The notes under the pieces are model-generated. The model was given only the letters and a program-made list of their open reading frames with translations. It was not told where the DNA came from and did no database searches. Positions 1 to 64,000 of a stretch of 64,000 bases of DNA are shown here, piece by piece. The stretch is taken from IMG/VR virus record IMGVR_UViG_3300042874_000443, positions 64,001 to 128,000 of that record. The stretch is one strand, 5' to 3'. How positions within the stretch are numbered: the stretch's first letter is position 1; each line of letters starts with the position of its first letter. This DNA is from a virus. A program made the translations under genes and the position numbers.

Positions 1-1226
1 GCGCCGGCGATGTCGTCGGCGACGTCATCGCGTCCCACGAGTTTCGAGGGTTCGATGTAGTCGCCGTTGTCGAACACGGCGAGGTAGGGCTTCGCGTTGT
101 AGCCGCGACGGATCGCGTAGTCCGCCTCATTGGGCCGACCTTGTGGATAGACCTTGATGGACCCGCGATGCTTCGGATCGTAGTACGAGTTCTCGACGAG
201 AGGGTTGTGGCCCGGGATCGCTGGACGGCGTCCGTAGCGCGTTCCTTCATCGAACAGGTCGATGGGGTTCGACATCACGAACGCGTGACGCTCTTTGCCG
301 TCGGACGCGTAGAGTGTGTAGCAGCCCGGCTGGTTGGGCTCGGTCCACCGCTCGTATGGCTGCTCTTGCACGGCCATGTTGCGATCGAGACGCTCGTCCT
401 TTGCTGCGAAGCCCTTCTTCCGGACGCCGGCGTATGCCTCTCCAGCCCTGTCGCCGAAGATGCGCTTGAAGTCGGTCGGCGTGTTGTCCGCGTCAGCGAT
501 CCAGAGGGCGCCGCCGTACTGCTGCTTCGCCGCGACTTTCTCGGCACGTAGCGCAAGCGCCGATGCAAGCGCCTTCACGCCGTACGTCGCCGCCGCTTGC
601 TTCATCAGGCGCGGATTCTTCTCGAGCAGCTTGGTGTACGCGACCTTCAGCTTGTTCGGTGCGGCCGCGAGGAGCGACGGCAGCATCGGTGCGTGGTCCT
701 CCGCCACCTTTTCGAGCGCCTGCGTGTTGATCACGCGTGCGACATCGAAGAGCGCCTTCGACACCCACGCGGCGTACGAGAAACGTCCGGTGATCGGCGG
801 CACGACGACGTTGCGGATGTCGACGTCGGTGTAGAGCGTCTCGGGGGTCTTGACGCCGGTCCCGAGCGACGAGAGTGCGTTCTTGTCGATCTCGTCGAGC
901 CACCCCTTGTTCAAGGGCAGGAAGACGTTCATCGCCTTGTGAAAGAACACCTCGAGCGGCTTGATGGCGTTGTCGACCATCACGACCGGGATGTAGATCG
1001 GCTGTCCGTGGTGCAGCACCACGAACGCACCGACGCCCGATCCCTTGTCGATGTCGACGTCGAGCACCTTGAACGTGACGACGTCCTGCAGCACGTCGGG
1101 CATGCGCGACGACAACAGGTTGTACGCCATTTCGGACATACCTTGCTCGAACAAGGCGGATTCTTGATCCGGGCCCGCACCCATTCCAGCTTGAAGCTGT
1201 TGCGTTCGGGGAGACATTGCCGGCAT
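1..1226 (-). CDS. Large hypothetical (putative head/virion) protein, N-terminal >408 aa, runs off left edge
   Basis: Not in ORF track. Manual translation from ATG at 1226 (overlapping the HNH stop) gives MPAMSPRTQQLQAGMG...TFKVLDVD...GVGAFVVLHHGQPIYIPVVMVDNAIKPLEVFF..., open to position 1. Contains EKVAE, LKVAY, MKQAAA, EKVAA. Confidence 0.8.
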   Translation of the reverse strand, partial: MPAMSPRTQQLQAGMGAGPDQESALFEQGMSEMAYNLLSSRMPDVLQDVVTFKVLDVDIDKGSGVGAFVVLHHGQPIYIPVVMVDNAIKPLEVFFHKAMNVFLPLNKGWLDEIDKNALSSLGTGVKTPETLYTDVDIRNVVVPPITGRFSYAAWVSKALFDVARVINTQALEKVAEDHAPMLPSLLAAAPNKLKVAYTKLLEKNPRLMKQAAATYGVKALASALALRAEKVAAKQQYGGALWIADADNTPTDFKRIFGDRAGEAYAGVRKKGFAAKDERLDRNMAVQEQPYERWTEPNQPGCYTLYASDGKERHAFVMSNPIDLFDEGTRYGRRPAIPGHNPLVENSYYDPKHRGSIKVYPQGRPNEADYAIRRGYNAKPYLAVFDNGDYIEPSKLVGRDDVADDIAG

Positions 1227-1705
1227 CAGTTGTTCCTCTCGTGCGGGCAGGTCCCGTACAGCCCCTTGGCCATGTTGCAGTTGTGGCAGAGCGTCCGAAA
1301 CCCAGACGGAAAACCGTTCGTGATCAACCAAGCATACAGGTTGGCGTTGTTGATCGTTTTGCGGTGTTGATTGCCCCCGCCATCAATGTGGTCGATGCAC
1401 AGAAACAAGAACTCGCGTTCGCCACAACACGCACAGCGGTCACCGTAGTGCTCGATCACTTGGCGGCGACGGTGTTCGTTCCGAATTTTGGCCGTGTCTG
1501 CGTACATGCGGAGGCATGAATCACAGAAACGTTTGGCTGTCGTCTTCTCTCCACCACATGCGCAGCAACGTCCGCTGTCCTCCAACACCTTTGCATGGTG
1601 ATTGTTTCGACAGCGTTCCGTACAGAAAACCTGCGTGCTTCGTCGTGGCGAGAACGACGTCTCGCAGCTTCGACACACGTTGGTGGTTGTTGCGGACGTT
1701 GACAT
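1226..1705 (-). CDS. Free-standing HNH endonuclease (Cys-rich)
   Basis: CACCGE...LCIDHIDGGG...TLCHNCNMAK pattern with N-terminal CxxC motifs; visibly more AT-rich than neighbours. Confidence 0.8.
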   Translation of the reverse strand: MSTSATTTNVCRSCETSFSPRRSTQVFCTERCRNNHHAKVLEDSGRCCACGGEKTTAKRFCDSCLRMYADTAKIRNEHRRRQVIEHYGDRCACCGEREFLFLCIDHIDGGGNQHRKTINNANLYAWLITNGFPSGFRTLCHNCNMAKGLYGTCPHERNN

Positions 1706-1731
1706 AAGGGCTAAGCGACCTGTTTAGGTCC

Positions 1732-1902
1732 TCACGAAGAACTTGGGAACGATACGACTTTCGGAAGGTTTGCGTCGGGAAGGCCGCCCAGCTGCTTGGT
1801 CTTCTGTGCCTTGAGCGAGCCGAGCGTCGGGGTGATGATCTCGCCGAGCTTCGCTACGACGGCTCGAAGGCCCGCTTCGCGGATGTGACGCGGAAGGCTC
1901 AC
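1732..1902 (-). CDS. Small hypothetical protein (56 aa)
   Basis: GTG overlaps upstream TGA (GTGA); MSLPRHIREAGLRAVVAKLGEII...; weak match to the leader motif of neighbouring genes; below the track cutoff. Confidence 0.5.
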   Translation of the reverse strand: MSLPRHIREAGLRAVVAKLGEIITPTLGSLKAQKTKQLGGLPDANLPKVVSFPSSS

Positions 1903-3233
1903 GCGCGCTGCGCGGCGTCGATGCGACGGAACATGTCGCGGAGCGACGCCTCCTTCTTGTCGTCGTCCTTCTTCTCGTTCTTGTCGCCGCCGCCGTCCTT
2001 CTTGGCGTCGATCTTGTCTTGGATGAACGACGGGAGTCCGCCCTTGCTCTCGCCCTTGTCGTCGTCCTTCTTCTCGTCCTTCTTGTCGTCCTCCTTCTTC
2101 ATGAACGGCGGAAGGTCATCGGCCTGTTTGGTGCCCTGGTTGCCCGAGCGCCCGTCGTACGCACCGGGGCGCGAGTGCGTCGCCTCCGGGTTGTGCTCGT
2201 TGTAGTTGCTGCGCGAGCCGGGCGGCAGGTTCGCCGGCGCTGCTGCCGTGCGATCCGCTGCTTCCTTCTGCAGGCCGCGGAGGTAGTACGCCTTCTCCTC
2301 GGTGGTCAGGCCCATGCACGCGCGCACGGCCGCGATCTTGGCGTTCTCGTCGAGAGAGCCCGGCAGATACTCGTGCACCTCGGCCGCGACCTTCTTGAAG
2401 AGAGCGATGTACGGGTCTTCGGAAGCGGCCTTGCCCGAGTGCTCGGTGAGCGAGTTCGAACCGCCCGGCGTCTCGGCCGGCTTGTTCGGCTGCGGGGTCT
2501 CGCGACCGATCACGGCCGGACCCGTCACCTGCTTCATCATCTCGCCCAGGGCGCCCTGGTGCGGAAGAACGGCGTAGCCGGGCGGACGCTGCGAAGCGTC
2601 CATCTTCGCTTCGGCCGACGACATCTCCTTGTTGCCCTTGTCGCCGCCGAGGATGGTCGAACCCTCGGCCGACTTGCGGAAGAGGTCCGAGAGCGACGCG
2701 GTACGCGAGTGCTCCTGCACCGAGTTGTCCTTGGAGTCGGTCTCCTTCGGTTTGTTCGGCTGCTCTTCTTCCTTGCCGACCGCGCCCGGACGCGTGTCGA
2801 CATCGGTCTTGCCGAGGCTGTTCTCGGCGTAGCCCGGCGGACGCTGCGACGCGTCCATCTTGGTCTCACCCTGTGGCGATTCGCCTTCGGTGTTCCCCTT
2901 GTCGCCACCCTCGATGGTCGAGCCCTCGGCAGCCTTCGTCATGAGCTGCGTCGCGTTGTAGTCCGCGACCTTCATGACGTCGTCCCACGTCGCGAGCTTG
3001 TTCCACCCGGCAGCCTTGAAGCCCGGCTGCTTCTTGATCCAGTCCGAAGCGCTGACGAGGTCCGTCGCGATCTTGTGGGTCGTCTCGCGACCGACGCCCT
3101 TCAGCGGGTCGATGTCGACGCGCTCGGCGATGTAGTCCGCGACCTTCGCCGCAGTGGTCTCGTCAGGGAATGCGGCAATGCCGCCGTTGATTAACGCGGT
3201 CTGGATGCCTCGGACGTACGCGTGCTTGAACAT
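1899..3233 (-). CDS. Putative internal head/scaffold-like protein with two ~90-aa repeats (444 aa)
   Basis: Start reassigned to ATG 3233 (GAGGAG RBS); duplicated KxAEGSTIxGGDKGN...KMDASQRPPGYA...QPNKPxET...NSxxEHS block; many K-x-A motifs; charged tail. Confidence 0.7.
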   Translation of the reverse strand: MFKHAYVRGIQTALINGGIAAFPDETTAAKVADYIAERVDIDPLKGVGRETTHKIATDLVSASDWIKKQPGFKAAGWNKLATWDDVMKVADYNATQLMTKAAEGSTIEGGDKGNTEGESPQGETKMDASQRPPGYAENSLGKTDVDTRPGAVGKEEEQPNKPKETDSKDNSVQEHSRTASLSDLFRKSAEGSTILGGDKGNKEMSSAEAKMDASQRPPGYAVLPHQGALGEMMKQVTGPAVIGRETPQPNKPAETPGGSNSLTEHSGKAASEDPYIALFKKVAAEVHEYLPGSLDENAKIAAVRACMGLTTEEKAYYLRGLQKEAADRTAAAPANLPPGSRSNYNEHNPEATHSRPGAYDGRSGNQGTKQADDLPPFMKKEDDKKDEKKDDDKGESKGGLPSFIQDKIDAKKDGGGDKNEKKDDDKKEASLRDMFRRIDAAQRA

Positions 3234-3260
3234 GCAAGTCTCCTCGGGGGGAACGGTGGA

Positions 3261-3268
3261 ATGATAGG
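3261..3268 (-). promoter_or_regulatory. Variant of the CCTATAAT element (CCTATCAT)
   Basis: One mismatch to the motif; intergenic, upstream of RBS and ATG 3233. Confidence 0.4.
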
Positions 3269-3297
3269 ACGGGACGCTCAAATATCCAACGGTTGCA

Positions 3298-3510
3298 CTA
3301 ACCGAGTGCTTGGGCCTTCGAAGCGCCCGTCGCCATTGGTGGTGCGGATGAGGCTGGTGGAGCCATGGTCGATGCGGGCTGTGGTTGTGTTCCCACGGAA
3401 GCCTGCCCACCGAGCATGGGGTTGTAGCCGGCAGCGCCCTGCTGCATGTTGCCGAGCTTGAAGCGTGCGAACGCAGCAGCGCGTCCTCGGTTGTAGGCGT
3501 CGTTGATCAT
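3298..3510 (-). CDS. Small leader-motif protein (70 aa)
   Basis: MINDAYNRGRAAAFARFKLGN then Q/P/A/M-rich tail; ATGA overlap with upstream gene. Confidence 0.65.
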   Translation of the reverse strand: MINDAYNRGRAAAFARFKLGNMQQGAAGYNPMLGGQASVGTQPQPASTMAPPASSAPPMATGASKAQALG

Positions 3511-3965
3511 TGGAAGGGGTCCTGTGGTGGTTGTGGCGGTGGGGCGCTACCGAGTAGATGTCCGGCACCATGCCCGAGGCGGCCGCCGAGCGCAGCACCG
3601 AGAGGCATACCAAGCATGCCGCCCGCCATGCCGCCGTATGCACCGCCCGCGAGACGCCCAAGTGTTCCGAGCGCATGTGACGCGCGCCCTTCGTTCGGGT
3701 CTGGATTGGTTACCGCACGCATCGCCATCGGTACCATGGCGAGCGTTCCTGCACGACCAATCCAGTTACCGAACGTACCGTACTGTGATGGCCAGAACAC
3801 GTTCTTCCAATGCAACGCACCGCCTGGTGAGAATGCCTTGGGTCCTTGTACGAACGCACGACCTGCATCACCGATGAGCGACCGTTTGGCGAAGTCGACT
3901 ATCCCAGCCACCTTGAAGTGTGACAGGGCTGCGACTACGCCTTGTTCATGTGCCTTTGACAACAT
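3507..3965 (-). CDS. Leader-motif protein with glycine zipper (putative membrane-inserting virion protein)
   Basis: MLSKAHEQGVVAALSHFKVAG; C-terminal GxxxG repeats LGRLAGGAYGGMAGGMLGMPLGAALGGRLGHGAG. Confidence 0.7.
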   Translation of the reverse strand: MLSKAHEQGVVAALSHFKVAGIVDFAKRSLIGDAGRAFVQGPKAFSPGGALHWKNVFWPSQYGTFGNWIGRAGTLAMVPMAMRAVTNPDPNEGRASHALGTLGRLAGGAYGGMAGGMLGMPLGAALGGRLGHGAGHLLGSAPPPQPPQDPFQ

Positions 3966-5746
3966 CAGTACTGACCCTCTTCGCCAAGGCCAAATTCAGT
4001 GCCGGCAACATACGCTGGAACAGGTGACGCTCCATGCAGATTGGACACATCCCCTCGATGGATACCCGCCAGCAATGACTCTTTGAGATAGCGATGTGCG
4101 AGACGCGCCATCCAGTCAGGGTTGAGAAGAGGTGTGCGCGACGCTGGGCGCATCAACGGCGTGGCGCGTGGGCCATGCTCTGCAATCAACACGGACGTCA
4201 CACCGTTCCGGGTCAGTTGGTCCGCCATCGGTTGCGTCACAAGCGTGCCTGCCGTGTGGTGCAGTACATTGTCCGCTAACGTCTCGCCGACCGCGTCCGC
4301 CGTGGGGAGGCGCTTCTTGGAAGATGCGAGCGCAGCATGGAAGCGGTTGTAGTCGACGACGTCGCCCTTCAAGAACGCGTCGTGCGGCCCAGGGTCCACG
4401 ATCTGTACGTGGTTCAAGACCGACTTCGCAAGGGTCTCGAGGTGGCGCTTGTCGACCTCGGAGCCCGAGCGTTTGTAGACGTCAGACAACGCGTCGACGA
4501 GATAGCGACGTCCTTCACCGAGGCCCTTGTGCTGCACGACTTCATCGGGCTTGGGAACGCCATCGGAGAGCAGGTCGCCCGCGTACATCGACTGTCCGAC
4601 GTTCACGATGACCTTGTGTGTGGGTGCCACGTAGTGACTGCCGTCGTTGACGAAGACGTAGTGCCCACCTTGAGGCGCCTTGTCGATCTTGGTGATCGTA
4701 CCGTCTCGGTTCGCAAGGGTTGCCTTGTGTGCGAAGGCCGTCGGAATTTCGAGCAGAGACCGCACACCTTTGATGCCTTCGAGGCGTTTTTCATCGTCGA
4801 CACTGGCCACGCGTCCGCCGTGCTTGGCGTTCAGCGAGAACTGCGTCAAAGGCTCGGACAGCGCTTGCGCTGCACGCACTCCGACGTTCGTTCCGATCGA
4901 GTGCATCGCGCCCGAGGGGGACAAGCCCTGGCAGTGCTGACAAACACCGTGCGCGGCTTCGCACGTCATCGGTGACCGTACGACGACTTCTTTGCCCGTC
5001 TTAGCCAGGGTCGACGCGTACTGCGGCGTGATGAGTTTGTTCGTCTTTGCTTCGTAGCGGTCGATGATGTGCGCGTCCGTCGGAAGCATCGCCAGTCCGT
5101 TGTGCGTGCCGCAGTCGATCTTCGTGACGAGCTGATCCCCCATGTTGTTGACGAGGATCTTGGCGAGGTCGCCTGGTTCGACGACGGAGATGTTCGACAG
5201 CACGGCGTTGACGCGCGCTTCGCCCCCGGCGACCCATGCGTCAGCAGGCTTGAGGCCTTCGGAGAAACTGCGATCGATGAGCCACGGGACGATCTTGCCC
5301 TTGGAGTCGCGCGCGAAGACAGGCGCTCCGACTGTACGCATCAGCTGAGGTGCGTTGCCGCGTCCGCCCGACCGCACCATCTCGCCCATCGTGCCCGGGT
5401 GCTTTTTTGCGAGCGTGAGCATCGAGTCGAAAGCGCCGTTGAGCGCCTTGTCCTTGTCGACGGTGGTCGTCGCACGACGAAACGCTTCGACGTGCGGCTT
5501 CATGGCTGCATCGCGTGCCGCGGTGTGCGGTGCGATGTCGTCGAGCCCGACCGAGATGCCGTCGAGCGTTGCCGTCTCGTCGCCCAGGCGTTTGAGCTTG
5601 GTGACGATGTCGGGGTACTTGTGCGGGTCATCCTTGGCGATGCCGACAAGGGTCTCGTTCAACGATCCTTTGGTGAGCGCGCCACGCCCGCGCCACTTCG
5701 GTGGGAGGATCGAGTCGACGAGATGTTGGCCGAGCGTGGTGGCCAT
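3965..5746 (-). CDS. rpoC: DNA-directed RNA polymerase beta' subunit, C-terminal half (phage-encoded)
   Basis: Colinear with bacterial RpoC C-half: GISVGLDDI, MVRSGGRG, SFSEGL, DCGT, VRSPMTC...GVCQHCQG (Zn), trigger loop AAQALSEPLTQFSLNAKHGG, DKRHLE. Confidence 0.93.
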   Translation of the reverse strand: MATTLGQHLVDSILPPKWRGRGALTKGSLNETLVGIAKDDPHKYPDIVTKLKRLGDETATLDGISVGLDDIAPHTAARDAAMKPHVEAFRRATTTVDKDKALNGAFDSMLTLAKKHPGTMGEMVRSGGRGNAPQLMRTVGAPVFARDSKGKIVPWLIDRSFSEGLKPADAWVAGGEARVNAVLSNISVVEPGDLAKILVNNMGDQLVTKIDCGTHNGLAMLPTDAHIIDRYEAKTNKLITPQYASTLAKTGKEVVVRSPMTCEAAHGVCQHCQGLSPSGAMHSIGTNVGVRAAQALSEPLTQFSLNAKHGGRVASVDDEKRLEGIKGVRSLLEIPTAFAHKATLANRDGTITKIDKAPQGGHYVFVNDGSHYVAPTHKVIVNVGQSMYAGDLLSDGVPKPDEVVQHKGLGEGRRYLVDALSDVYKRSGSEVDKRHLETLAKSVLNHVQIVDPGPHDAFLKGDVVDYNRFHAALASSKKRLPTADAVGETLADNVLHHTAGTLVTQPMADQLTRNGVTSVLIAEHGPRATPLMRPASRTPLLNPDWMARLAHRYLKESLLAGIHRGDVSNLHGASPVPAYVAGTEFGLGEEGQY

Positions 5747-5747
5747 A

Positions 5748-6131
5748 TCACATCATGGGGTAGCCGCCGCCCGCGTTCATCATGGCGTGCTGGCGTGCCT
5801 GCTCTTCGCGCTTGGCCTGGTTGTGTCGGTGCAACATGTAGAGGCCGCCGCCGGCGAGTAGCGACGGTGCGAGCGTCTTGAGATTGCCGAGGGCGCCCGC
5901 ACGCGCGGCCGCACCAGCAGCAGCGTCTGGCGCTCCGCCGAGGCCTTGGTGCAGGTTGCCGAGTAGGCTCTTGCCCGCCTCGAGCTGACCCGACCCGAAC
6001 GCCTTGGCCCGATCCATGAGGCCAGCACCGGCCGCTGGCGCTGCTCCCATACCTGGAAGTGGGAGCTGGTTGGCGATCTTGAAACGCGCGAGCGCGTCGA
6101 AGTGTCCTTGGGCAACGTAGCGGTCGAGCAT
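5748..6131 (-). CDS. Small leader-motif protein with hydrophobic Gly-rich segment (127 aa)
   Basis: Start reassigned to ATG 6131 (TGATG overlap); MLDRYVAQGHFDALARFKIAN; LAPSLLAGGGLYML. Confidence 0.7.
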   Translation of the reverse strand: MLDRYVAQGHFDALARFKIANQLPLPGMGAAPAAGAGLMDRAKAFGSGQLEAGKSLLGNLHQGLGGAPDAAAGAAARAGALGNLKTLAPSLLAGGGLYMLHRHNQAKREEQARQHAMMNAGGGYPMM

Positions 6132-6607
6132 CAGACGCCTCCGAAACTGGTGTTCTGTCCCATATCGCTGAGCCGGTTGGCGGCATCGCCGCCGGCAAGG
6201 TTCGACGGCGCACCCCACGACGTGTTGCGGTCGAGAGGGTCACGCGCTGCGAGCTGATCGGCGGGCGCCATCGGAGCGTCGATCTCCTTGAGCAGATCGG
6301 CGAGGCTGTCCGCTGTTTCTTCGTTCGCGCGTTTGGCGTTTCGATCTGCTTCAGCCTTATGGGCTGCGTCGAAGCCGTGGAATGTGCGGCTCGGAATCTT
6401 CAGGCGCAGTTCCTCGGCGGCTTGCTTGAAACCGAATCGCTCGAGAGCATCGACGATGCCGAGTAGGTGCGACTTCTTCACGTGCTGCGGCAACTTCTTA
6501 CCCTTGGGAGTGGCGTCCTCCCACTCCTTGACGGTCTTGGAGCTGATCTCGCCGCGGTCTGCCATGGCGTAGAACTTCCCCCGTTGCGCTTGGGACTTGA
6601 AGGGCAC
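6131..6607 (-). CDS. Hypothetical phage protein with internal copy of the leader motif
   Basis: N-terminus MPFKSQAQRGKFYAM; internal SHLLGIVDALERFGFKQAA; preceded by CCTATAAT. Confidence 0.7.
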   Translation of the reverse strand: MPFKSQAQRGKFYAMADRGEISSKTVKEWEDATPKGKKLPQHVKKSHLLGIVDALERFGFKQAAEELRLKIPSRTFHGFDAAHKAEADRNAKRANEETADSLADLLKEIDAPMAPADQLAARDPLDRNTSWGAPSNLAGGDAANRLSDMGQNTSFGGV

Positions 6608-6612
6608 GCTCT

Positions 6613-6620
6613 ATTATAGG
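6613..6620 (-). promoter_or_regulatory. CCTATAAT promoter-like element
   Basis: Exact motif 5 nt before GTG 6607; overlaps the RNAP stop codon. Confidence 0.55.
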
Positions 6621-9600
6621 CGCGAGCCTTTGATTTCGATGGGATCGTTGAGCGCGATCTCGCCCCGGTGATAGGCAGCCATCGCTTCTTCCTGGGACTC
6701 GAAGTGCTTTGTTTTCTTGCTGGCGGGGGCCTGCGTCGCTCGATGGAGCCCGAGCAGGCTCTCCATCTCGGGCACGATGTTCAAGACGCCCGGACGCTTG
6801 TCCGCAAAGATCATGTGGGACAGCGTCATTTTCTTCACGTCTTCGATGCCGGCCGGCGTGACGGGCGCGTGGATCTGCATTGCGTCACCGTCGTAGTCCG
6901 CGTTGGTCCCCTTCTCCGCGAAGGGGTTGAGCTTGAGGGTCTTGCCTTCCACGATCTTCGGGTACGCACCGATGATGTTGAAGCGATGTAGCGACGGCGC
7001 CCGATTCACCATCACCGGCCGCTCCCGGGATTCGTTGACCAGCTCCTCGCGTGCGATGGGCTTGCGGTCGTCGACCATCTTCTGCGCGTCGGTTGCGGTG
7101 TACCCGCGACGCACGAGGCGTCCGATCACGAACTTACCGTACATCCCCCAGAGCATTCCTTCGGGCACGCCGATCTCATCCATCGACAACGTCGGATCTG
7201 GCGCGATCGTCGCGCGCCCGCTGACGTCCTGTTGGCGCTTCATCAAACGCGATTGGAAGAAGCCGCTGCCCGGACGTGTGCCGGTGATCGCCGCGAGGTA
7301 TCCCTTCGCCCCGCGCTTCTCGGCACCAGGGCTGACAGGGTCACCGACGCCGTAGAGCGCGCTCACCGCGTCGTAGAGATGTTGGCGTGGCGCCGGATGT
7401 TCGGCGGAGGGCAAGCTCTTCGTCGCGTCCTTGAGCTGGTTGTTGGCGAGGAACGCATCCTTATAGAGAAGGTTCGCGTCGCTGACCTGCAGGCGCCCAT
7501 CCTTGAGCGGCAAGATGGGACGGATGATCGGCGGCGTGACGGGAACCTTCGTGATGACGTAGGCGTCCGCTGGTTTGAGGTTCTTCTCCTTGAGCGCCTC
7601 GAGATACTTGATCTGCTTCACTACGCCGTCGAGCGTGGGGCCGCGGGCCTTCTTCGACTGCGTGTGCAGATCCTTCAGCTTGTCGTCGACGTTGATCTCG
7701 CCGAGCGCCGACTTGAACCACGCACCGCCCTTACCGACGTGTGTCGTGAACTCCTTCTGTGTGAGGCCAAGGAGACGGCGGACAGGTTCTTCGAACACTG
7801 GGTTGACGATCGGTTCGTGAAGGTCGACGTGTGTCCACTTCGTGCCTGACATACCGCCCGTCATGCCGGGGTCGAAGAGCCCTCCGACTTCGGGACGCAG
7901 GTCCTTTGCACGGATCAGACGGCTGGGGTCCTTGAGCGCGCCTGACGACATCGACTTCACGTCGGCGTCCGTGAGGGGGCCGAGCGAGAGACGCGAGCCC
8001 GCCTTCGACACTTTCACACCAGCGCCGGTGAGCATGCTCTGCAGCTTCTCGTAGGCGAACGGAGTTTTGGGTGCAGGCGTCGGCAACCCGAGCTGCACCG
8101 CACGCCAGAACTCGTCGTTGCGTTGGCTCTTGATGGACGCAGCTTCACGCAGCACGTTGCGCGCGTTGTGCGCGACGAGCCCATCGAATTCCATCTTGCC
8201 GATGCCCTTGGCGCCCTCATCACCACCGCGCGCGGGCTGCTGGTTGTAGTCGTACCGCTCGGCGCCGTGCGCCGCCCAGTTCGAGTCCGTCGTCTTGAAG
8301 AGCTTGAGGATGTAGCTCTTGCCGACGACGACGTTGGGGATCTTCTTGCCGGTGATCGGGTCGAGCACGGTCTCTTTGTCGGAGAGGCCGTGTTCGTCGA
8401 GCAGCTTCTTTGCGAAGGCGACGTTGTCGCGGCCCGGCGTGTATTGCGGAACGACGATAGGCTTCCCGATCTTCTCTGCGACTTTGCCCAGCGCCGTCTC
8501 GACGATCTGTGCGGGGTTGATGCGCGAGACGACACCCGCGGACGTGAACAACAGATCGATCGGACGTCCTTGCGCGTCATGCACCATCTGGTGGTCGGGG
8601 ACGATCTTCGCGATGACGCCCTTGTTGCCGAATCGGTTGGAGAGCTTGTCTCCGATCTGCAGTGCTTCTTGTGTTCGAACCGACGCAGCTGCGTGCTTCG
8701 CTGTTTTCGCGATGTCGATGACAGTGCCCGGTCGGTCGTGGTCCCACGTCGCGATGACTTCTTCGTAGGGTTTGATGAGCGCCTTGGACAGCTTGCCGAG
8801 AAGCGCGGCGTCGCCCGTCGCCTTGTTTTCTCGAACGCCCACGATGATCGGGTCGCCCGGATGAAGCGTCACACCGTGCTTGACCACGCCGTCGTCGTCG
8901 AGCTTGTCGTACTGCTCCTTCGTGTACCGACTGCCGAAGTACGATCGATGACGCTCACGTCCGAGCTGCGTGTCGCCCTCACGTGACACCGCGTGCTGGT
9001 ACATGTGCTCGCTCGTCAGCTTGTCCGCCGCGCCTTGCGAAACGACGATACCGTCGTTGGTGTTGAGGCCGCGGTACGGCATGTACGCCACGCTCAAGTT
9101 CGTGCCGAGCGCGAGCGCCCCGCCCTTGGTGAAGTTGCTCTCGGCGAGCGGCTGGTTCTTCTTGACGGTATCGCCCACCTTCACGGTCAGCGTGTTGTGC
9201 AGCGCTGTCTTGGCTGCTAGCGGGAAGTCCTGATCGTAGTGGTGGCGCGAGTTTTCGGCTCCCGTCTTTGCGTGGTGCCCGACGTGGATGTAGTCGCCGT
9301 CGATCTTCGTGATGACGCCGTCGTGACGCGCAGTCGGCACGAGCAACTGCACCATGTCCTGTTCGACGGACGAACCGGGGTTCCATGATGCGACCTGAAC
9401 CAGTGGCGCTTCGCGATGGGTGAGCGGTAGCGCCTGTCCTTGATGCTTGCTCGCCATCAGCACACGGTTGCCCTGGATGCCGTAGACGAAGGGCAACAGG
9501 TTTGACGTCGGTCCGTACTGGTCAGCAACGTGTTCGATCTGATGTGTCACCTTGTCCGCAGACACGCGCGACACCACCCCGTGCGCCATCGCATCGACCA

Positions 9601-10975
9601 TCTTGCCGGGCTTCACGACTTCGCCGGGGAAGGCGATGACCGACGCAGCCATGTCGCCCGCCTTGAGGTAGGTCGGACGTCCCGTCTTCACGTCGATGAC
9701 GGGGGCGTAGAGGTTGCCCTTGTCGTCACGGCGCGCGCCGATCGCTGCGCGTAGGTCGACACCGATCTTGAAGCTCTCAGGACTGCGCGCGGGGTCGAGG
9801 ATGCCCAGGTGCGTCGGGTGAACATCGCGAGCCTCGAGCGGGATGGCGCGGTCGGATGCGATGGCTCCTTCGCCGAGCATTGTGACGCGCGACGCTTCGT
9901 CGAGCAGTTCCATTGGATTGATCTGCATCGGGACCGCGCTGAGGGAACTGCCTGTGAGCAGTCCATGCATCGAGCGCGTGAAGGGGCCCGCAGGCAACGC
10001 CTTCTTGATGTCGCCGTGGCTGGCGTCCAGTTTCCAGCCCAGCTTGGCTTTCATCGCGCGCGCCTCGAGCGCAACACGTTCCTTGACGAAGTCGTCCACC
10101 GAGTGGAACGTCTTGAACGCGAGCGAATCTCGGTCGTCGACGTCCGCAGCTGTCTTGTGTACGTCGAGCAGCTTCTTGGACGCAGCAAGGATGGCAGCGG
10201 GCGACGCCTTCTCGTAGGGGTACCCGAGCGTGTGGTGCGTGACCGCGGGGTCCATCGAGGTGTTGTCGAAGTACTCACGCAACACACGCGACTTCTCGTC
10301 CGTCGTTGTCGCGGTTTGCTTGGCTGGATGCACCAGCGTTTCGTACAGCTTGTCGACGTGCTTGTCGGGGTTCTTCCACGCGTCTCGATTCATCGACGCG
10401 ATCTCGGGGCCCCAGTTCGTTGCGATGTCTTGGTGCGGGATACCGAGCGCACGCAAGACAGGGTGCAGTGGGATCTTCGATGTTGTGTGCGACGGTTGCA
10501 TGTAAAGGAGCCCCTTCTCGGGGTCCATCGACATGCGAAAGTTCGCGCCCTTCGCTAGGTTGAACGTTGCCTCCAGTTCTTCATTGCCGCGCCGACGGAT
10601 GTACGCACCCGGTTTGGTACGAATCTGGTTGGAGACTGAGTACTCCGTCCCATCGAGAATGAACGTGTGTCGAGGCGTGAAGTACGGCAACTGAAGAAGC
10701 GTGAAGTCTTTGGCGTGGTTGACGGTGCTGCCGCTTGCGTCCTTGACCGTCAGGTCTCCACGTACCCGCTCCGCGAGCGTCTTGCCCTCGAGCACCGCGT
10801 GTTTCTGTTCACGCGACGAGAACTCTTTGGGTTCGACACGGACGTTCGTCAGCTCGAGGGTGTGCTTGCCCGCCTTGAGCGGGAACGCTTGCTCGAGGCC
10901 TTCGACGACCTTCTTGCGGATCATCTCGCGACGCGTGGCCGCGTCTTCGAGAACGGGTCGTAGATTCGGCAGCAT
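6614..10975 (-). CDS. rpoBC: Fused RNA polymerase beta + beta' N-terminal half (catalytic subunit)
   Basis: Beta motifs RDVHPTH, GDKLSNRFGNKGVI, SRINPAQ, QQPARGG...GKMEFDGL; then beta' motifs GGLFD, VPVTPPIIRP, DVSGRATI, NRAPSLHR and catalytic NADYDGD (6884-6904). Confidence 0.95.
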   Translation of the reverse strand: MLPNLRPVLEDAATRREMIRKKVVEGLEQAFPLKAGKHTLELTNVRVEPKEFSSREQKHAVLEGKTLAERVRGDLTVKDASGSTVNHAKDFTLLQLPYFTPRHTFILDGTEYSVSNQIRTKPGAYIRRRGNEELEATFNLAKGANFRMSMDPEKGLLYMQPSHTTSKIPLHPVLRALGIPHQDIATNWGPEIASMNRDAWKNPDKHVDKLYETLVHPAKQTATTTDEKSRVLREYFDNTSMDPAVTHHTLGYPYEKASPAAILAASKKLLDVHKTAADVDDRDSLAFKTFHSVDDFVKERVALEARAMKAKLGWKLDASHGDIKKALPAGPFTRSMHGLLTGSSLSAVPMQINPMELLDEASRVTMLGEGAIASDRAIPLEARDVHPTHLGILDPARSPESFKIGVDLRAAIGARRDDKGNLYAPVIDVKTGRPTYLKAGDMAASVIAFPGEVVKPGKMVDAMAHGVVSRVSADKVTHQIEHVADQYGPTSNLLPFVYGIQGNRVLMASKHQGQALPLTHREAPLVQVASWNPGSSVEQDMVQLLVPTARHDGVITKIDGDYIHVGHHAKTGAENSRHHYDQDFPLAAKTALHNTLTVKVGDTVKKNQPLAESNFTKGGALALGTNLSVAYMPYRGLNTNDGIVVSQGAADKLTSEHMYQHAVSREGDTQLGRERHRSYFGSRYTKEQYDKLDDDGVVKHGVTLHPGDPIIVGVRENKATGDAALLGKLSKALIKPYEEVIATWDHDRPGTVIDIAKTAKHAAASVRTQEALQIGDKLSNRFGNKGVIAKIVPDHQMVHDAQGRPIDLLFTSAGVVSRINPAQIVETALGKVAEKIGKPIVVPQYTPGRDNVAFAKKLLDEHGLSDKETVLDPITGKKIPNVVVGKSYILKLFKTTDSNWAAHGAERYDYNQQPARGGDEGAKGIGKMEFDGLVAHNARNVLREAASIKSQRNDEFWRAVQLGLPTPAPKTPFAYEKLQSMLTGAGVKVSKAGSRLSLGPLTDADVKSMSSGALKDPSRLIRAKDLRPEVGGLFDPGMTGGMSGTKWTHVDLHEPIVNPVFEEPVRRLLGLTQKEFTTHVGKGGAWFKSALGEINVDDKLKDLHTQSKKARGPTLDGVVKQIKYLEALKEKNLKPADAYVITKVPVTPPIIRPILPLKDGRLQVSDANLLYKDAFLANNQLKDATKSLPSAEHPAPRQHLYDAVSALYGVGDPVSPGAEKRGAKGYLAAITGTRPGSGFFQSRLMKRQQDVSGRATIAPDPTLSMDEIGVPEGMLWGMYGKFVIGRLVRRGYTATDAQKMVDDRKPIAREELVNESRERPVMVNRAPSLHRFNIIGAYPKIVEGKTLKLNPFAEKGTNADYDGDAMQIHAPVTPAGIEDVKKMTLSHMIFADKRPGVLNIVPEMESLLGLHRATQAPASKKTKHFESQEEAMAAYHRGEIALNDPIEIKGSRL

Positions 10976-10992
10976 TTTGGTACAAGACTCCG

Positions 10993-11370
10993 TTAGGGCA
11001 GCCGTCGCGGTCGTTCGACAGGTTCAGCATCGCCCGCGTCTTGGTCGTTCGCCGGCGCCGGACGTGTTCGCGGCGTCAGGTAGACCAACGCCACCATGAA
11101 GTCGCCTTCCTTGGTGAACGTGCGGTCTTCGTAGCGCATTACAGCTTCGCCGCGCAGCACTTGGTTCATGACGTCTTCGTAGGCCTCGCGGTCTGCGGGA
11201 AGCGCGTAGACCTCGGAGTGCGCTTCGAAGTCCAGGTCAGGCCCGCCGCGGTTGACGCGCGGCTCGAACGCCGTCCTCCCTGGGCCGTTGCTGAACAGAC
11301 TGCCGATGTCGTTGCTGACCTTCTGCGCGCGTTCGACGACGGCCGCGAAGTCTTCTGATTCTTGGGGCAT
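10993..11370 (-). CDS. Hypothetical protein between portal and RNAP
   Basis: AGGA RBS; coherent 125-aa ORF in operon context. Confidence 0.7.
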   Translation of the reverse strand: MPQESEDFAAVVERAQKVSNDIGSLFSNGPGRTAFEPRVNRGGPDLDFEAHSEVYALPADREAYEDVMNQVLRGEAVMRYEDRTFTKEGDFMVALVYLTPRTRPAPANDQDAGDAEPVERPRRLP

Positions 11371-11381
11371 GGTTTATCCTA

Positions 11382-13184
11382 TCAACCTACCGCCGGAGGT
11401 CCAGCGGGGGGCGCACCGCCCGTACCACCAGACGGGTCGCCGCCCTGGCGCGACATCGCGATGGCCTGCTGATTCATCTGCGTGGTCTGGTCGTGCAGAC
11501 GTTCCTTCACGACGGCGTACATCACCATGTCTTCGGTCTGCAACGCGTGCATCTGCGACTGGCGCGTGCCGGGGTCGAGGCCCATCAGCTGTTGAACAAG
11601 CTGGTCTGCCTGCGCGATGACAGCCTGCTGGTCGTACGACAACCCTTGCTGCCCCATCTGCGCTTGCGCGCGTGCGCGAGCGCCCAGATCGTTCTGGCGT
11701 TTCTGCATCTCGATCTGCAGCTCTTGCGCGACGCGCGCGTCGTCGAGCGCTTCCTGCATGCGCCACTTCCGCTCGTCGGAGGGGTCGATGTTGAACGTCT
11801 CGCCCATCGTTCGCTTGGAGATCCAGGGTCCTGTCGTTGGGTCTGCGCCGTTGAGCTGGAGGAGCAGCGCCTTCTGTTGCACGTCGTCGATGAAGCGGAA
11901 GGGCGCGAGCGTGACCACGACGGTGCCGCGTCCGAGTTGTTTGGCGGCCTTGTCCGTGACCCACTGCAGGAGGTCGTTGAGGTCACCCGTCTGATGGACG
12001 AGCTGGTTCTCGAGCACACGGAGCTGGATGCCTGAGCCCATCGCCGAGAAGCCGCCGTAGATGAACTCCTTGGGTAGCCCCATCGCCGCGATGATGTTGT
12101 CCTCGGCCGCCTGGACTTCGCCGAGCGTCATGAGCGCGCGGGCCTGACCGCCGAGGTGCGTGACCTCCGCAGGGACTGGCGACCACATGATGTGCAGCGG
12201 GTCGCGGCGCCACTTCTTGACGCTGCTCTTCATCTCGTCTGACCACTTCGCCAGCGAGATCGTCGTCATCGGGTCGGCGTTCGCCGTCGACTGCTTCGGC
12301 GAGATGATGCGCAGCGGGACGATGTAGTCGAGCGCGATCGCTTCGTTCGCCTTGCGGAGCACCGCTGCGTAGAAGAACAGCTTGATCGTCGACGCCAGCG
12401 GCGGAAAGCCCCACTGGGCCTCGATGCCCGCAGGTGCGTCCATGCGCATGTGGAAGACCTGACCCTCGGCGAACTTGAAGATCTTGTCTTCGCGGATCGC
12501 TTCCAAGAACTCCATCGGCATCGTGTCGATGAGGTGCTTGTTCCCCTTGGCGCAGCGTTCCTTAATCTCCTTGGGGATCGTGTAGTAGTACTCGCTGTGC
12601 CCGGTGATGGGGTTGTAGTCGATGTCCATCAACTTCGGGTCCCAGCGGATCACCGAGATGCGGTCCTTGCGCGTGATCTTGCGGTCGACGATGTTCTTCG
12701 CACCGACGTCGACGCGCGTCTTGCAGCCACTGCACTCGTAGTTGAAGGCCAGCTTCTTGAGTTTGAACTTGTAGGTGATCTGCTGGATGTTCGTCAGCGT
12801 CTGGCAACGCGGGCACTTCAGGAAGCGCACGAACGGCGAGTACATCGAGAAGAACGCGTTGCCGTAGACGAACTTGTCAACGGCCGCACGGATCAAGATG
12901 CGCTTGGTCTTGAGCGTCTTGTTGTGGAGGTCCTCGTAGTATTCCTTGAGCGCTTCGTTCTGCGTCTCGTAGACGATGTCCGTGACGGGGTACGTGCAGA
13001 ACTTCTGCAGCGCCGCGTAGATCTGCGAGCTGTTGAAGTAGAGGTATTCGCAGAGGCGGAAGAGGTCCTTCAGCTTCCGGGGCGCGAACGCCGTGAGGAA
13101 GTCGAAGAGCGGGCTGCCGTGCGAAGACACGTTGTGCGTCGCGAGATCAGCGACCCCGGGGTCGAACATTCCATCAGCGGCCAT
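11382..13184 (-). CDS. Portal protein (with Zn-ribbon insertion)
   Basis: FVYGNAF, WGFPPL, IIAAMGLPKEFIYGG are portal-like; CPRC...CSGC insertion; Q/M-rich tail; GAGG RBS. Confidence 0.75.
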   Translation of the reverse strand: MAADGMFDPGVADLATHNVSSHGSPLFDFLTAFAPRKLKDLFRLCEYLYFNSSQIYAALQKFCTYPVTDIVYETQNEALKEYYEDLHNKTLKTKRILIRAAVDKFVYGNAFFSMYSPFVRFLKCPRCQTLTNIQQITYKFKLKKLAFNYECSGCKTRVDVGAKNIVDRKITRKDRISVIRWDPKLMDIDYNPITGHSEYYYTIPKEIKERCAKGNKHLIDTMPMEFLEAIREDKIFKFAEGQVFHMRMDAPAGIEAQWGFPPLASTIKLFFYAAVLRKANEAIALDYIVPLRIISPKQSTANADPMTTISLAKWSDEMKSSVKKWRRDPLHIMWSPVPAEVTHLGGQARALMTLGEVQAAEDNIIAAMGLPKEFIYGGFSAMGSGIQLRVLENQLVHQTGDLNDLLQWVTDKAAKQLGRGTVVVTLAPFRFIDDVQQKALLLQLNGADPTTGPWISKRTMGETFNIDPSDERKWRMQEALDDARVAQELQIEMQKRQNDLGARARAQAQMGQQGLSYDQQAVIAQADQLVQQLMGLDPGTRQSQMHALQTEDMVMYAVVKERLHDQTTQMNQQAIAMSRQGGDPSGGTGGAPPAGPPAVG

Positions 13185-13236
13185 GGTTTACCTCGCCAAC
13201 ATGTAACATCGTAACGTGATAGAAAGGCCAACACGT

Positions 13237-15222
13237 ATGGGCAAAGCCCTGATGGATGTCCGTGTTGGGCGTGCAGGAAACGGGACCCCCGTGTTCCTGG
13301 TTCCTGGACAGAACCCGACGTTCGGACGCGTCTTCGGCGCGGTGTGGGACACGACACGCGCGCTGTGGATGTACCCCGCGTTCTTCCCCGCGGCCGACAA
13401 GGTGCTCGCAGACCTGCAGACCGTCGCCAGCGACGTCAACGTCGTCATCTCGGACGTCGCTAAACGGCACATCGATTCGCTTGCAGACGTTCGTCGTCGT
13501 GCCGAAGCGAAGGACCTGCCTGCTGATTTTGGGTTCGTCACAGAGCCGTACCAGCATCAGATCGAAGGGCTGTGCCACGTGTTCTACAACATGCGGGCGG
13601 CACTGTTCTACGACCCCGGTCTCGGCAAGTCGAAGATCGCGATCGATCTCCTTCGGCTGCTCCGTCACACCGGCGTCAGGTCCCAAGCGCTGGTGCTCGG
13701 GCCCCGCATCACCGTGCGGAACTGGGGACGTGAGATCGATCGTCACGCAGGCCGCCAACTGTCGTGGATCACCTTGACAGGCACCCCGAAACAGAAACGG
13801 GAAGCCCTCGAGCGCGCGGCCGCGGAGGGTACCGACATGGTTTTGTCGACGTACGACACTGCGAGAAGTTTAGTGGATTTGCTCGTAGAACGGCTGCCTT
13901 ACAGCATTCTCGTCTGCGACGAGAGCCACAACGTGAAGACGTGGCAGTCCGAACGCACCAAAGCGACCTGGGAGATCGCCCAGAAGGCGGTCCGGCGCAT
14001 CCTCATGACAGGGTCACCAACCGAGGGCAATCCGCTCCATCTGTACGGTCCCTACAAGATCTTGGGCGACTGCTTCATGCCCGAGAACTACTTCAAGTTC
14101 AAGAAGACCTTCGTCATCACGCGAGGCCCCAACTCTCCGATCGTAGTCGGTTACAAGAACCTCGACGTCATCAATGCCCGTACGACGTTCTTGTCGCTAC
14201 GACGTACCAAAGAGGAGTGTCTTGACCTCCCCGAGCGCACCTTCGTAGACGTGGACTACGAGCTGTCGCCAGAGCAGGGCACGTCCTACAACCAGATCGT
14301 TACGACGATGGGCATCGACCCCGCGACGCTCAACATGCTCGTCACTGCGATGCGTACTGCCGGCGGTAACGCCCTGCCGATGCCGGCGACACTTCCTCCA
14401 GAGATGGAGATGCCGCACCGTGCAGCGGCGCTCACCAAGCTCTTGCAGATCACGTCAGGATTCCTCGTCAAGAACGAGAAGGACCTCCAGTTCTGTGACA
14501 CCGCTGAACAAGGACAGCAGTGCCGTCATTTGCAGCGATGCATCGAGAACAAGATCCTGCCGCACACGCCTCGCTGTCATGTTGACCAGACGCCATGGCC
14601 TACGTCGCTTACACGGTTCGACGAGAACCCCAAGCTCGACGCGATCATGGAGCTGCTCACGAACATTCTCGAAGTTCCGAAGCACAAGGTCATCATCTGG
14701 TGCGCGTTCCATCCTGAGATGGACTTGATCACGGAGCGCCTGACGACCGCCGAGGTCAAACACGTGCGCGTCGACGGAAACGTCCGTGACCCGATGGTAC
14801 TGGTCGATCAGTTCAATGACGACCCGGATACACGCGTCTACGTCGGACAGGTGACGACAGGTGTCGGGATTACGTTGAATGCTGCAGCGTACATGATCTA
14901 TAGCTCGTTGCCGTATTCGCTCAATTCGTACAACCAGTGTTTGGATAGAAACTATCGCATCGGACAAGGCGAGAAGGTTACGGTGTACCGCATGCTCGGT
15001 CGGTCAACCTTGGAGGCGGCCGTCGCCTACCTGCTTGACCACAAGGTGGATGTCGACTCACTGCTCACGAACAAGATCGAATGCGCGATGTGTCTAAATA
15101 GCATCCGTTGTTTGGCAGAAGGAATCGAGCCATTCGAGACGGGATGTATCTACCCCAAGCGCGTTGATCGCCCCATCGTCAAGGCGTATGCGCTCCCGAT
15201 GTTCCCTGGAGGTTCGCGATGA
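13237..15222 (+). CDS. SNF2-family helicase/ATPase
   Basis: DPGLGKS (I), CDESH (II), MTGSP (III), GVGITL (V), QCLDRNYRIGQ (VI). Confidence 0.92.
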   Translation: MGKALMDVRVGRAGNGTPVFLVPGQNPTFGRVFGAVWDTTRALWMYPAFFPAADKVLADLQTVASDVNVVISDVAKRHIDSLADVRRRAEAKDLPADFGFVTEPYQHQIEGLCHVFYNMRAALFYDPGLGKSKIAIDLLRLLRHTGVRSQALVLGPRITVRNWGREIDRHAGRQLSWITLTGTPKQKREALERAAAEGTDMVLSTYDTARSLVDLLVERLPYSILVCDESHNVKTWQSERTKATWEIAQKAVRRILMTGSPTEGNPLHLYGPYKILGDCFMPENYFKFKKTFVITRGPNSPIVVGYKNLDVINARTTFLSLRRTKEECLDLPERTFVDVDYELSPEQGTSYNQIVTTMGIDPATLNMLVTAMRTAGGNALPMPATLPPEMEMPHRAAALTKLLQITSGFLVKNEKDLQFCDTAEQGQQCRHLQRCIENKILPHTPRCHVDQTPWPTSLTRFDENPKLDAIMELLTNILEVPKHKVIIWCAFHPEMDLITERLTTAEVKHVRVDGNVRDPMVLVDQFNDDPDTRVYVGQVTTGVGITLNAAAYMIYSSLPYSLNSYNQCLDRNYRIGQGEKVTVYRMLGRSTLEAAVAYLLDHKVDVDSLLTNKIECAMCLNSIRCLAEGIEPFETGCIYPKRVDRPIVKAYALPMFPGGSR

Positions 15223-15599
15223 AGATCGTCGTTACGTATGAGGCCGCTGACATCACACGCCTGATTCGCCAAGACATGGCGAAGCAGGGCATCACGACCA
15301 CCGACGGTGACGTCAAGTACGTCAAAGGCAAAGCCGTGGTTTCCGTCGAAGTGTCGAGCGACGATGTCCCGGCGCCGAGCCCTGTTCCGGCGCCCGCGGA
15401 AGAACACGTACGACCTGAAGTGCCCAAGACGGCGCCGCCCAAACTGGAAGCCCTCTCTGGAGGGAACGAACCGTTCGACATGGATGCGATCCATCGCGCC
15501 TCCGCGAAGGTCGCCGCCACCAACCCGGGGAAGTTCCCGGTGCCTGAACGTCAGCTCATGGAAGGGGAGTCGTTCGACTTCCCAGGAGACAAGCGATGA
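15219..15599 (+). CDS. Hypothetical protein
   Basis: ATGA overlaps at both ends. Confidence 0.7.
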   Translation: MKIVVTYEAADITRLIRQDMAKQGITTTDGDVKYVKGKAVVSVEVSSDDVPAPSPVPAPAEEHVRPEVPKTAPPKLEALSGGNEPFDMDAIHRASAKVAATNPGKFPVPERQLMEGESFDFPGDKR

Positions 15600-16510
15600 C
15601 AACTGGAATGGAAGAGGTCGAAGCGTTTCTCGACCCCGATATCGAAGTGCCGCCGGACGTCGAACCCGAACTGATCGACATCTTGCCTCGCGGCTACCTC
15701 TCACCATCGCAAGTCGCGATGTTCCTCAAGTGTCCCAAGTCGTGGGAGCTGGCCTACCTGCAGCACAAGCCCCGCCGTACCGTCGCGCGTATGTTCCAAG
15801 GGATACAGGTCCACAACGCCGTCGAGAAGGTGCTCAAGGGGCGGCTCGAAACGGGCATCCTGCCGTCGCAGGAGATGGCGACGGACGCGTACTCCGACTC
15901 GTTCAACGAAACGAAGAAGCTCATCGAGGACTGGGAGGGTGAAGACGAAGGCGCGGTCAAGGACACCGGCGTGAAGTGCACCAAGGCGTACTACGACGAA
16001 GCCGCACCTGATGCGACGCCGATCGAAGTCGAAAAGACCTTCCACGCGGTGTTCCGTACGTCCGACGGCAAGATCAAGCTGCCGGTACTAGGACGCATCG
16101 ATAGCATCCAGGTGCAGTCGCACACCGAACAGGAGTACCAGGACATCCGAGAAGCGCTCGCGTCGAAGACGCCGAAGAAGCCCAAGCGCGTACATGATCT
16201 GAAGGTGGTCACGGACAAGTGGTCCGAGAGCGACCTGGCCAATGACCTGCAGTTCGCAATCTACGCGGGCGTCGAGCACGTCCCTGATGTGCAGGTCGAT
16301 CAGGTCGTCAAGGGGCGTGCGAAGGTGCCACGTCCTCGCTATGAAAAGCTGACGGGCGTCATCACGGACAAGATGGTCAAGCACGCCGAAGAGGTGGTCG
16401 TGGGCGTGGCGAAGTCCATCGCGTTGGGACACTTCCCGATGACCGATCCCTCCAACTGGTGGTGCGGTGAGAAGTGGTGCTCCATGTGGCGCCATTGCCG
16501 TGGCAAGTAG
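15596..16510 (+). CDS. PD-(D/E)XK nuclease, RecB/Cas4-like
   Basis: LSPSQ...KCP, GRID, HDLK, QFAIY, C-terminal CxxxWCxxWxxC. Confidence 0.85.
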   Translation: MTTGMEEVEAFLDPDIEVPPDVEPELIDILPRGYLSPSQVAMFLKCPKSWELAYLQHKPRRTVARMFQGIQVHNAVEKVLKGRLETGILPSQEMATDAYSDSFNETKKLIEDWEGEDEGAVKDTGVKCTKAYYDEAAPDATPIEVEKTFHAVFRTSDGKIKLPVLGRIDSIQVQSHTEQEYQDIREALASKTPKKPKRVHDLKVVTDKWSESDLANDLQFAIYAGVEHVPDVQVDQVVKGRAKVPRPRYEKLTGVITDKMVKHAEEVVVGVAKSIALGHFPMTDPSNWWCGEKWCSMWRHCRGK

Positions 16511-16546
16511 TGGACGCGTGAATCGCGTGCGTGCTACGAGAGGTTT

Positions 16547-16903
16547 ATGACGCAAGCACACGCGAACCAGAAGCCCACCAACCTCGGCGCGCAAGCGGCC
16601 GCTGCTGCAACCACGGGCGGCACCGCCAAGCCGTCGGACGCCAAGACCGATGCCAAGACCGACGCCAAGCCGGCACCGACGCCGCGCAAGAAGGCTGCGG
16701 ACATGACGCCGGCGGAGAAGGAAGCAGCCAAGGCAGAGCGTCTGGCGAAGGCCAAGAAGGTCTTCATCGTCGTGGGCACGGTCCACGAGTTCGACTCGGT
16801 CAACAAGGCCGAGAAGTTCCTCAACGCCGCGGACTCCCCTGCGGAGTACACCGCGATCCGCGGCCTCCGAATCGGCACCAGCAAGAAGGTCTCCCTGCGC
16901 TAG
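16547..16903 (+). CDS. Lys/Ala-rich hypothetical protein
   Basis: GAGG RBS; DAKT repeats; typical codon use. Confidence 0.7.
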   Translation: MTQAHANQKPTNLGAQAAAAATTGGTAKPSDAKTDAKTDAKPAPTPRKKAADMTPAEKEAAKAERLAKAKKVFIVVGTVHEFDSVNKAEKFLNAADSPAEYTAIRGLRIGTSKKVSLR

Positions 16904-16912
16904 AGTAGCGAC

Positions 16913-17071
16913 ATGGAGAAATTTGGCGTTGACGTAGAGCCCGAAGCCACCAAGACTGCCGCCGCGAAGGCCCACCCGACATGCCCGTCTTGCGACCAAC
17001 CGTTGCTGAAAAACGCCAACGTTCCAACATGCCCGCGATGCGGAACCAAACCGTTCGAGCCAAAGGAATGA
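16913..17071 (+). CDS. Small Zn-ribbon protein (52 aa)
   Basis: Manual translation MEKFGVDVEPEATKTAAAKAHPTCPSCDQPLLKNANVPTCPRCGTKPFEPKE; stop overlaps next ATG; not in track. Confidence 0.7.
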   Translation: MEKFGVDVEPEATKTAAAKAHPTCPSCDQPLLKNANVPTCPRCGTKPFEPKE

Positions 17072-17310
17072 GTCGTAAGCGCGGTAGTCGCAGTGGCGTC
17101 AGCGCGCGCGTCGCCAACGACGTAGCGGGCCGCCTGCGCGACATCCGCGCTGTCTGGTTCGCAGTTCAGAACGATCCCAACAAGACCATCTCGGACGTTG
17201 CGGCGGAGTTCTACTACGCCGTGGGCGAGATCTTGGAAGGGCGTACGCTTCGGTCGCTCTCGCTGCGCAACATCGACCGCGAGCGCGTTCTCGCGCACGC
17301 AGAGGAGTAG
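17068..17310 (+). CDS. Hypothetical protein (80 aa)
   Basis: Start reassigned to ATG 17068 (ATGA overlap, AAGGA upstream). Confidence 0.6.
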   Translation: MSRKRGSRSGVSARVANDVAGRLRDIRAVWFAVQNDPNKTISDVAAEFYYAVGEILEGRTLRSLSLRNIDRERVLAHAEE

Positions 17311-17314
17311 CTCC

Positions 17315-17467
17315 ATGCGCATCGTAACGCCGGCACGTCTACGTGCCGTCGGTTTCCTATTGCTCGAAGTTGCCGGCGTCGTTCTGCTCATCGCAGACCG
17401 TGTAGGCAAGGACGAGACGCTTCGTACCTCGATCGCTGGGTTGATCAAGAAGGTACGGGCGTTGTGA
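17315..17467 (+). CDS. Small membrane protein (50 aa)
   Basis: GAGGAG RBS; hydrophobic AVGFLLLEVAGVVLLIA. Confidence 0.55.
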   Translation: MRIVTPARLRAVGFLLLEVAGVVLLIADRVGKDETLRTSIAGLIKKVRAL

Positions 17468-17952
17468 GTACCGTGACGCTCGAAGACTTGGCGGACGTCG
17501 ATACAGACGAGGTGTTCAACCTACGTCCACCGCTCAACATCGACCTGAGGCTGTCAGAACATCCGACGCCATCCGTCACCAAGAACCTCGCCAAGCTACA
17601 GAAGCTCGGCATTCTATCCGGCGACACCATCATGTCACTCGTTGGGCAAGCGCCCATCGACCCCATCAATCTGATGGGGACGTTGCTGCAACTTCAGCCT
17701 GAAGGCTGGGCGTTCTCAGCGATCGACTTTTCGATGGTACGTGTGCTCGCACGGAACCCGAAGAAATCCGTGACCGCCGCGTTGCGTGTTGACCTGATGG
17801 GTTCATCCATCTCAGGCCTCGCGCTCAACAAAGCTGGTCAGCTCACCATCTTCAAGACGCTCGAGATCGAACCAGGCCCCGACACCATGACCAACATCCA
17901 GGCACTGTGCGATGAGACCGTCGCCGCATCGGTGCGTGAGACCAAACCCTAG
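17464..17952 (+). CDS. Hypothetical protein
   Basis: GTGA overlap; operon context. Confidence 0.65.
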   Translation: MSTVTLEDLADVDTDEVFNLRPPLNIDLRLSEHPTPSVTKNLAKLQKLGILSGDTIMSLVGQAPIDPINLMGTLLQLQPEGWAFSAIDFSMVRVLARNPKKSVTAALRVDLMGSSISGLALNKAGQLTIFKTLEIEPGPDTMTNIQALCDETVAASVRETKP

Positions 17953-17960
17953 GAGACACC

Positions 17961-18428
17961 ATGCAGGTTCAGAGGATCGACAACATGTTCAACTTCACGT
18001 TCGAGAAGTCCGCCGACGAGGTCATCGCTGCTGCCAAGAAGAAGGTGGTCGACGTTCGCAACAAGATCGAGGAGCGCGGCGTACGCATTCAGAAAATGCG
18101 TGCGGAACACAAGGTCACCGATGCCGTGCTCATCGACATCCAGAACCAGATGCGTGCGCAGGACAAGCGCGGCGTCGAGCGGATGTCGTACACGTCGAAT
18201 GCGCAGACGAGCGCGGGTGGCGTCCAGGAGGAAGTGACCATCGGCGCCGGCGTCATCAACTTCTTGATCACCGAGCAGGATCACATGGACGGCGAGAAGG
18301 CGCAGGTCGAACGTCCCGAGACGATCATCCGCAACCTGCGCGACGTCACGGCGTACACGGCCAACGGCACGTCCTACGTGAACAAGTTCAAGGTCGGCTA
18401 CGAAGAGCTGAAGTACCTTGGATTTTGA
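17961..18428 (+). CDS. Hypothetical coiled-coil protein
   Basis: AGGAG RBS; typical codon use. Confidence 0.75.
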   Translation: MQVQRIDNMFNFTFEKSADEVIAAAKKKVVDVRNKIEERGVRIQKMRAEHKVTDAVLIDIQNQMRAQDKRGVERMSYTSNAQTSAGGVQEEVTIGAGVINFLITEQDHMDGEKAQVERPETIIRNLRDVTAYTANGTSYVNKFKVGYEELKYLGF

Positions 18429-18454
18429 TTAGAAATCCGTCATGATTTCTAGTC

Positions 18455-18889
18455 GTGCCTGTCTGTTCTGCCTGCAAACGTCCCAAGCGAAAGGATCAGT
18501 TCCACTTCGCCAACAAGGCGCGTGGCGAGCGGCACCGCAAATGTAAGACCTGCGCTTGCAAAACAGCGCATCAGTACTACCGAGACAATCGTGACGCTGT
18601 TTTAGTGACAGTCGCCCGACGAACTGTTCGTCGGAAACGTGAATGGCAGCAATGGATCGACGGTCTCAAGGACGCACCTTGTCTTGATTGCGGTGGGCGC
18701 TTTCCAAGCTACTGCATGGACTTCGACCACTGCAGAGGCGGAGCCAAGCGCTATTCAATCTCGGAACTGACGTCTAACCGTCTTTGGTCAAAGACACGCA
18801 TCTTGACGGAAATCGCAAAGTGCGATCTCGTGTGTGCAAACTGCCATCGGATCCGTACACACAAACGACGCAAGACGCACAAGTATTAG
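18455..18889 (+). CDS. Free-standing HNH endonuclease
   Basis: CLDCG...MDFDH...EIAKCDLVCANCHRIRT; N-terminal CxxC pairs; more AT-rich. Confidence 0.82.
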   Translation: MPVCSACKRPKRKDQFHFANKARGERHRKCKTCACKTAHQYYRDNRDAVLVTVARRTVRRKREWQQWIDGLKDAPCLDCGGRFPSYCMDFDHCRGGAKRYSISELTSNRLWSKTRILTEIAKCDLVCANCHRIRTHKRRKTHKY

Positions 18890-19677
18890 AGGTACGCGTC
18901 TTCGGTCGAAAGGCCGACACGCGTCTTCAGCTCGTTGTGCAGGAGCTGCATGCCGTTGATCTTGATCTGCCGCACGCGTTCGGGGCACATGCCCATGATG
19001 GCGGCGATCTGCACGAGGTTGCGCGCGTCGTCCTTGACGCCGTAGTAGAGGTTCAACACCGTCTGCTCGCGTGGCGGTAGCCGATCGATTCCTTCACGCA
19101 CGATGGCGCGGAGACGTTCGGCGCCGTAACACGATGTCGGCTCGGCATCGACCACGTCGGGTGTGTGGCGAGCTGCATCGATCGGCATGACGATCCCTTC
19201 AGGGAGTCCGGGGTCCATCGCCATGACCGACTTGCTCTCGGGGCCGTGTTCTTGAACAGCCGCTCGAAACTCCCGCGCCTGCCGGCGCTGTGCTTTCTGT
19301 CGGTGGGCAGGGACGTGGACGAGCGACGCGGTCGTGTAGTCCTGGTTCGACATCTCTTCGTAGATCCACCAGCCGGCGTACGTCAGGAAACGGATGTACG
19401 GCTTGCGTGCCCCGTCGAACTTGTCGGCGGCCTTGAGCAACCCGAGGTTGCCGGCGGCGATGAAGTCCTTGACGGCCTCGGGATCCTTGGTGCGCTTGTG
19501 CGCCATCTTCACGACGAAACGTAGATGGGTTTGCACGATGGCGTCGCGCGCCTTCACGTCCCCTTGCTGTTGCCAGCGACGGATCAGACGTTTTTCTTCC
19601 GCCGCGTCCTCTACGAGAGGGGTGCGTGCGATCTCCGAGTAGTACATCGAAGCGACACGCATCTGGGTTGCAACCAT
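18886..19677 (-). CDS. Sigma-70 family factor, RpoH/RpoS-like
   Basis: Start reassigned to ATG 19677; region 1.2 YYSEIARTPL; region 2 HLRFVV...GNLGLLKAADKFD...FLTYAGWWI; region 4 LPPREQTVL...ERVRQI. Confidence 0.92.
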   Translation of the reverse strand: MVATQMRVASMYYSEIARTPLVEDAAEEKRLIRRWQQQGDVKARDAIVQTHLRFVVKMAHKRTKDPEAVKDFIAAGNLGLLKAADKFDGARKPYIRFLTYAGWWIYEEMSNQDYTTASLVHVPAHRQKAQRRQAREFRAAVQEHGPESKSVMAMDPGLPEGIVMPIDAARHTPDVVDAEPTSCYGAERLRAIVREGIDRLPPREQTVLNLYYGVKDDARNLVQIAAIMGMCPERVRQIKINGMQLLHNELKTRVGLSTEDAYL

Positions 19678-19700
19678 GGTTACGGACAACCTACCAAGCG

Positions 19701-19716
19701 TTGATCGACTGATCAA
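19701..19716. promoter_or_regulatory. Palindrome TTGATC-N4-GATCAA (possible operator)
   Basis: Perfect 6-bp inverted repeat in the divergent sigma/SSB intergenic region. Confidence 0.3.
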
Positions 19717-19871
19717 ATAGTTACGCGTATGGCCACTACCTGTGGGGGCCTCGATCTCGTTTCGTACCCCAGGAATAGCGCCAAGATTTTTCGGATCACG
19801 ATGCTTGCCAAACAAACATGCCGGTCACTAGAGTGGCCCTCCACCTTCACTGCATTCCAAAGGAAAGTGAC

Positions 19872-20942
19872 ATGACGAACGCGAACAACGGGACCTCTGA
19901 CGACAAGCCGGCCGAAGCATCCAAGGCCTTGACTGTAAAGGCTTCTATGGGGGCGCAAGCAGCCCTTCTCGACCCGGCCGAACTCGAGGCTGCGGTCGCC
20001 AAGCGTCGCGATGCCCTCATCGCTCTGGCCGAGGATCAGAGCGTGCCCGAAGAGACGCGCCTGGCCATCAAGACGATCGCGGCGCTGGCCTCGCCCAACA
20101 AGCCGGGCATGGAGGAAATGGTCGCCGCATGGAAGGTGCCGCGCATCAACATCGTGCAGCCGACCACACAGTCCGAGGCCAAGCCCGAGGCCGCCAAGAA
20201 CGGCGATCTCTACACCACGGCGGGACAGTTGTTGGAGCGCCCGTGGGGCGGCATCCCGGTCTACTTCTTCGAAGAGAACATCAACTTCCCGCAGCAGGGC
20301 AAGAACCCGGTGTGCCAGGCGCCCGACGCGAAGCTCGGCTCGCCGTTCGGTGAGTGCTTGAAGTGTCCGCACCTGCCGTTCGGAAAGCAGAACGGTGGTC
20401 GCGGCGATCAGCAGCGCACCGACTGCCAGAACAACATCGTCGCAGTGATGTTGACGGCGGACCTCAAGAACAACCCTGCGGTGTACATGGTCCAGTTCGG
20501 CAAGACGTCGCGCAAGGCGGGCTCGGCGCTGATGTCGCTCGCGGGCCAGCAGACGGCGGTCTGGCGTCAGAGCTACATGCTCTCGACCGAGAAGAAGACC
20601 GGCGACCTCGGCTTGTACTACGTGTACAAGGTCGAGCCGACTGGCAAGGACAACCCGGACCACGTGATGCGTCTCGCCGAGGCGCTCTATGGAATGTACG
20701 TCGCGGGGCGCAAGCTGTTCCTCGCTGACTGGTACGCGCGTCCGGCACGTGCGCCGATGGCGGCGGCCGAAGCCGAAGGCCAGTTCGCAGGTGGCGCGCT
20801 CGATGGCAGCCTCGCAGGTGACGGCGTCGAAGCGGATCTCAGCACGCCGGTCGCGCCTGCAGGCGGTGGTGGCACGACGCCGACGACGCCGGCGCCGGCC
20901 GGATCCTCGAAGGGCGCTCGTTCGTCGAACAAGCCGATGTAG
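19872..20942 (+). CDS. Putative ssDNA-binding/annealing protein with Zn motif
   Basis: AAGGA RBS; VPRINIVQ, C...CxxCP..FG...C pattern; flexible C-tail; heads the replication operon. Confidence 0.55.
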   Translation: MTNANNGTSDDKPAEASKALTVKASMGAQAALLDPAELEAAVAKRRDALIALAEDQSVPEETRLAIKTIAALASPNKPGMEEMVAAWKVPRINIVQPTTQSEAKPEAAKNGDLYTTAGQLLERPWGGIPVYFFEENINFPQQGKNPVCQAPDAKLGSPFGECLKCPHLPFGKQNGGRGDQQRTDCQNNIVAVMLTADLKNNPAVYMVQFGKTSRKAGSALMSLAGQQTAVWRQSYMLSTEKKTGDLGLYYVYKVEPTGKDNPDHVMRLAEALYGMYVAGRKLFLADWYARPARAPMAAAEAEGQFAGGALDGSLAGDGVEADLSTPVAPAGGGGTTPTTPAPAGSSKGARSSNKPM

Positions 20943-21093
20943 CCCTAACGGGCAACGAGACCAAGGAAACGAATAGCCTCGGGATAGTTGATGCTGGGTA
21001 GCGCCCGGTACGGAACAAGCCAATTGGTCGGCGCCCGGAAACTTCGTGACCGTCGGAGAGACGACTGACAGCCGGAAAGACGGCACATTTTTT
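20942..21093 (+). ncRNA. Candidate structured RNA with tandem covarying hairpins and U-tract
   Basis: GCCC-TAAC-GGGC hairpin; GACCAA/TTGGTC pairing; 19-nt units TGACCGTCGGAGAGACGAC and TGACAGCCGGAAAGACGGC; then TTTTTT. Confidence 0.5.
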
Positions 21094-21106
21094 CAACCAA
21101 ACAGAG

Positions 21107-21958
21107 GTGCTCGTGGCTGCTTCGTTCGAGATTTCCGCATTCGCCCGCAAGCACGCCCCCTGGTCCTACTCCAAGATGGAGCTGGCCGAGACGTGCCCTG
21201 CGCAGTTCCGGCACAAGCACATCGCCAAGACAACGGCGGCGCCTGCCCCGTCTGACACCAAGGTCGGCATCGTTGCACACGCGGTTCTCGAACACCGCGT
21301 CATGGGCAAGCCTTCAGGCATCGCCAAGAAGACTGCCGTCGAGAAGACGCCTCTGACGACTACGGAGCAGGAGATGCTCCACATGCTCGAAGAGAACATG
21401 GAGGACTTCCTCCGTCGCTTCGACAATTTCTGCAAAGCGCAGGGCGTCACGAAGGTGATGTGCGAAGCGGACTGGGGCTTCACCGACGACTACAAGCCGA
21501 CGGGGTTCTTCGCCGAGAACGTGTTCTTCCGCGGCAAGCTCGACCTGGGGGCGCTCACACGCGACAACGATCTGTTCCTGATCGATCACAAGTCGGGCGA
21601 GGCCAAGCCTCTCGAGCGTGATCAGAAGAAGCGGCAGCAGCTGCAGGCGTATGGCGTGCTCGCGCTTCCCAACATGCCCGACATCGCGGGCGTGCGCGGC
21701 GGCATCCACTTCATGCAAGGCAACCCAGACGAGCGTCTGCAGTGGACGACGTACATCCCCGCTGAACGCATCCGCGCGCTCTACATGCCGTGGTTGTTCG
21801 GGCGCATCAACACATCGGCCGAGAACCTTGCCGAGCCGTTCGAAGCGCGCCCCGCGAAGTCGCTTATGAAGAAGAACAACAAGCCTGGCTGGCCGTGCGG
21901 CTGGTGTCAGTACCAAGACGTCTGTCCCGAGTTCAAGGAGAAGTTCGGTGGCTCGTAA
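21107..21958 (+). CDS. PD-(D/E)XK nuclease, RecB/Cas4-like (second copy)
   Basis: WSYSK...TCP, GKLDL, IDHKSG, QLQAY, CGWCQYQDVCP. Confidence 0.87.
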   Translation: MLVAASFEISAFARKHAPWSYSKMELAETCPAQFRHKHIAKTTAAPAPSDTKVGIVAHAVLEHRVMGKPSGIAKKTAVEKTPLTTTEQEMLHMLEENMEDFLRRFDNFCKAQGVTKVMCEADWGFTDDYKPTGFFAENVFFRGKLDLGALTRDNDLFLIDHKSGEAKPLERDQKKRQQLQAYGVLALPNMPDIAGVRGGIHFMQGNPDERLQWTTYIPAERIRALYMPWLFGRINTSAENLAEPFEARPAKSLMKKNNKPGWPCGWCQYQDVCPEFKEKFGGS

Positions 21959-24900
21959 GGCGAAGGGTCAGGACAACAAGGTCGCGTTCACGCGACTCAA
22001 CCGTGTTTGGACCGACGTCCAGAACGGCGACTGGCTTTCGTGGCTCGCGGAGACGTGCCCCGAGTCGATGTTCACGCTCTCGGGACCGCACATCAAAGGC
22101 CGGTGTCCGTTCCACGATGACTCCACGGCATCGTTCATCGTCACGCCCTACAAGGGCATCGTGCGGTGCTTCGGTTGTCAGAAGCTCTTCTACAACCCGA
22201 TCTATTTCATCGCGGCGCTGAACAACACGAGCGTCGCTGACGCGTTGACGTTCGCGAAGAAACGCTGGGGACTCTCCGCGGCGATCCCCAAGGAGCTGTT
22301 CGAGAAGGTTCGCGACCACGAGGTCTATCAGAAACACAAGACCACGCTGATGAAGTACTTCAGCGAGCTGCTCTTTCAGGCGCTGTCCGCGTTCGGTCGC
22401 GGCACCATCGTCGATGAACATCTGCACTGGGCGCTGCCGACCGTCACGTATTTGATGGACCGCAAGCTCGGAGAGAGCGCGCGCAACGAGCTGGTCGCAG
22501 AGAAGGATCAGCCGAACGGATCGTTCGATCAATTCGGTGTGTGGGTCACGGTCTGCAACCGCGAGCTGCTCGGCATCTTTCCGCCCATCGCGTTCGTACG
22601 CGAGCACTTCGGTGAGACGTCGGAGGAGTTCAAGTTCTTCAGGAGCTACTTCGGCAAGTACACCGATGGCCAAGCGTACATCGGCCATCTCGTGTTCCCG
22701 TTCGACGATACGCCGACGTCCATCTGCCGCTTCAAGCTGCGCGAGCCCGCCAAACCGGCCAAGAGCCAAGCGTGGGTCGAGGACAACTATGAAACGGAGA
22801 TGGGCAACTTCCGTGGCTTCTACGGGCTGCGCTACTACCGCCCGTACCTCAGCTCGCAGGACCACGGGATGGACGGCCCCAAGGAGGGCTTCATCAGCTA
22901 CCTGTCCGAGGGCGAGTTCGACGTGCTCTGCGCGATCGCACAGCAGATCCGGCGATCGTCGGATGACTACATCGCGCTCGCGCTCAGTGGTGGCGGCGCT
23001 CAGGCGGTCGATCGGTTGACGTCGTTTGGCGTTAGCCGTGCGTGGTTGGTGCCCGACCGCGATCGGGGTGGCGACGACTTCGTCAAGCACGTGCTCGAGG
23101 AGACGCGGTCCAAGACGCTCTCGTTCCGTGTGTTCCTGTGGCCCGACGAGTATGTGGACTGGCACGACCCGACGCGTCCTGACGCGCGCATCAAGGATCC
23201 GGACGACGCCATCCGCGAGATCGGGTATCCGCGTTGGGTTCGCTACGTCACGAACGAGAAGGGATACTCGGCTGCATCGGAGTGGTGCTACGACCAGGCG
23301 TCGGCCGAGATCTCGCGCAGCGGTACGACCGACGTTTCTGCAATCAACCAAGTGGCCAAGCGGTGGGGTGCTCTCCTACGTGATGAGCAGGTGTGCAGCT
23401 CGTACTGCACCGCCATCGCAACAGACCATGGATTGGATGCGGTCATCCTTCGACGCGACATCCTGGTCAAGGATGACAACGAAGAGGAGTTCATCAAACG
23501 CCTCTACATCTCGTTGCTCGAGAACTACCATCCCGTCGGCATTCAGAACGCGGAGGGGCGCAAGCGCATCTTGTCCCTCTGGAACAAGACGAGCCGAACC
23601 ACGGACACCATCGTGCTCAACGATGAGCGTAGTGCCGAGACGTTCATCTCACGGCACTACGGTCCGATCTACGACTTCATCTCGAAGACGGTAGGTGACC
23701 CGCCCTTCATCGTAGGTAACGACGACGAAGAGACCGCCTTCAACATCACGATGAAGGCCAAGAAGTATCGCGAGTACCTGAACTACGCCCTGCTCAAGAT
23801 GGCAAAGGACCTACCGTCAATGGACCACGCACCGATGAAGGCCCAAGGCATCCACATGATCGAGACCACGGAAGGCCGGATGCGGTCGTACATGGTCAAC
23901 GGTCGAGACGTGTACAGCCTGATTCACGATGGTGCGAACTTCACGCCGACGCTGCTCGATGGTCCGCGTCACGAGGGCGTCATCTTCGACAACACCGGGC
24001 AGGCGTGGATCGACAGCGTCGGCGGCGTCGCGGACTTGAACGCGAAGGTCGACCTGGTCGAGCTGTACGTGCGCGTTCGGGACATGGTCGAGACGGGTTG
24101 GTCGTTCCGCTACCAGCAGCTCGACTGCACGTTCCTCGCGGCGTACGTGATGTGCCTCGCGGTGATGAACGTCTTCACACGCCAGACGGCCGTCATCCTC
24201 AACGCCGAACACGAGTCCGGCAAGAGCAAGTTCACCGCAGGCTTCGTTGGCGGGTCAGGGTCATCGCGCATCAACGTGGTGGCGCACGCCCTGACGATGC
24301 AGGGCTACACGGCTGCATCCATCCGTCAGCGTCACAACAACACGAGCCTGTGCTTGTGTCTGGAGGAGTTCGAGGACTACGGCGGCAACGACGCAAAGTC
24401 GATCGCCGTGCGTCGCGTCCTCGAGCTGTGTCGCGACCTCATCTCGGAAACGGCGGTCAACTGGTCCATCGGAACTACGACGGGCGAGAGCAGGACGTAC
24501 CACCTGCGCTTCCCGTTGGTGGCGTGCGCCATTCGTCCGTTGCGCGACGCTGCGTCGCTCTCACGTTTCGTTCAGTTCGAGCTGGTGAAGGACGCGAGCC
24601 GCATCGACCCCGTGCTCGCCATCACCGGCAAGTTCGGTGACGACCTGATCAAGCAGACGCGACACGACATGGTGGTGGGGCTCCTGCCGCACATGCTCGC
24701 GCTGCGCACACACCAGGGCCTGGTCGAGCAGGAGTACGTTTCGGGCAACAAGCTGCCGCAGCATGCGTCGTCGCGTTTCCGCGAAGCGATGTTCCCTGTG
24801 CTGGCGATGCTGCGTTTGCTGAGCGACTTGGCGAAGGCGCGCGGCACGACGAACCCGATCCCGGACTACCGTACGTTCGCCTACGACTTCGCCGAATCCC

Positions 24901-25463
24901 GTCGCGAGCAGCTCGCGCGCCTCAAGACGACGTCGGAGAATGAGCAGATCTTCGAGACCATCCTGGGCTCGGCGATCCAGACCGCAACGGTCGGCACGCA
25001 GGACCAGATGTCCGGCATGACCACCATCCGCGTGATGCTCGGAGACCTGAACAAGCTCGACGACATCAACAAGACGAAGAAGGGCGTCTACCTCGATTCG
25101 AAGATGGAGTGGCTCGTCGTGAACTGGGTCGAAGCTTCGCAGGGCCTTCTGGCGCAGACGAAGTACCGCACCGAGACACCGACGTTCCTCAAGCAGGTGT
25201 CGGAGCGCTCCCCGCACTACATCAGCAACGAGCAGGTCAAGCACGCGCGCGTGCTCGAACGTCTTGTGGACGTGATGGGGCCATGTCAACCGATCGACCT
25301 GATTTCGGTGTTCTCGATCAAGCACCTGCTTGATGCGACACGCGCCCGTCGGGAAGAGGTGATGGCCAAGACGGCGACGCCCGCGGACAAGCCGGTCGAG
25401 ATCGACAACGACAAACCCCAAATCAGCGGAAGCGGAACTGACGACGACGACATCGTCGTGTAG
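21948..25463 (+). CDS. DnaG-type primase fused to a P-loop helicase-like domain
   Basis: CHC2 Zn finger CPFHDD...CFGC; TOPRIM EGEFD, PDRD, KDPDD; C-terminal AEHESGKS and LCLEEFE. Confidence 0.85.
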   Translation: MARKAKGQDNKVAFTRLNRVWTDVQNGDWLSWLAETCPESMFTLSGPHIKGRCPFHDDSTASFIVTPYKGIVRCFGCQKLFYNPIYFIAALNNTSVADALTFAKKRWGLSAAIPKELFEKVRDHEVYQKHKTTLMKYFSELLFQALSAFGRGTIVDEHLHWALPTVTYLMDRKLGESARNELVAEKDQPNGSFDQFGVWVTVCNRELLGIFPPIAFVREHFGETSEEFKFFRSYFGKYTDGQAYIGHLVFPFDDTPTSICRFKLREPAKPAKSQAWVEDNYETEMGNFRGFYGLRYYRPYLSSQDHGMDGPKEGFISYLSEGEFDVLCAIAQQIRRSSDDYIALALSGGGAQAVDRLTSFGVSRAWLVPDRDRGGDDFVKHVLEETRSKTLSFRVFLWPDEYVDWHDPTRPDARIKDPDDAIREIGYPRWVRYVTNEKGYSAASEWCYDQASAEISRSGTTDVSAINQVAKRWGALLRDEQVCSSYCTAIATDHGLDAVILRRDILVKDDNEEEFIKRLYISLLENYHPVGIQNAEGRKRILSLWNKTSRTTDTIVLNDERSAETFISRHYGPIYDFISKTVGDPPFIVGNDDEETAFNITMKAKKYREYLNYALLKMAKDLPSMDHAPMKAQGIHMIETTEGRMRSYMVNGRDVYSLIHDGANFTPTLLDGPRHEGVIFDNTGQAWIDSVGGVADLNAKVDLVELYVRVRDMVETGWSFRYQQLDCTFLAAYVMCLAVMNVFTRQTAVILNAEHESGKSKFTAGFVGGSGSSRINVVAHALTMQGYTAASIRQRHNNTSLCLCLEEFEDYGGNDAKSIAVRRVLELCRDLISETAVNWSIGTTTGESRTYHLRFPLVACAIRPLRDAASLSRFVQFELVKDASRIDPVLAITGKFGDDLIKQTRHDMVVGLLPHMLALRTHQGLVEQEYVSGNKLPQHASSRFREAMFPVLAMLRLLSDLAKARGTTNPIPDYRTFAYDFAESRREQLARLKTTSENEQIFETILGSAIQTATVGTQDQMSGMTTIRVMLGDLNKLDDINKTKKGVYLDSKMEWLVVNWVEASQGLLAQTKYRTETPTFLKQVSERSPHYISNEQVKHARVLERLVDVMGPCQPIDLISVFSIKHLLDATRARREEVMAKTATPADKPVEIDNDKPQISGSGTDDDDIVV

Positions 25464-25466
25464 GGT

Positions 25467-25847
25467 ATGTTTATGGAATCGACATCCTCAGACCTTGTAC
25501 GCGCCTTAACACAGGCTTTGCACGCTCAAAACGACGCTCTGAAGGCGCTGAACCTACTGCCATACGGCATGCATCGGGACGATGACCACGTGTTCGACCC
25601 GTTGAATGATGTAGATGTTTCCTACGTGTTGTACAACGAAGGTGTTATGGATGCCTCAACAGGCAAACGTGTTATTCGACACGGTCCTTGGTTGGAGCGT
25701 TCGGTTAAGACCGGGCGCTTCAGTACAGACACCTCAACGCTTGCCGCGATTGTCGAGAAGACGGCGTGCCATGTAGCCGCTGCCATCTTGAACTATCGCA
25801 TAACACATGCCGCGCTCATGGCAGCGCACAAGGCGACCGGTGGTTGA
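25467..25847 (+). CDS. Hypothetical protein
   Basis: Fills the gap between primase and polymerase; more AT-rich. Confidence 0.55.
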   Translation: MFMESTSSDLVRALTQALHAQNDALKALNLLPYGMHRDDDHVFDPLNDVDVSYVLYNEGVMDASTGKRVIRHGPWLERSVKTGRFSTDTSTLAAIVEKTACHVAAAILNYRITHAALMAAHKATGG

Positions 25848-28803
25848 GAAGAAGGAGAGGGTCAAGCTGCCGGTCATTCCGGCCGACGACCCGTCGCTGC
25901 ATCCAGACAACCAATCGCCGCGAAAGACCGGCATGGCGTGTATGGGCTGCGATCTGTTCGACAAGGGCCGTGTCGTTGGACAAGGCGCCTCAGGTCACGT
26001 CGACATCATGTTCGTGTCGGAGTCGCCATCGTCCTGGTCGGTCAACAACCAGGAGATGTTCTTCGGACGCGGCGGCCGCATCATCCGCAAGGTCTGGAAG
26101 GAGCTGAAGGACCTGGATGCAAAGACGGGTGGGCATCTCAAGATGCGCTACCTGTCGAAGTGGGATTCGTACGCGGTCCAGTGTCAGGTTGAAGAGGGCC
26201 GTGACCAGAACGCGACGGCGACGGCTGCAACGATTCAGCGTTGCTCGCACTACCTCCGTTCGTCCATCAGGAACAAGCAGCCCAAGATCATCGTGGCGTT
26301 CGGCGCGACGGCGCTCAAGTCCCTCGGGCACAAGGTCAGCGGGTTTATGGAAGCGCGCGGACGCCTGCTCGACGTCGACATCGACGGTCAGACCTTCAAG
26401 GTCCTGCCGACGTTCTCGACGAAGCACTTGGTGGCGAAGACAGGTCTCTACAACCTGTTCTACGCGGACTTCGTGCGTGCGGTGCGTGTGGCGGGGGGTG
26501 TTGACGAGATCGGCGCGAACGCGACGCTTGAAGAAGTCACCAAGGACTACCGCATCCCGACGACCGTCGCGGAAGTCAAAGACGTCTGCGACACGATCAT
26601 CAACCACGTCGTCGAAGGCGCCAAGACTGCGTCGCAATGTGCGATCGCGGTGGACACCGAGACCAACACCGTCAACCCGCACAGGAAGGACGCGAAGGTC
26701 CTGTGCATCTCGTTCGCCTGGGACACGGGACGTTCGACCGCGATTCCGTTGTTCCATCGGGAAACGCCGTGGTCGCCCGAAGAGATGGAAGAGGTCATCG
26801 GCCACGTACAGCGCGTGCTCGAGTGCCCGAAGCCGAAGGTCTTCCACAACGCGAAGTTCGATCTCAAGTTCATCGAGTTGCGCCACGGCTGGCGCGTCAA
26901 CAACGTCGCGTGGGACTCGCTGCTCGGCGAGCACCTTCTGCGCGAAGACATGACGGGTTCGTACGGCCTGAAGACGTTGGGCCGGAGCTACTTCCCCATG
27001 TTCGGCAACTACGCCGACAAGGTGCAGGAGATCGCGCAACAGCTCACGCCCGAAGAAGAAGGCGTGCGGACCGTGCTCATCAAGGCACGCAAGGGCAAGC
27101 CGAAGAAGGGCGTCGAGGGCATCGAAGACGGCTTGACCTTCGAGATGACCAAGAAGGAGCTGGAGGCGTACCTCTTCGGCACGAAGAAGGACCGCAAGAA
27201 GAAGGTGTTCGACGAGGGCTACGAACGCGTGCCCATCGACACGCTCTGCATCTACGCGGCTGTCGACACCGACCTGACGCGCCGTTTGTTGCGGCATCAG
27301 TTCGGGCGCATGCAACAGGAAGGCTTCCAACAACATGCGCGTGCCTTGATGGCGTCGCACTGCGTCCCGGCGTCGCGAGCGCTCGGGAAGATGGAGTTCG
27401 ACGGCTTCCCGGTCGATCGACCGTATCTCGAGAAGCTTGAAGTCGACCTGGGCAAGATCGTCGACGAGAAGAAGAAGATCCTGAACAGCATGTGGGAGGG
27501 GTCGCACGAGTTCAACCCCAACTCGACTAACGACATCGCGTGGATCCTGTTCAACAACGGTGTGCTCAACCCGGTGACGGGCGAGCGCTCGCTGCGCAAC
27601 GGGCCGTGGGTCGAGGTCAACAAGAAATCGCAGAAGTACAAGACCGACAAGAAGACGCTCAAGGCCATCGCAGAGAAGTTGAAGTGCCCCTTCGCGAAGG
27701 CGCTGCTCGAGTATCGCGGCGCTCACAAGGCTCTCACGGGGTTCGTTCACGACATCAAGGTGTTGTCGGAATACGACAACATCCTGCACTCGAGCTTCCA
27801 CCTGCACGGCACATCGACGGGGCGCCTGTCTTCGTCGAACGTCAACATGCAGAACCAGCCCAAGAAGCTGGCCGGCGTGAACATCAAGAAGATCTTCATC
27901 CCGGATGACCCCGAGGAAGAGCTGATCTTCAACGTCGACTGGAAGGGTGCTGAGATTCGCGTCTTCACCGCGTACGCCCCCGACAAGCAGCTGATCGATG
28001 CACTCAACGGGGGACTCGACGTTCACAGCTGGTTCACGCAGGAGATCTTCGGAATCCCGTACGAGGAGGTCGAAGCGAAGAAGGACATCGACGACGAGAT
28101 GTCCAAGACACGTACAACCGTGAAGCGTGTCGTGTTCGGCATCCTCTACGGCGCCATGGCCAAGAAGATCGCAGAGACCGCTGGCATCTCGGAAGAAGCG
28201 GCGCAGCAGGTCATCGACAAGCTGTTCGATCGCTTCCCGTCCCTGAAGAACTACATGGACGAGGTGGTCGCGCAGATCCACACGCGTGGCTTCGTCGAGA
28301 CGTTGTTCGGTCGTCGCCGCCGGTTCCCGCTGCAGGCGGTCAACGGGTTCTTCCGCGGCCAGGCGGAACGTCGCGGCAAGAACATGAAGATCCAGTCGAC
28401 GTCGTCGGACATCGTCGTGGCGCAGCTCATCGAGATCTTCGATCACATCGGCGAGCTGGGCGGGCGTCTGTGCATTACGGTGCACGACTCGATCGTGGGC
28501 ACGGTCAAGAAGAAGTATCTGTCTCAGGTGCAGCCGTTCTTCGACCACTACTGCGTGGAGCGCGTCGGCCAGAAGTTCCCGTGGCTGCCCGTGGCGTTCG
28601 CGCACGATGTGAGCGTCGGTCCGAACTACGGTGAGACCATCGCGCTGGCGGACTACATCAAGAAGAACCCGATCAAGGAGCTGACGCCCGACCAGGAGTT
28701 CTTCCAGGAGCTGGACGAGGAGTCCTTGAACGAGCTGCGCGATGATGAAGAAGAAGCACGCGAGCGCGAAGCCCTTGCTGCCGTAGCAACGGGTACCTCG
28801 TGA
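25840..28803 (+). CDS. polA: Family A DNA polymerase with N-terminal UDG-like domain and 3'-5' exonuclease
   Basis: UDG4-like CxxCxL...C...C...PKIIVAFGATA; Exo DTET, HNAKFD, YAAVD; TGRLSS; motif A DWKGAEIR, B KRVVFGILYG, C VHDS; start likely GTG 25840. Confidence 0.93.
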   Translation: MVEKKERVKLPVIPADDPSLHPDNQSPRKTGMACMGCDLFDKGRVVGQGASGHVDIMFVSESPSSWSVNNQEMFFGRGGRIIRKVWKELKDLDAKTGGHLKMRYLSKWDSYAVQCQVEEGRDQNATATAATIQRCSHYLRSSIRNKQPKIIVAFGATALKSLGHKVSGFMEARGRLLDVDIDGQTFKVLPTFSTKHLVAKTGLYNLFYADFVRAVRVAGGVDEIGANATLEEVTKDYRIPTTVAEVKDVCDTIINHVVEGAKTASQCAIAVDTETNTVNPHRKDAKVLCISFAWDTGRSTAIPLFHRETPWSPEEMEEVIGHVQRVLECPKPKVFHNAKFDLKFIELRHGWRVNNVAWDSLLGEHLLREDMTGSYGLKTLGRSYFPMFGNYADKVQEIAQQLTPEEEGVRTVLIKARKGKPKKGVEGIEDGLTFEMTKKELEAYLFGTKKDRKKKVFDEGYERVPIDTLCIYAAVDTDLTRRLLRHQFGRMQQEGFQQHARALMASHCVPASRALGKMEFDGFPVDRPYLEKLEVDLGKIVDEKKKILNSMWEGSHEFNPNSTNDIAWILFNNGVLNPVTGERSLRNGPWVEVNKKSQKYKTDKKTLKAIAEKLKCPFAKALLEYRGAHKALTGFVHDIKVLSEYDNILHSSFHLHGTSTGRLSSSNVNMQNQPKKLAGVNIKKIFIPDDPEEELIFNVDWKGAEIRVFTAYAPDKQLIDALNGGLDVHSWFTQEIFGIPYEEVEAKKDIDDEMSKTRTTVKRVVFGILYGAMAKKIAETAGISEEAAQQVIDKLFDRFPSLKNYMDEVVAQIHTRGFVETLFGRRRRFPLQAVNGFFRGQAERRGKNMKIQSTSSDIVVAQLIEIFDHIGELGGRLCITVHDSIVGTVKKKYLSQVQPFFDHYCVERVGQKFPWLPVAFAHDVSVGPNYGETIALADYIKKNPIKELTPDQEFFQELDEESLNELRDDEEEAREREALAAVATGTS

Positions 28804-29012
28804 ACAAGATACGCGGACGTTGTCACGGTCCTGATCGCCTGGTGCATCTCTTTCACCCTACGTACGGAGAGTGGGAAGATGCGCTCGGCGGAGACTACGC
28901 GTTCGTCACAGGCTGTGGGCGTGGGTTCAACGAAGACGACGAAGAAACGTACCAACCTACCGACGATCTCGTCACCTGTTTACGGTGTATCGGTTCACCG
29001 TTTACTGAATAA
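28800..29012 (+). CDS. Small putative metal-binding protein (VTCLxC family)
   Basis: DRLVH...GCG...LVTCLRCIGSPF; paralog at 35677. Confidence 0.6.
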   Translation: MNKIRGRCHGPDRLVHLFHPTYGEWEDALGGDYAFVTGCGRGFNEDDEETYQPTDDLVTCLRCIGSPFTE

Positions 29013-29066
29013 ACCTGTTAGAAATCCAAGAGACCCTTTGTTATAAGCTACAGCTGAGGACCATCA

Positions 29067-29636
29067 ATGCCACCGCGCCCTGCCATGAAGGATTGCAACC
29101 TCTTCTTCTTCGACTGCGAGACAGGAGGGTTGAACCCTGCTGTCGCGGACATGGTCGAAGTGGCCTGTATCGTCACGGACCCGTCAGGACAGAACGTCCT
29201 CGACGAGTATTGTGCGAAGGTCTTTCCAAAGAAGCCGGTCGATCCTGGGGCAGCGCGGGTGAACGGCTACACGATGGAGAAGTGGGCCGCGGAAGCCATC
29301 GAGCTGGACATCGCGATGGTCAAGCTCCTGGGCATGGGACGTGACGCTGTGTTCGTTGCGCACAACACGCCCTTCGACTGGGGCTTCTTCGAGATGGCGA
29401 TGGCCCAGCGCAGCCAGCGTTGGATCGGCGACTACCACAAGATCGACACTGTCGCGTTGGCCACGCCACTTCTCAAGGCGGGACACGTCGCGAACGTCAA
29501 GCTCGTGACGCTGACGGAGCACTTCGGGATCGAGCACGAGGCACATCGCGCGATGGGAGATGCTCGTGCATGCCGTGATGTCTATCTCCGGTTGATGGAG
29601 ATGTACTCGTCGGTATTCGCCGACACCGTGCACTGA
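29067..29636 (+). CDS. DEDDh 3'-5' exonuclease (DnaQ-like)
   Basis: FDCETGG, AHNTPFD, HRAMGDA. Confidence 0.9.
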   Translation: MPPRPAMKDCNLFFFDCETGGLNPAVADMVEVACIVTDPSGQNVLDEYCAKVFPKKPVDPGAARVNGYTMEKWAAEAIELDIAMVKLLGMGRDAVFVAHNTPFDWGFFEMAMAQRSQRWIGDYHKIDTVALATPLLKAGHVANVKLVTLTEHFGIEHEAHRAMGDARACRDVYLRLMEMYSSVFADTVH

Positions 29637-29638
29637 CG

Positions 29639-31252
29639 CTACAAGAACTTCAGGCTCTGCGTCAGCAGCATCCAGGCGAACCAGCCGAAGATCTGCGCGT
29701 GCAAACAATCGTCGGGCATGGTCGGCGAGTGTCGCCAGACCTTTCGCCCCTGCAAGGTGACCTCTTCGTAGACGTTCAGGATGTCACTGATGGCGGGCTG
29801 CGCGTGCATCAGCTTGGGGTAGACCGCCTGCTTGTGAATCAAGAACCGAGCGTAGTTGTCGATGAGCGTCGTACGGTCGACATGATAGACCATCGCAGCC
29901 GGGTTCCAGTCGAACGGCTTGGACAGCGCCATGTAGCGAATGGCGACGACGCGGTGGTCTCCCAAGCGGGCACGTAGGTACGAGTTGCCGATGGCACCTT
30001 CGCCGGCGTCGCCGACGAGCATGTTGACACCCCATGCGTTGCACAGCTCGACGATCTCGTCGATCCAACCGATGGCGTGGCCGTTGGGGAAGATCTTGTA
30101 GAAGAGCGTCTTCAAGCGCCCGTCGGCCATCTGGCCCCAGATGTGGAGCACCGTCCGGCTCTTGAAGAGGCCCTCGCTGCCTTTGATCTCGGCACCGCCA
30201 CCGGACCAGTCGACGCCGGCAACGACGCGAGCGATGCCCTCTTTCGACAACGGCAACGGCAGGCGCGTCATCTCGTGGTTCTCGTCGCAGAGAGCCTCGA
30301 GAATCTCCTTGGTCAGGAGACGCGCACCTGTCGACGTGCTGACGCCGATGCACTCGTTCAGGAACTTGGCCTCGCCGTAGAGTGGCGAGTCCATCTTGTA
30401 GAGGAGCTTCCCCCAACGTTCGACGGCGGCCTCGTGACCGGGCGAGCCGAGGGGCCACGACGCAGGCACGTTCGTGGGCATGATGGCCTGGCTGACGTGG
30501 AAGCCCTTGATGCCGGCGGCCTTGTCCTTGGCCATGTCGATCCACTGGCCCTTGCGTGGGTCGAGACACTTTCCACAGCTCAGGCAGATCGGTCCGTTCT
30601 TGCCGAGCGCCTTTGTGCTAACGATGAACGTCCACTTGCTGCAACCCTCGCAGCGCATGCACCATTCGGTCTGCGACGACTGCGACCACAAGAACTCGAT
30701 GGTGTTTTCCATCGTCTTGGGCGTGCCGGCGTACGCCGAGTACTGGTAGTTCGAGTTGGCCATGCACTCCTCGATGACCGGGATGACGGCCTCGTAGAGG
30801 ATGTCCTGAACCTCGTCGAAGCAGCAGCGGTCAGCCGAGTAACCACGAGCGCGGTCAGGGTCATCGAGGGCGTACGTGAACGCCATCTCGGACCCGTTCG
30901 TGAGCATGCGCAGAAGGACGTTGTCGATCGATTCGGGACCGACGAAACCGCGACGAAGATCAGGGCTGTACGCGAGGATCTTCGCGACGCGGGTATGCGA
31001 GAACTTGCGCGTCTGCTCCTGCGACGGAGAGACGTAGTACGACTTGAAGGGCGCCGTGGCGATGGCCTCGGCGATCATGAAGGCCGCCAGCGTGGTCGAC
31101 TTGGTGACCTGCCGTCCCGTCTTCAAGAGAAGGCGGGGGTACTTACCGTCGTACACTGCACCGAACATCGGGTAGTCCACCAACGACAAAGGCTTGCCGT
31201 CGACGTAGAACAACCCCTGCGCGATGGTTGAACGATAAACCTCTTCCGACAT
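29639..31252 (-). CDS. terL: Terminase large subunit (GpA-like)
   Basis: GRQVTKST Walker A, CFDEVQD Walker B, GTPKT, CxxC/CxxC, nuclease GVDW...DDCLHA. Confidence 0.88.
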   Translation of the reverse strand: MSEEVYRSTIAQGLFYVDGKPLSLVDYPMFGAVYDGKYPRLLLKTGRQVTKSTTLAAFMIAEAIATAPFKSYYVSPSQEQTRKFSHTRVAKILAYSPDLRRGFVGPESIDNVLLRMLTNGSEMAFTYALDDPDRARGYSADRCCFDEVQDILYEAVIPVIEECMANSNYQYSAYAGTPKTMENTIEFLWSQSSQTEWCMRCEGCSKWTFIVSTKALGKNGPICLSCGKCLDPRKGQWIDMAKDKAAGIKGFHVSQAIMPTNVPASWPLGSPGHEAAVERWGKLLYKMDSPLYGEAKFLNECIGVSTSTGARLLTKEILEALCDENHEMTRLPLPLSKEGIARVVAGVDWSGGGAEIKGSEGLFKSRTVLHIWGQMADGRLKTLFYKIFPNGHAIGWIDEIVELCNAWGVNMLVGDAGEGAIGNSYLRARLGDHRVVAIRYMALSKPFDWNPAAMVYHVDRTTLIDNYARFLIHKQAVYPKLMHAQPAISDILNVYEEVTLQGRKVWRHSPTMPDDCLHAQIFGWFAWMLLTQSLKFL

Positions 31253-31277
31253 ATCAACGGGAACCTAGGAGAATGAG

Positions 31278-32558
31278 ATGAGCACTGCTGACACCAAGAC
31301 CGTCGTCGAAGATACCTTCGCGTCGAAGCTCGGCATCGAGATGGTCACGCCCCGCGTCTTCGAAGAGCTGATCGAGCTGAACGCGGGCACGCGCAACGTG
31401 GTGTGTGCAATCGGTCCGTCCGGCATCGGTAAGACTGCGATTCCGACACAGGTTGCGAAGCGACGCAACAACGGAAAGGGCGTGCCCTACGTGCCGCTGC
31501 ACATGCCGACCGCGACACAGGAGGGGTTCTTCATCCCGACCACGGCGAGCGACACGAAGCTGTACTTCGATCAACGCGTGCCCCGCCTGTTCCAGCCGCT
31601 CATCGAGTGGGCCGAGCAGATGGAGAAGAAGTACAAGGGCAAGGTCCCCAAGGACATGTGTCCGATCCTCTCCATCGAGGAGCTGAATCGTGCCGTCGAC
31701 AAGTCGGTCACGCGTGCCGCGTTCGTGCTCATCGGCGACCGCATGATCGGTGACATCAAGCTGCACGACTGCATCCAGATCGTCGTGACGATGAATCCGT
31801 CCGGTGGTGGGATGAACGTCAACGAGTTCGAGCGTGACCCGGCGATGCGTCGTCGGCTTCTGCCCGTCGGCGTGGCGTACAACTACGGCGACTTCATGAA
31901 GCACGCCACCACGGCTGGTTTCCACGAGAACGTCGTCGGACATCTCGGCGCGCAACCGAGCCACGGCTACGACGACCAAGCCGCGCTCGCGGGCAAGGCG
32001 TTCGCGTGCCCGGCGACGTGGGAAACGGTGTCCCGGCTCTGTGTTCAGTTCGAAGACGCGGAGATCCCGCTGAACAGCACGACGGGACGTGCTGCCATCG
32101 CAGGCGCCATCGGCACCGCGTCGGCGACGGCGTTCCTCGAGTTCGTGCGTGACAACACGCTCGTCGTCACGCCGGACGATGTCCTGACCAACTACGGGCC
32201 CGACTCCGAGACGCGCAAGCGTTTCAAGAAGTACCTCCCCAAGGAGGGTGAGGGACGGTTGGACAAGGTGACCGAGCTGTCGATGGGCTTGGCCACGCGC
32301 ATCTTCGCGGACCTCTCGAAGAAGCCCGAGCAGCTCACCAAGCAGCTCTCGCTCTTTGTCAGCGATCTGCCCGAGGAGATCCTGATGTCGTTCATCCAGA
32401 AGCTGACCGACGAGTCCAACCGTCTGGGCAACGACGCGAAGAACTTCCTGCAGAACCTCAACCAGAAGCTGGCGGGTGAGCCTGTCTTCGTCGATGGTCT
32501 GAAGCGTCTGCACCAAGCGAAGATCGCGGCGCAGAAGGAGTCGTCGAACCCGACATGA
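31278..32558 (+). CDS. MoxR-like AAA+ ATPase
   Basis: GPSGIGKT, IEELNRA, TMNP, DPAMRRR. Confidence 0.88.
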   Translation: MSTADTKTVVEDTFASKLGIEMVTPRVFEELIELNAGTRNVVCAIGPSGIGKTAIPTQVAKRRNNGKGVPYVPLHMPTATQEGFFIPTTASDTKLYFDQRVPRLFQPLIEWAEQMEKKYKGKVPKDMCPILSIEELNRAVDKSVTRAAFVLIGDRMIGDIKLHDCIQIVVTMNPSGGGMNVNEFERDPAMRRRLLPVGVAYNYGDFMKHATTAGFHENVVGHLGAQPSHGYDDQAALAGKAFACPATWETVSRLCVQFEDAEIPLNSTTGRAAIAGAIGTASATAFLEFVRDNTLVVTPDDVLTNYGPDSETRKRFKKYLPKEGEGRLDKVTELSMGLATRIFADLSKKPEQLTKQLSLFVSDLPEEILMSFIQKLTDESNRLGNDAKNFLQNLNQKLAGEPVFVDGLKRLHQAKIAAQKESSNPT

Positions 32559-32560
32559 GG

Positions 32561-33205
32561 TCATGCGACCCGGGCCAGGTCCCGTTCGGCGCGTGCTCGG
32601 CGCTCGCAGACGTGCAGCTCGACGGCGGCCAACCGTGCGATCTGAACGTCGACGGGCGCTTCTTGAAGCGTGAGCTTCTCGAGGCCGTTCTTGTCGACCT
32701 TCGCCCAGCGCTCCTTGACCTCGTCGGTGAGATGGTCGTGGTGGCGAATGCGGTCGAGCGCGTTCTGCGCGAAGTCGAGCTGTTCAGGCGCGAGAACGAA
32801 ACCTGCACGGTTCAGAATGACACCGGCGTAGGCGCGCGGCTCGCTGCCGACTTCCCACGATGCATCGTTCGCATCGCGGATGATCCATGCCGCCTCGACG
32901 ACAGCCCAAGCGAGTCGCGCCGGCGACGCCTCTTCGAGAATGTCGGGGTTGCACGGATGTCCGTCGAACGCGATGGCCGTCTTCTCGAAGACGATGGCGT
33001 CCCAGTAGAACGAGGGCACCAAACGCAGAGCGACGCCTGCCATGACCTTGATGCGGTTCTCCACGGGGAGGTCGACATCTTGGTGCTGCAGTTCGAGCCA
33101 GATCGACTCAGGCTCCCACGCAAGGAAGTCGCCGAGCAGGCGATGCACGGCTTTCATCAGGACGACCGCAGAGGTGTCTGGATTTCGAAGAAGGTCTTTG
33201 CTCAC
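32561..33205 (-). CDS. Hypothetical (putative head-associated) protein
   Basis: GAGG RBS; co-oriented with 33215-34204. Confidence 0.7.
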   Translation of the reverse strand: MSKDLLRNPDTSAVVLMKAVHRLLGDFLAWEPESIWLELQHQDVDLPVENRIKVMAGVALRLVPSFYWDAIVFEKTAIAFDGHPCNPDILEEASPARLAWAVVEAAWIIRDANDASWEVGSEPRAYAGVILNRAGFVLAPEQLDFAQNALDRIRHHDHLTDEVKERWAKVDKNGLEKLTLQEAPVDVQIARLAAVELHVCERRARAERDLARVA

Positions 33206-33214
33206 GCAAGACCT

Positions 33215-34204
33215 CTACCGCATCTGCGCCGACAACATGCGCTGCATGTCGACGGGCAAGGTCTCGAGCACCTGCGCGAGACGCATCGGGTCCATGTGGC
33301 CGGTAGCGTCGGACGCTTCGCGGACGATGTCGGAGCCGAGGATGTCGGAGTAGAACGTCGAGGGGTACGACGCGACGCGTTCGATCGGCATGAAGCGACC
33401 GGCGAGTGTGACGCCCTGACCCGCGACCTTGTTCGAGTTGAACACCGTCATCAGCGGGTCGGGCAGCTTGCGGTCGTAGTAGCGGTCGAGACCGGCCAGC
33501 GTGTCCATCTCGCCGATCGCTTCGGCGAGCTTGATCTGTTGCGCGCGGTCGCGCATTTCGGCAGGCAGTTTCTTCGCTGCGTTGGCGAGCTTCTGGTAGC
33601 CGTCCTTGTGTTCGATGGGCGCAGCTTCGCGCCGGGCTTCGAGCCAGTCGACCAGGGGCTGTCGCTCGGTGACGGTCATGCCCGCCATCTTGCGGATCTC
33701 GTCGCGCACGCCGACACCGAAGAACGCGGCCTTCTCGACAAGACGTCGGCTCGCCAGAGCGCGATGCGGGATCGAGAGCTTCTGTCCTTCGGTGCGCAGC
33801 TTCTCTTCTGCTTCCTTGACGTGTCCCGCTTCGGTGACGCGAAGACGGCGGATGTCGGGGAGCAGAAAGTGGTCCGCGGGCTCGGGCGCCGCAGCAACCT
33901 TCGTTCGAGCAAAGAGGCTGTCGTCGATGCCGTAGACCTCACACGCTTCCTTGATGACGCGTGTCGCGTGCGCAGGGAAGTTCGGGATGCCTTCGCTGTA
34001 GATGCGAGAGAGCATCGCGTGCTCACGCGAATGGATGGGGAAGGCGCGCTTCTCCGACCATGCGAATGCCGTGTTCGGGAGCTTGTCGTACTCCTCACGG
34101 TTCACATCAATGTCCTGGATCGCCGCAGCGAGCTTGGGACGATCAGAAACACGGCGCACGAGATGCGCCATCACCGGGTCAGAAAACTGGTCCACAACGG
34201 CCAT
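33215..34204 (-). CDS. Hypothetical (putative head-associated) protein with K-x-A motifs
   Basis: RTKVAAA, NKVAG, EKAA; CCTATAAT 6 nt before ATG. Confidence 0.75.
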   Translation of the reverse strand: MAVVDQFSDPVMAHLVRRVSDRPKLAAAIQDIDVNREEYDKLPNTAFAWSEKRAFPIHSREHAMLSRIYSEGIPNFPAHATRVIKEACEVYGIDDSLFARTKVAAAPEPADHFLLPDIRRLRVTEAGHVKEAEEKLRTEGQKLSIPHRALASRRLVEKAAFFGVGVRDEIRKMAGMTVTERQPLVDWLEARREAAPIEHKDGYQKLANAAKKLPAEMRDRAQQIKLAEAIGEMDTLAGLDRYYDRKLPDPLMTVFNSNKVAGQGVTLAGRFMPIERVASYPSTFYSDILGSDIVREASDATGHMDPMRLAQVLETLPVDMQRMLSAQMR

Positions 34205-34210
34205 GCAGGA

Positions 34211-34218
34211 ATTATAGG
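34211..34218 (-). promoter_or_regulatory. CCTATAAT promoter-like element (probably leaderless transcript)
   Basis: In a 20-bp divergent gap, 6 nt before ATG 34204, no room for an RBS. Confidence 0.6.
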
Positions 34219-34224
34219 GGAAAC

Positions 34225-35673
34225 ATGAAGCTCAAACTCTCGGAGTTCTTCATCTATCTGATCCAAAAGAAGAGCTTCTACGGGCGCCTGGCCTCCAGCC
34301 TGGAGCGCGTGGCTCGGCCGGGGATGGGGACCCTCGCCGTGGGCATCCGGGAGGGCCGGGCCGTGCTGTTCTACGACCCCGAGTTCATCGGGGCGCTCCC
34401 TTTCAAGTCAGCGTCGTTCGCGCTCGAACACGAGCTGCTGCACCTGATGCTCGACCACATCCCGCGGTACCTCGAACTGCTGGCGTTGTGTCCGACCGAG
34501 CTGGACCGCGCGAAGGCAGCCAAGGTCTTCAACATCGCGATGGACTGCGCCATCAACACGATGCTGCGAAAACATGAAGGGTTCGACGAGATCGAGCAGT
34601 TCATGAAGGACCGGATCAAGGCGCAGTATCCGGACGCTGAGGACAGCCCACGTAACGGCATGTGTCTGCCTGAGAAGTGGGACCTTCCGTTGGAAGGCTC
34701 GTTCGAGTTCTACCAGTGGTCGCTGATGCGCAAGGTGAAGGTCATCGACCTCTCCAAGCTCCTCGGCGGAACGGACCACTCCATGTGGACCGACGGGGAG
34801 AAAGGCGAAGAGAACCCCGAGCAGACGTGTCCGGGCGACGGACAAGGTGACGGGCAGGGCAACGACGGAAAGGGCGATCAGGACCCCAAGGGGATGGTCT
34901 TCGGGGGTTCGACGTTCAAGGACATGACGTCCGACGAACTGCTCTCGCAAGCGCACCGCATTCGTGAACAGCTCAAGCAGACGATGCGTTCTGTCGTGCG
35001 GTCGATGGGCGGTATCGGACGTGGAACGTTGCCGGGTGGACTCGAGGAGTGGCTGGAAGCGTATCTGGCCGACCCCATCGTTCCGTGGTGGGAGATCTTC
35101 TCGACGCGCGCGAAGATGTCGCGGACGTCGAAGCACCGGCGCAGTGTTGCACAGCCCAACCGCATGCTCCTCGCGCTCGCCGAAGAGGACGTCTGCATCA
35201 TCCCGACGCCTGGGCGTGTTCGTGACAAGGCGTGGCGGGTGTTTCTCTACGTCGATACGTCGGGGTCGATGTCCTCAGAGTCCCTGGAGATCGTCAAGAG
35301 CGAGCTGCAGCACATGCTCGCTGTCGACGAGAACATGGAGATTCGCTACATGCAGGGCGACGCAGCTACGCACATGGATGTGGTCCTGCACTCTGGTGAC
35401 GAGATTCCCAAGGAGGTCGTGGGACGCGGCGGCACCGACTTCGACGCGTACTTCATCCACATGAGCCAGTACGTGAAGGACGACGCAAAGTCGCCTGACA
35501 TCGTCGTGGTCTACACCGACGGCTATGCACCCTCGGTCGACAAGAAGAATCGACTGCCACAGGAAATCCCGGTTCTGTGGTTGGTCACACCCCATCACAG
35601 CGAACACTTTCACGAAGGGTACGGCGAGATCATCGTCTGCGATCCGTCACATAACGACCGCTACAAGGGTTGA
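34225..35673 (+). CDS. Metallopeptidase-like (HExxH) + VWA domain protein, DUF2201-like
   Basis: Start reassigned to ATG 34225; HELLH; MIDAS DTSGSMS, GRGGTDF, YTDG. Confidence 0.88.
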   Translation: MKLKLSEFFIYLIQKKSFYGRLASSLERVARPGMGTLAVGIREGRAVLFYDPEFIGALPFKSASFALEHELLHLMLDHIPRYLELLALCPTELDRAKAAKVFNIAMDCAINTMLRKHEGFDEIEQFMKDRIKAQYPDAEDSPRNGMCLPEKWDLPLEGSFEFYQWSLMRKVKVIDLSKLLGGTDHSMWTDGEKGEENPEQTCPGDGQGDGQGNDGKGDQDPKGMVFGGSTFKDMTSDELLSQAHRIREQLKQTMRSVVRSMGGIGRGTLPGGLEEWLEAYLADPIVPWWEIFSTRAKMSRTSKHRRSVAQPNRMLLALAEEDVCIIPTPGRVRDKAWRVFLYVDTSGSMSSESLEIVKSELQHMLAVDENMEIRYMQGDAATHMDVVLHSGDEIPKEVVGRGGTDFDAYFIHMSQYVKDDAKSPDIVVVYTDGYAPSVDKKNRLPQEIPVLWLVTPHHSEHFHEGYGEIIVCDPSHNDRYKG

Positions 35674-35676
35674 TAC

Positions 35677-35847
35677 GTGAACTGGGTGGATGACAAAGGC
35701 GTCGTTCACCACGGTATCGGTATGACACGTATCGAAGGTCATCCGCGCGTGGGAAGAACACGCAAGACACACAAAGTAGTGACGTGCCTATGGTGCGTCC
35801 AATCCCCGTTTCAAAAGCCAAGAAGGATGAGAAGGATAAGAAGATGA
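35677..35847 (+). CDS. Small putative metal-binding protein (VTCLxC family, 56 aa)
   Basis: Manual translation MNWVDDKGVVHH...VVTCLWCVQSPFQKPRRMRRIRR; stop overlaps next ATG; not in track. Confidence 0.6.
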   Translation: MNWVDDKGVVHHGIGMTRIEGHPRVGRTRKTHKVVTCLWCVQSPFQKPRRMRRIRR

Positions 35848-36998
35848 TCCACCACAGCGAGAAGGACTACGACGTCGCCCTCGGTGAAGCCACTGCAGGC
35901 TTCAAGGCCAAGCTCGAGGAGATGATCCACAAGACGCAGGGCAGCGCGATGAACGTCATCAACAAGGTGATTCGCGAGACGCCCAACGACCGCATCGCCG
36001 ATTCAACGACGCTGACGTTCGCAACCGACGGCAACGACGCCAAGGCCATCGTCATGGGCCTGCGCAACCGCAAGGCGAAGCACTTCTTCGAGGAGAGCTT
36101 GCACAAGAACGCACTCGATCAGGTCTGCGAGCGCGCGGGCATTCCGGGAACGTACGTCAACCGGCTACTCGAGCGTCCGAAGTACGGACGCGAGTTGATC
36201 GTCGAGAATCTGACGCGCATCTACAAGGAGGAGGAGAACAAGAAGCTCCTCATCCGTTCGGTCGGTTCCGAGGTCCGCGGTGTGCTCTCGAACTCGTTCA
36301 AGCGCATGGACTCGGGTCCCATCATCGAGGCGTTCGCGAAGTCGTGCGAGCAGATCGGCGCCGTTCCCGTGGAAGGCATCGGTGGCGATCTTCGCTGGGC
36401 AGTGAAGGCGATCCTGCCGATGGTGTTCCAGCCGGCGACCAAGCGCGGCATGGAAGAGGTTCTGGCGTTCGGGCTTCAGCTCTCGAATTCCGATTTCGGC
36501 AAGGGCGTGCTCGGACTCAACGCGTTCTGTACGCGTCTGGTCTGCACGAACACCGCGACGCTCGAACAGGTCATGCGACAGATCCACCTCGGCAAGCGTC
36601 TGTCCGACGACATGGAATTCTCCGAGAAGACCTACAAGCTCGACACCGACACGCAAGTCTCGGCCATCCAGGACATGGTCAAGCAGGTGCTGGCGCCCGA
36701 CAAGGTGAACGCCCTCGTCGGTCGTATCGGTGAAGCGCTCGAGGCGCGCATCGATCCGAAGCAGGCGTGGCAAGAGCTGCCCAAGATGGGTCTGCTCAAG
36801 GGTGAGATCGACAAGGTCAAGGAGCTGTTCATGGACGGCGATGTCGAGATGTTGCCGTCGGGGATGACGCAGGCGCGCCTGTCGAACGCGGTGAGCTGGT
36901 TCGCCAAGAGCGCTCCGACGCCCGAGCGCCGTCTCGAGCTGGAGGAGATCGCCGGCGAGTTGTTGCTGCCGAAGGTGAAGGAGAAGGCCGCAGCTTGA
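35844..36998 (+). CDS. DUF932-like protein
   Basis: RGVLSNSF, LSNSDFG...RLVCTN, RQIHLG; start reassigned to ATG 35844. Confidence 0.7.
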   Translation: MIHHSEKDYDVALGEATAGFKAKLEEMIHKTQGSAMNVINKVIRETPNDRIADSTTLTFATDGNDAKAIVMGLRNRKAKHFFEESLHKNALDQVCERAGIPGTYVNRLLERPKYGRELIVENLTRIYKEEENKKLLIRSVGSEVRGVLSNSFKRMDSGPIIEAFAKSCEQIGAVPVEGIGGDLRWAVKAILPMVFQPATKRGMEEVLAFGLQLSNSDFGKGVLGLNAFCTRLVCTNTATLEQVMRQIHLGKRLSDDMEFSEKTYKLDTDTQVSAIQDMVKQVLAPDKVNALVGRIGEALEARIDPKQAWQELPKMGLLKGEIDKVKELFMDGDVEMLPSGMTQARLSNAVSWFAKSAPTPERRLELEEIAGELLLPKVKEKAAA

Positions 36999-37000
36999 TA

Positions 37001-37068
37001 CGAGCCCTCTGCCGGAGTCCTTCGGGACGATGAAGGCTTGGGCTCGGATGCCGCGCGCGACTTTGCGG
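37001..37068 (+). ncRNA. Structured RNA element with kink-turn and UUCG tetraloop
   Basis: CGAGCCC/GGGCTCG outer stem; GCC-GGA-GTCC-TTCG-GGAC-GAT-GAA-GGC. Confidence 0.55.
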
Positions 37069-37112
37069 ACGTAACCCCCTCGAGCGCGCTGTAGAGGGGG
37101 ATGTGTTTTTTT
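37069..37112 (+). terminator. Intrinsic terminator
   Basis: CCCCCTC/GAGGGGG stem followed by T7, between convergent genes. Confidence 0.7.
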
Positions 37113-37115
37113 GGA

Positions 37116-38096
37116 TCAGCCTGGCACGTACGGGATCGACGTCGGGTCGAAGTCCGGACACACCGCTAGCACTGCAGCGAGCGCCGTCGCCGTCAAAGCG
37201 TTTGCCGCAGTGAGCGCCTGCGCTTGCGTGATTTGATCCGACTGTGCCGTTGCGAGCGCAGTGGAGGACACAGTCACGTCGTTCGTTCGTGCGGCGCTGT
37301 AAGCCGTTGCATCCGTTACCGCCGTGTTGGCGTCGGCGATGTAACCCGGCATCGCAGCTTGTTGCGATGTTGCCGTCGTGAGGGCCGCCTGGAACGCCGC
37401 GATACCTACCCCCGCGGGGTTCGCGCCTGCGAAGACATTGCCAGCGGTGAGCAGTACACCGAACTGCGTGACGACAGACGTGAACTCGTTCTTGACGAGC
37501 GTCGTGTCTGTAACGAGCAGAGACGCGCCCGTGAGAAGGCTGGTCTTGTAGATGTAGTCAGCCTGTGCGCGTGTCAGTACTGCATCTGCTTCGGTCTTGA
37601 CCTGGAGCTGTGTGTACCCTGCTTGCTTGGCAGCAGCGTACGCGTTGATCAATGCCTCTTTCTGTGAGGCATCGACGAACGGCATGATGTACGACGCCGG
37701 TGTGGGGTCCGGCGCATTGAAGTTCGTACGGAAGTCGATCCAGCCTTCAATCAGGGCATTGACGCGATCTCGGAAGGCTTGCGCAGCGTCGTTGCCGGTC
37801 TCGAGCGTCTCGTAGATGTTCGTGGACGAGTTCGCCAGGTACTCGATGCCATCAGCTCCGGGGGCCGCAATCCCAGGGTCGCGCCCGATCGGAATCGTGG
37901 TCAGGTCCGCAATGTTTGCGACCCGTGCCAACTTGTCCTGGTCCGGGTCGAGCACATCCACGACGCTCAACACGAAAACGTTGAGGTGTGGAAGCTCGTT
38001 CGGGATGATCGCGGAGATCATGCGGCTGGTGACGAAGAAGGATTCGTTCCCGCCGGGAACTAGCTCGACGTGCCGTTCTTGTTCGAAAACCGCCAC
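37116..38096 (-). CDS. Putative virion protein (Ala/Thr-rich helical)
   Basis: Composition; minus-strand unit downstream of CCTATAAT. Confidence 0.65.
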   Translation of the reverse strand: MAVFEQERHVELVPGGNESFFVTSRMISAIIPNELPHLNVFVLSVVDVLDPDQDKLARVANIADLTTIPIGRDPGIAAPGADGIEYLANSSTNIYETLETGNDAAQAFRDRVNALIEGWIDFRTNFNAPDPTPASYIMPFVDASQKEALINAYAAAKQAGYTQLQVKTEADAVLTRAQADYIYKTSLLTGASLLVTDTTLVKNEFTSVVTQFGVLLTAGNVFAGANPAGVGIAAFQAALTTATSQQAAMPGYIADANTAVTDATAYSAARTNDVTVSSTALATAQSDQITQAQALTAANALTATALAAVLAVCPDFDPTSIPYVPG

Positions 38097-38097
38097 G

Positions 38098-38466
38098 TCA
38101 GGCTCCCTGCACCACGACGGTGCGATCGATGACCAGTGCGCCGTTCTGTACGTTCAGCTCGTCCGCCAGAGATTGCAGCCTCCGGATGGAATCGGCTAAG
38201 TCCGCATTCATTGCACCCACGGTGTCCCATGTCCGGATGAGGCGTGGCAAGCGGTAGAACGCAGCACCAGTGACCTCCGCCAGTTCTGCACTTTCAGGCC
38301 ACTGAGACATGTCAGCAGCGGTTGCGTAGTGGCTGTATTCTCGAGTGATCGTCTTGTAGACGTAAGTGGCCGTGCTCGCGTCTGTTGCAGCGACGACTTC
38401 GTTGGTCACCTCGTAGGCGGGACCGTCAACAATCGCGGTAACTTGGTGAAGCGTGAAGGTGACCAA
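38098..38466 (-). CDS. Putative virion protein
   Basis: GGAG RBS before TTG; CCTATAAT upstream. Confidence 0.65.
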   Translation of the reverse strand: MVTFTLHQVTAIVDGPAYEVTNEVVAATDASTATYVYKTITREYSHYATAADMSQWPESAELAEVTGAAFYRLPRLIRTWDTVGAMNADLADSIRRLQSLADELNVQNGALVIDRTVVVQGA

Positions 38467-38525
38467 GAGATCTCCGTTTTTCTTCGTTACGGGGGCGGGT
38501 GGAGCTTGCCAAGTATCGCCTCGAA

Positions 38526-38533
38526 ATTATAGG
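38526..38533 (-). promoter_or_regulatory. CCTATAAT promoter-like element
   Basis: Exact motif in the divergent gap upstream of 38466. Confidence 0.55.
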
Positions 38534-38554
38534 GTGACACCCTCGCGCCGTACC

Positions 38555-39103
38555 ATGACGTTCCTGGGGATTGATCAATCGTTGATGGGGACCGGCCTGA
38601 GCGTCCTTTCGGACGTGGGCGTGTTGGTGGCATCCGCGCGCATCGATACGGACGAGCTTCGCGACGGTGAGCGGCTCCTCTTCATCAAGAAAGCAGTTGC
38701 ACTGCACCTGGGTCCTGTGGAGTTTGCAGCGCTCGAGGGCTACTCCTACAATTCTACGGGGCACGTGTTCGAGCTTGGTGAGATCGGCGGTGTACTGAAG
38801 ACGCTGCTTGTCGAAAGCAGCGTTCCGTACGTCTCCGTTCCGCCGATCTTGCTCAAGAAATTCGCGACAGGCACGACCCATGCGGACAAGGACAAGATGT
38901 TGGGGGCGGCCTTGGCGCAAGGCCACGACTTCGGCGACGATGACAACCAAGCCGACGCATTTTTTTTGGCCCGTATCGCCCTGGCGTATGCGAAGAACAC
39001 CGCAAAGCACCGCTGCGAGATGGAAGTGATTCACACGCTACGCAATCCGAAGGACAAGAAGCCCAAGCGTCGCGTACGCCGCTTGATCAAAAACGCTGTC
39101 TGA
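38555..39103 (+). CDS. ruvC: RuvC-like Holliday junction resolvase
   Basis: FLGIDQS, ALEGY, LKKFATG...ADK, DNQADA; start reassigned to ATG 38555. Confidence 0.88.
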   Translation: MTFLGIDQSLMGTGLSVLSDVGVLVASARIDTDELRDGERLLFIKKAVALHLGPVEFAALEGYSYNSTGHVFELGEIGGVLKTLLVESSVPYVSVPPILLKKFATGTTHADKDKMLGAALAQGHDFGDDDNQADAFFLARIALAYAKNTAKHRCEMEVIHTLRNPKDKKPKRRVRRLIKNAV

Positions 39104-39122
39104 CAACTGAAGGAGCCTGACC

Positions 39123-42100
39123 GTGCAATCTGCCGACGCCCCGTTCAACTTTCCCGTCGTACAACCCGTCACTGTTCGCAAGCGTGACGGACGCACCACG
39201 CAGCCCTTCGACGTCGGAAAGATCGAGAGCGCCGTACGCAAGGCATGGGTCGAGGCAGAAGGCTCCGTCGACGAGGAGGCGCTCCACTGTGTAGCAACGT
39301 TCGTTTCTGCGACGCTTCATTCGGACGTCACCGACGTCGAGCAGATCCAAGACGTCGTCGAAGTCGCGCTCATGCGCGCGAACCAGTTCAAGGTCGCCAA
39401 GGCGTACATCATCTATCGCCAGAAGCGGACCGAGGCGCGCGCTGTCCGTCAGCAACCGGATGCCTCGGCTGTCAGCGACTACATCCACGCCAGCAAGTAC
39501 GCACGCTACGTCCCCGAGATGCAGCGCCGCGAGGTCTACGAAGAGACCGTCGCACGCGAGGAAGGCATGCACCTGCGTCGCTTCGCACACATCCCGGAGC
39601 TACTTCCTCTCATCACACGTGCGCACGATCTGGTGCGTGAGAAGAAGGTTCTGCCGTCGATGCGTTCGATGCAGTTCGGCGGTACGGCCATCGAAGCCAA
39701 CCACAACCGCATCTACAATTGCTCGGCGACACTGATCGACCGCCCTCGTGCGTTCGCCGAAGCGATGTTCCTGCTCCTGTCAGGCTGCGGTGTCGGATAC
39801 TCCGTGCAGATCGAGCACGTCGAGAAGCTGCCCGCGCTCGTCGACGTCGATGAGAAGAAGGTCGTCCACCACGTCATCGACGACACCATCGAAGGTTGGG
39901 CGAACGCGCTCGACGCGCTCATCAACAGCTACATCGGCGGCTACTACGTCGAGTTCGCGTTCAACAAGATCCGAGGGGCGGGTGCTCCGCTCAAGACGTC
40001 AGGTGGGCGTGCACCAGGTCACCAGAAGCTGAAGCTCGCGCTCGAACGTGTCCGCAAGGTCCTGCACAGCGCGCAAGGACGCCAGCTACGCCCCATCGAA
40101 TGCCACCGCATCCTGTGCCATGCGGCGGACGCGGTGCTCTCGGGGGGCATCCGTCGCAGCGCGATGATCTGCTTGTTCTCGATCGAGGACAGCGAGTTGA
40201 TGCACATCAAGGCGGATCGCGACTGGTACGACAAGGAGCCGTGGCTCGCCAACGCCAACAACTCCGTCGTGCTCAAGCGTGACGAGGTGAAGGAGAAGCA
40301 CTTCAAACGCATCTTCGGGATGACGAAGAACTTCGGCGAGCCCGGCGTCTTGTTTGTCAGCGACTACAATCACGTCACCAACCCCTGCGTGCCGCCCGGC
40401 ACGCGCATCCTCACGCGTGAGGGGTACGTCGCCATCGAGACCTGCGTTAACCGGCCGACCGTCGTTTGGAATGGTCTCGAGTGGCGTACCGTCACACCGC
40501 ACGTCACCGGACATGACCAACCCATCGTTCGTGTGCACCTGTCCGACGGGACGTCACTGGACTGCACCGACTACCACGAGTGGTGTGTGGCCGCGGGGAA
40601 GTGGTCTCGAGACCACACCGAGGAACGTGTGCGTGCGATCGATCTCGAAGAGGGCGACACCTTGATGCGTTACGACATGCCCCTCGTCGAAAACGGCGTT
40701 GACATGCCGTACGCTTATTCGCATGGGTTCTGGTGCGCTGACGGAACCGTCGAGGACGCTGGTCGCAAGACCGCAATGTGTTACGGCATCAAACGGGGCC
40801 TGATCGCACGTATGGAGCACGGCGGCGCGGTGGAACGGATCTCTGACGATACGGAGCGCGGACGCTCGCGTGTGGTCTTCACCTCGAACATGCCAGACAA
40901 GTTCGTCGTGCCCCACAATACGTCGATCCAATCGCGCCTCGACTGGGTCGCGGGGCTCTTGGACGGTGATGGTTCCGTAGTCAAGAATCCGAAAAGCGTC
41001 GGATTGCAGCTCTCTAGCGTGAACGTACCGTTCCTCCGCGAGGTTCGTTTACTGCTCACCACGCTCGGCGTACAGGCGAAGATCGCCGAGATGCATGAAG
41101 GCGGGATGCGCCTCCTCCCAGACGGCCGAGGCGGCAAGGCCGAGTACCTTACACAACCGAGCTTCCGTCTTCTCATCAACGCGACCGACACACACCGTTT
41201 GGTGCGTGCAGGTCTGCGTACAAGCCGCCTCGACCTCTCGGCGGCTGAAACTCTGCCACAACGGGATGCCCGCCGCTTCGTTACTGTTACGGCCGTCGAA
41301 CGCCTGGCGCCTGCGCCTGTTGTCTATTGCTTCACGGAAGAGAGTAACCACACCGGGACGTTCGAAGGCATTGTGACGGGGCAGTGCGCGGAGATCGGTC
41401 TCGACCCGCTTCTCGTCCACGAGGACGGCACCACGTCGACGGGCTGGGCGATGTGCAACCTCTGCGAGATCAACGCTGCGAAGCTCACCTCGTTCGAGGA
41501 TTTTTCGGAGGCGGCATGGGCGGCGACGCTCATCGGTACGATGCAGGCCACGTACACGGACATGCCGTACCTCGGCAAGGTCACCGAAGCGATCGTCCGT
41601 CGTGATGCTCTTCTCGGTATCGGCATGACAGGCATGCAGGACGCTCCGCACATCGCGTGTCACCCCGACTACCAACGCGTCGTCGCGGGCAAGGTCGTCG
41701 ACTGGAACCGCGAGTACGCGGCGCTTCTTGGCATCAACCAGGCTGCGCGCACCACCTGCGTAAAGCCGTCAGGCACGACGTCACTCGAGCTGGGCAACGT
41801 CGGCTCTGGCATTCACCCGCACCACGCCCGTCGCTACATCCGCCGTGTCACCGCCGACGAGCTGGAGGTCGTGTTCCAGGCGTTCAAGACGGCGAACCCG
41901 CACATGTGCGTGAAGAAGCCGGACGGCAAGTGGGTCATCGAGTTCCCTGTCGAGGCGCCCGAAGGTGCGGTCCTCAAGGAGGACCTGACTGCCGAGCAGT
42001 TCATGGAGATGGTGCGTTCGACCCAGCAGAACTGGGTAGTGCCCGGCGCGACCCGTCCCAGCCATGCGCCCGGCCTCTCTCACAACGTGTCGAACACGAT

Positions 42101-42377
42101 CACGGTCCGTTCAACGGAATGGGCCGAGGTTGCCGACTACCTCTGGAAGCACCGCGACAACTTCACAGGCGTTTCGCTTCTTTCGGACACTGGAGACATG
42201 GTCTACGCGTTCGCGCCGTTCGAAGCGGTCAAGACGGAAGCGCAGGAGCGTCGCTGGAACGAGTTGATCGTGGGCTACACGCCCATCGATTACCTCTCGG
42301 TCTTCGAGGCCGAAGACGGCACGAACCTGACGGGCGAAGCAGCATGCGCCAACGGCGCGTGCGAGTGGCGCCCGTAA
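39123..42377 (+). CDS. nrdJ: Class II (B12-dependent) ribonucleotide reductase with ATP cone, intein-containing
   Basis: ATP cone VRKRDG...FDVGKI; LPSMR, YNCS, GGIRRSA, GEPG, NP[intein]CAEI, TCVKPSGT, C-terminal CANGAC. Confidence 0.92.
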   Translation: MQSADAPFNFPVVQPVTVRKRDGRTTQPFDVGKIESAVRKAWVEAEGSVDEEALHCVATFVSATLHSDVTDVEQIQDVVEVALMRANQFKVAKAYIIYRQKRTEARAVRQQPDASAVSDYIHASKYARYVPEMQRREVYEETVAREEGMHLRRFAHIPELLPLITRAHDLVREKKVLPSMRSMQFGGTAIEANHNRIYNCSATLIDRPRAFAEAMFLLLSGCGVGYSVQIEHVEKLPALVDVDEKKVVHHVIDDTIEGWANALDALINSYIGGYYVEFAFNKIRGAGAPLKTSGGRAPGHQKLKLALERVRKVLHSAQGRQLRPIECHRILCHAADAVLSGGIRRSAMICLFSIEDSELMHIKADRDWYDKEPWLANANNSVVLKRDEVKEKHFKRIFGMTKNFGEPGVLFVSDYNHVTNPCVPPGTRILTREGYVAIETCVNRPTVVWNGLEWRTVTPHVTGHDQPIVRVHLSDGTSLDCTDYHEWCVAAGKWSRDHTEERVRAIDLEEGDTLMRYDMPLVENGVDMPYAYSHGFWCADGTVEDAGRKTAMCYGIKRGLIARMEHGGAVERISDDTERGRSRVVFTSNMPDKFVVPHNTSIQSRLDWVAGLLDGDGSVVKNPKSVGLQLSSVNVPFLREVRLLLTTLGVQAKIAEMHEGGMRLLPDGRGGKAEYLTQPSFRLLINATDTHRLVRAGLRTSRLDLSAAETLPQRDARRFVTVTAVERLAPAPVVYCFTEESNHTGTFEGIVTGQCAEIGLDPLLVHEDGTTSTGWAMCNLCEINAAKLTSFEDFSEAAWAATLIGTMQATYTDMPYLGKVTEAIVRRDALLGIGMTGMQDAPHIACHPDYQRVVAGKVVDWNREYAALLGINQAARTTCVKPSGTTSLELGNVGSGIHPHHARRYIRRVTADELEVVFQAFKTANPHMCVKKPDGKWVIEFPVEAPEGAVLKEDLTAEQFMEMVRSTQQNWVVPGATRPSHAPGLSHNVSNTITVRSTEWAEVADYLWKHRDNFTGVSLLSDTGDMVYAFAPFEAVKTEAQERRWNELIVGYTPIDYLSVFEAEDGTNLTGEAACANGACEWRP
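40386..41384 (+). mobile_element. Intein (333 aa) with LAGLIDADG endonuclease and C-terminal Gln
   Basis: Starts CVPPGTRILT, ends VYCF...GIVTGQ before Cys; block B CTDYHEW; HGFWCADG and AGLLDGDG; excision restores NPCAEI. Confidence 0.92.
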
Positions 42378-42401
42378 CTGTTGGTGTGATAAACATACGG
42401 G

Positions 42402-42623
42402 ATGCACAACTGCAGCAATTGCAACGCCCCGTTCGACGCTGATCAAGAGGGTCTCGTCCTCCACCACAAGCACACGGTCGCCACTGCGATCTGTGACGCG
42501 TGCATGACCAACGGTCGTCTCATCAAGCTCGTGGTTCGTCGCGGCGACATCGGCGGCTTCACGTACGAGCAGTTCTCTGTCATCGAGACCGTCGGCGGCA
42601 TGTCGTCCAAGCGCGCAGGATGA
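42402..42623 (+). CDS. Small Zn-finger protein
   Basis: CSNC...CDAC. Confidence 0.6.
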   Translation: MHNCSNCNAPFDADQEGLVLHHKHTVATAICDACMTNGRLIKLVVRRGDIGGFTYEQFSVIETVGGMSSKRAG

Positions 42624-42904
42624 CCGCGCGCGTCGACCACAAGCTCGGGCTCACGCCGATGTTGAAACGACGCGCGTTCCACTACCTACAACGTGGTGTA
42701 GGTCGCTACGAGAGCGATCATCCAGCCTACGACGCCGTCGTCGTGCGTCCGCTCTACGACTGGCAGACGCCGATGGACGACACGATCCCGAGCCAGGGTG
42801 GCTTAGTGGTCGAGTTCCACAAGGACGGCAAGCGTGTGCGCTGGGTTGAGTTCGGCTGCCGTGTGATTGGCGGCGGCGGGCAGCCGATCGTTCGCGAGGT
42901 CTAG
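42620..42904 (+). CDS. Hypothetical protein
   Basis: Start reassigned to ATG 42620 (ATGA overlap). Confidence 0.55.
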   Translation: MTARVDHKLGLTPMLKRRAFHYLQRGVGRYESDHPAYDAVVVRPLYDWQTPMDDTIPSQGGLVVEFHKDGKRVRWVEFGCRVIGGGGQPIVREV

Positions 42905-45090
42905 GTGCCCTGTTGCCCGAACACCGTGAAGTAGATGTACGGGTTCAGGAAGTTCGCGGACAGGTCGACTTCGACGTTGAACAGGTCGTTCGCACGGATC
43001 GTGAAGTCTGCGGCTGTTTGCACTGCGATGTACGGAATACACACGGAGTCCGCGTTCAGCTTGATGTTCGAAAGCTGGATGGAGTAGGCCGCCGAGTTCA
43101 TATTGTTCGCGATATCGACGCGCACCGCACCATTGACTGTGTAGGACCCGTTTACACGTACAGCTTGTGTGACGTTGAAACCGTCAACGACTGTCACACC
43201 GCCACCGAAGATCAGCTGCAGCTGTCCCCAACATTTCGGGATGTTCTTCGAGCGCAGCAGGTTGGTGCTGCCTGCCGCCGATGACGGGTTCGTTTGTACG
43301 CCCGACGAGAATCCGAAGTCCAGGATGCCGGACGCGGCGCCCAGGCGCAGGGTGTTACCGCTCGCGTCTACGAGTCCAACGCCATCAGTCGAGTTGACAG
43401 GGCCGACAGACCCTGCAGACGGAAAACCCGCGACAGGGCCACCACCTGCAGCGATGCGCAGAAAGCGGACGAACGACTGGTCGCCACCGGCACCGTCGGC
43501 TGAAGCGTACTGCCAACCCAACGAGTCCGCAGTGATGTCGTCCTGCGTCCACATACCTGCTGCGTTGTCGTAGAACGCGTTCATCGTGACCATGTAGCCA
43601 AGGAAGCCACTGATCGTTGTGATGTACGTTCGAATCGTCTCGCGCGCTGTTCCCGTATCGACTCGATCCAGGAGCGTGGCCTTGGCCGGAACCGCGGTGA
43701 GGATGCGACGAGCGGTATCGGCGTGAGCGTTGGAAACGCCGAGTCCCGTACCCGCCAGAACCGACGTCTGGAAGTCTTGGATCGCAGAGAAGATGTTCTG
43801 CGCAGAGAACGTGTTGATGCCCGAAACAGCGTTGTTCCGGTTGAGCTTCAGCCAGTTGGTAGCCAGCGCAATGATCTGCGTTGCGAGCGTGCCTGCGGCG
43901 ATCTCGCCTGCGTTGACAATGGAGCCCTGGATCTTGCCCGTGCCCGTCGCACCTGCGAGGTCCGAGACGATCTTGTCGAGCTGTCCTTCGACCGTCGTTG
44001 CGGGGTTCGTCGTTCCGTCGGCCCAGTTGCCGCCGCCACCGTACGCGACGTCGGACGCGAGAGACGCGCTCAGCGGCGCTGCCACGCTGCCTGGTTGGAT
44101 CTCGGTTCCCGTCGCGAACACGAGCTTGTTGTTGACGACCTTGCAGATGGGCAGGGCGTTGACGAGGTTCTCGGGGTGGACGCGGCTGTTGAAGAACGCG
44201 GCCGCCGGGATCGCCGTGTTCGTGTTCTCAGGCAGCGTCTGTCGACGCCCGCTCGTGGTCGCCGTGTCTGTGACCATCGGGAAGTTGACGCACAGCGTGT
44301 CGCCTTCGGCGAGGGCCTGCGTCGGGTTGCTCACGAAGAAGCTGGCGAGGTTCGCCGGCGTGATGGTGTGTCCCTCGCCGTCATAGTTCCCCGAGACGAA
44401 CTGCTTGGCTTGCGTCGTCAGGAGGAGATCGGTACCGAGGGCGCCGCCCTCGAGTACCGCCGTGACGAGCAACGCCGTGTCGCCGATCGTCGTCGGCGCG
44501 AGCAGGTTGAGCGCAGCGATCGTTGCGCTGAGGTTTGTCGTCGGCGCTGCGATGATCTTGATCGTGCGCTGGTAGCCGCTCTCGACGTCGAGCACACACG
44601 AGAACACCGCGCCTGGCGTCACCTGCACACTGATCTGGTCACCGGCCGCGTAGCTCCGACGTTGGCTGGTCACCAAGATCGAGTCCATGCTGTCGCTGGC
44701 GCGCTTGAGATGAAGTGTGCCGTACGCAGATGCAATCGGAGGCACCGGCGGCGCCTGGTTGAAGCCCGGCGTGAGCATCGGCAGGATGTAGAGACTGTTG
44801 GTGACGACCGGAATGCCGTCTGCCGCTGCGGTCGTACTGCCTGCCCATGTGATCTGACCAGGGCCCGCGATGATCAGATTGCGGTCTGCGTCGCGCAGGT
44901 AGAGGCTGTCCGTCTCGACGTTGCGTACGGCTTCGGTGCGCTGTCGAAGCCCTTCCGACGGACGCTGCAGAACTGTTTGTTCGAGCGTCTCGCCGTTGAG
45001 GATGGGCTGAATCGACGTGGCGGTGTTCTCGCCGGTGTCGTTGGCGGTGTTGTTCGAGAAGTCGACGAACTGCTTGACGGGGCCGGGCAT
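42901..45090 (-). CDS. Putative tail fibre/baseplate-attached protein
   Basis: T/A/G/N-rich; fibre-like C-terminus; distal end of baseplate operon; GAGG RBS. Confidence 0.65.
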   Translation of the reverse strand: MPGPVKQFVDFSNNTANDTGENTATSIQPILNGETLEQTVLQRPSEGLRQRTEAVRNVETDSLYLRDADRNLIIAGPGQITWAGSTTAAADGIPVVTNSLYILPMLTPGFNQAPPVPPIASAYGTLHLKRASDSMDSILVTSQRRSYAAGDQISVQVTPGAVFSCVLDVESGYQRTIKIIAAPTTNLSATIAALNLLAPTTIGDTALLVTAVLEGGALGTDLLLTTQAKQFVSGNYDGEGHTITPANLASFFVSNPTQALAEGDTLCVNFPMVTDTATTSGRRQTLPENTNTAIPAAAFFNSRVHPENLVNALPICKVVNNKLVFATGTEIQPGSVAAPLSASLASDVAYGGGGNWADGTTNPATTVEGQLDKIVSDLAGATGTGKIQGSIVNAGEIAAGTLATQIIALATNWLKLNRNNAVSGINTFSAQNIFSAIQDFQTSVLAGTGLGVSNAHADTARRILTAVPAKATLLDRVDTGTARETIRTYITTISGFLGYMVTMNAFYDNAAGMWTQDDITADSLGWQYASADGAGGDQSFVRFLRIAAGGGPVAGFPSAGSVGPVNSTDGVGLVDASGNTLRLGAASGILDFGFSSGVQTNPSSAAGSTNLLRSKNIPKCWGQLQLIFGGGVTVVDGFNVTQAVRVNGSYTVNGAVRVDIANNMNSAAYSIQLSNIKLNADSVCIPYIAVQTAADFTIRANDLFNVEVDLSANFLNPYIYFTVFGQQGT

Positions 45091-45105
45091 GTGAACCTCT
45101 TGGTC

Positions 45106-45660
45106 TCAGGGAACGGCAGTGAAAGCGATCGTCCAGGAGTAGTCGACGACGATGGCCGGAGTTTTCGGGATGTCGGGATAGACCTGGCGGGCGAACAGTC
45201 GCGTAGCGCCGGCAGCGACACCCGGCGTGTTGCTCGCGGACGGCGCTCCGACGGAAATACCCGGGTCACCGGACGTGAACAATCCGGCTTCACGAAGAGT
45301 CGAGCCGTTCGCGTCGCCCGTGTCGAGCGTCGCGATGAACTTGATCTCTCCAGGAGCGCCGGTGACCTTGCCGACGTCGCCGATCACCTTGCCGATGACG
45401 AACGCGCCGAGGTTCGTGTCGGAACGCGCGGCAGCGGTGTTCGAACTGCCCATGCGCATCGAGTAGATCTGCCCGAACCCAGGCGCCGGGTCAGTGGCGC
45501 GCTGTGCGATCAGCTCGACCAAGATGTCCGCTGCGAGGTAGGTGATCTTGTTACGGATCGTGATCCGTTTCCGCACCTTCCGCGTGTGTGCGTCGCGGAT
45601 GACCATACTGATGGTCCCCATCATTGGAAGGCCTTCGCTCTTGCGTAGAGTTTTGCGCAT
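45106..45660 (-). CDS. Tail-collar/fibre attachment-like protein
   Basis: NKIT...MGS...LREAGLF...LFAR...IPKT...YSWTI pattern seen in myovirus fibre-attachment domains. Confidence 0.7.
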   Translation of the reverse strand: MRKTLRKSEGLPMMGTISMVIRDAHTRKVRKRITIRNKITYLAADILVELIAQRATDPAPGFGQIYSMRMGSSNTAAARSDTNLGAFVIGKVIGDVGKVTGAPGEIKFIATLDTGDANGSTLREAGLFTSGDPGISVGAPSASNTPGVAAGATRLFARQVYPDIPKTPAIVVDYSWTIAFTAVP

Positions 45661-45671
45661 GGTTCCGCGTA

Positions 45672-45679
45672 ATTATAGG
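45672..45679 (-). promoter_or_regulatory. CCTATAAT promoter-like element
   Basis: Exact motif in the 20-bp gap, 11 nt before ATG 45660. Confidence 0.6.
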
Positions 45680-45680
45680 G

Positions 45681-48065
45681 TTATGGGTGGGCGTACACGA
45701 TGAGCGCGCGTTCCACCAGTCCGAGGTCGCGCGGAGCAGTCAGCGGCGTTGTAACACCGTCCCAACCTGCGGCGGAAGGATCGAATGCGCCCGTGATGAG
45801 CGCGGGATCGACACCGTTCACGAGCAACGGCATGTCGCCGGCGCCGATGGGCGCGTCCACCAGGTTGCCGATGTTGAGTTGGGTGTACGTAACGTTGACG
45901 GTGGTGAGCGTCCAAGCAGACAGGCGTGTGATCGTCCGGTTCGCATAGTCGACGGTGTAGTCGACGTTCTCGACGAGCGAAACGCCAGCAACGTCTCCGT
46001 CCAATCGAACAAGCACGAGGCGTCCAACACGCGGCAAGATAGGCGCGTTTGCGAGGAGCACTGGAACAAACGGGACTGCGAATATGGTCAACGCGGTGAA
46101 CGTCTCGTACTTGAAGTAGTCCCCTGCGTTCCAGATACCGCCACCAACGACAGGTGTGCTGTCTGTGAAGAGGACCTTGTCAGGACCGTAGACACGTGAC
46201 CCAACCAAACGATGGAACAGAATGTCTGCTTCATCGATTTCGACTTCGTCCAGGAACTCGGTGGTAGGCGTCGTAAAGACGTACGTATGTGAAGGCTTGG
46301 CGGACAGGACCAGTTCATTGAGGTCCTTCAATGACTGGGCGAAGTCGGATCCCAGCGATGCGGACAAAGCTGTAGCGCTGAACTTCACCGAGAACGTGTG
46401 GTACTTGAGGTACCGATCCATCAACACGAACGCCATACGGTGGCGATAGATCCGCGTGGGTAGTGGCGAGAGCACGATACCTGTCTCATCAGCCCCTACG
46501 TAGAGCCCCGGGTCGCCGACTTGCGGGTCATCCGCGGCCGCAATGACGTTCTCGATGTAGAACGGACTGGCGAGACGCCGGAACACCGGCGGGACGACAC
46601 CGTTCACCGGCGTGAAGAGTTGCTCGGGGATCGTCGCGCCGTACCACCAGCTCGGCGACTCGACGTAGTCGGTCACCGTCACCGCGACGGTGAGTGGCTC
46701 GAACGACAGGAGCGAAAGCCCTGGCACGAGGTCGGGACGGAATGGCGTTCCCTTGGGATAGGAGTACGTCACGGTCTGTCCGGATGACGGACGTGTCGTC
46801 AAGACGCGATCGACGATCGAATCTGACAAGTCGATGCCTTGGAAGATCTCGCCGTCATCCCGCACGACCGGCAGGTTCAGAACCACGTTGAGGGCACTCT
46901 CGATCCGCTCGAGAACCGGGCCGAGGATGTAGAGCTGGAAGATGCCTTGGAGGAACGCACGGTACACCTCCGTGCTATTTTCCTGTCGCCCGATGAGCGC
47001 GCCGAAGTTGTTCGCGAGTGTGCGGCGGTCCACGAACGTGTCTGGCGTCCACGCAGCGATCTGCAGAACCCGTGTGGTCGTTGTCGACGAGATGATCTTT
47101 CCCGTGATCGACTTCCGCGGCGAGACGCCCGCGGACGGGTAGATCTCCCTTTTCCAGGTGTAGTTGATGCCGTACGGGCCTGGCAAGTTCTGCCATGCCG
47201 TGAGTTGGTAGATGATGCCGTGCTCGTAGTTGACCCGGTAGTCGATGCCCTCGACGACATCCGCGCCAAGCGGATTCTTGGCGAAGACGCGTACCGACCC
47301 CTGGTCGATGCGTGTGTGTGCGAGCGTGGCCTCCGACAAGACGAGCGTGAAGGACTCCGCGATGACCTCTGCGTCGAACGGAACGCGTAGAACGACAAAA
47401 ATGATCCCGGTCTCTGGTGCTGAGAGCGCTGAATCAGGAGACGTGAACAACGCAGGGTCACGCACCACGTTGATGATGTGGTCTTCTCGGCGACGTTGCG
47501 TTCCGTCTGTTCCGACGTCAAGGATTCGCAGCGTGTCGCCCTTCTTGACGTCGGTAAAGGAGGTCCACAGCGGAATCAGTGTATCCGCAAAACTACCTCC
47601 GACAGAAACATCGATGGAACGACGTGCGTAACCATCCAACGGGATGCCATCACCTGCAACGTTGGTGGGGTCCACCTTGAAGTAGACAACCCGTTCCGAG
47701 AGGTTGTAATCGCGGTGCTCTTCCAGTGAAGCAGTGGGCTCGACCACGCGATTGTCGATCGATACGAACGTGACTACAGGGTCAGGCAGTGCGAAGGACC
47801 AGCGGTTGTCAGCGACGACGTCACCCTCGACAAAAGCAACCTCATCTTCGCGAATCGCGAGCATGTGGTAGTACTCACGGTCGAGCGCGACGGCGTCCTT
47901 GAGTGCGACGCCGAGCACTGTGGACATATAGTCCAGGTACGCTTGTCCGATAAGGATGGCCGAGCCTTGGTAGAGCGCGTAGAGCTGGTCTGCGTCTGCA
48001 AAGAAACGCTGCCAGAAGTCCGAGAGCCCCTGGAGAAGGTTGAACGGATAGCCAATCGTAGGCAT
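45681..48065 (-). CDS. Putative baseplate wedge protein
   Basis: Directly downstream of baseplate J; NFGALIG...YRAFLQG...GP; KPSHT. Confidence 0.65.
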   Translation of the reverse strand: MPTIGYPFNLLQGLSDFWQRFFADADQLYALYQGSAILIGQAYLDYMSTVLGVALKDAVALDREYYHMLAIREDEVAFVEGDVVADNRWSFALPDPVVTFVSIDNRVVEPTASLEEHRDYNLSERVVYFKVDPTNVAGDGIPLDGYARRSIDVSVGGSFADTLIPLWTSFTDVKKGDTLRILDVGTDGTQRRREDHIINVVRDPALFTSPDSALSAPETGIIFVVLRVPFDAEVIAESFTLVLSEATLAHTRIDQGSVRVFAKNPLGADVVEGIDYRVNYEHGIIYQLTAWQNLPGPYGINYTWKREIYPSAGVSPRKSITGKIISSTTTTRVLQIAAWTPDTFVDRRTLANNFGALIGRQENSTEVYRAFLQGIFQLYILGPVLERIESALNVVLNLPVVRDDGEIFQGIDLSDSIVDRVLTTRPSSGQTVTYSYPKGTPFRPDLVPGLSLLSFEPLTVAVTVTDYVESPSWWYGATIPEQLFTPVNGVVPPVFRRLASPFYIENVIAAADDPQVGDPGLYVGADETGIVLSPLPTRIYRHRMAFVLMDRYLKYHTFSVKFSATALSASLGSDFAQSLKDLNELVLSAKPSHTYVFTTPTTEFLDEVEIDEADILFHRLVGSRVYGPDKVLFTDSTPVVGGGIWNAGDYFKYETFTALTIFAVPFVPVLLANAPILPRVGRLVLVRLDGDVAGVSLVENVDYTVDYANRTITRLSAWTLTTVNVTYTQLNIGNLVDAPIGAGDMPLLVNGVDPALITGAFDPSAAGWDGVTTPLTAPRDLGLVERALIVYAHP

Positions 48066-50059
48066 TAGGTACCTTCAGCCTGTACAACAATGTCGATGGC
48101 GTTGGCAACGTAACGAAGCGTCCGCGGCGTCACGCCGAGCCCGTCCAGTTGGAGCGCGGGGCCGTCGATCTGTTTGGAAGGCTCGACGTTGACCACGTCG
48201 ACCGTCTGGTACGACATCACATCGCCCGTCGGGGCACGCAGCGCGTAGAAGATCGTCAAGATGGGCTGCCCTGATGCCAGCGGTACGATGTTGGCGATCG
48301 TGGGGTAGGTGTTCTTGACCAACTGAATGATCGAGGACACGTCGATCGAGGCTGCGGAGGCGTCGAACGCGTTGATGTAGTCGGCAACCGTTTGCGCGAC
48401 GGCGAAGTTGTCGAGCACGGTCGTCGCCGTCGACGACAGGACGTACGTGATCGTCATACTGACGACGACCGGATGATGTCCTCGCGGCAGCTGATAGGCT
48501 GCGCTGACGCGTTCACGACGGTCGCGCACGAAGCTGTCGATCGAGGCGAACGATGCCAACGTACGATATCGCACGCGCAACTGGTATCCGTCGAAGCGCG
48601 CCTGATTGGTATCCGTTCCGACGATCACGTCCATCCACTGGGCCGCGCTCTGCGCGTACAACGGACTGTGGACGACCGTCTGGAACTGCAGGCCTTGTGT
48701 TGGCGTCTGTGCTTCGGACGGTGTCGTATTGACCTGGTTGGGGAAGTGCACAAACCCGTCGAGCGTCGACTTGAAGGCGCTCTCGGCAGGCGCGGGATTC
48801 AGGATGGCCACGTCGAGAATGTCCATGACGGGGCCGCCGGGAAGCGTGATGCGCCCCGACGTCGCCGTGCTGCGCGACGTGAGTCCTGTGGTCAACGGAA
48901 CACCTCCGATGTCCGCGAGCACGTCGTTGTACGTCGGTCCGATACGTCCGATGACGTAGTTGACCGTCGTGATAGGGGACGCTTCGTCGGTTGCGACAGG
49001 GAAGGGCGCCCGTTCGCTTATGATGAGCTGCAAGCCGTCATTCTCGATCACGAGGAATTCGGCGGGCGTAACTGGAAGCCCCGCAGTGACGCGAATGATG
49101 TCACCCGGAAGTACCGCGGCAAAGCTCACGGAGCCATCGCGAAAGATCGTCGCAACACCGTCCGGACGCGCGAAGAGCGTGTTCACTGCACCCGTGAACG
49201 ACGTCTCGACCAGCCCCGTTCGAAGGTAGATGTCGACAGCACCGCCGACATGGAACTTCAGGTTGGGCGCGATCGTCGGGACGATGTCACGCTGCATCTC
49301 GAGGTCACCCATCCCGATGACCAAGATGCTTTCGATTCCATCGAACGTATCGTTGAGCGTCGCCTCGATCGAACGGCTGTTGATGAGGTTGCGTACCGAG
49401 ATCGCCGTGGGCGCGCGTGCGAGAATCGCGTCGACCGTTTCGGGGCCCGCTCCGCCAGAAAAGGTGATCGTGCTCTCGATGTGCGAGATGTACGGATTGA
49501 ACCGATCGAATGATGCGAAGAGGCCCGGCGCGATGTTGTAGGTTTCACCGGTCGCGATGGCCACCAGCGGAATCTGGAACTCGTAGTCGACGATGGACCC
49601 GTCGGCCTCCACGATCGGCACCAGCTCTGTCTTGGGGATGAACAACGTGTCCGAGCTATCCACCACGAAGATCAGCCCCTGGCTGTACGTGAACTGGATC
49701 GTGATCGGAATGAAGACGTCCACCTGTTGCGACGCGTGACCGATCGCGAAACCGCGTGCGTATCCGCCGCCCTTGGGCGTCACGAAGAAGTTCGACAGGA
49801 TCGCAGTGACAGCGTCTTGAAGCGCCGTCGTGTCTCCGCGCGTCGCGGCCTGCACACTGATGAGCGACTGCATCTGGCGGATCTGTGCCGCGTCTGCTTT
49901 CAAGAAGGCGAACACCGCGGCAAGTGCTTGCACGGTGAGGTCGCGTAACGCCGTACCCTTGCTGAAATCGCCGTCCGGGACTTGGTCGGTGAGGTACTGC
50001 TCGAGGAAATCGGCCGCGGACGCGACATCTGTCTGGTTGATCGTGATGGCGACGGTCAT
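48065..50059 (-). CDS. Baseplate J-like wedge protein
   Basis: GTALRDL, GETYNIAPG, FSGGAGPET...ILAR; follows gp25-like gene. Confidence 0.8.
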   Translation of the reverse strand: MTVAITINQTDVASAADFLEQYLTDQVPDGDFSKGTALRDLTVQALAAVFAFLKADAAQIRQMQSLISVQAATRGDTTALQDAVTAILSNFFVTPKGGGYARGFAIGHASQQVDVFIPITIQFTYSQGLIFVVDSSDTLFIPKTELVPIVEADGSIVDYEFQIPLVAIATGETYNIAPGLFASFDRFNPYISHIESTITFSGGAGPETVDAILARAPTAISVRNLINSRSIEATLNDTFDGIESILVIGMGDLEMQRDIVPTIAPNLKFHVGGAVDIYLRTGLVETSFTGAVNTLFARPDGVATIFRDGSVSFAAVLPGDIIRVTAGLPVTPAEFLVIENDGLQLIISERAPFPVATDEASPITTVNYVIGRIGPTYNDVLADIGGVPLTTGLTSRSTATSGRITLPGGPVMDILDVAILNPAPAESAFKSTLDGFVHFPNQVNTTPSEAQTPTQGLQFQTVVHSPLYAQSAAQWMDVIVGTDTNQARFDGYQLRVRYRTLASFASIDSFVRDRRERVSAAYQLPRGHHPVVVSMTITYVLSSTATTVLDNFAVAQTVADYINAFDASAASIDVSSIIQLVKNTYPTIANIVPLASGQPILTIFYALRAPTGDVMSYQTVDVVNVEPSKQIDGPALQLDGLGVTPRTLRYVANAIDIVVQAEGT

Positions 50060-50502
50060 TGGCGTACCTCGAGCGTGGGAAGCACAATCTGAAGCTGTTG
50101 ACCGGACACGTTGGTGATGAAGATCTGCGCCGAGAACCCGGGTCCCGACGGAACCTCAATGTAGTCGGTCACCGACGCAGACGCGAGACGTTCATCGTCA
50201 GGGATCGCCGCCTTTCCTGACTGCCAACCTTGGATGGCGGTAACCGTCTTCCCGACGGCGATGTCGAGGACTTCACGCGCATCGTTGAGGACGATGTTCG
50301 TGCCGATCAAGTTCGTCAGGTTGGTGCCGTACGTAACGTCGGTCGGGTCTGTACCCACTGGGGTCAGCAGGTACTTCGCGAACATGTTCACCAGTTTCTG
50401 CAGGCCGCGTACGGCCAGTGACCGTGTTTGTCCGAACGAATAGAACCCCATCCCAGTGTACTGGGCGGCCGGCACGATCTGGATGTTCACGTCAAACGGC
50501 AT
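50056..50502 (-). CDS. Baseplate gp25/W-like protein
   Basis: GLQKLVNMFAKYLLTPVGTDP...YGTNL...DERL. Confidence 0.75.
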   Translation of the reverse strand: MPFDVNIQIVPAAQYTGMGFYSFGQTRSLAVRGLQKLVNMFAKYLLTPVGTDPTDVTYGTNLTNLIGTNIVLNDAREVLDIAVGKTVTAIQGWQSGKAAIPDDERLASASVTDYIEVPSGPGFSAQIFITNVSGQQLQIVLPTLEVRQ

Positions 50503-51612
50503 TTACGTTACCTTTCCATCCGACCATGTGCCCACTGAGAAGTCGAACGTCATAGGGGTCGCGACTACAGGAGCTTGCCCTTTGAATGCGGAGGCTACTG
50601 TATAAAGGCTTGTGCGGTGGACATCTACGGTTTGCGCGACGTTGTTCGCGTGCTGTGCTTGTCCATTTTTGATGTCCGCAACGCCTTTGTTTTGAAGCGT
50701 ATTGGCGCGGTTCAACCCATTCAGCGCGTTGGCCACCGCCCCTGACGCTCGCTGTAACCCTACAGACTCGAGGATCGGCAAGATAATGTCTGCCGCTTGA
50801 CTCGAGTTCGTTGAGTCTCGATGGTTCGGCCAGTAGTTCGGCACCATCGCGGTTGGACGAACAAGCACACGCAGACCGCCTGACGTAAACGCGACCTGGA
50901 GATGGAGATGTGTGCCCTTGTGGAACCAGTTGTAATAACCACCCGTGCCGCCCACCTCGCCGATCTCATCTCCTTCTTGCACTTTCTGACCGTACGCAAC
51001 AAATGTACGGTTCATATGAAAGTACTCAGTCTGGTACCCCTGAAAATCACCATCATGACGAATAGTCACGAACATGCCGCCGAACCCGATGTTGTTGGCG
51101 ACCTTCGACGCGACTTCCTCGCCTTTGGCGTTGTACATGATCTCCTTGGCGTCATCTCCGTAGATGCCAGGGACCTGAACGCCGCCACTCTTGGACTGGA
51201 AGCCAACGAAACGAACAGTGCCGCTGGCCATCGCAAACAGTTTCTCGCCGCGTGGCGCCGTGAAATCGAGCCCCAGATGCCGCGCAGCAGAATTGACCTG
51301 TTTGTTATACCCCGTTGACCGAGGGTCTCCCCAACCACTCGCAACGACGCGTTCACGGTTGGGCCCCTTCGCATAGGTGCCACTCATCGCAAGTGGAGAC
51401 CCAAACAGTCGCTTGAGCGGCACTGGAACTGTTTCGAAGAACCGTTTCTTGGTGACGGGGTCGTATTCAGGTGCAGGTATCGTCTGGTTCGCGTCGGACG
51501 TGACCTTTGCGCGCTGAGACGCCGCAGCGCGTGCCGCGCGTGCGCCTAGTTCATCGAAGGGCTGTTCAGCAGGGCGGACTGGGTCGCGATCCGAGGGATC
51601 GTCATTTGCCAT
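50503..51612 (-). CDS. M23 family peptidase (tail-associated)
   Basis: HLGLDF, YFHM, IGEVGGTG...HLHLQ. Confidence 0.85.
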   Translation of the reverse strand: MANDDPSDRDPVRPAEQPFDELGARAARAAASQRAKVTSDANQTIPAPEYDPVTKKRFFETVPVPLKRLFGSPLAMSGTYAKGPNRERVVASGWGDPRSTGYNKQVNSAARHLGLDFTAPRGEKLFAMASGTVRFVGFQSKSGGVQVPGIYGDDAKEIMYNAKGEEVASKVANNIGFGGMFVTIRHDGDFQGYQTEYFHMNRTFVAYGQKVQEGDEIGEVGGTGGYYNWFHKGTHLHLQVAFTSGGLRVLVRPTAMVPNYWPNHRDSTNSSQAADIILPILESVGLQRASGAVANALNGLNRANTLQNKGVADIKNGQAQHANNVAQTVDVHRTSLYTVASAFKGQAPVVATPMTFDFSVGTWSDGKVT

Positions 51613-52345
51613 GGACCTTCTCCACGTGCTCGATCAGCTTCGCCTTGGCGTAGCTGTACTGTCCCTGCGTCATGTTGAGCTTCTTCTGAATCTCGGTGTT
51701 CGAGAGTTGCGTGGCGCCGCCGTAGCCTGTCAGGTGTTCGAAGATCGCTTTCTGCTGGGGAGCCAATCCGTGGTGGATGAAGTCGACGACGTGGTCTTGC
51801 TTGTCGGCGTCGTAGAGCCCGGCATCGCCCGTTTCGAACAAGCCGCCTGACTCGAGCAGTTCCTTGCGCCCGATCGACTTGCGGTACTCCTCGACACGAT
51901 GAACCGGCCAACCGAGATGATCGGAAAGCTCGTCAGTTGTAGGCGCGCGTCCGTGCGCGTCCGCGAGGTCCGAGTGCGCCACGTTGTAGCTGTGGTAGAG
52001 CAGCATCTTGTTCTCGGGAAGCCGCGCGACGTTCTGGTTCGCGTAGCTCAAGCGAGACATGCGTTGCAGCTGGTTGACCACGTGCGTGCCGAGCGCTGCG
52101 CCCTTGTTCGGGTCGTAGCTGTGGAACGCTTCCATCGCGAGACGCTTGCCTTCCGTCTCGAGAAGCGGACGCGCGAGCGTCCCCGACCACTTGTTGACCT
52201 CGCGATGGATGAGCGGTGAGACCTGCCCCAGGAGCGCGCTCGCATGCGCGTCTGTGGGCTTGTCCTTCCACGTCTTCCACGCATCCATGTCGGACTGTTG
52301 CCGTCCGGTTGCTGCGAGCTTGGTGATGGCGGACAACGCGTTCAT
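51602..52345 (-). CDS. Divergent sigma-70 family factor (FliA/SigF-like)
   Basis: LAMEAFHSYDPNKGAALGTHV (region 2), VARLP, GRAPTTDELSDHLGW (region 3), LAPQQKAIFEH...LSNTEIQKKLNM (region 4). Confidence 0.8.
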   Translation of the reverse strand: MNALSAITKLAATGRQQSDMDAWKTWKDKPTDAHASALLGQVSPLIHREVNKWSGTLARPLLETEGKRLAMEAFHSYDPNKGAALGTHVVNQLQRMSRLSYANQNVARLPENKMLLYHSYNVAHSDLADAHGRAPTTDELSDHLGWPVHRVEEYRKSIGRKELLESGGLFETGDAGLYDADKQDHVVDFIHHGLAPQQKAIFEHLTGYGGATQLSNTEIQKKLNMTQGQYSYAKAKLIEHVEKVHGK

Positions 52346-55300
52346 GTGCGGGGTGCCAGTTTGGTTTGGACGTTGGTCTTGTAGGCGAGCAGTGCTTCAT
52401 CCCAGTTGGCGCGCGTCTGTGGAAAGTTGTCCGCAGTGAGACCCGGTGCCGTAAGACCTGCGAGCCCGTCGGCGCCTGTCGGTGGAAAGAAGTCGGCTGG
52501 CGGCGACGTGAACGAGCGGATGCGGTCGAAGTAACGTGCGCCGACGCTGCGCGCGTGGCCGAAGGCCGGGATCTGCCCTTCGCCCGCCGAGTTGTAGAAG
52601 ATGATGTATTCGTCGAGCGAGCAGATGGGGCGCCAGTTGTACCGCAACGCGGCGTCCCGGCTTTCGAACAATTGTGACGCCGCGGACGCCGGTACCAAGG
52701 TGCGTGTGTCGGTGAGGTTGTGCTCGACACGCGTGGTTCCGGTTGTACCGGCGTTGTTGGCCGTCCCTTGCACGATTTGGAGCGCTTGGTTGATGCGAAG
52801 GTCGAGTGATGTCAGCTGCGTCTTTAGAAATCCGATCTGAACGTTGAGACTCGCGATGTTGGCGGTCAGCTGTGCGCGTGCAGCGGTTTGAACGGTCGAG
52901 ACAAAGTCGTTGGGGTCCTCGCTCGTAGTATCGCTGGCAGCATCGAGTGGCTTGATCGCAGCGAGCGAACGTGTGGCGCCGAGCAGCTCGGACTGCCGGC
53001 TCATGAGGGTTGCGCTCGTCGTATTCCGCAACGGCGTCAGGTCCGCGATGGTCTTGGCCGCAGCGACGTTCGCGTCTTGCGATTCCACATCGGGACCGTC
53101 GACGAAGATGGGATCGGGTGCTCCGTTGGGAATAGGGGATTCGTACGCCAAGATCTTTCGGAAATCGAAAGCCGCGTCCTTACCGAAAAGCGGCTGGGCT
53201 CCGTAGAACAGCTTCTGGTAGTACTCCTCCGCCTGCAGGAAGGACTGTGTGATCTTGCTGATGTCGCGCACGGGTTCTTGGGGCGCCGTTCCGCGCGCTG
53301 TTGCATCGTTGCGCGAGAACTCGTCCGCCAGCAGTTCGAACATCTCTTGGAACTGACGTCCGTACATGTACGAAAGCGTCGTGCCGCGTTGACCGCTATG
53401 GTCCATTCGATGTTGGACCGTCGTGATGTAGACGACAAGGTCAACACGTGATGCGCGTTGGTCGAATAATACACCGGGGAACCCTGGAACTACGTACGGG
53501 TTCCAAACAACATTCGCTGACCCCGTACGCTTGGCGTAACGCTCACGGAAGTACTCGAACTTCGCATACAGGTGATAGACGTCTTCGTTGCCTGCCGTGA
53601 TCTCGTTGAGCTGCGTAGCTGTCGCGTTGGAAACGACGGGGGCCGGAGGTGCTGTCGGAGACGTTGATGCGTCGGGCGGCGTTGCAGGCGCAGTCGTCGC
53701 GGGTGGCGACGGTAGCGCGCTCTTGTCGCTTTGCGAAATCGTGATTCCCGTCGCGCCCGGAAGCACGGCGCCGGCTGCAGTCGCGTTGTTGAGCGCTTTT
53801 TTCTGGAGACCGTTCGCGGTCTTCAACGCTTCGAAGTAGAACTCTTCCCAGTCCCTGGGCGCGTGTCCCAACGACAACTTCACCTGCGGCAAGATCGAGG
53901 CGGCGTACGCAGGTAGGTTGTGTCCGCGAAACTTGGTCAGCCGCCACATATCTGCTTCGGACCACGAGATGCCGACCGACTTGGCGAGCGTGTCGGCGAT
54001 CCCGCGCTTCACCATGATGTACTCGAGCCCGCATGTGATCGAGGTCGTGTCTGCTTGTACGAACGTCGGTTTGTCGACGATCAATGCGGGGTCCACGCCA
54101 TTGGGAAAACTCTTCGTACGGAGCTTCGCGCACTCCTCGGGCAAAAGTTGGAAGTAGCCCTTGGCGTGGTCTCCGTCAGTCGAATACCGCCGGCCGCCCG
54201 TTTCAATGTTGACCCAGGCGAGTGCGAACTCCGCCGGAACGCGTGTTCCACGTGCCGCGGTTGTGACTCGGTCACGAAGTTGTTCAGTGCCTGGCCAGTA
54301 GACGCGTGTGCCGTTCGGACCGATGACGCCGTTCTCGCTCTGCGTGATCATCGGCCCATTGCCCGACGGTCCGGTGGTCGGACGGGGCGGTGTTGGCGGT
54401 GGAATCGCGCCTGTCTGTGTGGGCGCAGCCACAGGAGCGGCTACGGAGTTGTCCGACGTGCCGGTCGTGTTGTTCGGCGTCGCAGTCTGCGCGGTGCTCT
54501 TGCCCTTCAGCTCTGACTGCTTGAGGAAGAAGAGCCACGGTGGAACCTTGCGACGGTCCATCACTGGGCCCTTGAAGAACTCCTCGGGGTAGAGGAGGAA
54601 GTTCTTGCCGTTGAACTTCGGATGGTCTTTGTCGCGCTCCTTGCTGCGCAGGTCTGCTGCCGGTGGATACGCGACGGCGAGCGCGTTCATGATCGTCTCA
54701 TTGAGTCCGCCCTTGGGGATCTTGAGCGTCGTCGTCAACGTCTCGTCGTTGAAGTACATCCGCGTCGGCTGCGTGACGTAGTTCTCGTCGTAGGCGATGT
54801 TGAGCACCTGCGAAGGGAACATGACGTTGCACGACGGCGGGATGCTGAAGAGCATCTGCGGCTTGGGGAAGTAGTTCCCCATGCGCTTGGGCTTCAACTT
54901 CCGCTCGGCCGTCCCTTGCGAGGTGACCCAAGAACCGAACGAGTCCACCAAACGGTGTTCGCGGAAGTCCGTCGACTGTACCAACCCGCTCGCGAGATCA
55001 ACGGTGACCAACGGCATGCCAGGGATCATCGCGACCTCCATGAGCATGGTTTGGTAGACCATCTGGATCATGTCCCAGATCGAGCCTGCGTTCTGTAGGT
55101 TCGGGATCAGGTCCTTGATGATGACGTCGACCGCCGTGACGTTTTGCGTCGCCTGCAGCACAGGGAAGACGTTCGAGTTTTCGACCTCGTCGAAGAACGG
55201 CGACGCGATGAAGCGGTTCTGGAAGTTGGTGATGCGGGCCCAGCGTGTGAAGAAGTTCGCCGCTGGCACCGTGCGGATGTTCGTCGGGATGACCGCGTCC

Positions 55301-55866
55301 ATCATTCCGCGCACGGTGTTGTAGAGAAAGTCGAAGGGCCGCTTGATGTCTGCGCCCGCCTGTCCTTGCCCAGGCAGAAGTCCTTGTTTGAAGAGCGCGA
55401 AGGGGTAGACGAGATTGCTCGAGGCGTTGGGGATGGTGGTCGTGTCCGCAGGTCCCGACGCGTGCCCGACCATGTCGTCGAGCGTCGTCATGAACTGCAC
55501 GAAAAGTTGTGTGAAGAGCGCGATCTGGTTGACGACCGTGAAGATGATCGAACGTCCACCTGACGTATTGCGATACCCCCATCCCGTGATCTCGCCTTCG
55601 CCGAAGAGGCGGAACGCAGGTGCTACGCTCGGGTCGACGTCGCAGTCGTCGTAGTAGAACACCGCGACTTGAACACGGTCCTGCGAACCCAAACGCACGA
55701 GCACAGGGTCCGCCGCCATCTCAATCTGCATCTCCGGGATCTGCCAGACGCCATAGCGGAGCGAGGCGGACTTCGCGGGGACCTCGAGCCCGTTGATGTA
55801 GACGATGAACGTGGCCTGATGGGGCGCGCTCGATCCGAACACCGCGTTGGACGCAGGTGCGGTCAC
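52342..55866 (-). CDS. Baseplate hub-like protein with lysozyme/SLT-like domain
   Basis: Start likely GTG 55866 (GTGA overlap); VYINGLEVP; WVNIETGG...GYFQL; NPYVVPGFP...YITTVQH. Confidence 0.7.
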   Translation of the reverse strand: MTAPASNAVFGSSAPHQATFIVYINGLEVPAKSASLRYGVWQIPEMQIEMAADPVLVRLGSQDRVQVAVFYYDDCDVDPSVAPAFRLFGEGEITGWGYRNTSGGRSIIFTVVNQIALFTQLFVQFMTTLDDMVGHASGPADTTTIPNASSNLVYPFALFKQGLLPGQGQAGADIKRPFDFLYNTVRGMMDAVIPTNIRTVPAANFFTRWARITNFQNRFIASPFFDEVENSNVFPVLQATQNVTAVDVIIKDLIPNLQNAGSIWDMIQMVYQTMLMEVAMIPGMPLVTVDLASGLVQSTDFREHRLVDSFGSWVTSQGTAERKLKPKRMGNYFPKPQMLFSIPPSCNVMFPSQVLNIAYDENYVTQPTRMYFNDETLTTTLKIPKGGLNETIMNALAVAYPPAADLRSKERDKDHPKFNGKNFLLYPEEFFKGPVMDRRKVPPWLFFLKQSELKGKSTAQTATPNNTTGTSDNSVAAPVAAPTQTGAIPPPTPPRPTTGPSGNGPMITQSENGVIGPNGTRVYWPGTEQLRDRVTTAARGTRVPAEFALAWVNIETGGRRYSTDGDHAKGYFQLLPEECAKLRTKSFPNGVDPALIVDKPTFVQADTTSITCGLEYIMVKRGIADTLAKSVGISWSEADMWRLTKFRGHNLPAYAASILPQVKLSLGHAPRDWEEFYFEALKTANGLQKKALNNATAAGAVLPGATGITISQSDKSALPSPPATTAPATPPDASTSPTAPPAPVVSNATATQLNEITAGNEDVYHLYAKFEYFRERYAKRTGSANVVWNPYVVPGFPGVLFDQRASRVDLVVYITTVQHRMDHSGQRGTTLSYMYGRQFQEMFELLADEFSRNDATARGTAPQEPVRDISKITQSFLQAEEYYQKLFYGAQPLFGKDAAFDFRKILAYESPIPNGAPDPIFVDGPDVESQDANVAAAKTIADLTPLRNTTSATLMSRQSELLGATRSLAAIKPLDAASDTTSEDPNDFVSTVQTAARAQLTANIASLNVQIGFLKTQLTSLDLRINQALQIVQGTANNAGTTGTTRVEHNLTDTRTLVPASAASQLFESRDAALRYNWRPICSLDEYIIFYNSAGEGQIPAFGHARSVGARYFDRIRSFTSPPADFFPPTGADGLAGLTAPGLTADNFPQTRANWDEALLAYKTNVQTKLAPRT

Positions 55867-56357
55867 TGCACGGCCTTTGCAAGACAGAGCGCGGCAGCAA
55901 GCGTGCACGTACGGTAACGCGGGTACTGCGCGATGGCGTAGAACCGCAGGAAATTGACGTAGGGCTCGGGAATGGTCTGGATCGTCGAAAGCGAATCGAG
56001 CGCGGGTTTGATGAGGTAGCGGTTCAGGCGCATGTCTCCATCGATCTCGAGGAATCGCCGACGCTCACACACGTTCGACTCCAAGACGCCCGGCGGCAAG
56101 TCGATGAGCTTGTACAAGATCGCGCCGATCTCCGTTTCGAACGCCATCTGCAACGCGACACGCGCGCCTCGTACCAAGTCATGCGTCGTCGTGAGAGAGA
56201 ACAGAAAGCGCTGCCGCAACTGCTCGAGTGCGTACGTCGCCATCGGTTGCTGCAACGCCGCTTCGAAGGGCGTGGATATCCCTATCCAACAACCATCTGC
56301 GTCTTCGGTCGGCGGCGGGCCCCCGAAGAAGAACGGGAATGTGAATGGGTAAAGCAT
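55863..56357 (-). CDS. Hypothetical tail-region protein
   Basis: Operon context. Confidence 0.65.
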   Translation of the reverse strand: MLYPFTFPFFFGGPPPTEDADGCWIGISTPFEAALQQPMATYALEQLRQRFLFSLTTTHDLVRGARVALQMAFETEIGAILYKLIDLPPGVLESNVCERRRFLEIDGDMRLNRYLIKPALDSLSTIQTIPEPYVNFLRFYAIAQYPRYRTCTLAAALCLAKAVQ

Positions 56358-56366
56358 GGCGGGGAA

Positions 56367-57206
56367 CTATTCCTGAACTTCGATCCACGAGGCTAGGTAG
56401 ATCGATCCCGACGGGGCAAAGCCTACGTCGGTCGTATAGAGCGCTCGAATCAGGTCACCTGCTACGTAGGTATCGATGCCGGCAGCTTGTGTTGCGAAAC
56501 CGCCCTCTTGGTTCGAGCCTGACGTGTGTACGACGATCAATGTGCCAGGGATGCCATTGATTGCGATCTGCGCGGTGAGCGTTCCGCCGGTGACACCTGG
56601 GCCACCTGGTTCAGTGATTGTCGAGAGTCCAACGATGGACCCCGGACGTGTAGCGCGGAACTCACTTGTATTGGGTAGGCCTGTTCCCATCGGAGTGTTG
56701 GGGAAGCTGGGAGCGAGCGTTGCATTCGAACGCCATTGCGGAGGCAGCATGTGCCGTGAAGTTGGCGCTGCTCCGTTCGATGCTGCTGTGATGCGTCCCT
56801 GCGCGTCGACGGTCAGGTTGACGTTGGTGTACGAGCCCGGCGTCACCGTGGTGTTTGCGAGCGCGATCGAACCGCTCCCCGTGATGGGTCCGCCGATGAG
56901 GCCGACACCGGTACCCACCGACGTGACCGTGCCACCGCCCAGCGGTGTGTTGTTGTGCATCCACGTGTCGTCGTTGCGAAGCCACACGTAGTCCGCGACA
57001 CCTGCAGGCGCGGGATCCACCGCGAGTGGCGTCATGCCCATCCACGCCGCGCCACGGGCCCACCCTTGAATGTCGAGCAACGCCTGGCAGAGTGTGATCC
57101 ACTCGGACGCAACACCCCACTGCACGGGGTTGGCGCCTGGCGGCAACGGCGCCGCGTTCATCTTGTTGATAGGAACGGTCGTGTTGTTGTAGATGAAGTT
57201 GGTCAT
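56367..57206 (-). CDS. Putative fibre/structural protein
   Basis: GTVTSVGTG...GGPITGSG...GSYT...TVDAQGRITAASNG fibre-type segment. Confidence 0.7.
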   Translation of the reverse strand: MTNFIYNNTTVPINKMNAAPLPPGANPVQWGVASEWITLCQALLDIQGWARGAAWMGMTPLAVDPAPAGVADYVWLRNDDTWMHNNTPLGGGTVTSVGTGVGLIGGPITGSGSIALANTTVTPGSYTNVNLTVDAQGRITAASNGAAPTSRHMLPPQWRSNATLAPSFPNTPMGTGLPNTSEFRATRPGSIVGLSTITEPGGPGVTGGTLTAQIAINGIPGTLIVVHTSGSNQEGGFATQAAGIDTYVAGDLIRALYTTDVGFAPSGSIYLASWIEVQE

Positions 57207-58180
57207 GGCGGACTCGGGGGTGTGGGCGGGTTCGGGTCGATCGTACCCTTGATGTTGCTCGTGGCAGGTGGACCAGTGAGAAACACAGCGGCCGCTGCTA
57301 CCAGTTGCTGTGCGGCGTTGAGGACACCGTTTACAACAGACGTCGGTTGCTCCGTACCTGCAACCGACACACTCGCCGGCGTTGGTGGAACAACCGCCGT
57401 TGCAATCACCGACGTTGAGGCTGCGGTGTTGACGGGTTGCAGGGCTGCGATCGCAGCATCCGCAGACAGTTTGACGTACTGGTCGACCGTCACTTTGTTG
57501 AACGCGATGTTCTGAAGAATCACGTACTCCTTGACGAGGAAGGAGAACGAGAAGGGCACCGCAAGCTCGTTGTCTGCGTTGAGCTGCTGCTGCTGCGAGA
57601 TCAACACCCCTGAAACGATCACGGAATCGTAGCGAAGACGTGCAAGGGCACCGCGTCGCGCGAGCTGTGTGCCGCGAAGCATCAGCTGGTAGGCCTTCGC
57701 GAAGCCGGACCGTTGGTCGTCCTGCATCGAGTTGAGTAACATGCCCGAGTACTGGAACGTCGGGGGCGACTGTCCGTAGAAGAAGGCGACATAGTCGTCT
57801 GCTAAGACTTTGTCGACCTGCATGATCTCTTGGAACGTCTCGTTGGCCGACGACAGAAAGAAGTCGATGAAGCCGGTGCCACCAGTTGCGTTGGTTCCGA
57901 GGAGCACTTTGGCCAACGACTGCGTCGCGTCGTCACCAGGGAGTGTCGCGAGGTACTTCGATCGATCGGTGTCGCTCAGGTCTGCGACGGAGATGTAGAG
58001 GCGTGCAAGCGTGTCGCGAAACTCGGCGTCACGCGGGCTGAACTTCGCGTACTTCGGCGACATCAGCGGGTTCGTTGCGAACACGCCCGACTGCCGTGGG
58101 TTGTACTTCGCCGACACGCCGTTGGCGGTCACGAAGGGGACGTTGAAGGAGCCGCCGGATTTATCGTATGGGCCGGGCAT
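57203..58180 (-). CDS. Putative tail tube initiator/distal tail protein
   Basis: Immediately after tape measure; FFYGQSPPTFQYSGMLLN...LRGT; start reassigned to ATG 58180 (GAGG RBS). Confidence 0.6.
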   Translation of the reverse strand: MPGPYDKSGGSFNVPFVTANGVSAKYNPRQSGVFATNPLMSPKYAKFSPRDAEFRDTLARLYISVADLSDTDRSKYLATLPGDDATQSLAKVLLGTNATGGTGFIDFFLSSANETFQEIMQVDKVLADDYVAFFYGQSPPTFQYSGMLLNSMQDDQRSGFAKAYQLMLRGTQLARRGALARLRYDSVIVSGVLISQQQQLNADNELAVPFSFSFLVKEYVILQNIAFNKVTVDQYVKLSADAAIAALQPVNTAASTSVIATAVVPPTPASVSVAGTEQPTSVVNGVLNAAQQLVAAAAVFLTGPPATSNIKGTIDPNPPTPPSPP

Positions 58181-58182
58181 CG

Positions 58183-61100
58183 TTACCTCTGGGATTGAAA
58201 CCACGGCATGGCGGTGATGAGGCGATCGGTTTCAGAACCGCCCTTGAAGTCTTTGACGACGGTGGCGAACTCGCCCACTGATTTGGCGAACAAGACGGTG
58301 GAATCCGCTTGGAGTTTAGCGGAAGGATCCACATCGCCAGTTGCGTTCGCCGCCTCCTCGTCCATACGCGCGATCTGCGAATCGATGTCTCGAAGGCGGT
58401 CGCTTGACGCCCCGCTGTGCCGTGTCGTCTTGGAGGACGGCCCTGCTTTCGCGATCTCGTCATTGAGACCGCTGCTGTCACCCTTGCTCCACTTTTCGTA
58501 CGCCGCCTTCATCTTCGGGTCGAGCTTTTCGACTTCGTCTGCCGTGAGCGATCGGAAGGCCTTGTCGGGGTCCATCCCTTCGAGGTCCTTGCGGCCTGTC
58601 TGGCTCGCGAGCTTCGAGGCGAATTCGTCGCGCGCAGCCAGTTCCATCTTGTGACCCGCAGCCGTGCGCACAAGCTTCATGCTTGAAGTCACACCTGCCA
58701 GGTCTTGTGTACCCCGGAACGTGCGTTCCATCGCGTCGGCCGTGTCTTTGGACATGCTTCCAGCAACACGAAGCGCCCTCTCTTGAAGAGCTGCCAGTTT
58801 GTCCGGTTGGTCCTTGAACTTGGCGCCAATCTCTTTGGTGATCTGTTCACCGCGCTTCTTCTCTTCGTCATTGCCCGACGTCTTGGCGCGTTCTGCTGTT
58901 GCCAGCGCGAGCACCAAGTCGCCTTCGTCACCTTTGTTCTGTGAAACGAGTGCTTTGACCTCGGCCATCGTCTTGTCACTGACGGCACCCATGCCAGACA
59001 TCTTCAGTTCGTCCGCAATCTGCGCCTTTGCAGCGTCACGGTCACCCTTCAGGTCGACACCGCCCGCGCGCATCTCGACGTCCTTGGCTTTCTCGAAGCG
59101 TTCGATCTTCTTTTGATCGCCACTCGCGTACACCGTGTCGGACATACGCTTCATGATCTGACCCTTGCTGCCCTCCCATGCTTTCTCTGCTTGCGCCCGC
59201 GTCATGCCGTCCGAACCTTTGGTTGCAGCGCTGATGAAGTGGTCCTTCATCTCGGATGCACTCATAGCGCGCGCGGACTTGATGTAACCGGCTTCGCCGC
59301 CACCCGCGAGCATCGCTGTAGTCGCTCGTCCGATGATGTCCAGGGCGTTGAACTTCTTGCCGCCGGGGCCACCGACATCACTGATGCGTTGGAACGTTGT
59401 TGAGAGTTGTTGTGAGGTGAGCGCTGGCGCAGAAACCGCATGGCTGACGTCGATGACGTCTTGCACACGTTTCAACGCTTCTTCCGGGTCTCCAAACGTT
59501 TCGCCGAGGCTCGTGTATCGCCCCTTGCTGTAGTCCGCGATCGCGGCGAGCCTATTCGCACCGCTCTCGGAGGTAAGCCCTAAGAAGCTTCCCATGCGGT
59601 TCAACTGACGCCCCGCCGAACGGCCAAAGGCGCCACCGAGGCCCCCCGTTCCAGTTTCGCTGACGAAGTTGGAACCGCCACGTGCGTACGATCGGCGAAG
59701 ACCGCCCTTCTGAATCGACTCCTTCAATAGCGCGCGTTCGTCACCGCTTGTCGCAAGGTCTGAATCGCCGTACCGGCGAATGTGCTCGCCACGGCCTGCG
59801 GCTTCCTCGTCTTCACGCACGCGCTCGAAGTGTTCGGAGATGGAACGGAAGGGCGAGGACAGTGTGTCGCTGACGCTATCGATCGCACCGCGGATGCCGC
59901 GCTTCATGCGCGTCGCGAGTCCCGGCGTTCGATACTGCTCGCGTTGCGCTTTCTCTTGCTCGACGACTTCTTGTCGCTGCACGCGCAACTGATTCGCCAT
60001 GCCCTGCCAGTACGAACGACTCGAGAACTGGACCTCGAGCGCGCGCGCCTGGTCTGCACCCAAACCCGTCGTCGACTGAAGAGCCGTGCCCAACGACATG
60101 CCCGGGACCTGCGCCTGAAACGCGCGTGCCTGCGACAACATGTTCATCTGCATCTCGCCCGGCTTCATCTTCTGGGCGATCTCGTCCTTCATCTCCTGGC
60201 GACGCGTGTTCCACTCGAAGATGCCCTTCGTATCCATGTTGCGGAGCGAGTCCGCGGCGAGACGCTGAACCTCGTCGAACGGCCGAGTCTGCATCTCGCG
60301 ATACCGCGCCATGTCGACCTGCATTTTGCCGCCGGGACCACGCCCCATCGCGGCGAGCATGTACTGGTCGTTCTGCATCGCAGAGAGCGACGCCATCGTA
60401 TTGATCTGTCCGAGACCCGCGCGCCCACCTGCTCGCGCAAGCTGTAGATCGTTGAGCGCTCCCGACGACGCGGCAACGTTCGCAGCACCGGCTCCGTACA
60501 TAGATGCGCCAGCGCCAGTCGCTCCAACAAGGCCGTACTGACTCGCCATGTCGGCGCCGCCGGCCATGATCTGACCCATCTGCTGCTGGGACACGCCGGC
60601 CATACGCGCGAACGAGGCGCGATTTGCGACGGCGCCCGCTTGTGCCGCGAGACCTTGGAAACCCATCTCACGCATCTGCCCGAGCGATTGAATGGCGTCT
60701 CGCACATCCGGGTCGCCGGTGATCTTCATCAGCATCTTAACGGTCTTCGAGATCTCCTTGACCTTCTGGACCATCTGGTCAGAGGACTGCGCTCCTGTCA
60801 GCAGTCCTTGCCCTGCCGACATCTGCATGATGCGCATCGTGTCCTGGGTGTTGAACCCAGTACGCTCGAAGTCATAATCACGCTGAAGGTGGCGGACACC
60901 TGTCGCGACACCACGTGCACTGTGCGCATCCATTCCAGAACCCGTCACCATGTTCATGTTTGGTCCTGAGACCATGAACGGTGACGTCATCTGTTGAATC
61001 TGTCGGCCACGTGCGAAATCTTGTGTGACCGGATTGAAGACCATGTTGGAGACAGCTCCACCGATCTTTCCGCCGAGGAAGCTGCCCGCCATTGTTCCAA

Positions 61101-61734
61101 GCGGTCCGAAGGCCGAACCCAGTGCACCACCAATCACAGATCCGCCGATGCCCATTGCGGCTTCGCCAATGCCTGCGATCGTACCCATCGTCTGCGCTTG
61201 GGCGTGATGCATCATCTGCAGGTTGCGCTGCGCCGGCGTTGCGAAGTGTGCTCCGGGCAGTGTTGGTGCGAACGGGTTGAACACCGACGGCATGCGAGGT
61301 GTGCCGAAGCCGCCGCCACCAGCGAAGCCGCCTCCGCCGCCGAAACCGCCGCCACCAGCGAAGCCCCCGCTGAACGCAGCGCCGCCGCCTCCACCTCCGC
61401 CGCCACCCATCGCAGGCGCCGCGAACGGGTTCATCATGCTCATGCCGCCCATCGCACCGACCGATGGCATCGGTGCCGAAGGGGGTGGTTGATAGCGCGT
61501 GACCTGCGCGGCTTGCAGCGTCTGCTGCACCATGTTCTGGTGCATGTTCATCGCGTGCATCGCCGCTTCGGATGGATGCGGGATCTGTGGTGGAGGCGGC
61601 GGCGCTTGGAACTGCGCGCCCGCGCCCGCCATCGCTTGCGACTGCTGCATCGGCAAGAGGCCGAGGTTGTATTGCATCGCCGAAAACCCAGAGAGCATCT
61701 GCTTCAGGGTCTCGTTGGATGGTTGATCGGCCAT
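58183..61734 (-). CDS. Tape measure protein
   Basis: 1183 aa, helical A/G/Q/M-rich, Gly-zipper segment, directly downstream of a frameshifting chaperone pair. Confidence 0.75.
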   Translation of the reverse strand: MADQPSNETLKQMLSGFSAMQYNLGLLPMQQSQAMAGAGAQFQAPPPPPQIPHPSEAAMHAMNMHQNMVQQTLQAAQVTRYQPPPSAPMPSVGAMGGMSMMNPFAAPAMGGGGGGGGGAAFSGGFAGGGGFGGGGGFAGGGGFGTPRMPSVFNPFAPTLPGAHFATPAQRNLQMMHHAQAQTMGTIAGIGEAAMGIGGSVIGGALGSAFGPLGTMAGSFLGGKIGGAVSNMVFNPVTQDFARGRQIQQMTSPFMVSGPNMNMVTGSGMDAHSARGVATGVRHLQRDYDFERTGFNTQDTMRIMQMSAGQGLLTGAQSSDQMVQKVKEISKTVKMLMKITGDPDVRDAIQSLGQMREMGFQGLAAQAGAVANRASFARMAGVSQQQMGQIMAGGADMASQYGLVGATGAGASMYGAGAANVAASSGALNDLQLARAGGRAGLGQINTMASLSAMQNDQYMLAAMGRGPGGKMQVDMARYREMQTRPFDEVQRLAADSLRNMDTKGIFEWNTRRQEMKDEIAQKMKPGEMQMNMLSQARAFQAQVPGMSLGTALQSTTGLGADQARALEVQFSSRSYWQGMANQLRVQRQEVVEQEKAQREQYRTPGLATRMKRGIRGAIDSVSDTLSSPFRSISEHFERVREDEEAAGRGEHIRRYGDSDLATSGDERALLKESIQKGGLRRSYARGGSNFVSETGTGGLGGAFGRSAGRQLNRMGSFLGLTSESGANRLAAIADYSKGRYTSLGETFGDPEEALKRVQDVIDVSHAVSAPALTSQQLSTTFQRISDVGGPGGKKFNALDIIGRATTAMLAGGGEAGYIKSARAMSASEMKDHFISAATKGSDGMTRAQAEKAWEGSKGQIMKRMSDTVYASGDQKKIERFEKAKDVEMRAGGVDLKGDRDAAKAQIADELKMSGMGAVSDKTMAEVKALVSQNKGDEGDLVLALATAERAKTSGNDEEKKRGEQITKEIGAKFKDQPDKLAALQERALRVAGSMSKDTADAMERTFRGTQDLAGVTSSMKLVRTAAGHKMELAARDEFASKLASQTGRKDLEGMDPDKAFRSLTADEVEKLDPKMKAAYEKWSKGDSSGLNDEIAKAGPSSKTTRHSGASSDRLRDIDSQIARMDEEAANATGDVDPSAKLQADSTVLFAKSVGEFATVVKDFKGGSETDRLITAMPWFQSQR

Positions 61735-61762
61735 GCGAGGTTATTGTAGCGGATTCGGTGAG

Positions 61763-62148
61763 TTACTTGGGTTCCTTGAGCTTTTGGTCGTGATACTCGC
61801 CCATCCGCTCGAGGCGCTTGATGAGGTCCTCGTCCCGCTGTCGCTTCGCACGAACCCGCGCTTGTGCATCGCGACGCATCGCCACCTTCTTGCGAAGAAG
61901 ATCAGCATCGTACGTTTCTTGGAAGACCTCGGCAGCGTAGTCGGCCACGATCCCGCCGAACGCCTTGTCGGCGTCGACGTTGTACACGCGCGCGATCATC
62001 TTGCCGATCGCGTCCATGTGGGCCACGCGCTCCTGGCGCTCCCGGAAGACCATCTCGCGCTGGACGCGGTCCTCGATGGAGCCGTACGGCGCGAGCGGTA
62101 CGCCGCGCGCGAAAAGCACCGCGCGAGCGTTGCCTCCCGGGCGACCTA
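61763..62148 (-). CDS. Tail assembly chaperone, -1 frameshift extension (gpT-like)
   Basis: The -1 frame is open from the slippery site through LGRPGGNARAVLFARGVPLAPYGS to stop 61763. Confidence 0.75.
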
Positions 62149-62754
62149 GAAATTTTCGATCGAGCCCTCCTCGAGCGCGACCGCAACGCGGTTGTCGAAC
62201 TTCGACAGCTTGCTGAACAACACACGCAACGCGGGGTCGGGGAGACCTTCCACGTACGTGATGCGGTCTTGGTAGGCCTTCTCGATCGCGTCGTAGGTGT
62301 CCTTACGATAGTTCGGGTGCACGAACTTGTCGTCACCGAACTGTTCGAGCGACGCCGCCAGAAGAAGGCGGAACCAGCTCTCGCTGTAGTGTGCGTCCAT
62401 CGTGAAACGCTGGGCTTCGAGGATCTCTTGCGCGCGCTTGGTGTCGCGCGCGTTGCGGGTACGCAACCGGACCTTGATCTTCGACGTGACCTTGATGTCC
62501 TCGGCCCAGAACCCCTTGAGGAGGACTGCGTCGATGATCTCGGACGCTTGGTCCCGGGTGAGGCCTGCCGCCTTGAGCTTCTCCGCGTAAGAAGCCATCG
62601 GCTTGAGCGTCGCTTCGTCCTTGCTCGCTTCTGCGTCGAGCTGATCGTCGAGCGCGTCGAGCTTCTCCTTGGTCTGCCCGGTCGTCGGCTGCTTGGGCGG
62701 ATCGATCACAGGCCGCGAGAAATCTCCGATGCGTGCGTCGTCCGTAGATGCCAT
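62146..62754 (-). CDS. Tail assembly chaperone (gpG-like)
   Basis: Ends GAA AAT TTC TAG; upstream of tape measure; start likely ATG 62754. Confidence 0.75.
   Translation of the reverse strand: MASTDDARIGDFSRPVIDPPKQPTTGQTKEKLDALDDQLDAEASKDEATLKPMASYAEKLKAAGLTRDQASEIIDAVLLKGFWAEDIKVTSKIKVRLRTRNARDTKRAQEILEAQRFTMDAHYSESWFRLLLAASLEQFGDDKFVHPNYRKDTYDAIEKAYQDRITYVEGLPDPALRVLFSKLSKFDNRVAVALEEGSIENF
62149..62155 (-). other. Programmed -1 ribosomal frameshift site A-AAT-TTC
   Basis: In-frame X XXY YYZ heptamer immediately before the stop codon. Confidence 0.8.
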
Positions 62755-62839
62755 GGATTCTTGGTACAAGGATTGGACCAGGAAAGCAACCTATCGTCTT
62801 GATGTTTATCTCGTGAGCAAGGCAAACTGAAAGGCACGC

Positions 62840-64000
62840 ATGCGTACCGTTACGGAGCTACTGACCAACCCCGCCCATGGCCTCGTGCGAGAGGCCCGTC
62901 CGTCACAGCTCGCGATGGCCACCTCGATCGAACAGGTCCTAGCGACTGGCGGAGCCTACTTCTGCGAAGCGCCCGTGGCTACCGGAAAGACCTACGCGTA
63001 CTTGTTGCCGGCGCTCCTGGCACAGGGGCGGCGCGTCGTTGTCGCCACCGCCAAGAAGCAGCTCCAAGACCAGATCGTCGGTAAGGATTTCCCGACGCTG
63101 CGTCGCATCCTCGGCAAGGACATCCCGCCCTCGACGGCGATGCCCCTCAAGGGCAAGGGTAACTACGCCTGTCGTCTTGCTGCCTCGTCCATCATCGACA
63201 AGACGCCAGAGGGCGGCGCTGCGTATATGGAGTTCTTGCGTCACAGCTCGTACGGTGACCGCGCAGAGTACCCCGGCATGCCGCCCCGCTGGTGGGGATC
63301 CGCAACGGCCGAAGACTGTGTCGGCAAGCGTTGCGACTTCTTTGCAGACTGTGGGTACATCCAGCTCAAGCAAGATATCAAGCAGTCAAAGCTTATCGTG
63401 ATTAACCATCACGTGCTGGGTGCAGAGATGTACTTCGGACACGGCAAGCTTGTTGGTGGTCCGTACGATGTTCTCATTGTCGATGAGGCACATACGCTCG
63501 CAGCAGGTATTCGCTCGGCCTTCACACATCGTGTGGGTGAGGATTCGATCAGCTCGTTGAACGACTTGCTCAAGCGGACAGCACACGCGTTCCCTGCTGT
63601 ACGTCGACTGCTCGAACCGTGGGAAGCAATGTTCCAAGCCGTACCCAATCGGCACTTCCAGGACGCAAGCGCGCGTGACGTCCCCGTGTTCGACATCGGA
63701 CCTGCGACCGAAGTGATCGCAGGGCTTCATGCGATCGAGATCGAACTGGGCAAGACGGCGGCGTCCTACTCGGATGAACCGGATGAACCCGGCGAAACGA
63801 ACTACCTCAACGATGGGCTCGACGAGTTCAATGAGCCCATCCAGGCCATCGAGATGGATACCGCGGGCCAGCAAGAAGCCCTCGACGAGAACAAGGCACG
63901 AACGCTCGCGTTTCTGACGCAAGCGCAACGTCGTGTCGAATCGCTTCTGCGGGGACTTCAGACCGCACAAGGCGTCGTCGACGCAGACATCTCGATCACC
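62840..64000 (+). CDS. DinG/YoaA-family helicase, runs off right edge
   Basis: Not in track; REARPSQ (Q motif), EAPVATGKT, LQDQ, KGKGNYAC, C...C...C cluster, INHH, IVDEAH. Confidence 0.9.
   Translation, partial: MRTVTELLTNPAHGLVREARPSQLAMATSIEQVLATGGAYFCEAPVATGKTYAYLLPALLAQGRRVVVATAKKQLQDQIVGKDFPTLRRILGKDIPPSTAMPLKGKGNYACRLAASSIIDKTPEGGAAYMEFLRHSSYGDRAEYPGMPPRWWGSATAEDCVGKRCDFFADCGYIQLKQDIKQSKLIVINHHVLGAEMYFGHGKLVGGPYDVLIVDEAHTLAAGIRSAFTHRVGEDSISSLNDLLKRTAHAFPAVRRLLEPWEAMFQAVPNRHFQDASARDVPVFDIGPATEVIAGLHAIEIELGKTAASYSDEPDEPGETNYLNDGLDEFNEPIQAIEMDTAGQQEALDENKARTLAFLTQAQRRVESLLRGLQTAQGVVDADISIT

Follow-up and report, generated by a model that had tools for sequence, protein, structure and literature searches.

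The virion RNA polymerase (RNAP) of phage N4, gp50, is carried in the particle and starts early transcription. A virion-carried polymerase with the same role, gp66, is described for the crAss-like phage phi14:2 (bioRxiv 10.1101/2020.03.07.982082). Unlike the enzyme analyzed here, both are single giant chains (T7-like, or divergent two-barrel) that have no relationship to cellular beta and beta' or can hardly be aligned with them, and neither uses a sigma70 factor. Phages phiKZ and AR9, like the present phage, encode bacterial-type beta and beta' homologues without alpha or omega, and one of their RNAP sets is carried in the virion and injected to transcribe early genes (PMC7598289, PMC7824862). 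These phages have two paralogous sets in which beta and beta' are each split, and no sigma in the genome (PMC7824862), whereas the phage analyzed here has one set, with beta whole and fused to the N-terminal half of beta' (beta'N), and two sigma70-family genes. Salmonella phage Arash (OQ632216) has the same fused and split RNAP, and Vibrio phages D69, D148 and D181 are also close. The Arash set comprises portal gp204, gp205, beta/beta'N fusion gp206, the C-terminal half of beta' (beta'C) gp216, and sigmas gp10 and gp196. The paper on Arash gives its virion proteome and mentions early transcription as one possibility only; the architecture, its synteny, a leader and the sigma logic are not described there (PMC10585845).

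The DNA analyzed (the “window”) is a 64,000-nucleotide stretch of a 157-kb IMG/VR phage contig (IMGVR_UViG_3300042874_000443, positions 64,001 to 128,000) whose completeness is only ~84%. An initial annotation had proposed that an RNAP encoded at positions 1-13184 is made late, packaged with small tagged proteins and injected to start transcription with a phage sigma factor. The observation behind this proposal proved real overall, being confirmed in part, and its interpretation is partly supported. Positions 1-13184 open a 43-kb minus-strand virion block in which the portal gene is followed by a 125-aa gene, the 1453-aa beta/beta'N fusion, a pair of small genes, the 593-aa beta'C, another small pair that is Gly-rich and then cargo-like genes, with an SNF2 helicase gene divergent from the portal at the block start. 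The full order, SNF2(-) and then portal-p125-beta/beta'N-p158-p127-beta'C-p152-p65-p444-p56-p986, is kept in 22 IMG/VR loci with portal identities from 92% down to 46%, and most junctions within the unit overlap (by 1-4 nt) or are less than 20 nt apart. Arash and D69 keep the portal/RNAP order as well, which extends the portal identity range to 92-29% overall, and they share the backbone of portal, small gene, beta/beta'N, beta'C and gp218-like gene at 29-35% identity. Arash also has the same two sigmas, small Gly-rich genes between its RNAP genes and a divergent SNF2 helicase gene beside the portal. Unlike in the present phage, opposite-strand genes interrupt its pair of RNAP genes, and its beta'C is followed by gp217, a virion-associated SNF2 ATPase that is absent here. 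The phage is one of the Arash/D69 lineage (about 160-195 kb).

The first gene of the block (11382-13184, minus strand, as are all features below unless otherwise stated) encodes a 600-aa portal protein with 29-31% identity to D69_0259 and to Arash gp204, annotated “portal protein”. Its sequence had no Pfam, PHROG, NCBIfam or PDB-sequence match. In a Foldseek search of the PDB, the 31 matches (of 39) listed at E≤0.001 were all portal or portal-vertex/neck structures, although the model itself was poor (pLDDT 59; TM 0.2-0.4). Since only the p125 gene (10993-11370; 52-82% identity in close relatives) separates portal and RNAP, their description as directly adjacent was nearly right. Positional counterparts of p125, with a similar C-terminal pattern, are D69_0260 and Arash gp205; the latter is missing from the list of Arash virion proteins (PMC10585845). 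At the other end of the unit lie p56 (1732-1902; 63-82% identity in close relatives) and the N-terminal part (1-1226) of a 986-aa virion protein whose gene continues past the start of the window as far as genome position 62266. It is a homologue of D69_0266 and of gp218 of Arash, which is annotated “structural protein” and is represented by 36 unique peptides in virion LC-MS (PMC10585845). An HNH homing endonuclease gene (1226-1705; PHROG 1271, E 9e-9) was rejected as a component of the system; it is a mobile insertion, present in only one of the 22 relatives.

Further downstream in the same block are a protease candidate, a capsid-protein candidate, the tail sheath gene and a gp5-like hub gene. 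For the prohead protease that the initial annotation suggested seeking, this candidate (phrog_18299, E 2e-7) is a weak assignment made by PHROG match only. As originally noted, the RNAP genes are kept apart from the genes for replication, which occupy 13216-28803 on the plus strand (SNF2 helicase, two PD-(D/E)XK nucleases, primase and PolA). The RNAP genes belong to a head-morphogenesis cassette, in which the portal gene stands on one side of them and the protease, scaffold and capsid genes on the other.

Both RNAP genes do lie in this one minus-strand block. The fusion (6614-10975) matches Pfam Rpb2_2, Rpb2_3, Rpb2_6 (3e-46), Rpb1_1 and Rpb1_2 (1e-21) and the NCBIfam models rpoB, rpoC and rpoC1-gamma, carries NADYDGD at residues 1358-1364, and is 35% identical to Arash gp206 over 99% of its length; its alignment contains invariant columns, and beta'N is conserved at the clamp helices. 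The beta'C chain (3965-5746) matches Pfam Rpb1_5 (3e-19) and NCBIfam rpoC and rpoC2, has relatives in the 22 IMG/VR loci, and is 30-32% identical to Arash gp216 and D69_0264. The Rpb1_1 profile is matched from position 167 only, by which the Zn-ribbon region of beta' seems to be missing, so that the enzyme differs from cellular cores. A second RNAP set and an alpha subunit, both of which the initial annotation suggested seeking, were found neither in the contig nor in five full-length relatives (Arash, as a complete genome, D69, as a chromosome assembly, and three IMG/VR records with a CheckV value of 100%), each of which has one RNAP beta. The sole RNAP is a slimmed bacterial-type core of two chains, beta/beta'N and beta'C, without alpha or omega.

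A -10-like element, CCTATMATT, occurs in 10 exact copies, whereas 100 Markov simulations yielded 0.27 on average. All 10 read as lying 14-93 nt before an ORF on the same strand, although a script using crude gene calls placed two of them inside called genes, with distances of 437 and 2966 nt to the next one. Among the ORFs behind the element are the tail sheath gene and the one that follows the protease candidate. Within positions 1-13184 the only exact copy (CCTATCATT, 3260-3268) is 26 nt before the p444 ATG and is kept in the relatives L010 and L013-L016. A copy with one mismatch (CCTATAATA, 6612-6620) overlaps the beta/beta'N stop codon 4 nt before the p158 GTG, and is thus upstream of beta'C; it is kept in L010, L013, L015 and L016, and in L015 it is perfect (CCTATAATT) and outside coding sequence. 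The claim that the RNAP genes share a promoter-like element with tail and head genes therefore holds for p158/beta'C and p444 and fails for the portal and beta/beta'N, which are preceded only by a weaker variant (CTTTCTATCAC), conserved in close relatives, in a promoter region that differs from the CCTATMATT class. An early-promoter class was searched for in this phage and none was found. Note that a TATAAT-type -10 could be read equally by host holoenzyme.

Two sigma70-family genes are carried by the contig. One, of 247 aa (51602-52345), is in a second virion-gene block, outside positions 1-13184. It is 33% identical (E 2e-33) to Arash gp10, its neighbors are ordered as the Arash virion proteins gp4, gp6, gp8, gp12, gp13 and gp14, and its profile matches SigA, RpoS and RpoD chains in the PDB (E down to 5e-9). 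The gp10 type was conserved in 5/5 distant relatives and Arash. The other, of 309 aa (18886-19815), is RpoS/RpoD-like and stands among the replication genes; it matches Pfam Sigma70_r2 and Sigma70_r4 above their cut-offs and NCBIfam TIGR02937 (sigma70 superfamily) at 79 bits, also above cut-off, with the RpoS, RpoH and RpoD equivalog models below theirs. It is a homologue of Arash gp196, a type found in Arash and D69. Of the two, the 247-aa protein is the likelier candidate for packaging; the 309-aa protein is a candidate late sigma. When beta'N (residues 1040-1453) and the 247-aa sigma were modeled as a complex, the ipSAE was 0.63, compared with 0.00 for the best of three controls; the mark applied is reached by 58/80 solved complexes and 2/110 mismatched pairs. 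Model runs agreed in at least 56% of contacts, with partner pLDDT of at least 65, and joined beta' 1172-1216, at the clamp-helix position, to sigma 32-72 (regions 2.1-2.2). Because sigma/beta' complexes have already been solved, this score shows likeness to the canonical interface rather than binding of this pair, and may be the model's memory of solved holoenzymes.

Small Gly-rich proteins that bear a leader are encoded between and after the RNAP genes, as had been noticed (17% Gly in p127, 18% in p152, 13% in p65), and their translation is coupled to that of the RNAP genes. The p127 ATG (5748-6131; Gly/Ala-rich; leader HMM 1.6e-5) shares one base with the stop codon of p158 (6131-6607), and the p152 ATG (3507-3965; leader HMM 3e-5; GxxxG runs, read directly off the sequence, in a C-terminal glycine-zipper-like stretch) shares one with that of beta'C. 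The ATG of p65 (3301-3510; about 70 aa; Gly/Ala/Pro-rich; leader HMM 3.5e-5 after inclusion), which also has relatives, overlaps the p152 TGA (ATGA). The common motif, [AS][HY]xxGxxxALxxF-K-h-[AG], also bears out the original observation. It heads nine otherwise unrelated ORFs, beginning 1-9 residues from the start and usually followed by K-h-[AG], and is internal (near residue 44; leader HMM i-E 6e-5) in a tenth, p158, which has a weak PHROG 25121 “virion structural protein” match (E 0.003) and relatives at 54-69% identity. Matches to the 20-residue HMM are confined to the minus strand at genome 35-70 kb, and all 10 ORFs are inside the virion block, which holds 45 of 185 crude gene calls (hypergeometric P = 3e-7). 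In the distant relatives L018, L024, L029 and L031, diverged copies stand on either side of beta'C.

We infer that the motif is a packaging or processing tag. It is possible, if doubtful, that it is instead a common structural helix, such as one that docks to the inner capsid wall, the scaffold or the portal and is kept on the mature protein, or a membrane-targeting element of Gly-zipper proteins of ejection or lysis type whose proximity to RNAP is coincidental. Several observations fit such roles: the motif lies inside two large proteins as well as p158, and in the homologues of p444 (1899-3233; low-complexity, acidic and Lys-rich), the leader protein with the widest conservation (all full-length relatives, 30-80% identity, conserved N-terminus), it sits within a longer conserved N-terminal region. 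Moreover, the HMM matches nothing in Arash or D69, and cleavage by the candidate protease is hypothetical. Against this stand the placement of the motif at the head of nine unrelated ORFs, its confinement to the virion block, the diverged copies beside beta'C, and the finding of a small Gly-rich protein encoded between the Arash RNAP genes (gp213; 7 unique peptides, 143 spectra) in virions (PMC10585845).

Evidence on virions comes from Arash alone, a relative at 29-35% identity. In its LC-MS table gp206 has 128 unique peptides and 3516 spectra, the most spectra of all, gp216 has 40 and 1210, and gp10 has 24 and 467, peptide counts at the level of the portal (32 and 877) and capsid protein (30 and 1333) (PMC10585845). 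By this analogy, the RNAP and one sigma would travel inside the particle of the present phage. We consider it unlikely that the enzyme is instead an intracellular middle or late RNAP that shares an operon with head genes, with host RNAP transcribing early genes and the Arash signal reflecting carry-over of an abundant late protein. Carry-over is real, since the 116 proteins of the table (43% of genes) include many metabolic enzymes (ribonucleotide reductases, ligases and primase among them), and the authors of the study raise it themselves (PMC10585845). In addition, the RNAP chains both lack the leader motif by HMM, the virion-gene promoters resemble the bacterial -10, TATAAT, and a single RNAP set must act intracellularly at some stage anyway. 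Yet most replication enzymes in the table have 2 unique peptides each, and gp196 is not listed, which argues against indiscriminate carry-over (PMC10585845). The place of the RNAP genes between portal and protease/capsid genes is kept down to 29% portal identity despite exchanged flanking genes, and the gp10-type sigma gene is located among virion-protein genes. Quite improbable is a packaged core that starts alone or with an unrecognized specificity subunit, as in phiKZ/AR9, with the phage sigmas serving to redirect host RNAP: the multisubunit phage RNAPs known so far function independently of sigma (PMC7598289), group 1 jumbo phages encode RNAP without a sigma gene and host-redirecting phage sigmas are common (PMC7824862), and the beta' Zn-ribbon is seemingly missing, but gp10 co-occurs with RNAP in Arash virions at similar spectral density, both sigmas are conserved wherever checked, the clamp-helix region is conserved, and the modeled interface is of canonical likeness.

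The conserved context and the Arash virion data together make packaging with a phage sigma the best reading, on evidence that is indirect for this phage. We put the probability of the model as a whole (head-cassette core, one sigma carried, injected holoenzyme) at roughly 60%. The core and the gp10-type sigma would be made alongside virion proteins, presumably late, enclosed in the prohead with the leader-bearing proteins, and would exit the head with the DNA. Once injected, the holoenzyme would start phage transcription. The RpoS/RpoD-like sigma would then drive the CCTATMATT promoters before virion genes, which include the p158-p127-beta'C-p152-p65 unit.

Like this phage, the multimeric-RNAP-encoding Caudovirales (mReC) are uncultured IMG/VR tailed phages with alignable bacterial-type beta and beta' and NADxDGD; their description makes no mention of beta/beta' gene fusion, split, sigma factors or virions, and a search of its supplements for the contig identifiers found them absent (PMC7481178). 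Among cellular enzymes, the split resembles that of cyanobacterial and plastid rpoC1-rpoC2, in that gamma (RpoC1) and beta'N share their end point and RpoC2 aligns with beta'C, and the fused chain matches models of the Helicobacter and Wolbachia rpoBC fusions (PRK09603, PRK14844). In contrast to those rearrangements, split and fusion occur here together in one enzyme, which is much shorter than cellular subunits and seemingly without the beta' Zn-ribbon. T4 internal proteins IPI-III and Alt bear a capsid-targeting sequence that is removed by prohead protease gp21. The motif here is likewise a short N-terminal peptide common to otherwise unrelated small head-module proteins, but this putative tag is ~20 residues long, differs in sequence and closes with K-h-[AG] rather than L/I-x-E. 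A sole two-chain RNAP among head genes, together with putatively tagged Gly-rich proteins and two sigmas, is a combination uncharacterized in any model phage.

The record (157,408 bp, 61% G+C, ∼84% complete by CheckV; the window is its bases 64001-128000) contains a block of minus-strand genes that, by crude GC3-based gene calls, spans genome positions ∼33969 to 77184, where genome positions refer to the whole record and 77184 equals window position 13184. The locus studied here (window 1-13184, minus strand) is the promoter-proximal 13 kb of this block. In order of reading it encodes a portal candidate (11382-13184), p125 (10993-11370; proteins of the block are named by their length in amino acids), a 1453-residue fusion protein of RNA polymerase (RNAP; 6614-10975), p158 (6131-6607), p127 (5748-6131), the 593-residue C-terminal half of β′ (β′C; 3965-5746), p152 (3507-3965), p65 (an ORF of ∼70 aa; 3301-3510), p444 (1899-3233), p56 (1732-1902), an HNH endonuclease (1226-1705, between p56 and the gp218-like gene) and the start of a 986-residue homologue of the virion protein gp218 of Salmonella phage Arash. 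One base is common to p158 and p127 and to β′C and p152 (TGATG in both cases), p152 and p65 overlap by ATGA, and the remaining gaps are 1-26 nt long, except for 67 nt ahead of p444. The HNH endonuclease gene, whose stop codon has one base in common with the ATG of the next gene, has a counterpart in only one of 22 relatives (L014), and for this reason we regard it as a mobile insertion.

The same block also carries a gp5-like baseplate hub, the tail sheath, a 311-aa protein with 39% identity to the gene of Vibrio phage D69 at the capsid-gene position, and a candidate head-maturation protease (phrog_18299, E = 2e-7). The initial annotation had proposed looking for a prohead protease in the rest of the genome, and this protein is the candidate obtained; it had no match in Pfam or NCBIfam, its profile returned nothing from the PDB, and its AlphaFold model (3-row alignment, pLDDT 35) was unusable. 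From 13216 on, plus-strand genes encode an SNF2 helicase, two PD-(D/E)XK nucleases, a DnaG-type primase and a family A DNA polymerase. The polymerase (25807-28803) has a uracil-DNA-glycosylase-superfamily domain at its N-terminus. The large subunit of ribonucleotide reductase (1084 aa; 39123-42377, plus strand) has a LAGLIDADG_3 domain, probably an intein, between its ATP-cone and barrel domains. Window 1-20000 had no megablast match in the phage collection.

The protein at 11382-13184 shares 29-31% identity with the annotated Arash portal and with its D69 counterpart. Searches of Pfam, PHROGs and NCBIfam gave nothing for it, nor did an 11-row profile compared with PDB sequences, and of the family, profile and fold searches only the fold comparison returned a portal identity. 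All Foldseek PDB matches listed at E≤0.001 for its AlphaFold model (pLDDT 59) are portal or portal-vertex/neck structures (probability 0.94-1.00, with TM scores of only 0.2-0.4), and the predicted fold is accordingly that of a portal as far as the model can tell. Between portal and RNAP there is always p125 (counterparts Arash gp205 and D69_0260), which could be an assembly factor for either, an ω-like subunit being a further, purely conjectural role; gp205 is missing from the Arash virion table.

The fusion gene runs from β domains into the N-terminal half of β′, including NADYDGD, with no stop between them. In Pfam the RNAP chains matched Rpb2_6 (158.6 bits), Rpb2_3 (29.3), Rpb1_2 (78.5) and Rpb1_5 (69.8) above the cut-offs, with Rpb1_1 (38.5 bits, cut-off 39.7) just below; NCBIfam rpoB and rpoC models matched as well, and the fusion matches Helicobacter-type β/β′ models. 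The catalytic NADxDGD loop lies at fusion residues 1358-1364, and its N, D, D, G and D are invariant in the alignment of fusion homologues. The split in β′ falls where cyanobacterial RpoC1 ends and RpoC2 starts. Both a second RNAP set and an α subunit had been named at the outset as things to look for, and neither was found in the contig or in five full-length relatives (three IMG/VR relatives rated 100% complete, Arash and D69): PF00562 (RNAP β) matched once in the contig and once in each relative, and PF01000 (α) matched none of these genomes and all 14 control genomes. Judged by its domains, the core is of bacterial type, yet, because no α is encoded, apparently not a canonical α2ββ′ω enzyme. 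There is no Cys in fusion residues ∼990-1100 (window 7700-8000, minus strand), the site of the N-terminal Zn-ribbon of bacterial β′, and the Rpb1_1 profile was matched from position 167 onward only; the zinc-binding domain of β′ seems to have been deleted. In several relatives the tblastn match to the fusion gene is broken by gaps of 0.4-1 kb (3325-4307 in L010, L011, L012 and L017; 5107-5957 in L014; 5995-6428 in L018; 3122-4017 in L029), which are probably introns, inteins or homing-endonuclease insertions. An annotated homing endonuclease lies under the same fusion hit in Vibrio phages D181 and D148.

Full-length counterparts of the fusion (99% coverage, 35% identity) were found by tblastn only in Arash, D69, D148 and D181. 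Their annotated maps have in common a backbone of portal, small gene, fusion, β′C and gp218-like protein, with a divergent helicase beside the portal and a sigma factor nearby. Scanning IMG/VR with β′C gave 22 loci (46-85% identity), and every locus that was long enough has the order SNF2 (divergent), portal, p125, fusion, p158, p127, β′C, p152, p65, p444, p56, p986, p223, p329; at the more distant loci other small ORFs replace the small genes. Linkage of RNAP to head genes, set beforehand as a test of the proposed system, thus holds across wide divergence, since the backbone order is kept in the 22 loci and in cultured phages such as Arash and D69. As expected of a virion-packaged RNAP, the RNAP genes lie within the late/structural module in the same orientation as the head genes. 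In Arash, an SNF2-family ATPase (gp217; 23148-24566 of that genome, L001) directly follows β′C. It is abundant in the virion table, where it has 38 unique peptides, and may act on RNAP as a RapA-like partner. No gp217 orthologue was found at the corresponding position in the window.

Two genes of the window have the sequence features of the sigma70 family. That at 18886-19815, an RpoS/RpoD-like homologue of Arash gp196, matches Sigma70_r2 (36.4 bits, cut-off 24), r4 (39.6 bits, cut-off 24.1) and TIGR02937 (79 bits, cut-off 42.9). The other, at 51602-52345 and outside the locus, is divergent: Pfam gave region 3 only (25.0 bits, cut-off 25.3), and a 10-row profile of its homologues found SigA, RpoS and RpoD chains at E values of 5e-9 to 1e-7, the match covering region 2 and, in some chains, extending through region 4. 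It is 33% identical to Arash gp10 (E = 2e-33), is kept in five of five distant relatives, and has neighbours that match Arash gp4, gp6, gp8, gp12, gp13 and gp14 in the same order, all of which are virion proteins in Arash (PMC10585845). Docking was modeled with fusion residues 1040-1453 and the 247-aa sigma, using a separate alignment for each chain. The score was 0.63 (best of three controls, 0.00), clearing a mark that 58 of 80 solved complexes and 2 of 110 mismatched pairs reach; contact agreement between runs was at least 56% and partner pLDDT at least 65. The modeled interface joins fusion residues 1172-1216 to sigma residues 32-72, which is the contact between clamp helix and sigma region 2 in bacterial holoenzymes. 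Because complexes of this kind have already been solved, such a pass is a likeness and not a demonstration of binding: it shows, at the level of the model, that the phage core and sigma keep the canonical holoenzyme surfaces of a textbook pair.

A −10-like element, CCTATMATT, occurs 10 times in the contig (mean in simulations, 0.27), nine times on the minus strand. In our own reading of the ORFs all ten copies lie 14-93 nt ahead of an ORF on the same strand, whereas a script that used crude gene calls placed two of them inside called genes. Among the ORFs behind the element are the tail sheath, the one following the protease candidate, and members of the second virion block; the sites have no −35 element in common. 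Within the locus, an exact copy precedes p444, and a copy with one mismatch, CCTATAATA (window 6612-6620, minus strand), overlaps the fusion stop codon and is followed after 4 nt by the GTG of p158. At the same site relative L015 has a perfect CCTATAATT outside coding sequence, which argues that the element before p158 is functional. Ahead of the portal is CTTTCTATCAC, which is kept among close relatives and is 2-3 positions away from the CCTATMATT class. The earlier claim that the RNAP lies behind the promoter-like element of the virion genes therefore stands in part: it fits β′C and the tagged genes, and the portal and fusion are instead preceded by a variant, to judge by these putative elements.

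Three copies of the form CCTATAATT or CCTATCATT, then exactly 5 nt, then ATG are present (window 34204-34218, genome 51913-51927 and genome 9460-9474, all minus strand). A spacing of 4-5 nt to the start codon suggests leaderless or near-leaderless mRNAs, and leaderless starts are predicted 4-5 nt after CCTATAAT(T/A). The minus-strand genes at 33215-34204 and 32561-33205 start 5 nt after a CCTATAATT element; a plus-strand ORF at 32555-34228, with GC1 (0.79) above GC3 (0.69), is probably a shadow of these two genes. A generic sigma70 consensus scan of 1-14000 was uninformative (3 sites, 1.9 expected), and terminator-like sites in the same interval were fewer than expected. No convincing early-promoter class emerged from k-mers counted over the whole genome, from AT-rich islands or from k-mers enriched in the gaps between coding regions. 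Enriched GATAAAC was rejected as a promoter, as it belongs to the ribosome-binding context RGGATAAAC(C)ATG. The recurrent form of this context, GTTG-N3-4-RGGATAAAC(C) directly 5′ of the start codon, is found at window 13192, 11378, 42388, 31234 and 62810 and at genome 157389, 132658 and 2660, with the portal and p125 genes among its carriers; GATAAACA has six copies, none inside crude gene calls.

The small genes around the RNAP had been described as Gly-rich with a common N-terminal motif, and both features were borne out: Gly makes up 13-18% of p127, p152 and p65 (the C-terminus of p152 is a string of GxxxG repeats), and the leader motif [AS][HY]xxGxxxALxxF heads nine ORFs, namely p152, p65, p127, p444 and five others (genome 51913, 51726, 51325, 52222 and 35771, minus strand). 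Both p158 and two larger proteins carry it at an internal position. Matches to a 20-residue HMM built from the motif are limited to the minus strand at genome 35-70 kb, and ten leader copies all lie inside the block, which holds 45 of the 185 crude gene calls (hypergeometric P = 3e-7). Seven of the 10 copies run on into K-h-[AG]; past the motif the proteins show no relationship to one another and have low-complexity sequence. The N-terminus of the fusion (..GLEQAFPLKAG) was considered as a further copy and rejected, since it aligns with what we take to be the conserved N-terminal motif of E. coli β. The leader is kept in close relatives, and diverged forms, recognized by eye only, are present on β′C-flanking ORFs and the p444 homologue in distant ones; at E≤1 the HMM found nothing in Arash, D69 or relatives at ≤50% identity, except for one match in L018. 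Small Gly-rich ORFs also lie between the RNAP genes of Arash and D69 (gp212, gp213, D69_0262).

A common N-terminal peptide on unrelated head-module proteins resembles the cargo tags of T4-type capsid targeting. The T4-type targeting peptide ends at a cutting motif of the prohead protease and is then removed. In the distant relatives, several [ED]-K-x-A-[ST] motifs each are present in the head-module proteins Arash gp220 (L001 27100-28023) and D69_0268 and D69_0269 (L002 21809-23289). Independently of how the RNAP is read, the leader may instead be a docking helix that the mature protein keeps, a reading to which we give less weight than to a removable tag.

Evidence for packaging comes from the published proteome of the relative Arash and is an analogy, not proof. 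By LC-MS of Arash particles, gp206, the counterpart of the fusion, was the most detected protein (128 unique peptides, 3516 spectra), with 40 unique peptides and 1210 spectra for gp216 and 24 and 467 for the sigma gp10; the portal gave 32 and 877 and the capsid protein 30 and 1333 (PMC10585845). The small protein gp213 is in the virion table and gp196 is absent from it (PMC10585845). Our best reading, at a probability of roughly 0.6, is that the two-chain core and the gp10-type sigma would be produced alongside the head proteins, be taken up into the prohead and leave it together with the DNA to start transcription, and that the RpoS/RpoD-like sigma would later serve CCTATMATT promoters. That the enzyme is intracellular and its virion signal due to carry-over appears improbable: the table does hold 116 proteins, including ribonucleotide reductases, ligases and primase, and the Arash authors allow for abundance-driven carry-over (PMC10585845), but the majority of these enzymes are represented by only 2 unique peptides, unlike RNAP and gp10. 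A core that is packaged yet sigma-independent, with the sigmas acting on host RNAP, is less probable still. What the initial annotation observed is essentially confirmed, and its interpretation, a late-made, sigma-dependent RNAP packaged with leader-tagged companions, is the best available, though indirect.

Extending the reading of a packaged core and sigma, we tentatively propose, at less than even odds, that the particle brings along a whole minimal sigma-holoenzyme (two core chains, neither α nor ω, and a dedicated virion sigma), which would be the only RNAP of the phage; sigma factors would switch on it, the virion sigma acting early and the RpoS/RpoD-like sigma late at CCTATMATT, and the leader-tagged Gly-zipper proteins around β′C would be co-packaged and aid passage of polymerase and DNA across the envelope. 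If true, this would be a third route to host-independent phage transcription, besides the single chains of N4 and crAss-like phages and the sigma-less phiKZ/AR9 enzymes. If the core and one sigma do ride in the particle, the lineage would provide a minimal two-chain, α-less, sigma-responsive RNAP for structural and evolutionary work, an instance of a virion-packaged sigma factor, what is probably a head-loading tag with a new type of sequence, and a cultured model (Arash on a laboratory strain of Salmonella) open to testing at each step. There is a bearing on annotation, too: the genes occur in at least 22 IMG/VR contigs and in four cultured phages, where most are labeled hypothetical.

A virion RNAP is established for phage N4. 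Virion RNAPs are likewise established for crAss-like phages and phiKZ/AR9 (PMC7598289; bioRxiv 10.1101/2020.03.07.982082). The mReC paper makes no mention of β/β′ fusion, split, sigma factors or virions in its RNAP-encoding tailed phages, and none of six contig numbers searched is present in its supplements. Phages of the phiKZ/AR9 type have two paralogous RNAP sets, virion and non-virion, whereas one set is present here; they have no sigma and derive specificity from phage-specific subunits, whereas this phage has two sigma70-family genes (PMC7824862). In a review of jumbo phages, those that encode RNAP lack sigma factors and those that encode sigma factors lack RNAP, corresponding to two strategies, an own multisubunit RNAP or sigmas that hijack the host core (PMC7824862). 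The present lineage, as its gene content indicates, breaks this rule by having RNAP and two sigma70-family factors in one phage. It joins both strategies, with one bacterial-type RNAP, two sigmas, and published proteomic signs, from Arash, of the core and one sigma in the particle.

Follow-up and report, generated by a model that had tools for sequence, protein, structure and literature searches.

About a dozen small late proteins encoded on a single virus contig of 157,408 bp (about 61% G+C) begin with the same peptide of some 20 residues and have little else in common, and the reading of this leader that we favour, at slightly better than even odds, is a cleaved head-targeting propeptide that would follow the principle of the capsid-targeting sequence (CTS) of phage T4 with a different cut rule. 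Less specifically, the leader may be a common N-terminal signal recognised by the machinery that assembles and matures the head, and this claim has a higher probability than the full reading. The gene set of the contig comes from our own gene call (233 genes), and the window, that is, the whole stretch of 64,000 nucleotides under analysis, corresponds to bases 64001-128000 of the contig.

Every copy of the leader falls inside the late block (g074-g125, genome 33969-77184), one long minus-strand run that makes up 52 of the 233 genes and also includes a tail sheath, a gp5-like spike, a portal homologue (window 11382-13184) and a major capsid protein (genome 53735-54670) with 41.6% identity to gp226 of Salmonella phage Arash. 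Together with the Vibrio phages D69, D148 and D181, Arash is among the closest cultured relatives, at ~35% polymerase identity. There are 11 N-terminal copies and one internal copy on the contig, arranged as three tandem clusters, and g090 and g109 contain weaker internal stretches that resemble it. Several copies in the window lie next to the genes for the RNA polymerase, which consists of two chains (beta with the N-terminal part of beta-prime, and the C-terminal part of beta-prime as a separate protein). Examples of leader-bearing proteins, with lengths of 152, 70, 127, 444 and 158 aa, are listed here with their neighbours, in window coordinates except for the last line:

1732-1902, minus strand: 56-aa protein whose N-terminus is a weak and doubtful leader candidate; ends K-L-G; scores only as a seed of the profile
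3171-3233, minus strand: leader of a 444-aa protein (3233 down to 1899); without F-K; relatives-only profile E 3e-5
3448-3510, minus strand: leader of a 70-aa protein (3298-3510); ends F-K-L-G; best match of the relatives-only profile, E 3e-7
3903-3965, minus strand: leader, residues 1-21 of a 152-aa protein (3507-3965); ends F-K-V-A; relatives-only profile E 7e-6
3965-5746, minus strand: RNA polymerase beta-prime C-terminal chain; Pfam RNA_pol_Rpb1_5, E 3e-19; no leader
6069-6131, minus strand: leader of a 127-aa protein (5748-6131); ends F-K-I-A; found by both profiles; orthologues found
6419-6484, minus strand: internal leader, residues 42-63 of a 158-aa protein (6131-6607); ends K-Q-A; relatives-only profile E 4e-5
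6614-10975, minus strand: RNA polymerase chain, beta fused to N-terminal beta-prime; Pfam Rpb2_6 and Rpb1_2; no leader
Genome 56822-58564, minus-strand late block: head-maturation protease g108, 580 aa; phrog_18299, E 2.3e-7, residues 107-207

The initial annotation had pointed out six of these peptides and had marked the one starting at 1902 as weak. All six are where it had placed them and lie on the minus strand; five are solid, and the copy at 1902 deserves its caution, having been missed both by a leave-one-out search and by the profile built from relatives, so it stays doubtful (its orthologue in the uncultured relative G003 carries K-L-A at the equivalent place). That the shared motif is real, as had been claimed, is clear from its statistics. 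Specifically, the strict pattern G-x3-A-[LF]-x2-F-K-[LIV]-[AG] should appear 0.003 times by chance when the 157-kb contig is translated in six frames; it was found three times, each time 8-9 residues past a start codon, and a chance origin was rejected on this count. The copies align without gaps, and a profile made from 12 seeds recovers all of them at E < 1e-4, with the next six-frame match at E about 0.8. Indeed, with a profile built exclusively from the leaders of relatives, the top 11 matches are 11 of the 12 copies (E 3e-7 to 0.018), the next match being at 0.44. The set is also larger than the initial annotation had it, with six additional N-terminal copies, in g075-g076 (35.4-36.3 kb) and g094-g097 (50.5-52.2 kb) of the genome, all upstream of the window.

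What is conserved is the peptide. The invariant Gly is encoded by GGC, GGA and GGT, the invariant Ala likewise varies in its codon, and conservation across the copies is lowest at third codon positions; conservation therefore resides in the peptide and not in a nucleic-acid element or a recent gene conversion, and a DNA or RNA element in place of a peptide was rejected for the same reasons.

Across 62 non-redundant leaders the consensus is M-[LI]-x2-A-[YH]-x2-G-x2-[DA]-A-L-x-[RK]-[FL]-[KG]-[LIV]-[AGK], in which Gly9 is invariant. A K-x-[AGS] motif with its Lys at positions 16-24 is present in 51 of the 62 (K-x-A in 35 of those 51), and the final residue alternates between Ala, Gly and Ser among orthologues, including those of the 70-aa protein. 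Orthologues of the 152-aa protein keep both the leader and a K-x-A/S site, the register of which is shifted by two residues. Ala5, Gly9, Ala13 and Phe17 follow one another at intervals of four residues and would thus lie on one face of a helix, a deduction from alignment arithmetic and not from a structure. AlphaFold2 (AF2) models were of low confidence overall (pLDDT 54-60); the one for the 152-aa protein shows residues 2-15 as a helix and F-K-V-A as coil, at a pLDDT of about 41-45 in that region. The leader is best read as having two parts, a putative helix (residues about 2-16) and then a Lys-x-Ala site in which Gly or Ser may less often replace the Ala, and the stripe of small residues (Ala5/Gly9/Ala13/Leu14/Phe17) is of a kind that could pack against one and the same partner.

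The sequences that follow the leader are as unrelated as the initial annotation had stated, in that no pair of cargo parts gives a BLASTP match better than E 0.1. Most cargo parts are rich in Gly, Ala and Pro, so a very old paralogy may be hidden, and several have terminal glycine zippers (such as the C-terminus of the 152-aa protein). No Pfam or PHROG family was matched by the leader-bearing proteins, apart from one marginal match to a virion protein, which concerns the N-terminal module of the protein encoded at 6131-6607. The 444-aa protein contains two internal repeats, each with K-x-A at its bounds, and has 15 K-x-A sites in all, the first at residues 30-32.

The same K-x-A signal marks the head module of this genome. 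For this analysis the leaders were removed and all 400 one-spaced residue pairs were scored against the composition of each protein. Among head-module proteins K-x-A ranks 1st of the 400 (103 observed vs 46.3 expected, z 8.3, with the next pair at 4.6), and K-x-G is depleted. Outside the late block it ranks 164th (187 vs 183), and in the remainder of the late block 226th. When single proteins are ranked by K-x-A enrichment, eight of the nine most enriched are in the late block, including the protease, the 444-aa leader protein and g107 (genome 56179-56763), a scaffold-like protein rich in Ala, Glu and Lys with 12 K-x-A sites in 194 aa. In syntenic head modules, which were picked by position alone, K-x-A again ranks 1st, both in Vibrio phage D181 (z 6.4) and in Arash (z 5.5), the controls being flat (74th and 271st, respectively), and the residue after the Ala is mostly Ser or Ala in these two modules. 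These statistics point to K-x-A as the putative cut site of the head protease. Processing of the RNA polymerase was considered as well and rejected; K-x-A is not visibly dense in its chains (14 sites in 1453 aa and one in 593 aa), and neither chain is among the most enriched. Three leaders of this genome terminate in K-L-G, though K-x-G is depleted in other head proteins, and this counts against the full reading.

A protease is available in the same late block. The product of g108 is homologous to Arash gp222 and matched no Pfam family and no PDB sequence. An AF2 model of its residues 1-340 (pLDDT 60) has T4 gp21 as its top structural match (Z 6.1 over 129 residues, rmsd 4.7); among viral enzymes the herpesvirus proteases come next, as a weak fold match with Z 4-4.6 that is interleaved with unrelated MCE domains at 4-5.3. 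Two K-x-A sites, at residues 37-39 and 242-244, are invariant across 21 homologues and sit in low-confidence linkers on either side of the modelled domain, and more are found in the C-terminal tail. The modelled fold is supportive of a head-maturation protease of the T4 gp21/herpesvirus assemblin kind but short of conclusive, and the weak fold match, like the low confidence of the AF2 models, weighs against the full reading. The presence of the protease, the K-x-Ala/Gly/Ser end of the leader and the K-x-A enrichment in the head modules of this phage and its two cultured relatives lend indirect support to the propeptide half of the capsid-targeting propeptide that had originally been suggested; the capsid-targeting half is suggested by analogy with T4.

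A search for relatives with the beta-prime C-terminal chain returned 22 viral contigs at 46-85% identity. In close relatives, positional orthologues keep the leader at their N-termini. The uncultured relatives G001-G004 have 5-12 copies each, nearly all N-terminal, and in searches of whole records there were 8-12 copies in three close relatives, five in a relative at 53% identity and one in a relative at 50%. In distant relatives the leader is found on about a dozen proteins that match none of the proteins predicted here, and the cargo in relatives includes a kinase-like domain (weak homology), a 464-aa protein and other uncharacterised proteins. The best sign that the leader may be modular is a 282-aa leader protein of G004, which matches residues 243-392 of a leaderless protein of the present genome (g031, E 5e-9), where the matching part comes after a domain that has both H-x-T motifs typical of 2H phosphoesterases. 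No cut site precedes the internal leader of the 6131-6607 gene; its orthologue in G003 is without the first ~40 residues, so that the leader is N-terminal there. A single internal leader, and a tandem arrangement that fits diverged paralogues equally well, are points against the full reading.

Among cultured phages no carrier of the leader was found: the 444-aa leader protein had no tblastn match in 50,697 phage records even at E 10, the leader profile had no match in Arash or D181, and inspection by eye of the N-termini of their syntenic small proteins showed no leader of their own. Since Arash lacks the leader, its virion proteome cannot test it. Its coverage figures were also considered as a test of cleavage and rejected, because many proteins are listed with 100% coverage on two unique peptides, which makes these figures uninformative on cleavage. 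Since the head module, the protease and the K-x-A signal are all present in Arash and D181 and the leader is not, the latter is dispensable for building the head and for carrying the polymerase. Their lack of a leader, like the fact that between close orthologues it is conserved no better than the cargo, weighs against the full reading.

A mechanism can be proposed as follows. During head assembly, the leader helix would dock its protein, within the prohead, onto a receptor common to all of them; candidates are the scaffold, the tail of the protease, which is scaffold-like, and the interior of the shell. The gp21/assemblin-type protease (genome 56822-58564) would then cut at Lys-x-Ala. This would strip the leader, and the cargo would stay in the head until it leaves with the DNA and, probably, also with the virion RNA polymerase. 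By analogy with phage T4, the capsid is probably where the leader proteins are taken up and then trimmed. As for the polymerase, the chain at 6614-10975 is 35% identical to Arash gp206 and the one at 3965-5746 is the homologue of gp216; in virion preparations of Arash no protein gave more spectra than the beta chain gp206, and gp216 (beta-prime) was likewise abundant (PMC10585845). A more elaborate version, in which the leader would be a transferable head-loading tag with a Gly/Ala stripe for a specific prohead receptor and clipping by a Lys-x-Ala rule not described before, by which a large, unstudied lineage of phages would deliver a variable set of membrane-active and enzymatic cargo to the host along with the polymerase, is given slightly less than an even chance.

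Other explanations have to be weighed against a head-targeting propeptide. The leader-bearing proteins may be a family of diverged paralogues, all descended from one small protein whose gene was duplicated in tandem, in which case the helix would be the last recognisable part of that protein and would have no targeting role; in glycine-zipper proteins it may then serve oligomerisation or lie on the membrane surface. The three tandem clusters fit this well, as do the glycine zippers in several cargo parts, the low complexity of the G/A/P-rich cargo (in which homology could be erased) and the equal conservation of leader and cargo between orthologues. However, the leader also occurs on long and compositionally ordinary proteins (the 444-aa protein here, the kinase-like and 464-aa proteins in relatives), and it is nearly always exactly N-terminal and followed by K-x-A/G/S, which would be unexpected of a generic structural helix; both this origin and such a role for the helix are considered rather unlikely.

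Alternatively, the helix could be a protease-recognition element and nothing else, i.e. an exosite that presents Lys-x-Ala, with proteins entering the head, or acting otherwise, by other means. The tight coupling of helix and cut motif speaks for such an element, and so does the early K-x-A in many head proteins without the helix, from which it follows that the helix is not generally needed for head entry. Against it, there are hundreds of K-x-A sites in scaffold-like proteins that have no such helix, so the protease does not need it, and known proteases of this type act inside the prohead, where substrates must already be; we regard this explanation as improbable. The location of five copies, which either separate the two polymerase genes or flank them, raises the further idea of small factors that use the helix to dock onto the phage RNA polymerase and whose genes are interleaved with those of the polymerase. 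Yet the six other copies are 14-34 kb away and adjoin tail, head and lysis genes, and Arash and D181 have the same polymerase without the leader, and polymerase-associated peptides are regarded as very unlikely.

If this reading is true, the leader would show the capsid-targeting principle of T4 for a second time, in a peptide of unrelated sequence, and it would sit in a large phage lineage known almost only from metagenomes. It would also imply a new head-protease specificity, apparently common to the cultured phages Arash and Vibrio D69/D148/D181. In practical terms, (i) the virion-delivered proteins of these phages could be read directly from sequence and (ii) a compact tag would be at hand for loading foreign proteins into capsids. 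The principle of capsid targeting is itself already known, so the advance would be incremental and not categorical. No paper describing the leader or a Lys-x-Ala rule was found in a literature search that was not aimed at either.

The closest parallel is the T4 CTS, which is carried by the internal proteins IPI-III and Alt and removed by the prohead protease gp21 (Mullaney and Black 1996, as cited in PMC10052503). Like the leader described here, it is a short N-terminal peptide common to unrelated, clustered late proteins, its end is the motif that marks the sites of the head protease (here a putative motif, deduced from statistics), the phage encodes a protease of the same broad kind, and the cargo (here in relatives) may include enzyme-like domains. 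The two differ in that they have no sequence similarity, the CTS having about 10 residues and the leader about 20 with a Gly/Ala stripe, and in that the cut rule is Leu/Ile-x-Glu in T4 vs a putative Lys-x-Ala here; the leader consensus (M-L-x2-A-Y-x2-G-x3-A-L-x-R-F-K-[LIV]-A) contains no Glu-terminated motif. Giant phages such as SPN3US (protease gp245, motif A-x-E), phiKZ and 201phi2-1 also have head proteins with N-terminal propeptides that are cut by the prohead protease (PMC10052503). Some of these substrates have short propeptides of 20-24 residues that resemble the leader, the cut motif is repeated many times in scaffold-like regions as it is here, and giant phages have a virion RNA polymerase, as the present phage probably does; giant-phage heads also carry many internal and ejection proteins. 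In contrast, no single conserved leader has been reported for the propeptides of giant phages, which are cut after Glu, and the present phage is smaller and has a polymerase with a two-chain layout.

As regards the cut itself, herpesvirus assemblin cleaves its R and M sites after Ala (YLQA-T and VQA-S in pseudorabies virus; PMC4498786). The predicted cut by g108 is also after Ala, with Ser or Ala next, and in both enzymes a long tail follows the protease domain and conserved sites are found where the domain ends and close to the C-terminus, but a Lys two residues ahead of the Ala would be required here. We know of no targeting leader on assemblin substrates, and the relationship of the two proteases is best taken as a resemblance suggested by the weak fold match (Z 4-4.6). 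Lastly, the cargo-loading peptides of encapsulins are short terminal tags on unrelated cargo that dock inside an HK97-fold shell. They are usually C-terminal, remain uncleaved and are unrelated in sequence to the leader, but they have in common with it the attachment of a short terminal tag to unrelated cargo and, if the reading proposed here holds, docking on a partner inside the head.

Three proteins of note carry the leader, a putative head-targeting propeptide of about 20 residues usually ending in a Lys-x-(Ala/Gly/Ser) site, or something close to it:

window 1899-3233, minus strand: 444-aa leader protein, with two repeats of ~85 residues and a charged tail
window 6131-6607, minus strand: protein whose residues 1-40 form an N-terminal module starting M-P-F-K-S-Q-A-Q-R
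genome 33969-35456, minus strand: g074, 495 aa, the last gene of the late block, outside the window

In the first of these, Lys-x-Ala, the putative cut motif of the head protease, bounds each of the two repeats, and the tail is highly charged (Lys/Asp/Glu). The protein resembles a polyprotein cleaved into separate parts. In the second, the module stands ahead of an internal leader, as it does in some relatives; the orthologue in the uncultured relative G003 is without it, and the module itself marginally matches a PHROG family of virion structural proteins (E 0.003). The N-terminus of g074 is leader-like but degenerate. The protein, which has no family match, also contains F-K-I-A at an internal site, and its G-A-G-K-T motif resembles a Walker A. 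In the orthologue of the leader gene g097 in the relative G002 (L031, frame around position 12960), the leader lies within an open frame of 454 residues and a start codon is absent nearby; this orthologue may be fused to the upstream head gene, or may use a non-standard start.

Lys-x-Ala sites, and a domain that bears the leader in a relative, are also encoded away from the late block:

window 33215-34204, minus strand: g147, a 329-aa protein
genome 9525-11039, plus strand: g031, outside the window

Of all proteins in the genome, g147 exceeds expectation most strongly in Lys-x-Ala (10 sites vs 2.2 expected); it has no match to any known family and may be a further protease substrate or a packaged protein. 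In g031, two H-x-T motifs, 2H phosphoesterase-like, are followed by Lys-x-Ala junctions and then by a domain whose homologue in the relative G004 is a 282-aa protein with the leader, and thus the same domain is differently tagged across phages.

One endonuclease gene lies next to a head-module gene:

window 1226-1705, minus strand: HNH endonuclease gene (PHROG 1271, E 9e-9)

This gene probably encodes a homing endonuclease; on one side of it is the head-module gene for a 972-aa protein, on the other the cluster of leader genes. Among the matches listed, about one in eight metagenomic homologues of the head protease (genome 56822-58564) bear intein/Hint and LAGLIDADG domains (~945 aa; P0011, P0016, P0024 and others), which marks the protease gene as a recurrent target of inteins in the lineage. 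The annotation of the cultured Vibrio phage D181 splits its RNA polymerase beta gene into two pieces (CDS 0263 and 0267), separated by a homing endonuclease gene (0266).

Follow-up and report, generated by a model that had tools for sequence, protein, structure and literature searches.

In Helicobacter and Wolbachia, the β subunit of RNA polymerase is joined in frame to β' in one RpoBC chain of about 2840-2890 aa (NF007172, NF011417), and these enzymes work with α and ω and keep a whole β', including its zinc-binding domain and every bacterial insertion. Cyanobacteria and plastids encode β in its own gene and divide β', after the catalytic barrel and ahead of the bridge helix, into γ (RpoC1) and β'' (RpoC2), the latter about 1230-1350 aa long with a large insertion. 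The phage-encoded polymerases of the phiKZ/AR9 type have no α or ω, split β' after the catalytic barrel and exist in a virion-packaged form (PMC7824862, PMC7598289). Their β is divided into two or three chains and is never fused to β', and they come as virion and non-virion sets without a sigma homologue. The mReC polymerases are compact tailed-phage enzymes with clear homology to cellular β and β' (Weinheimer and Aylward 2020, PMC7481178). All mReC entries have separate full-length β and β' genes, each at least 800 aa, and the filter of that survey called for a β' of at least 800 aa with NADxDGD (PMC7481178). Finally, Salmonella phage Arash encodes two polymerase proteins, gp206 (1525 aa) and gp216 (OQ632216.1), which its record and paper call simply β and β', with no mention of fusion or split (PMC10585845).

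The window analysed here, 64,000 nt long and spanning positions 64,001 to 128,000 of IMG/VR record IMGVR_UViG_3300042874_000443, comes from an uncultured environmental phage with 61% GC and a genome of ~160-190 kb (the record is 157 kb long and 84% complete). Its polymerase is both fused and split: β and the N-terminal part of β' (β'N) form one chain and the C-terminal part (β'C) another. A preliminary description of the window had called this combination unfamiliar. No account of a fused-then-split layout was found in the literature searched, which included PMC7824862 and PMC13282480 and which most subscription journals lay outside. The layout is not unique to this contig, and four cultured phages share it. 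Candidatus Sulfotelmatobacter was considered as the host and rejected; the match, one 1.9-kb contig in that MAG with 86% identity, is too short as evidence.

Two chains that together cover β and β'

The polymerase genes and the two genes between them are as follows.

7997..10975 (-), β part, residues 1-993 of the fused chain (P0001); Pfam Rpb2_2/3/6, PDB β chains at E 3e-70
6614..7996 (-), β'N, residues 994-1453 of P0001 and the stop codon; Pfam Rpb1_1/Rpb1_2
6131..6607 (-), small intervening gene 1 (P0004), 158 aa; translation, same-position ORF in the relative L005
5748..6218 (-), small intervening gene 2 (P0003), glycine/alanine-rich; translation
3965..5746 (-), β'C (P0002); Pfam Rpb1_5, PDB β' chains at E 4e-37 (phmmer)

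The fused chain is encoded by an ORF at 6614-10975(-) with 1453 open codons, in which β (1-993) passes into β' (994-1453) without a linker. Residues 984-993, ending in GAGVKVSKAG (nt 7997-8026), are directly followed by SRLSLGPLTDADV (994-1006, nt 7958-7996). The translation, Pfam and phmmer thus bear out the earlier claim that the end of β runs straight into the start of β' near position 8000. Rpb2 domains 2, 3 and 6 lie across residues 139-908 and Rpb1 domains 1 and 2 across 1104-1383, while Rpb1_5 falls in P0002, so that domain mapping agrees with the proposed division of the subunits. A chance match is excluded by the phmmer scores against solved bacterial chains (E 3e-70 for β and 6e-45 for β' in P0001, and 4e-37 for P0002).

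The double-psi β-barrel of β carries the invariant lysines K777 and K785 (RFGNKGV, nt 8615-8635), the clamp helices of β' occupy residues 1155-1187, and NADYDGD, with the aspartates D1360, D1362 and D1364, is found at 1358-1364 (nt 6884-6904). Both catalytic barrels therefore sit in one polypeptide, and the chain stops after NADYDGD, 89 residues further on; the preliminary description was right on both points. The C-terminus, IEIKGSRL before the stop codon, lies opposite E. coli β' residues about 546-554, with P0001 1088-1445 aligned with E. coli β' 186-547. Column conservation across 123 family members showed that β K1065, K1073, R678, R1106 and D814 and β' D460, D462 and R425 (E. coli numbering) are invariant. 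The zinc-binding domain of β' is deleted near residue 1044 (nt 7835-7858), and P0001, like 120 of the 123 members, has gaps in the columns of E. coli β' C70, C72, C85 and C88.

The rest of β' resumes two genes later, as had been noted, in a 593-aa chain (ORF 3965-5746(-)) that starts with MATTLGQHLVDSILP. This chain holds the bridge helix, a 36-residue helix at 167-202 (nt 5141-5248), and the trigger loop, which is a helix-loop-helix across residues 288-320 (nt 4787-4885) and contains the conserved H309, so both elements are indeed apart from the barrels. It also has the second zinc site (C212/C262/C269/C272, nt 4931-5116) and, in its C-terminal part, the AGTEFG motif. The AlphaFold models of the two chains were confident and matched bacterial β and β'. 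Residues 560-1453 of P0001 reached a pLDDT of 86.8 with a folded β/β' junction (pLDDT 75-95), and P0002 reached a pLDDT of 82 and a pTM of 0.71, with a Foldseek match to bacterial β' at E 5e-31 and TM 0.6-0.67. The two chains would reassemble non-covalently across a surface loop corresponding to E. coli β' residues about 555-571. We predict that the enzyme is a complete, catalytically competent and minimal two-chain bacterial-type RNA polymerase, and give the explanation as a whole, with its single-chain ancestor and probable packaging in the virion (below), a probability of roughly 0.7.

Compared to the RpoBC proteins of Helicobacter and Wolbachia, the phage enzyme is smaller by about 800 residues and is split again. 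NF007172 was the best NCBIfam match of P0001, but its score of 351 bits falls short of the cut-off of 5372 and places P0001 outside the RpoBC fusion family; NF011417 gave 300 bits against 4632. The best PDB match of the β part was a cyanobacterial β chain (8gzg_C, 3e-70). The end of P0001 lies opposite about position 557-563 of the 619-625-residue γ (557/619 in the rpoC1_cyan profile), whereas γ reaches about 60 residues further, and the cyanobacterial split is slightly further downstream as the preliminary description held. Residue 45 of P0002 aligns with residue 36 of RpoC2, so that P0002 starts about 9 residues before RpoC2. By these alignments, the break in the window and the RpoC1/RpoC2 boundary lie in the same surface region but at different sites. 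The claim that phiKZ-type enzymes are split differently also held: their β is split too, whereas β in the window is intact and fused, and by profile end-points their break in β' is about 35-60 residues upstream of that in the window. The phiKZ/AR9-type enzymes are also far more divergent, with PHROG matches of 1e-12 to 1e-23 compared to 3e-68 for cellular-like families.

Neighbouring genes, accessory subunits and the virion

Two genes separate the halves in the window and in L005, a relative with 65% identity to the window in its fused polymerase gene, compared to nine in Arash and in a further member, L010. The intervening DNA of other members holds ordinary genes, including an SNF2 helicase. 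P0004 is 33% identical to the same-position ORF in L005 (E 2e-19) and has a weak PHROG match to a virion structural protein (E 0.0098). P0003 had no family match in Pfam or PHROG and no significant similarity to the same-position ORF in L005; as P0003 with its listed start would run into gene 1, it probably begins downstream of 6130. An Rfam scan of 3000-12000, taken up to E 0.1, found neither an intron nor any other RNA family, and promoter and terminator scans gave background level only. Three genes further upstream bear on the polymerase.

10993..11370 (-), small ORF, 125 aa, in the gap between the portal and polymerase genes; ORF list and synteny
11382..13184 (-), portal-like protein, 600 aa, one small gene away from the polymerase gene on its upstream side
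18886..19815 (-), sigma-70-family factor, 309 aa; Pfam Sigma70_r2 and r4, PHROG sigma at 6e-34

The portal-like protein is 30% identical to the Arash portal gp204 (E 3e-95), which itself matches the PHROG portal family at 4e-7, and 29% identical (E 1e-92) to the protein encoded immediately upstream of the polymerase, a single-chain form, in L009. A portal gene upstream of the polymerase is found in split and single-chain members alike, and the neighbourhood is conserved across the family. A small ORF also lies between the two genes in Arash and Vibrio phage D69; the one in the window had no family match in profile searches.

In cellular polymerases an α dimer is needed to join β and β'. No match to α (PF01000, PF01193) or ω (PF01192) was found in the 157-kb, 84%-complete record, while all 14 of 14 control genomes gave matches, and the record holds one polymerase set only, where phiKZ/AR9-type phages have two. 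The fusion of β to β' would replace the assembly scaffold given by the α dimer in cells and may make the enzyme independent of α, although the genes present are also compatible with a possible use of host α. The product of the sigma-70-family gene, which is RpoS/RpoH-like by NCBIfam, is a candidate promoter-specificity subunit with which the phage polymerase may work. It showed no pairwise similarity to the Arash sigma factor gp10, and no sigma was detectable with Pfam in the 93%-complete genome of another family member (G002), so dependence on sigma is uncertain.

In mass spectrometry of an Arash virion preparation, gp206 gave the most spectra (3516, with 100% coverage and 128 unique peptides), gp216 gave 1210 and the sigma factor gp10 was also detected (PMC10585845). 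The abundance of both chains suggests a particle-carried early polymerase, and by homology to Arash and adjacency to the portal gene the polymerase of the window phage is probably packaged in the virion, where it would start early transcription. The Arash particles also gave ribonucleotide reductases and RNA ligases, and the authors raised carry-over of abundant infection proteins (PMC10585845), so packaging is unproven even in Arash. The same remark favours a non-virion polymerase that is made after infection for middle and late genes, with its detection in Arash as carry-over. Every genome checked has one polymerase set, and the enzyme must then serve later phases unless the host enzyme takes over; moreover, inspection by eye found no capsid-targeting leader on either chain. 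The N-terminal GLEQAFP...KAG had been considered as such a leader and was rejected, as it aligns with an ordinary β motif, GLEAAFRSVFP. Yet the spectral count of gp206 was the highest of all Arash proteins, above the major capsid protein (PMC10585845), and in deeply separated branches of the family the polymerase gene adjoins the portal gene. We regard a purely post-infection enzyme as unlikely, and packaging as the better explanation.

Relatives of the fused chain and the direction of change

Among the matches listed, the β/β' junction was spanned by 150 of 150 representatives of 50%-identity clusters, down to 37% identity (E 1e-149), and it recurs in more than 260 independently assembled proteins. 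When 269 proteins were scored, 211 ended at the end of β'N and 46 were single chains. Among the representatives collected, single chains of about 2000-2080 aa account for about a quarter. The fused-then-split layout is the commonest in a very large phage family. It is also that of four GenBank isolates, Salmonella phage Arash (gp206/gp216) and Vibrio phages D69, D148 and D181. These phages, from Enterobacteria and Vibrio hosts, show 35% identity over 99% of P0001, have the portal gene upstream, β'C downstream and a sigma-family gene, and belong to the same split clade as the window phage.

The single-chain relatives from metagenomes (such as P0193, P0167 and P0180; 2000-2080 aa) are members of this family, with 37-43% identity, and share the linker-less junction, the deleted zinc-binding domain and the upstream portal gene, but their β' is continuous, whereas that of the window is broken before TTLGQ. 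P0001 and P0002 align end to end with them, residues 2-4 of P0002 aligning 1-4 residues past the end of P0001, where the single chains read continuously as V.V.G..TT.GR. The preliminary description had missed these close relatives with all of β and β' in one chain, and with them the derived nature of the split.

Trees were built with FastTree under LG+gamma only. The first held 126 sequences and 1421 columns, with E. coli, Acinetobacter and Staphylococcus as the root; in it the single-chain forms were basal and paraphyletic and the split forms made up one clade (support 0.994-0.998). In a second tree of whole β and β' from 18 sequences, with an mReC-type outgroup added, the support for the split clade was 1.0. 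One protein, P0211, that seemed an exception to the split clade turned out to be a single-chain gene cut by the contig end. The trees, rooted on bacteria, argue that the split is the derived state. The ancestor would be a single-chain β::β' of about 2050 aa that survives in the basal relatives, one split in the loop immediately ahead of the TTxGR motif would have given the clade of the window phage, Arash and D69/D148/D181, and other genes would later have been inserted between the halves.

The branch to the bacterial outgroup is long (1.44 substitutions per site in the first tree), which leaves the root and the direction of change open to long-branch attraction. A two-chain ancestor, with the single chains arising by secondary fusion of β'C onto β::β'N, would draw on this weakness of the rooting, and fusion through loss of the intervening DNA is mechanistically easy. 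However, the bacterial and mReC-type outgroups both attach among single-chain forms, and the split forms are one well-supported clade while the single chains occupy at least five successive basal lineages, so that with an ancestral split the halves would have had to fuse several times over, each time precisely at one and the same residue. The gene content between the halves also varies within the split clade, as insertions after the break would give. We consider an ancestral split quite improbable and favour the single-chain ancestor.

The preliminary description had suggested that the enzyme may belong to the mReC lineage. It is a tailed-phage multisubunit polymerase detectable by cellular profiles, and its size is near that of mReC type b (β about 1010 aa, β' about 915 aa), as membership with a shared phage ancestor among the deep-branching Caudovirales polymerases would predict. 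However, all listed mReC entries have separate β and β' (PMC7481178), and since NADYDGD lies in the β-containing chain and the stand-alone piece of β' is 593 aa, the layout of the window falls outside the mReC filter. For comparison we used two loci (L095 and L082), taken from the matches listed in an IMG/VR scan with a back-translated NADFDGD pattern and called mReC-type by gene lengths and adjacency alone (β about 1010-1023 aa, β' 915-933 aa). The β'N part of P0001 scored 149-156 bits against bacterial β' and 51-72 bits against the compact mReC-type β', and over the 1881 trimmed columns of an unrooted three-group tree the window enzyme was 26-27% identical to bacteria and 20-22% to the mReC-type loci. 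Membership in the mReC lineage is improbable on this evidence, and that suggestion was not supported.

The layout is not a mis-assembly: an artefact of assembly, a frameshift, or halves rejoined by an intron or split intein found no supporting point and can be practically dismissed, as the layout recurs in four cultured phage genomes and in hundreds of assemblies made independently, gp206 was covered by peptides to 100%, Rfam found no intron between the halves, the intervening DNA of other members holds ordinary genes such as the SNF2 helicase, and the first half stops and the second starts exactly at homologous residues, which leaves no room for intein fragments.

What the family may mean

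Taken together, these observations can be read tentatively, at somewhat less than even odds, as a very large undescribed lineage of tailed phages whose minimal bacterial-type RNA polymerase needs no α, ω or β' zinc-binding domain, was first one chain of about 2050 residues and then split, is delivered with the virion and is programmable by sigma. If this is true, the enzyme would rank as the smallest known cellular-type polymerase that is self-sufficient, and as a natural experiment in which subunit fusion replaces assembly factors. The phage enzyme has apparently swapped the α scaffold for a covalent link, trimmed about 700-800 residues together with the zinc domain, and been recut at a surface loop near the cuts in cyanobacterial and jumbo-phage β'. 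It would offer a clean polarised case in which the genes of a core information-processing enzyme were first fused and later split. Structural and synthetic-biology work would gain a compact bacterial-type polymerase of one or two chains, which may be orthogonal with its own sigma. The fused chain is also a marker for a large phage clade beyond the reach of the mReC survey filters. The fused family is clearly nearer to bacterial enzymes than the phiKZ-type or mReC-type enzymes are, and it is relevant to the question of whether the polymerases of phages are relics of ancient origin or bacterial enzymes that became reduced.

Anatomy of the two polymerase chains

The RNA polymerase of the window is encoded by two genes, with beta and the N-terminal part of beta' in one chain and the C-terminal part of beta' in another, as the preliminary description had proposed.

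6614-10975, minus strand: fused chain beta::beta'N (P0001), single open frame of 1453 codons
3965-5746, minus strand: beta'C chain (P0002), single open frame of 593 codons

In Pfam mapping, P0001 carried Rpb2 domains 2, 3 and 6 (residues 139-908) followed by Rpb1 domains 1 and 2 (residues 1104-1383), and P0002 carried Rpb1 domain 5. In a search against solved structures, P0001 residues 92-1019 matched the cyanobacterial beta chain 8gzg_C (3e-70) and residues 1088-1445 matched E. coli beta' 186-547, while P0002 residues 123-316 matched E. coli beta' 725-943 and residues 341-472 the beta' region after the trigger loop. The beta' parts missing from P0001 are retained in P0002. The two subunits meet at residue 993/994 (nt 7996/7997), in agreement with the earlier claim that beta runs straight into beta' near 8000. 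The junction was aligned across 123 family members together with the beta plus beta' sequences of E. coli, Acinetobacter and Staphylococcus, and this showed that the final beta strand (E. coli ...GINIELEDE) joins beta' at approximately E. coli residue 20 without a linker. In the same alignment the zinc-binding domain (~32 residues; C70, C72, C85, C88) was absent from 120 of the 123 members, and the catalytic positions were invariant both in beta (R678, D814, K1065, K1073, R1106) and in beta' (R425, D460, D462).

NADYDGD occupies P0001 residues 1358-1364, the chain ends 89 residues further on, and beta' resumes after two small genes. P0002 carries the bridge helix (model helix 167-202), a trigger loop (288-320) with a flexible tip (309-318) and a conserved H309, a second zinc site (C212, C262, C269, C272) and a C-terminal AGTEFG motif, the counterpart of E. 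coli IPAGTG. The chains were modelled singly with AlphaFold. The model of P0001 560-1453, built from a 35-sequence family alignment, had a mean pLDDT of 86.8 and a pTM of 0.78; the junction was folded (pLDDT 75-95), and its two halves matched bacterial beta and beta' chains. The P0002 model (pLDDT 82, pTM 0.71) matched bacterial beta' in Foldseek (E 5e-31, TM 0.6-0.67). Because the domain maps, the structure matches and the positions of the junction and NADYDGD agree, the observation made in the preliminary description was correct in every detail. Judged from its sequence, the polymerase is a real, well-conserved and catalytically intact two-chain enzyme.

An artefact was ruled out by many independent assemblies, by cultured phage genomes and by the lack of an Rfam intron match. 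A word-indexed search of the junction region gave more than 120 clusters at at least 65% identity, all with Rpb2 and Rpb1 domains, on contigs of up to 197 kb. An exhaustive HMMER search with P0001 700-1453 gave 150 representatives of 50%-identity clusters among the matches listed, reaching down to 37% identity (E 1e-149), and nearly all crossed the junction in one stretch. The layout is also present in Salmonella phage Arash (gp206, 1525 aa, and gp216) and in Vibrio phages D69, D148 and D181. No Rfam family, and hence no known intron, matched at window 3000-12000.

Single-chain relatives and the direction of change

Among the collected proteins, 211 relatives stop where P0001 stops and 46 others are single chains of ~2000-2080 aa, longer where insertions are present. 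In the single chains, P0002 residues 2-4 align 1-4 residues past the final P0001 residue, and local alignment showed continuous sequence across the break (...V.V.G..-TT.GR...), where the window has IEIKGSRL-stop and then MATTLGQHL. On the E. coli beta' sequence, the break maps to a surface loop flanked by ARVKVRITE (residues 546-554) and TTVGRAIL (residues 572-579).

For beta plus beta'N, a FastTree tree was built under LG+gamma from 126 sequences and 1421 columns, with three bacteria as the root. In it the single-chain forms were successive basal lineages and every split form, including Arash, D69 and the window, fell in one clade (support 0.994-0.998). P0211, labelled as split at the base of this clade, is a truncated single-chain form, with its gene cut by the contig end and an Rpb1_4 domain. 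A second FastTree tree, of 18 sequences including two mReC-type enzymes, covered beta and beta' in full (1881 columns) and likewise nested the split clade among single-chain forms (support 1.0). One derived event is thus the simplest account of the split; the main caveat is the length of the outgroup branch, 1.44 substitutions per site. The single-chain relatives and the derived split had been missed in the preliminary description.

Two small genes separate the halves in the window and in L005, a locus with a fused gene 65% identical to that of the window. The first is shared (33% identity, E 2e-19), and the second had no detectable similarity between the two loci. Nine genes lie between the halves in Arash and in L010, a basal split lineage, where they include a SNF2 helicase and, at 16056-16958, a response-regulator/GGDEF (diguanylate cyclase) gene. 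Since the intervening content varies, it fits insertion of genes after the break. At window 5748-6607, the small proteins P0004 (~45-62) and P0003 (~33-48) both have an amphipathic motif of the G-x3-A-L-x-R-F type (LLGIVDALERFGF and AQGHFDALARFKI); the L005 homologue of P0004 starts at such a motif and is without the N-terminal KSQAQRGKFYAMADRGEIS segment of P0004.

Insertions were also seen within the genes of relatives. In P0013, P0032, P0053, P0078, P0083 and P0088, GNAT acetyltransferase domains (PF00583, PF13508, PF13673) lie in an insertion of ~130 aa at the equivalent of P0001 residue ~571, within the beta part. Longer insertions, of 340-600 aa, are found repeatedly at three fixed positions:

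P0001 ~400: P0011, P0019, P0094, P0078
P0001 ~779, at the GNKG lysines: P0037, P0066, P0075, P0094
P0001 ~1365, just after NADxDGD: P0115, P0116, P0171, P0207, P0208, P0238

These are probably inteins, because a LAGLIDADG domain (PF14528) is present in P0115 and P0116. A homing endonuclease interrupts the fused gene in D181 and D148. In ten IMG/VR loci (L026, L028, L029, L049, L051, L059, L064, L068, L086 and L090) the NADFDGD open frame ends 9-26 residues past the motif, which suggests that right at the active site the largest subunit is either broken in a different way or interrupted by an intron or intein; five of these loci (L026, L028, L059, L068 and L086) are GVMAG records of giant viruses.

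Comparison with known polymerases

Membership in mReC, the deep-branching RNAP-encoding Caudovirales, had been suggested and is not supported by the sequence comparisons. Supplementary Data 2 lists beta (~900-1560 aa) and beta' (~900-1390 aa) as separate proteins for every mReC entry, and the survey kept only beta' proteins that contain NADxDGD and reach 800 aa (PMC7481178), a filter that left out the fused/split family by construction. An IMG/VR scan with back-translated NADFDGD gave, among the matches listed, a compact beta' beside beta of mReC type b sizes in L095 (beta 1010 aa, beta' 915 aa) and L082, called mReC-type by gene sizes and adjacency. The window's beta'N scored 51-72 bits against such beta' sequences and 149-156 bits against bacterial beta'. 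On the trimmed columns of the 18-sequence, three-group tree, identity was 20-22% to mReC-type enzymes and 26-27% to bacteria.

The fused RpoBC of Helicobacter and Wolbachia was the best NCBIfam match of P0001, yet at 351 bits against a cut-off of 5372. Cyanobacterial gamma/beta'' cuts beta' in the same region, and alignment to RpoC1/RpoC2 placed that cut slightly further downstream, as had been stated. In phiKZ/AR9, unlike in the window, beta is also split; these phages have two far more divergent enzyme sets and no sigma, whereas the window's record has one set and a sigma-70-family gene.

Genome setting and likely role

The window (GC ~61%) is bases 64001-128000 of a 157,408-bp IMG/VR virus record with an estimated completeness of 84%. 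Domain and family searches of the window showed a tailed-phage gene set near the polymerase genes:

18886-19815: sigma-70-family factor (family match)
25807-28803, plus strand: family A DNA polymerase with a fused UDG domain, 998 aa
Other family matches: portal-like protein
SNF2 helicase
PD-(D/E)XK nuclease
primase
large terminase
ribonucleotide reductase

In the DNA polymerase, the uracil-DNA glycosylase superfamily domain (residues 58-213) lies N-terminal to the 3'-5' exonuclease and polymerase domains. A fused-gene fragment 86% identical to that of the window (L013, JBAPOI010000909.1, 1886 bp) is on a contig binned in a Candidatus Sulfotelmatobacter (Acidobacteriota) soil MAG, a weak hint on habitat or host.

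Upstream of the polymerase gene lies a portal-like gene, in split members (the window, L005, Arash, D69) as well as in the single-chain member L009. In mass spectrometry of Arash virions, gp206 ranked top of all proteins (3516 spectra, 100% coverage), gp216 gave 1210 spectra and the sigma factor gp10 was also detected; the authors considered carry-over of abundant proteins possible (PMC10585845). Sigma was Pfam-detectable in Arash and D69 and not in G002, a 93%-complete genome of the family, and no alpha or omega homologue was found in the window's record. The portal adjacency, the Arash virion data, the single polymerase set, the sigma gene and the lack of alpha and omega suggest a polymerase that would be virion-associated and independent of alpha, would probably start early transcription and may use a phage sigma.

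The combination of fusion and split had been called unfamiliar. No description of such a beta::beta' phage polymerase or its split derivative was found in full text covering few subscription journals, nor is the layout described in the papers on Arash and mReC, the jumbo-phage analysis of Iyer et al. or a 2026 jumbo-phage review. The layout itself is shared by Arash and the three Vibrio phages; the Arash paper and record name the two proteins beta and beta' (PMC10585845). The polymerase is a new form of multisubunit polymerase, unremarked in databases and cultured phages, and is of solid interest to researchers of polymerase structure and evolution.
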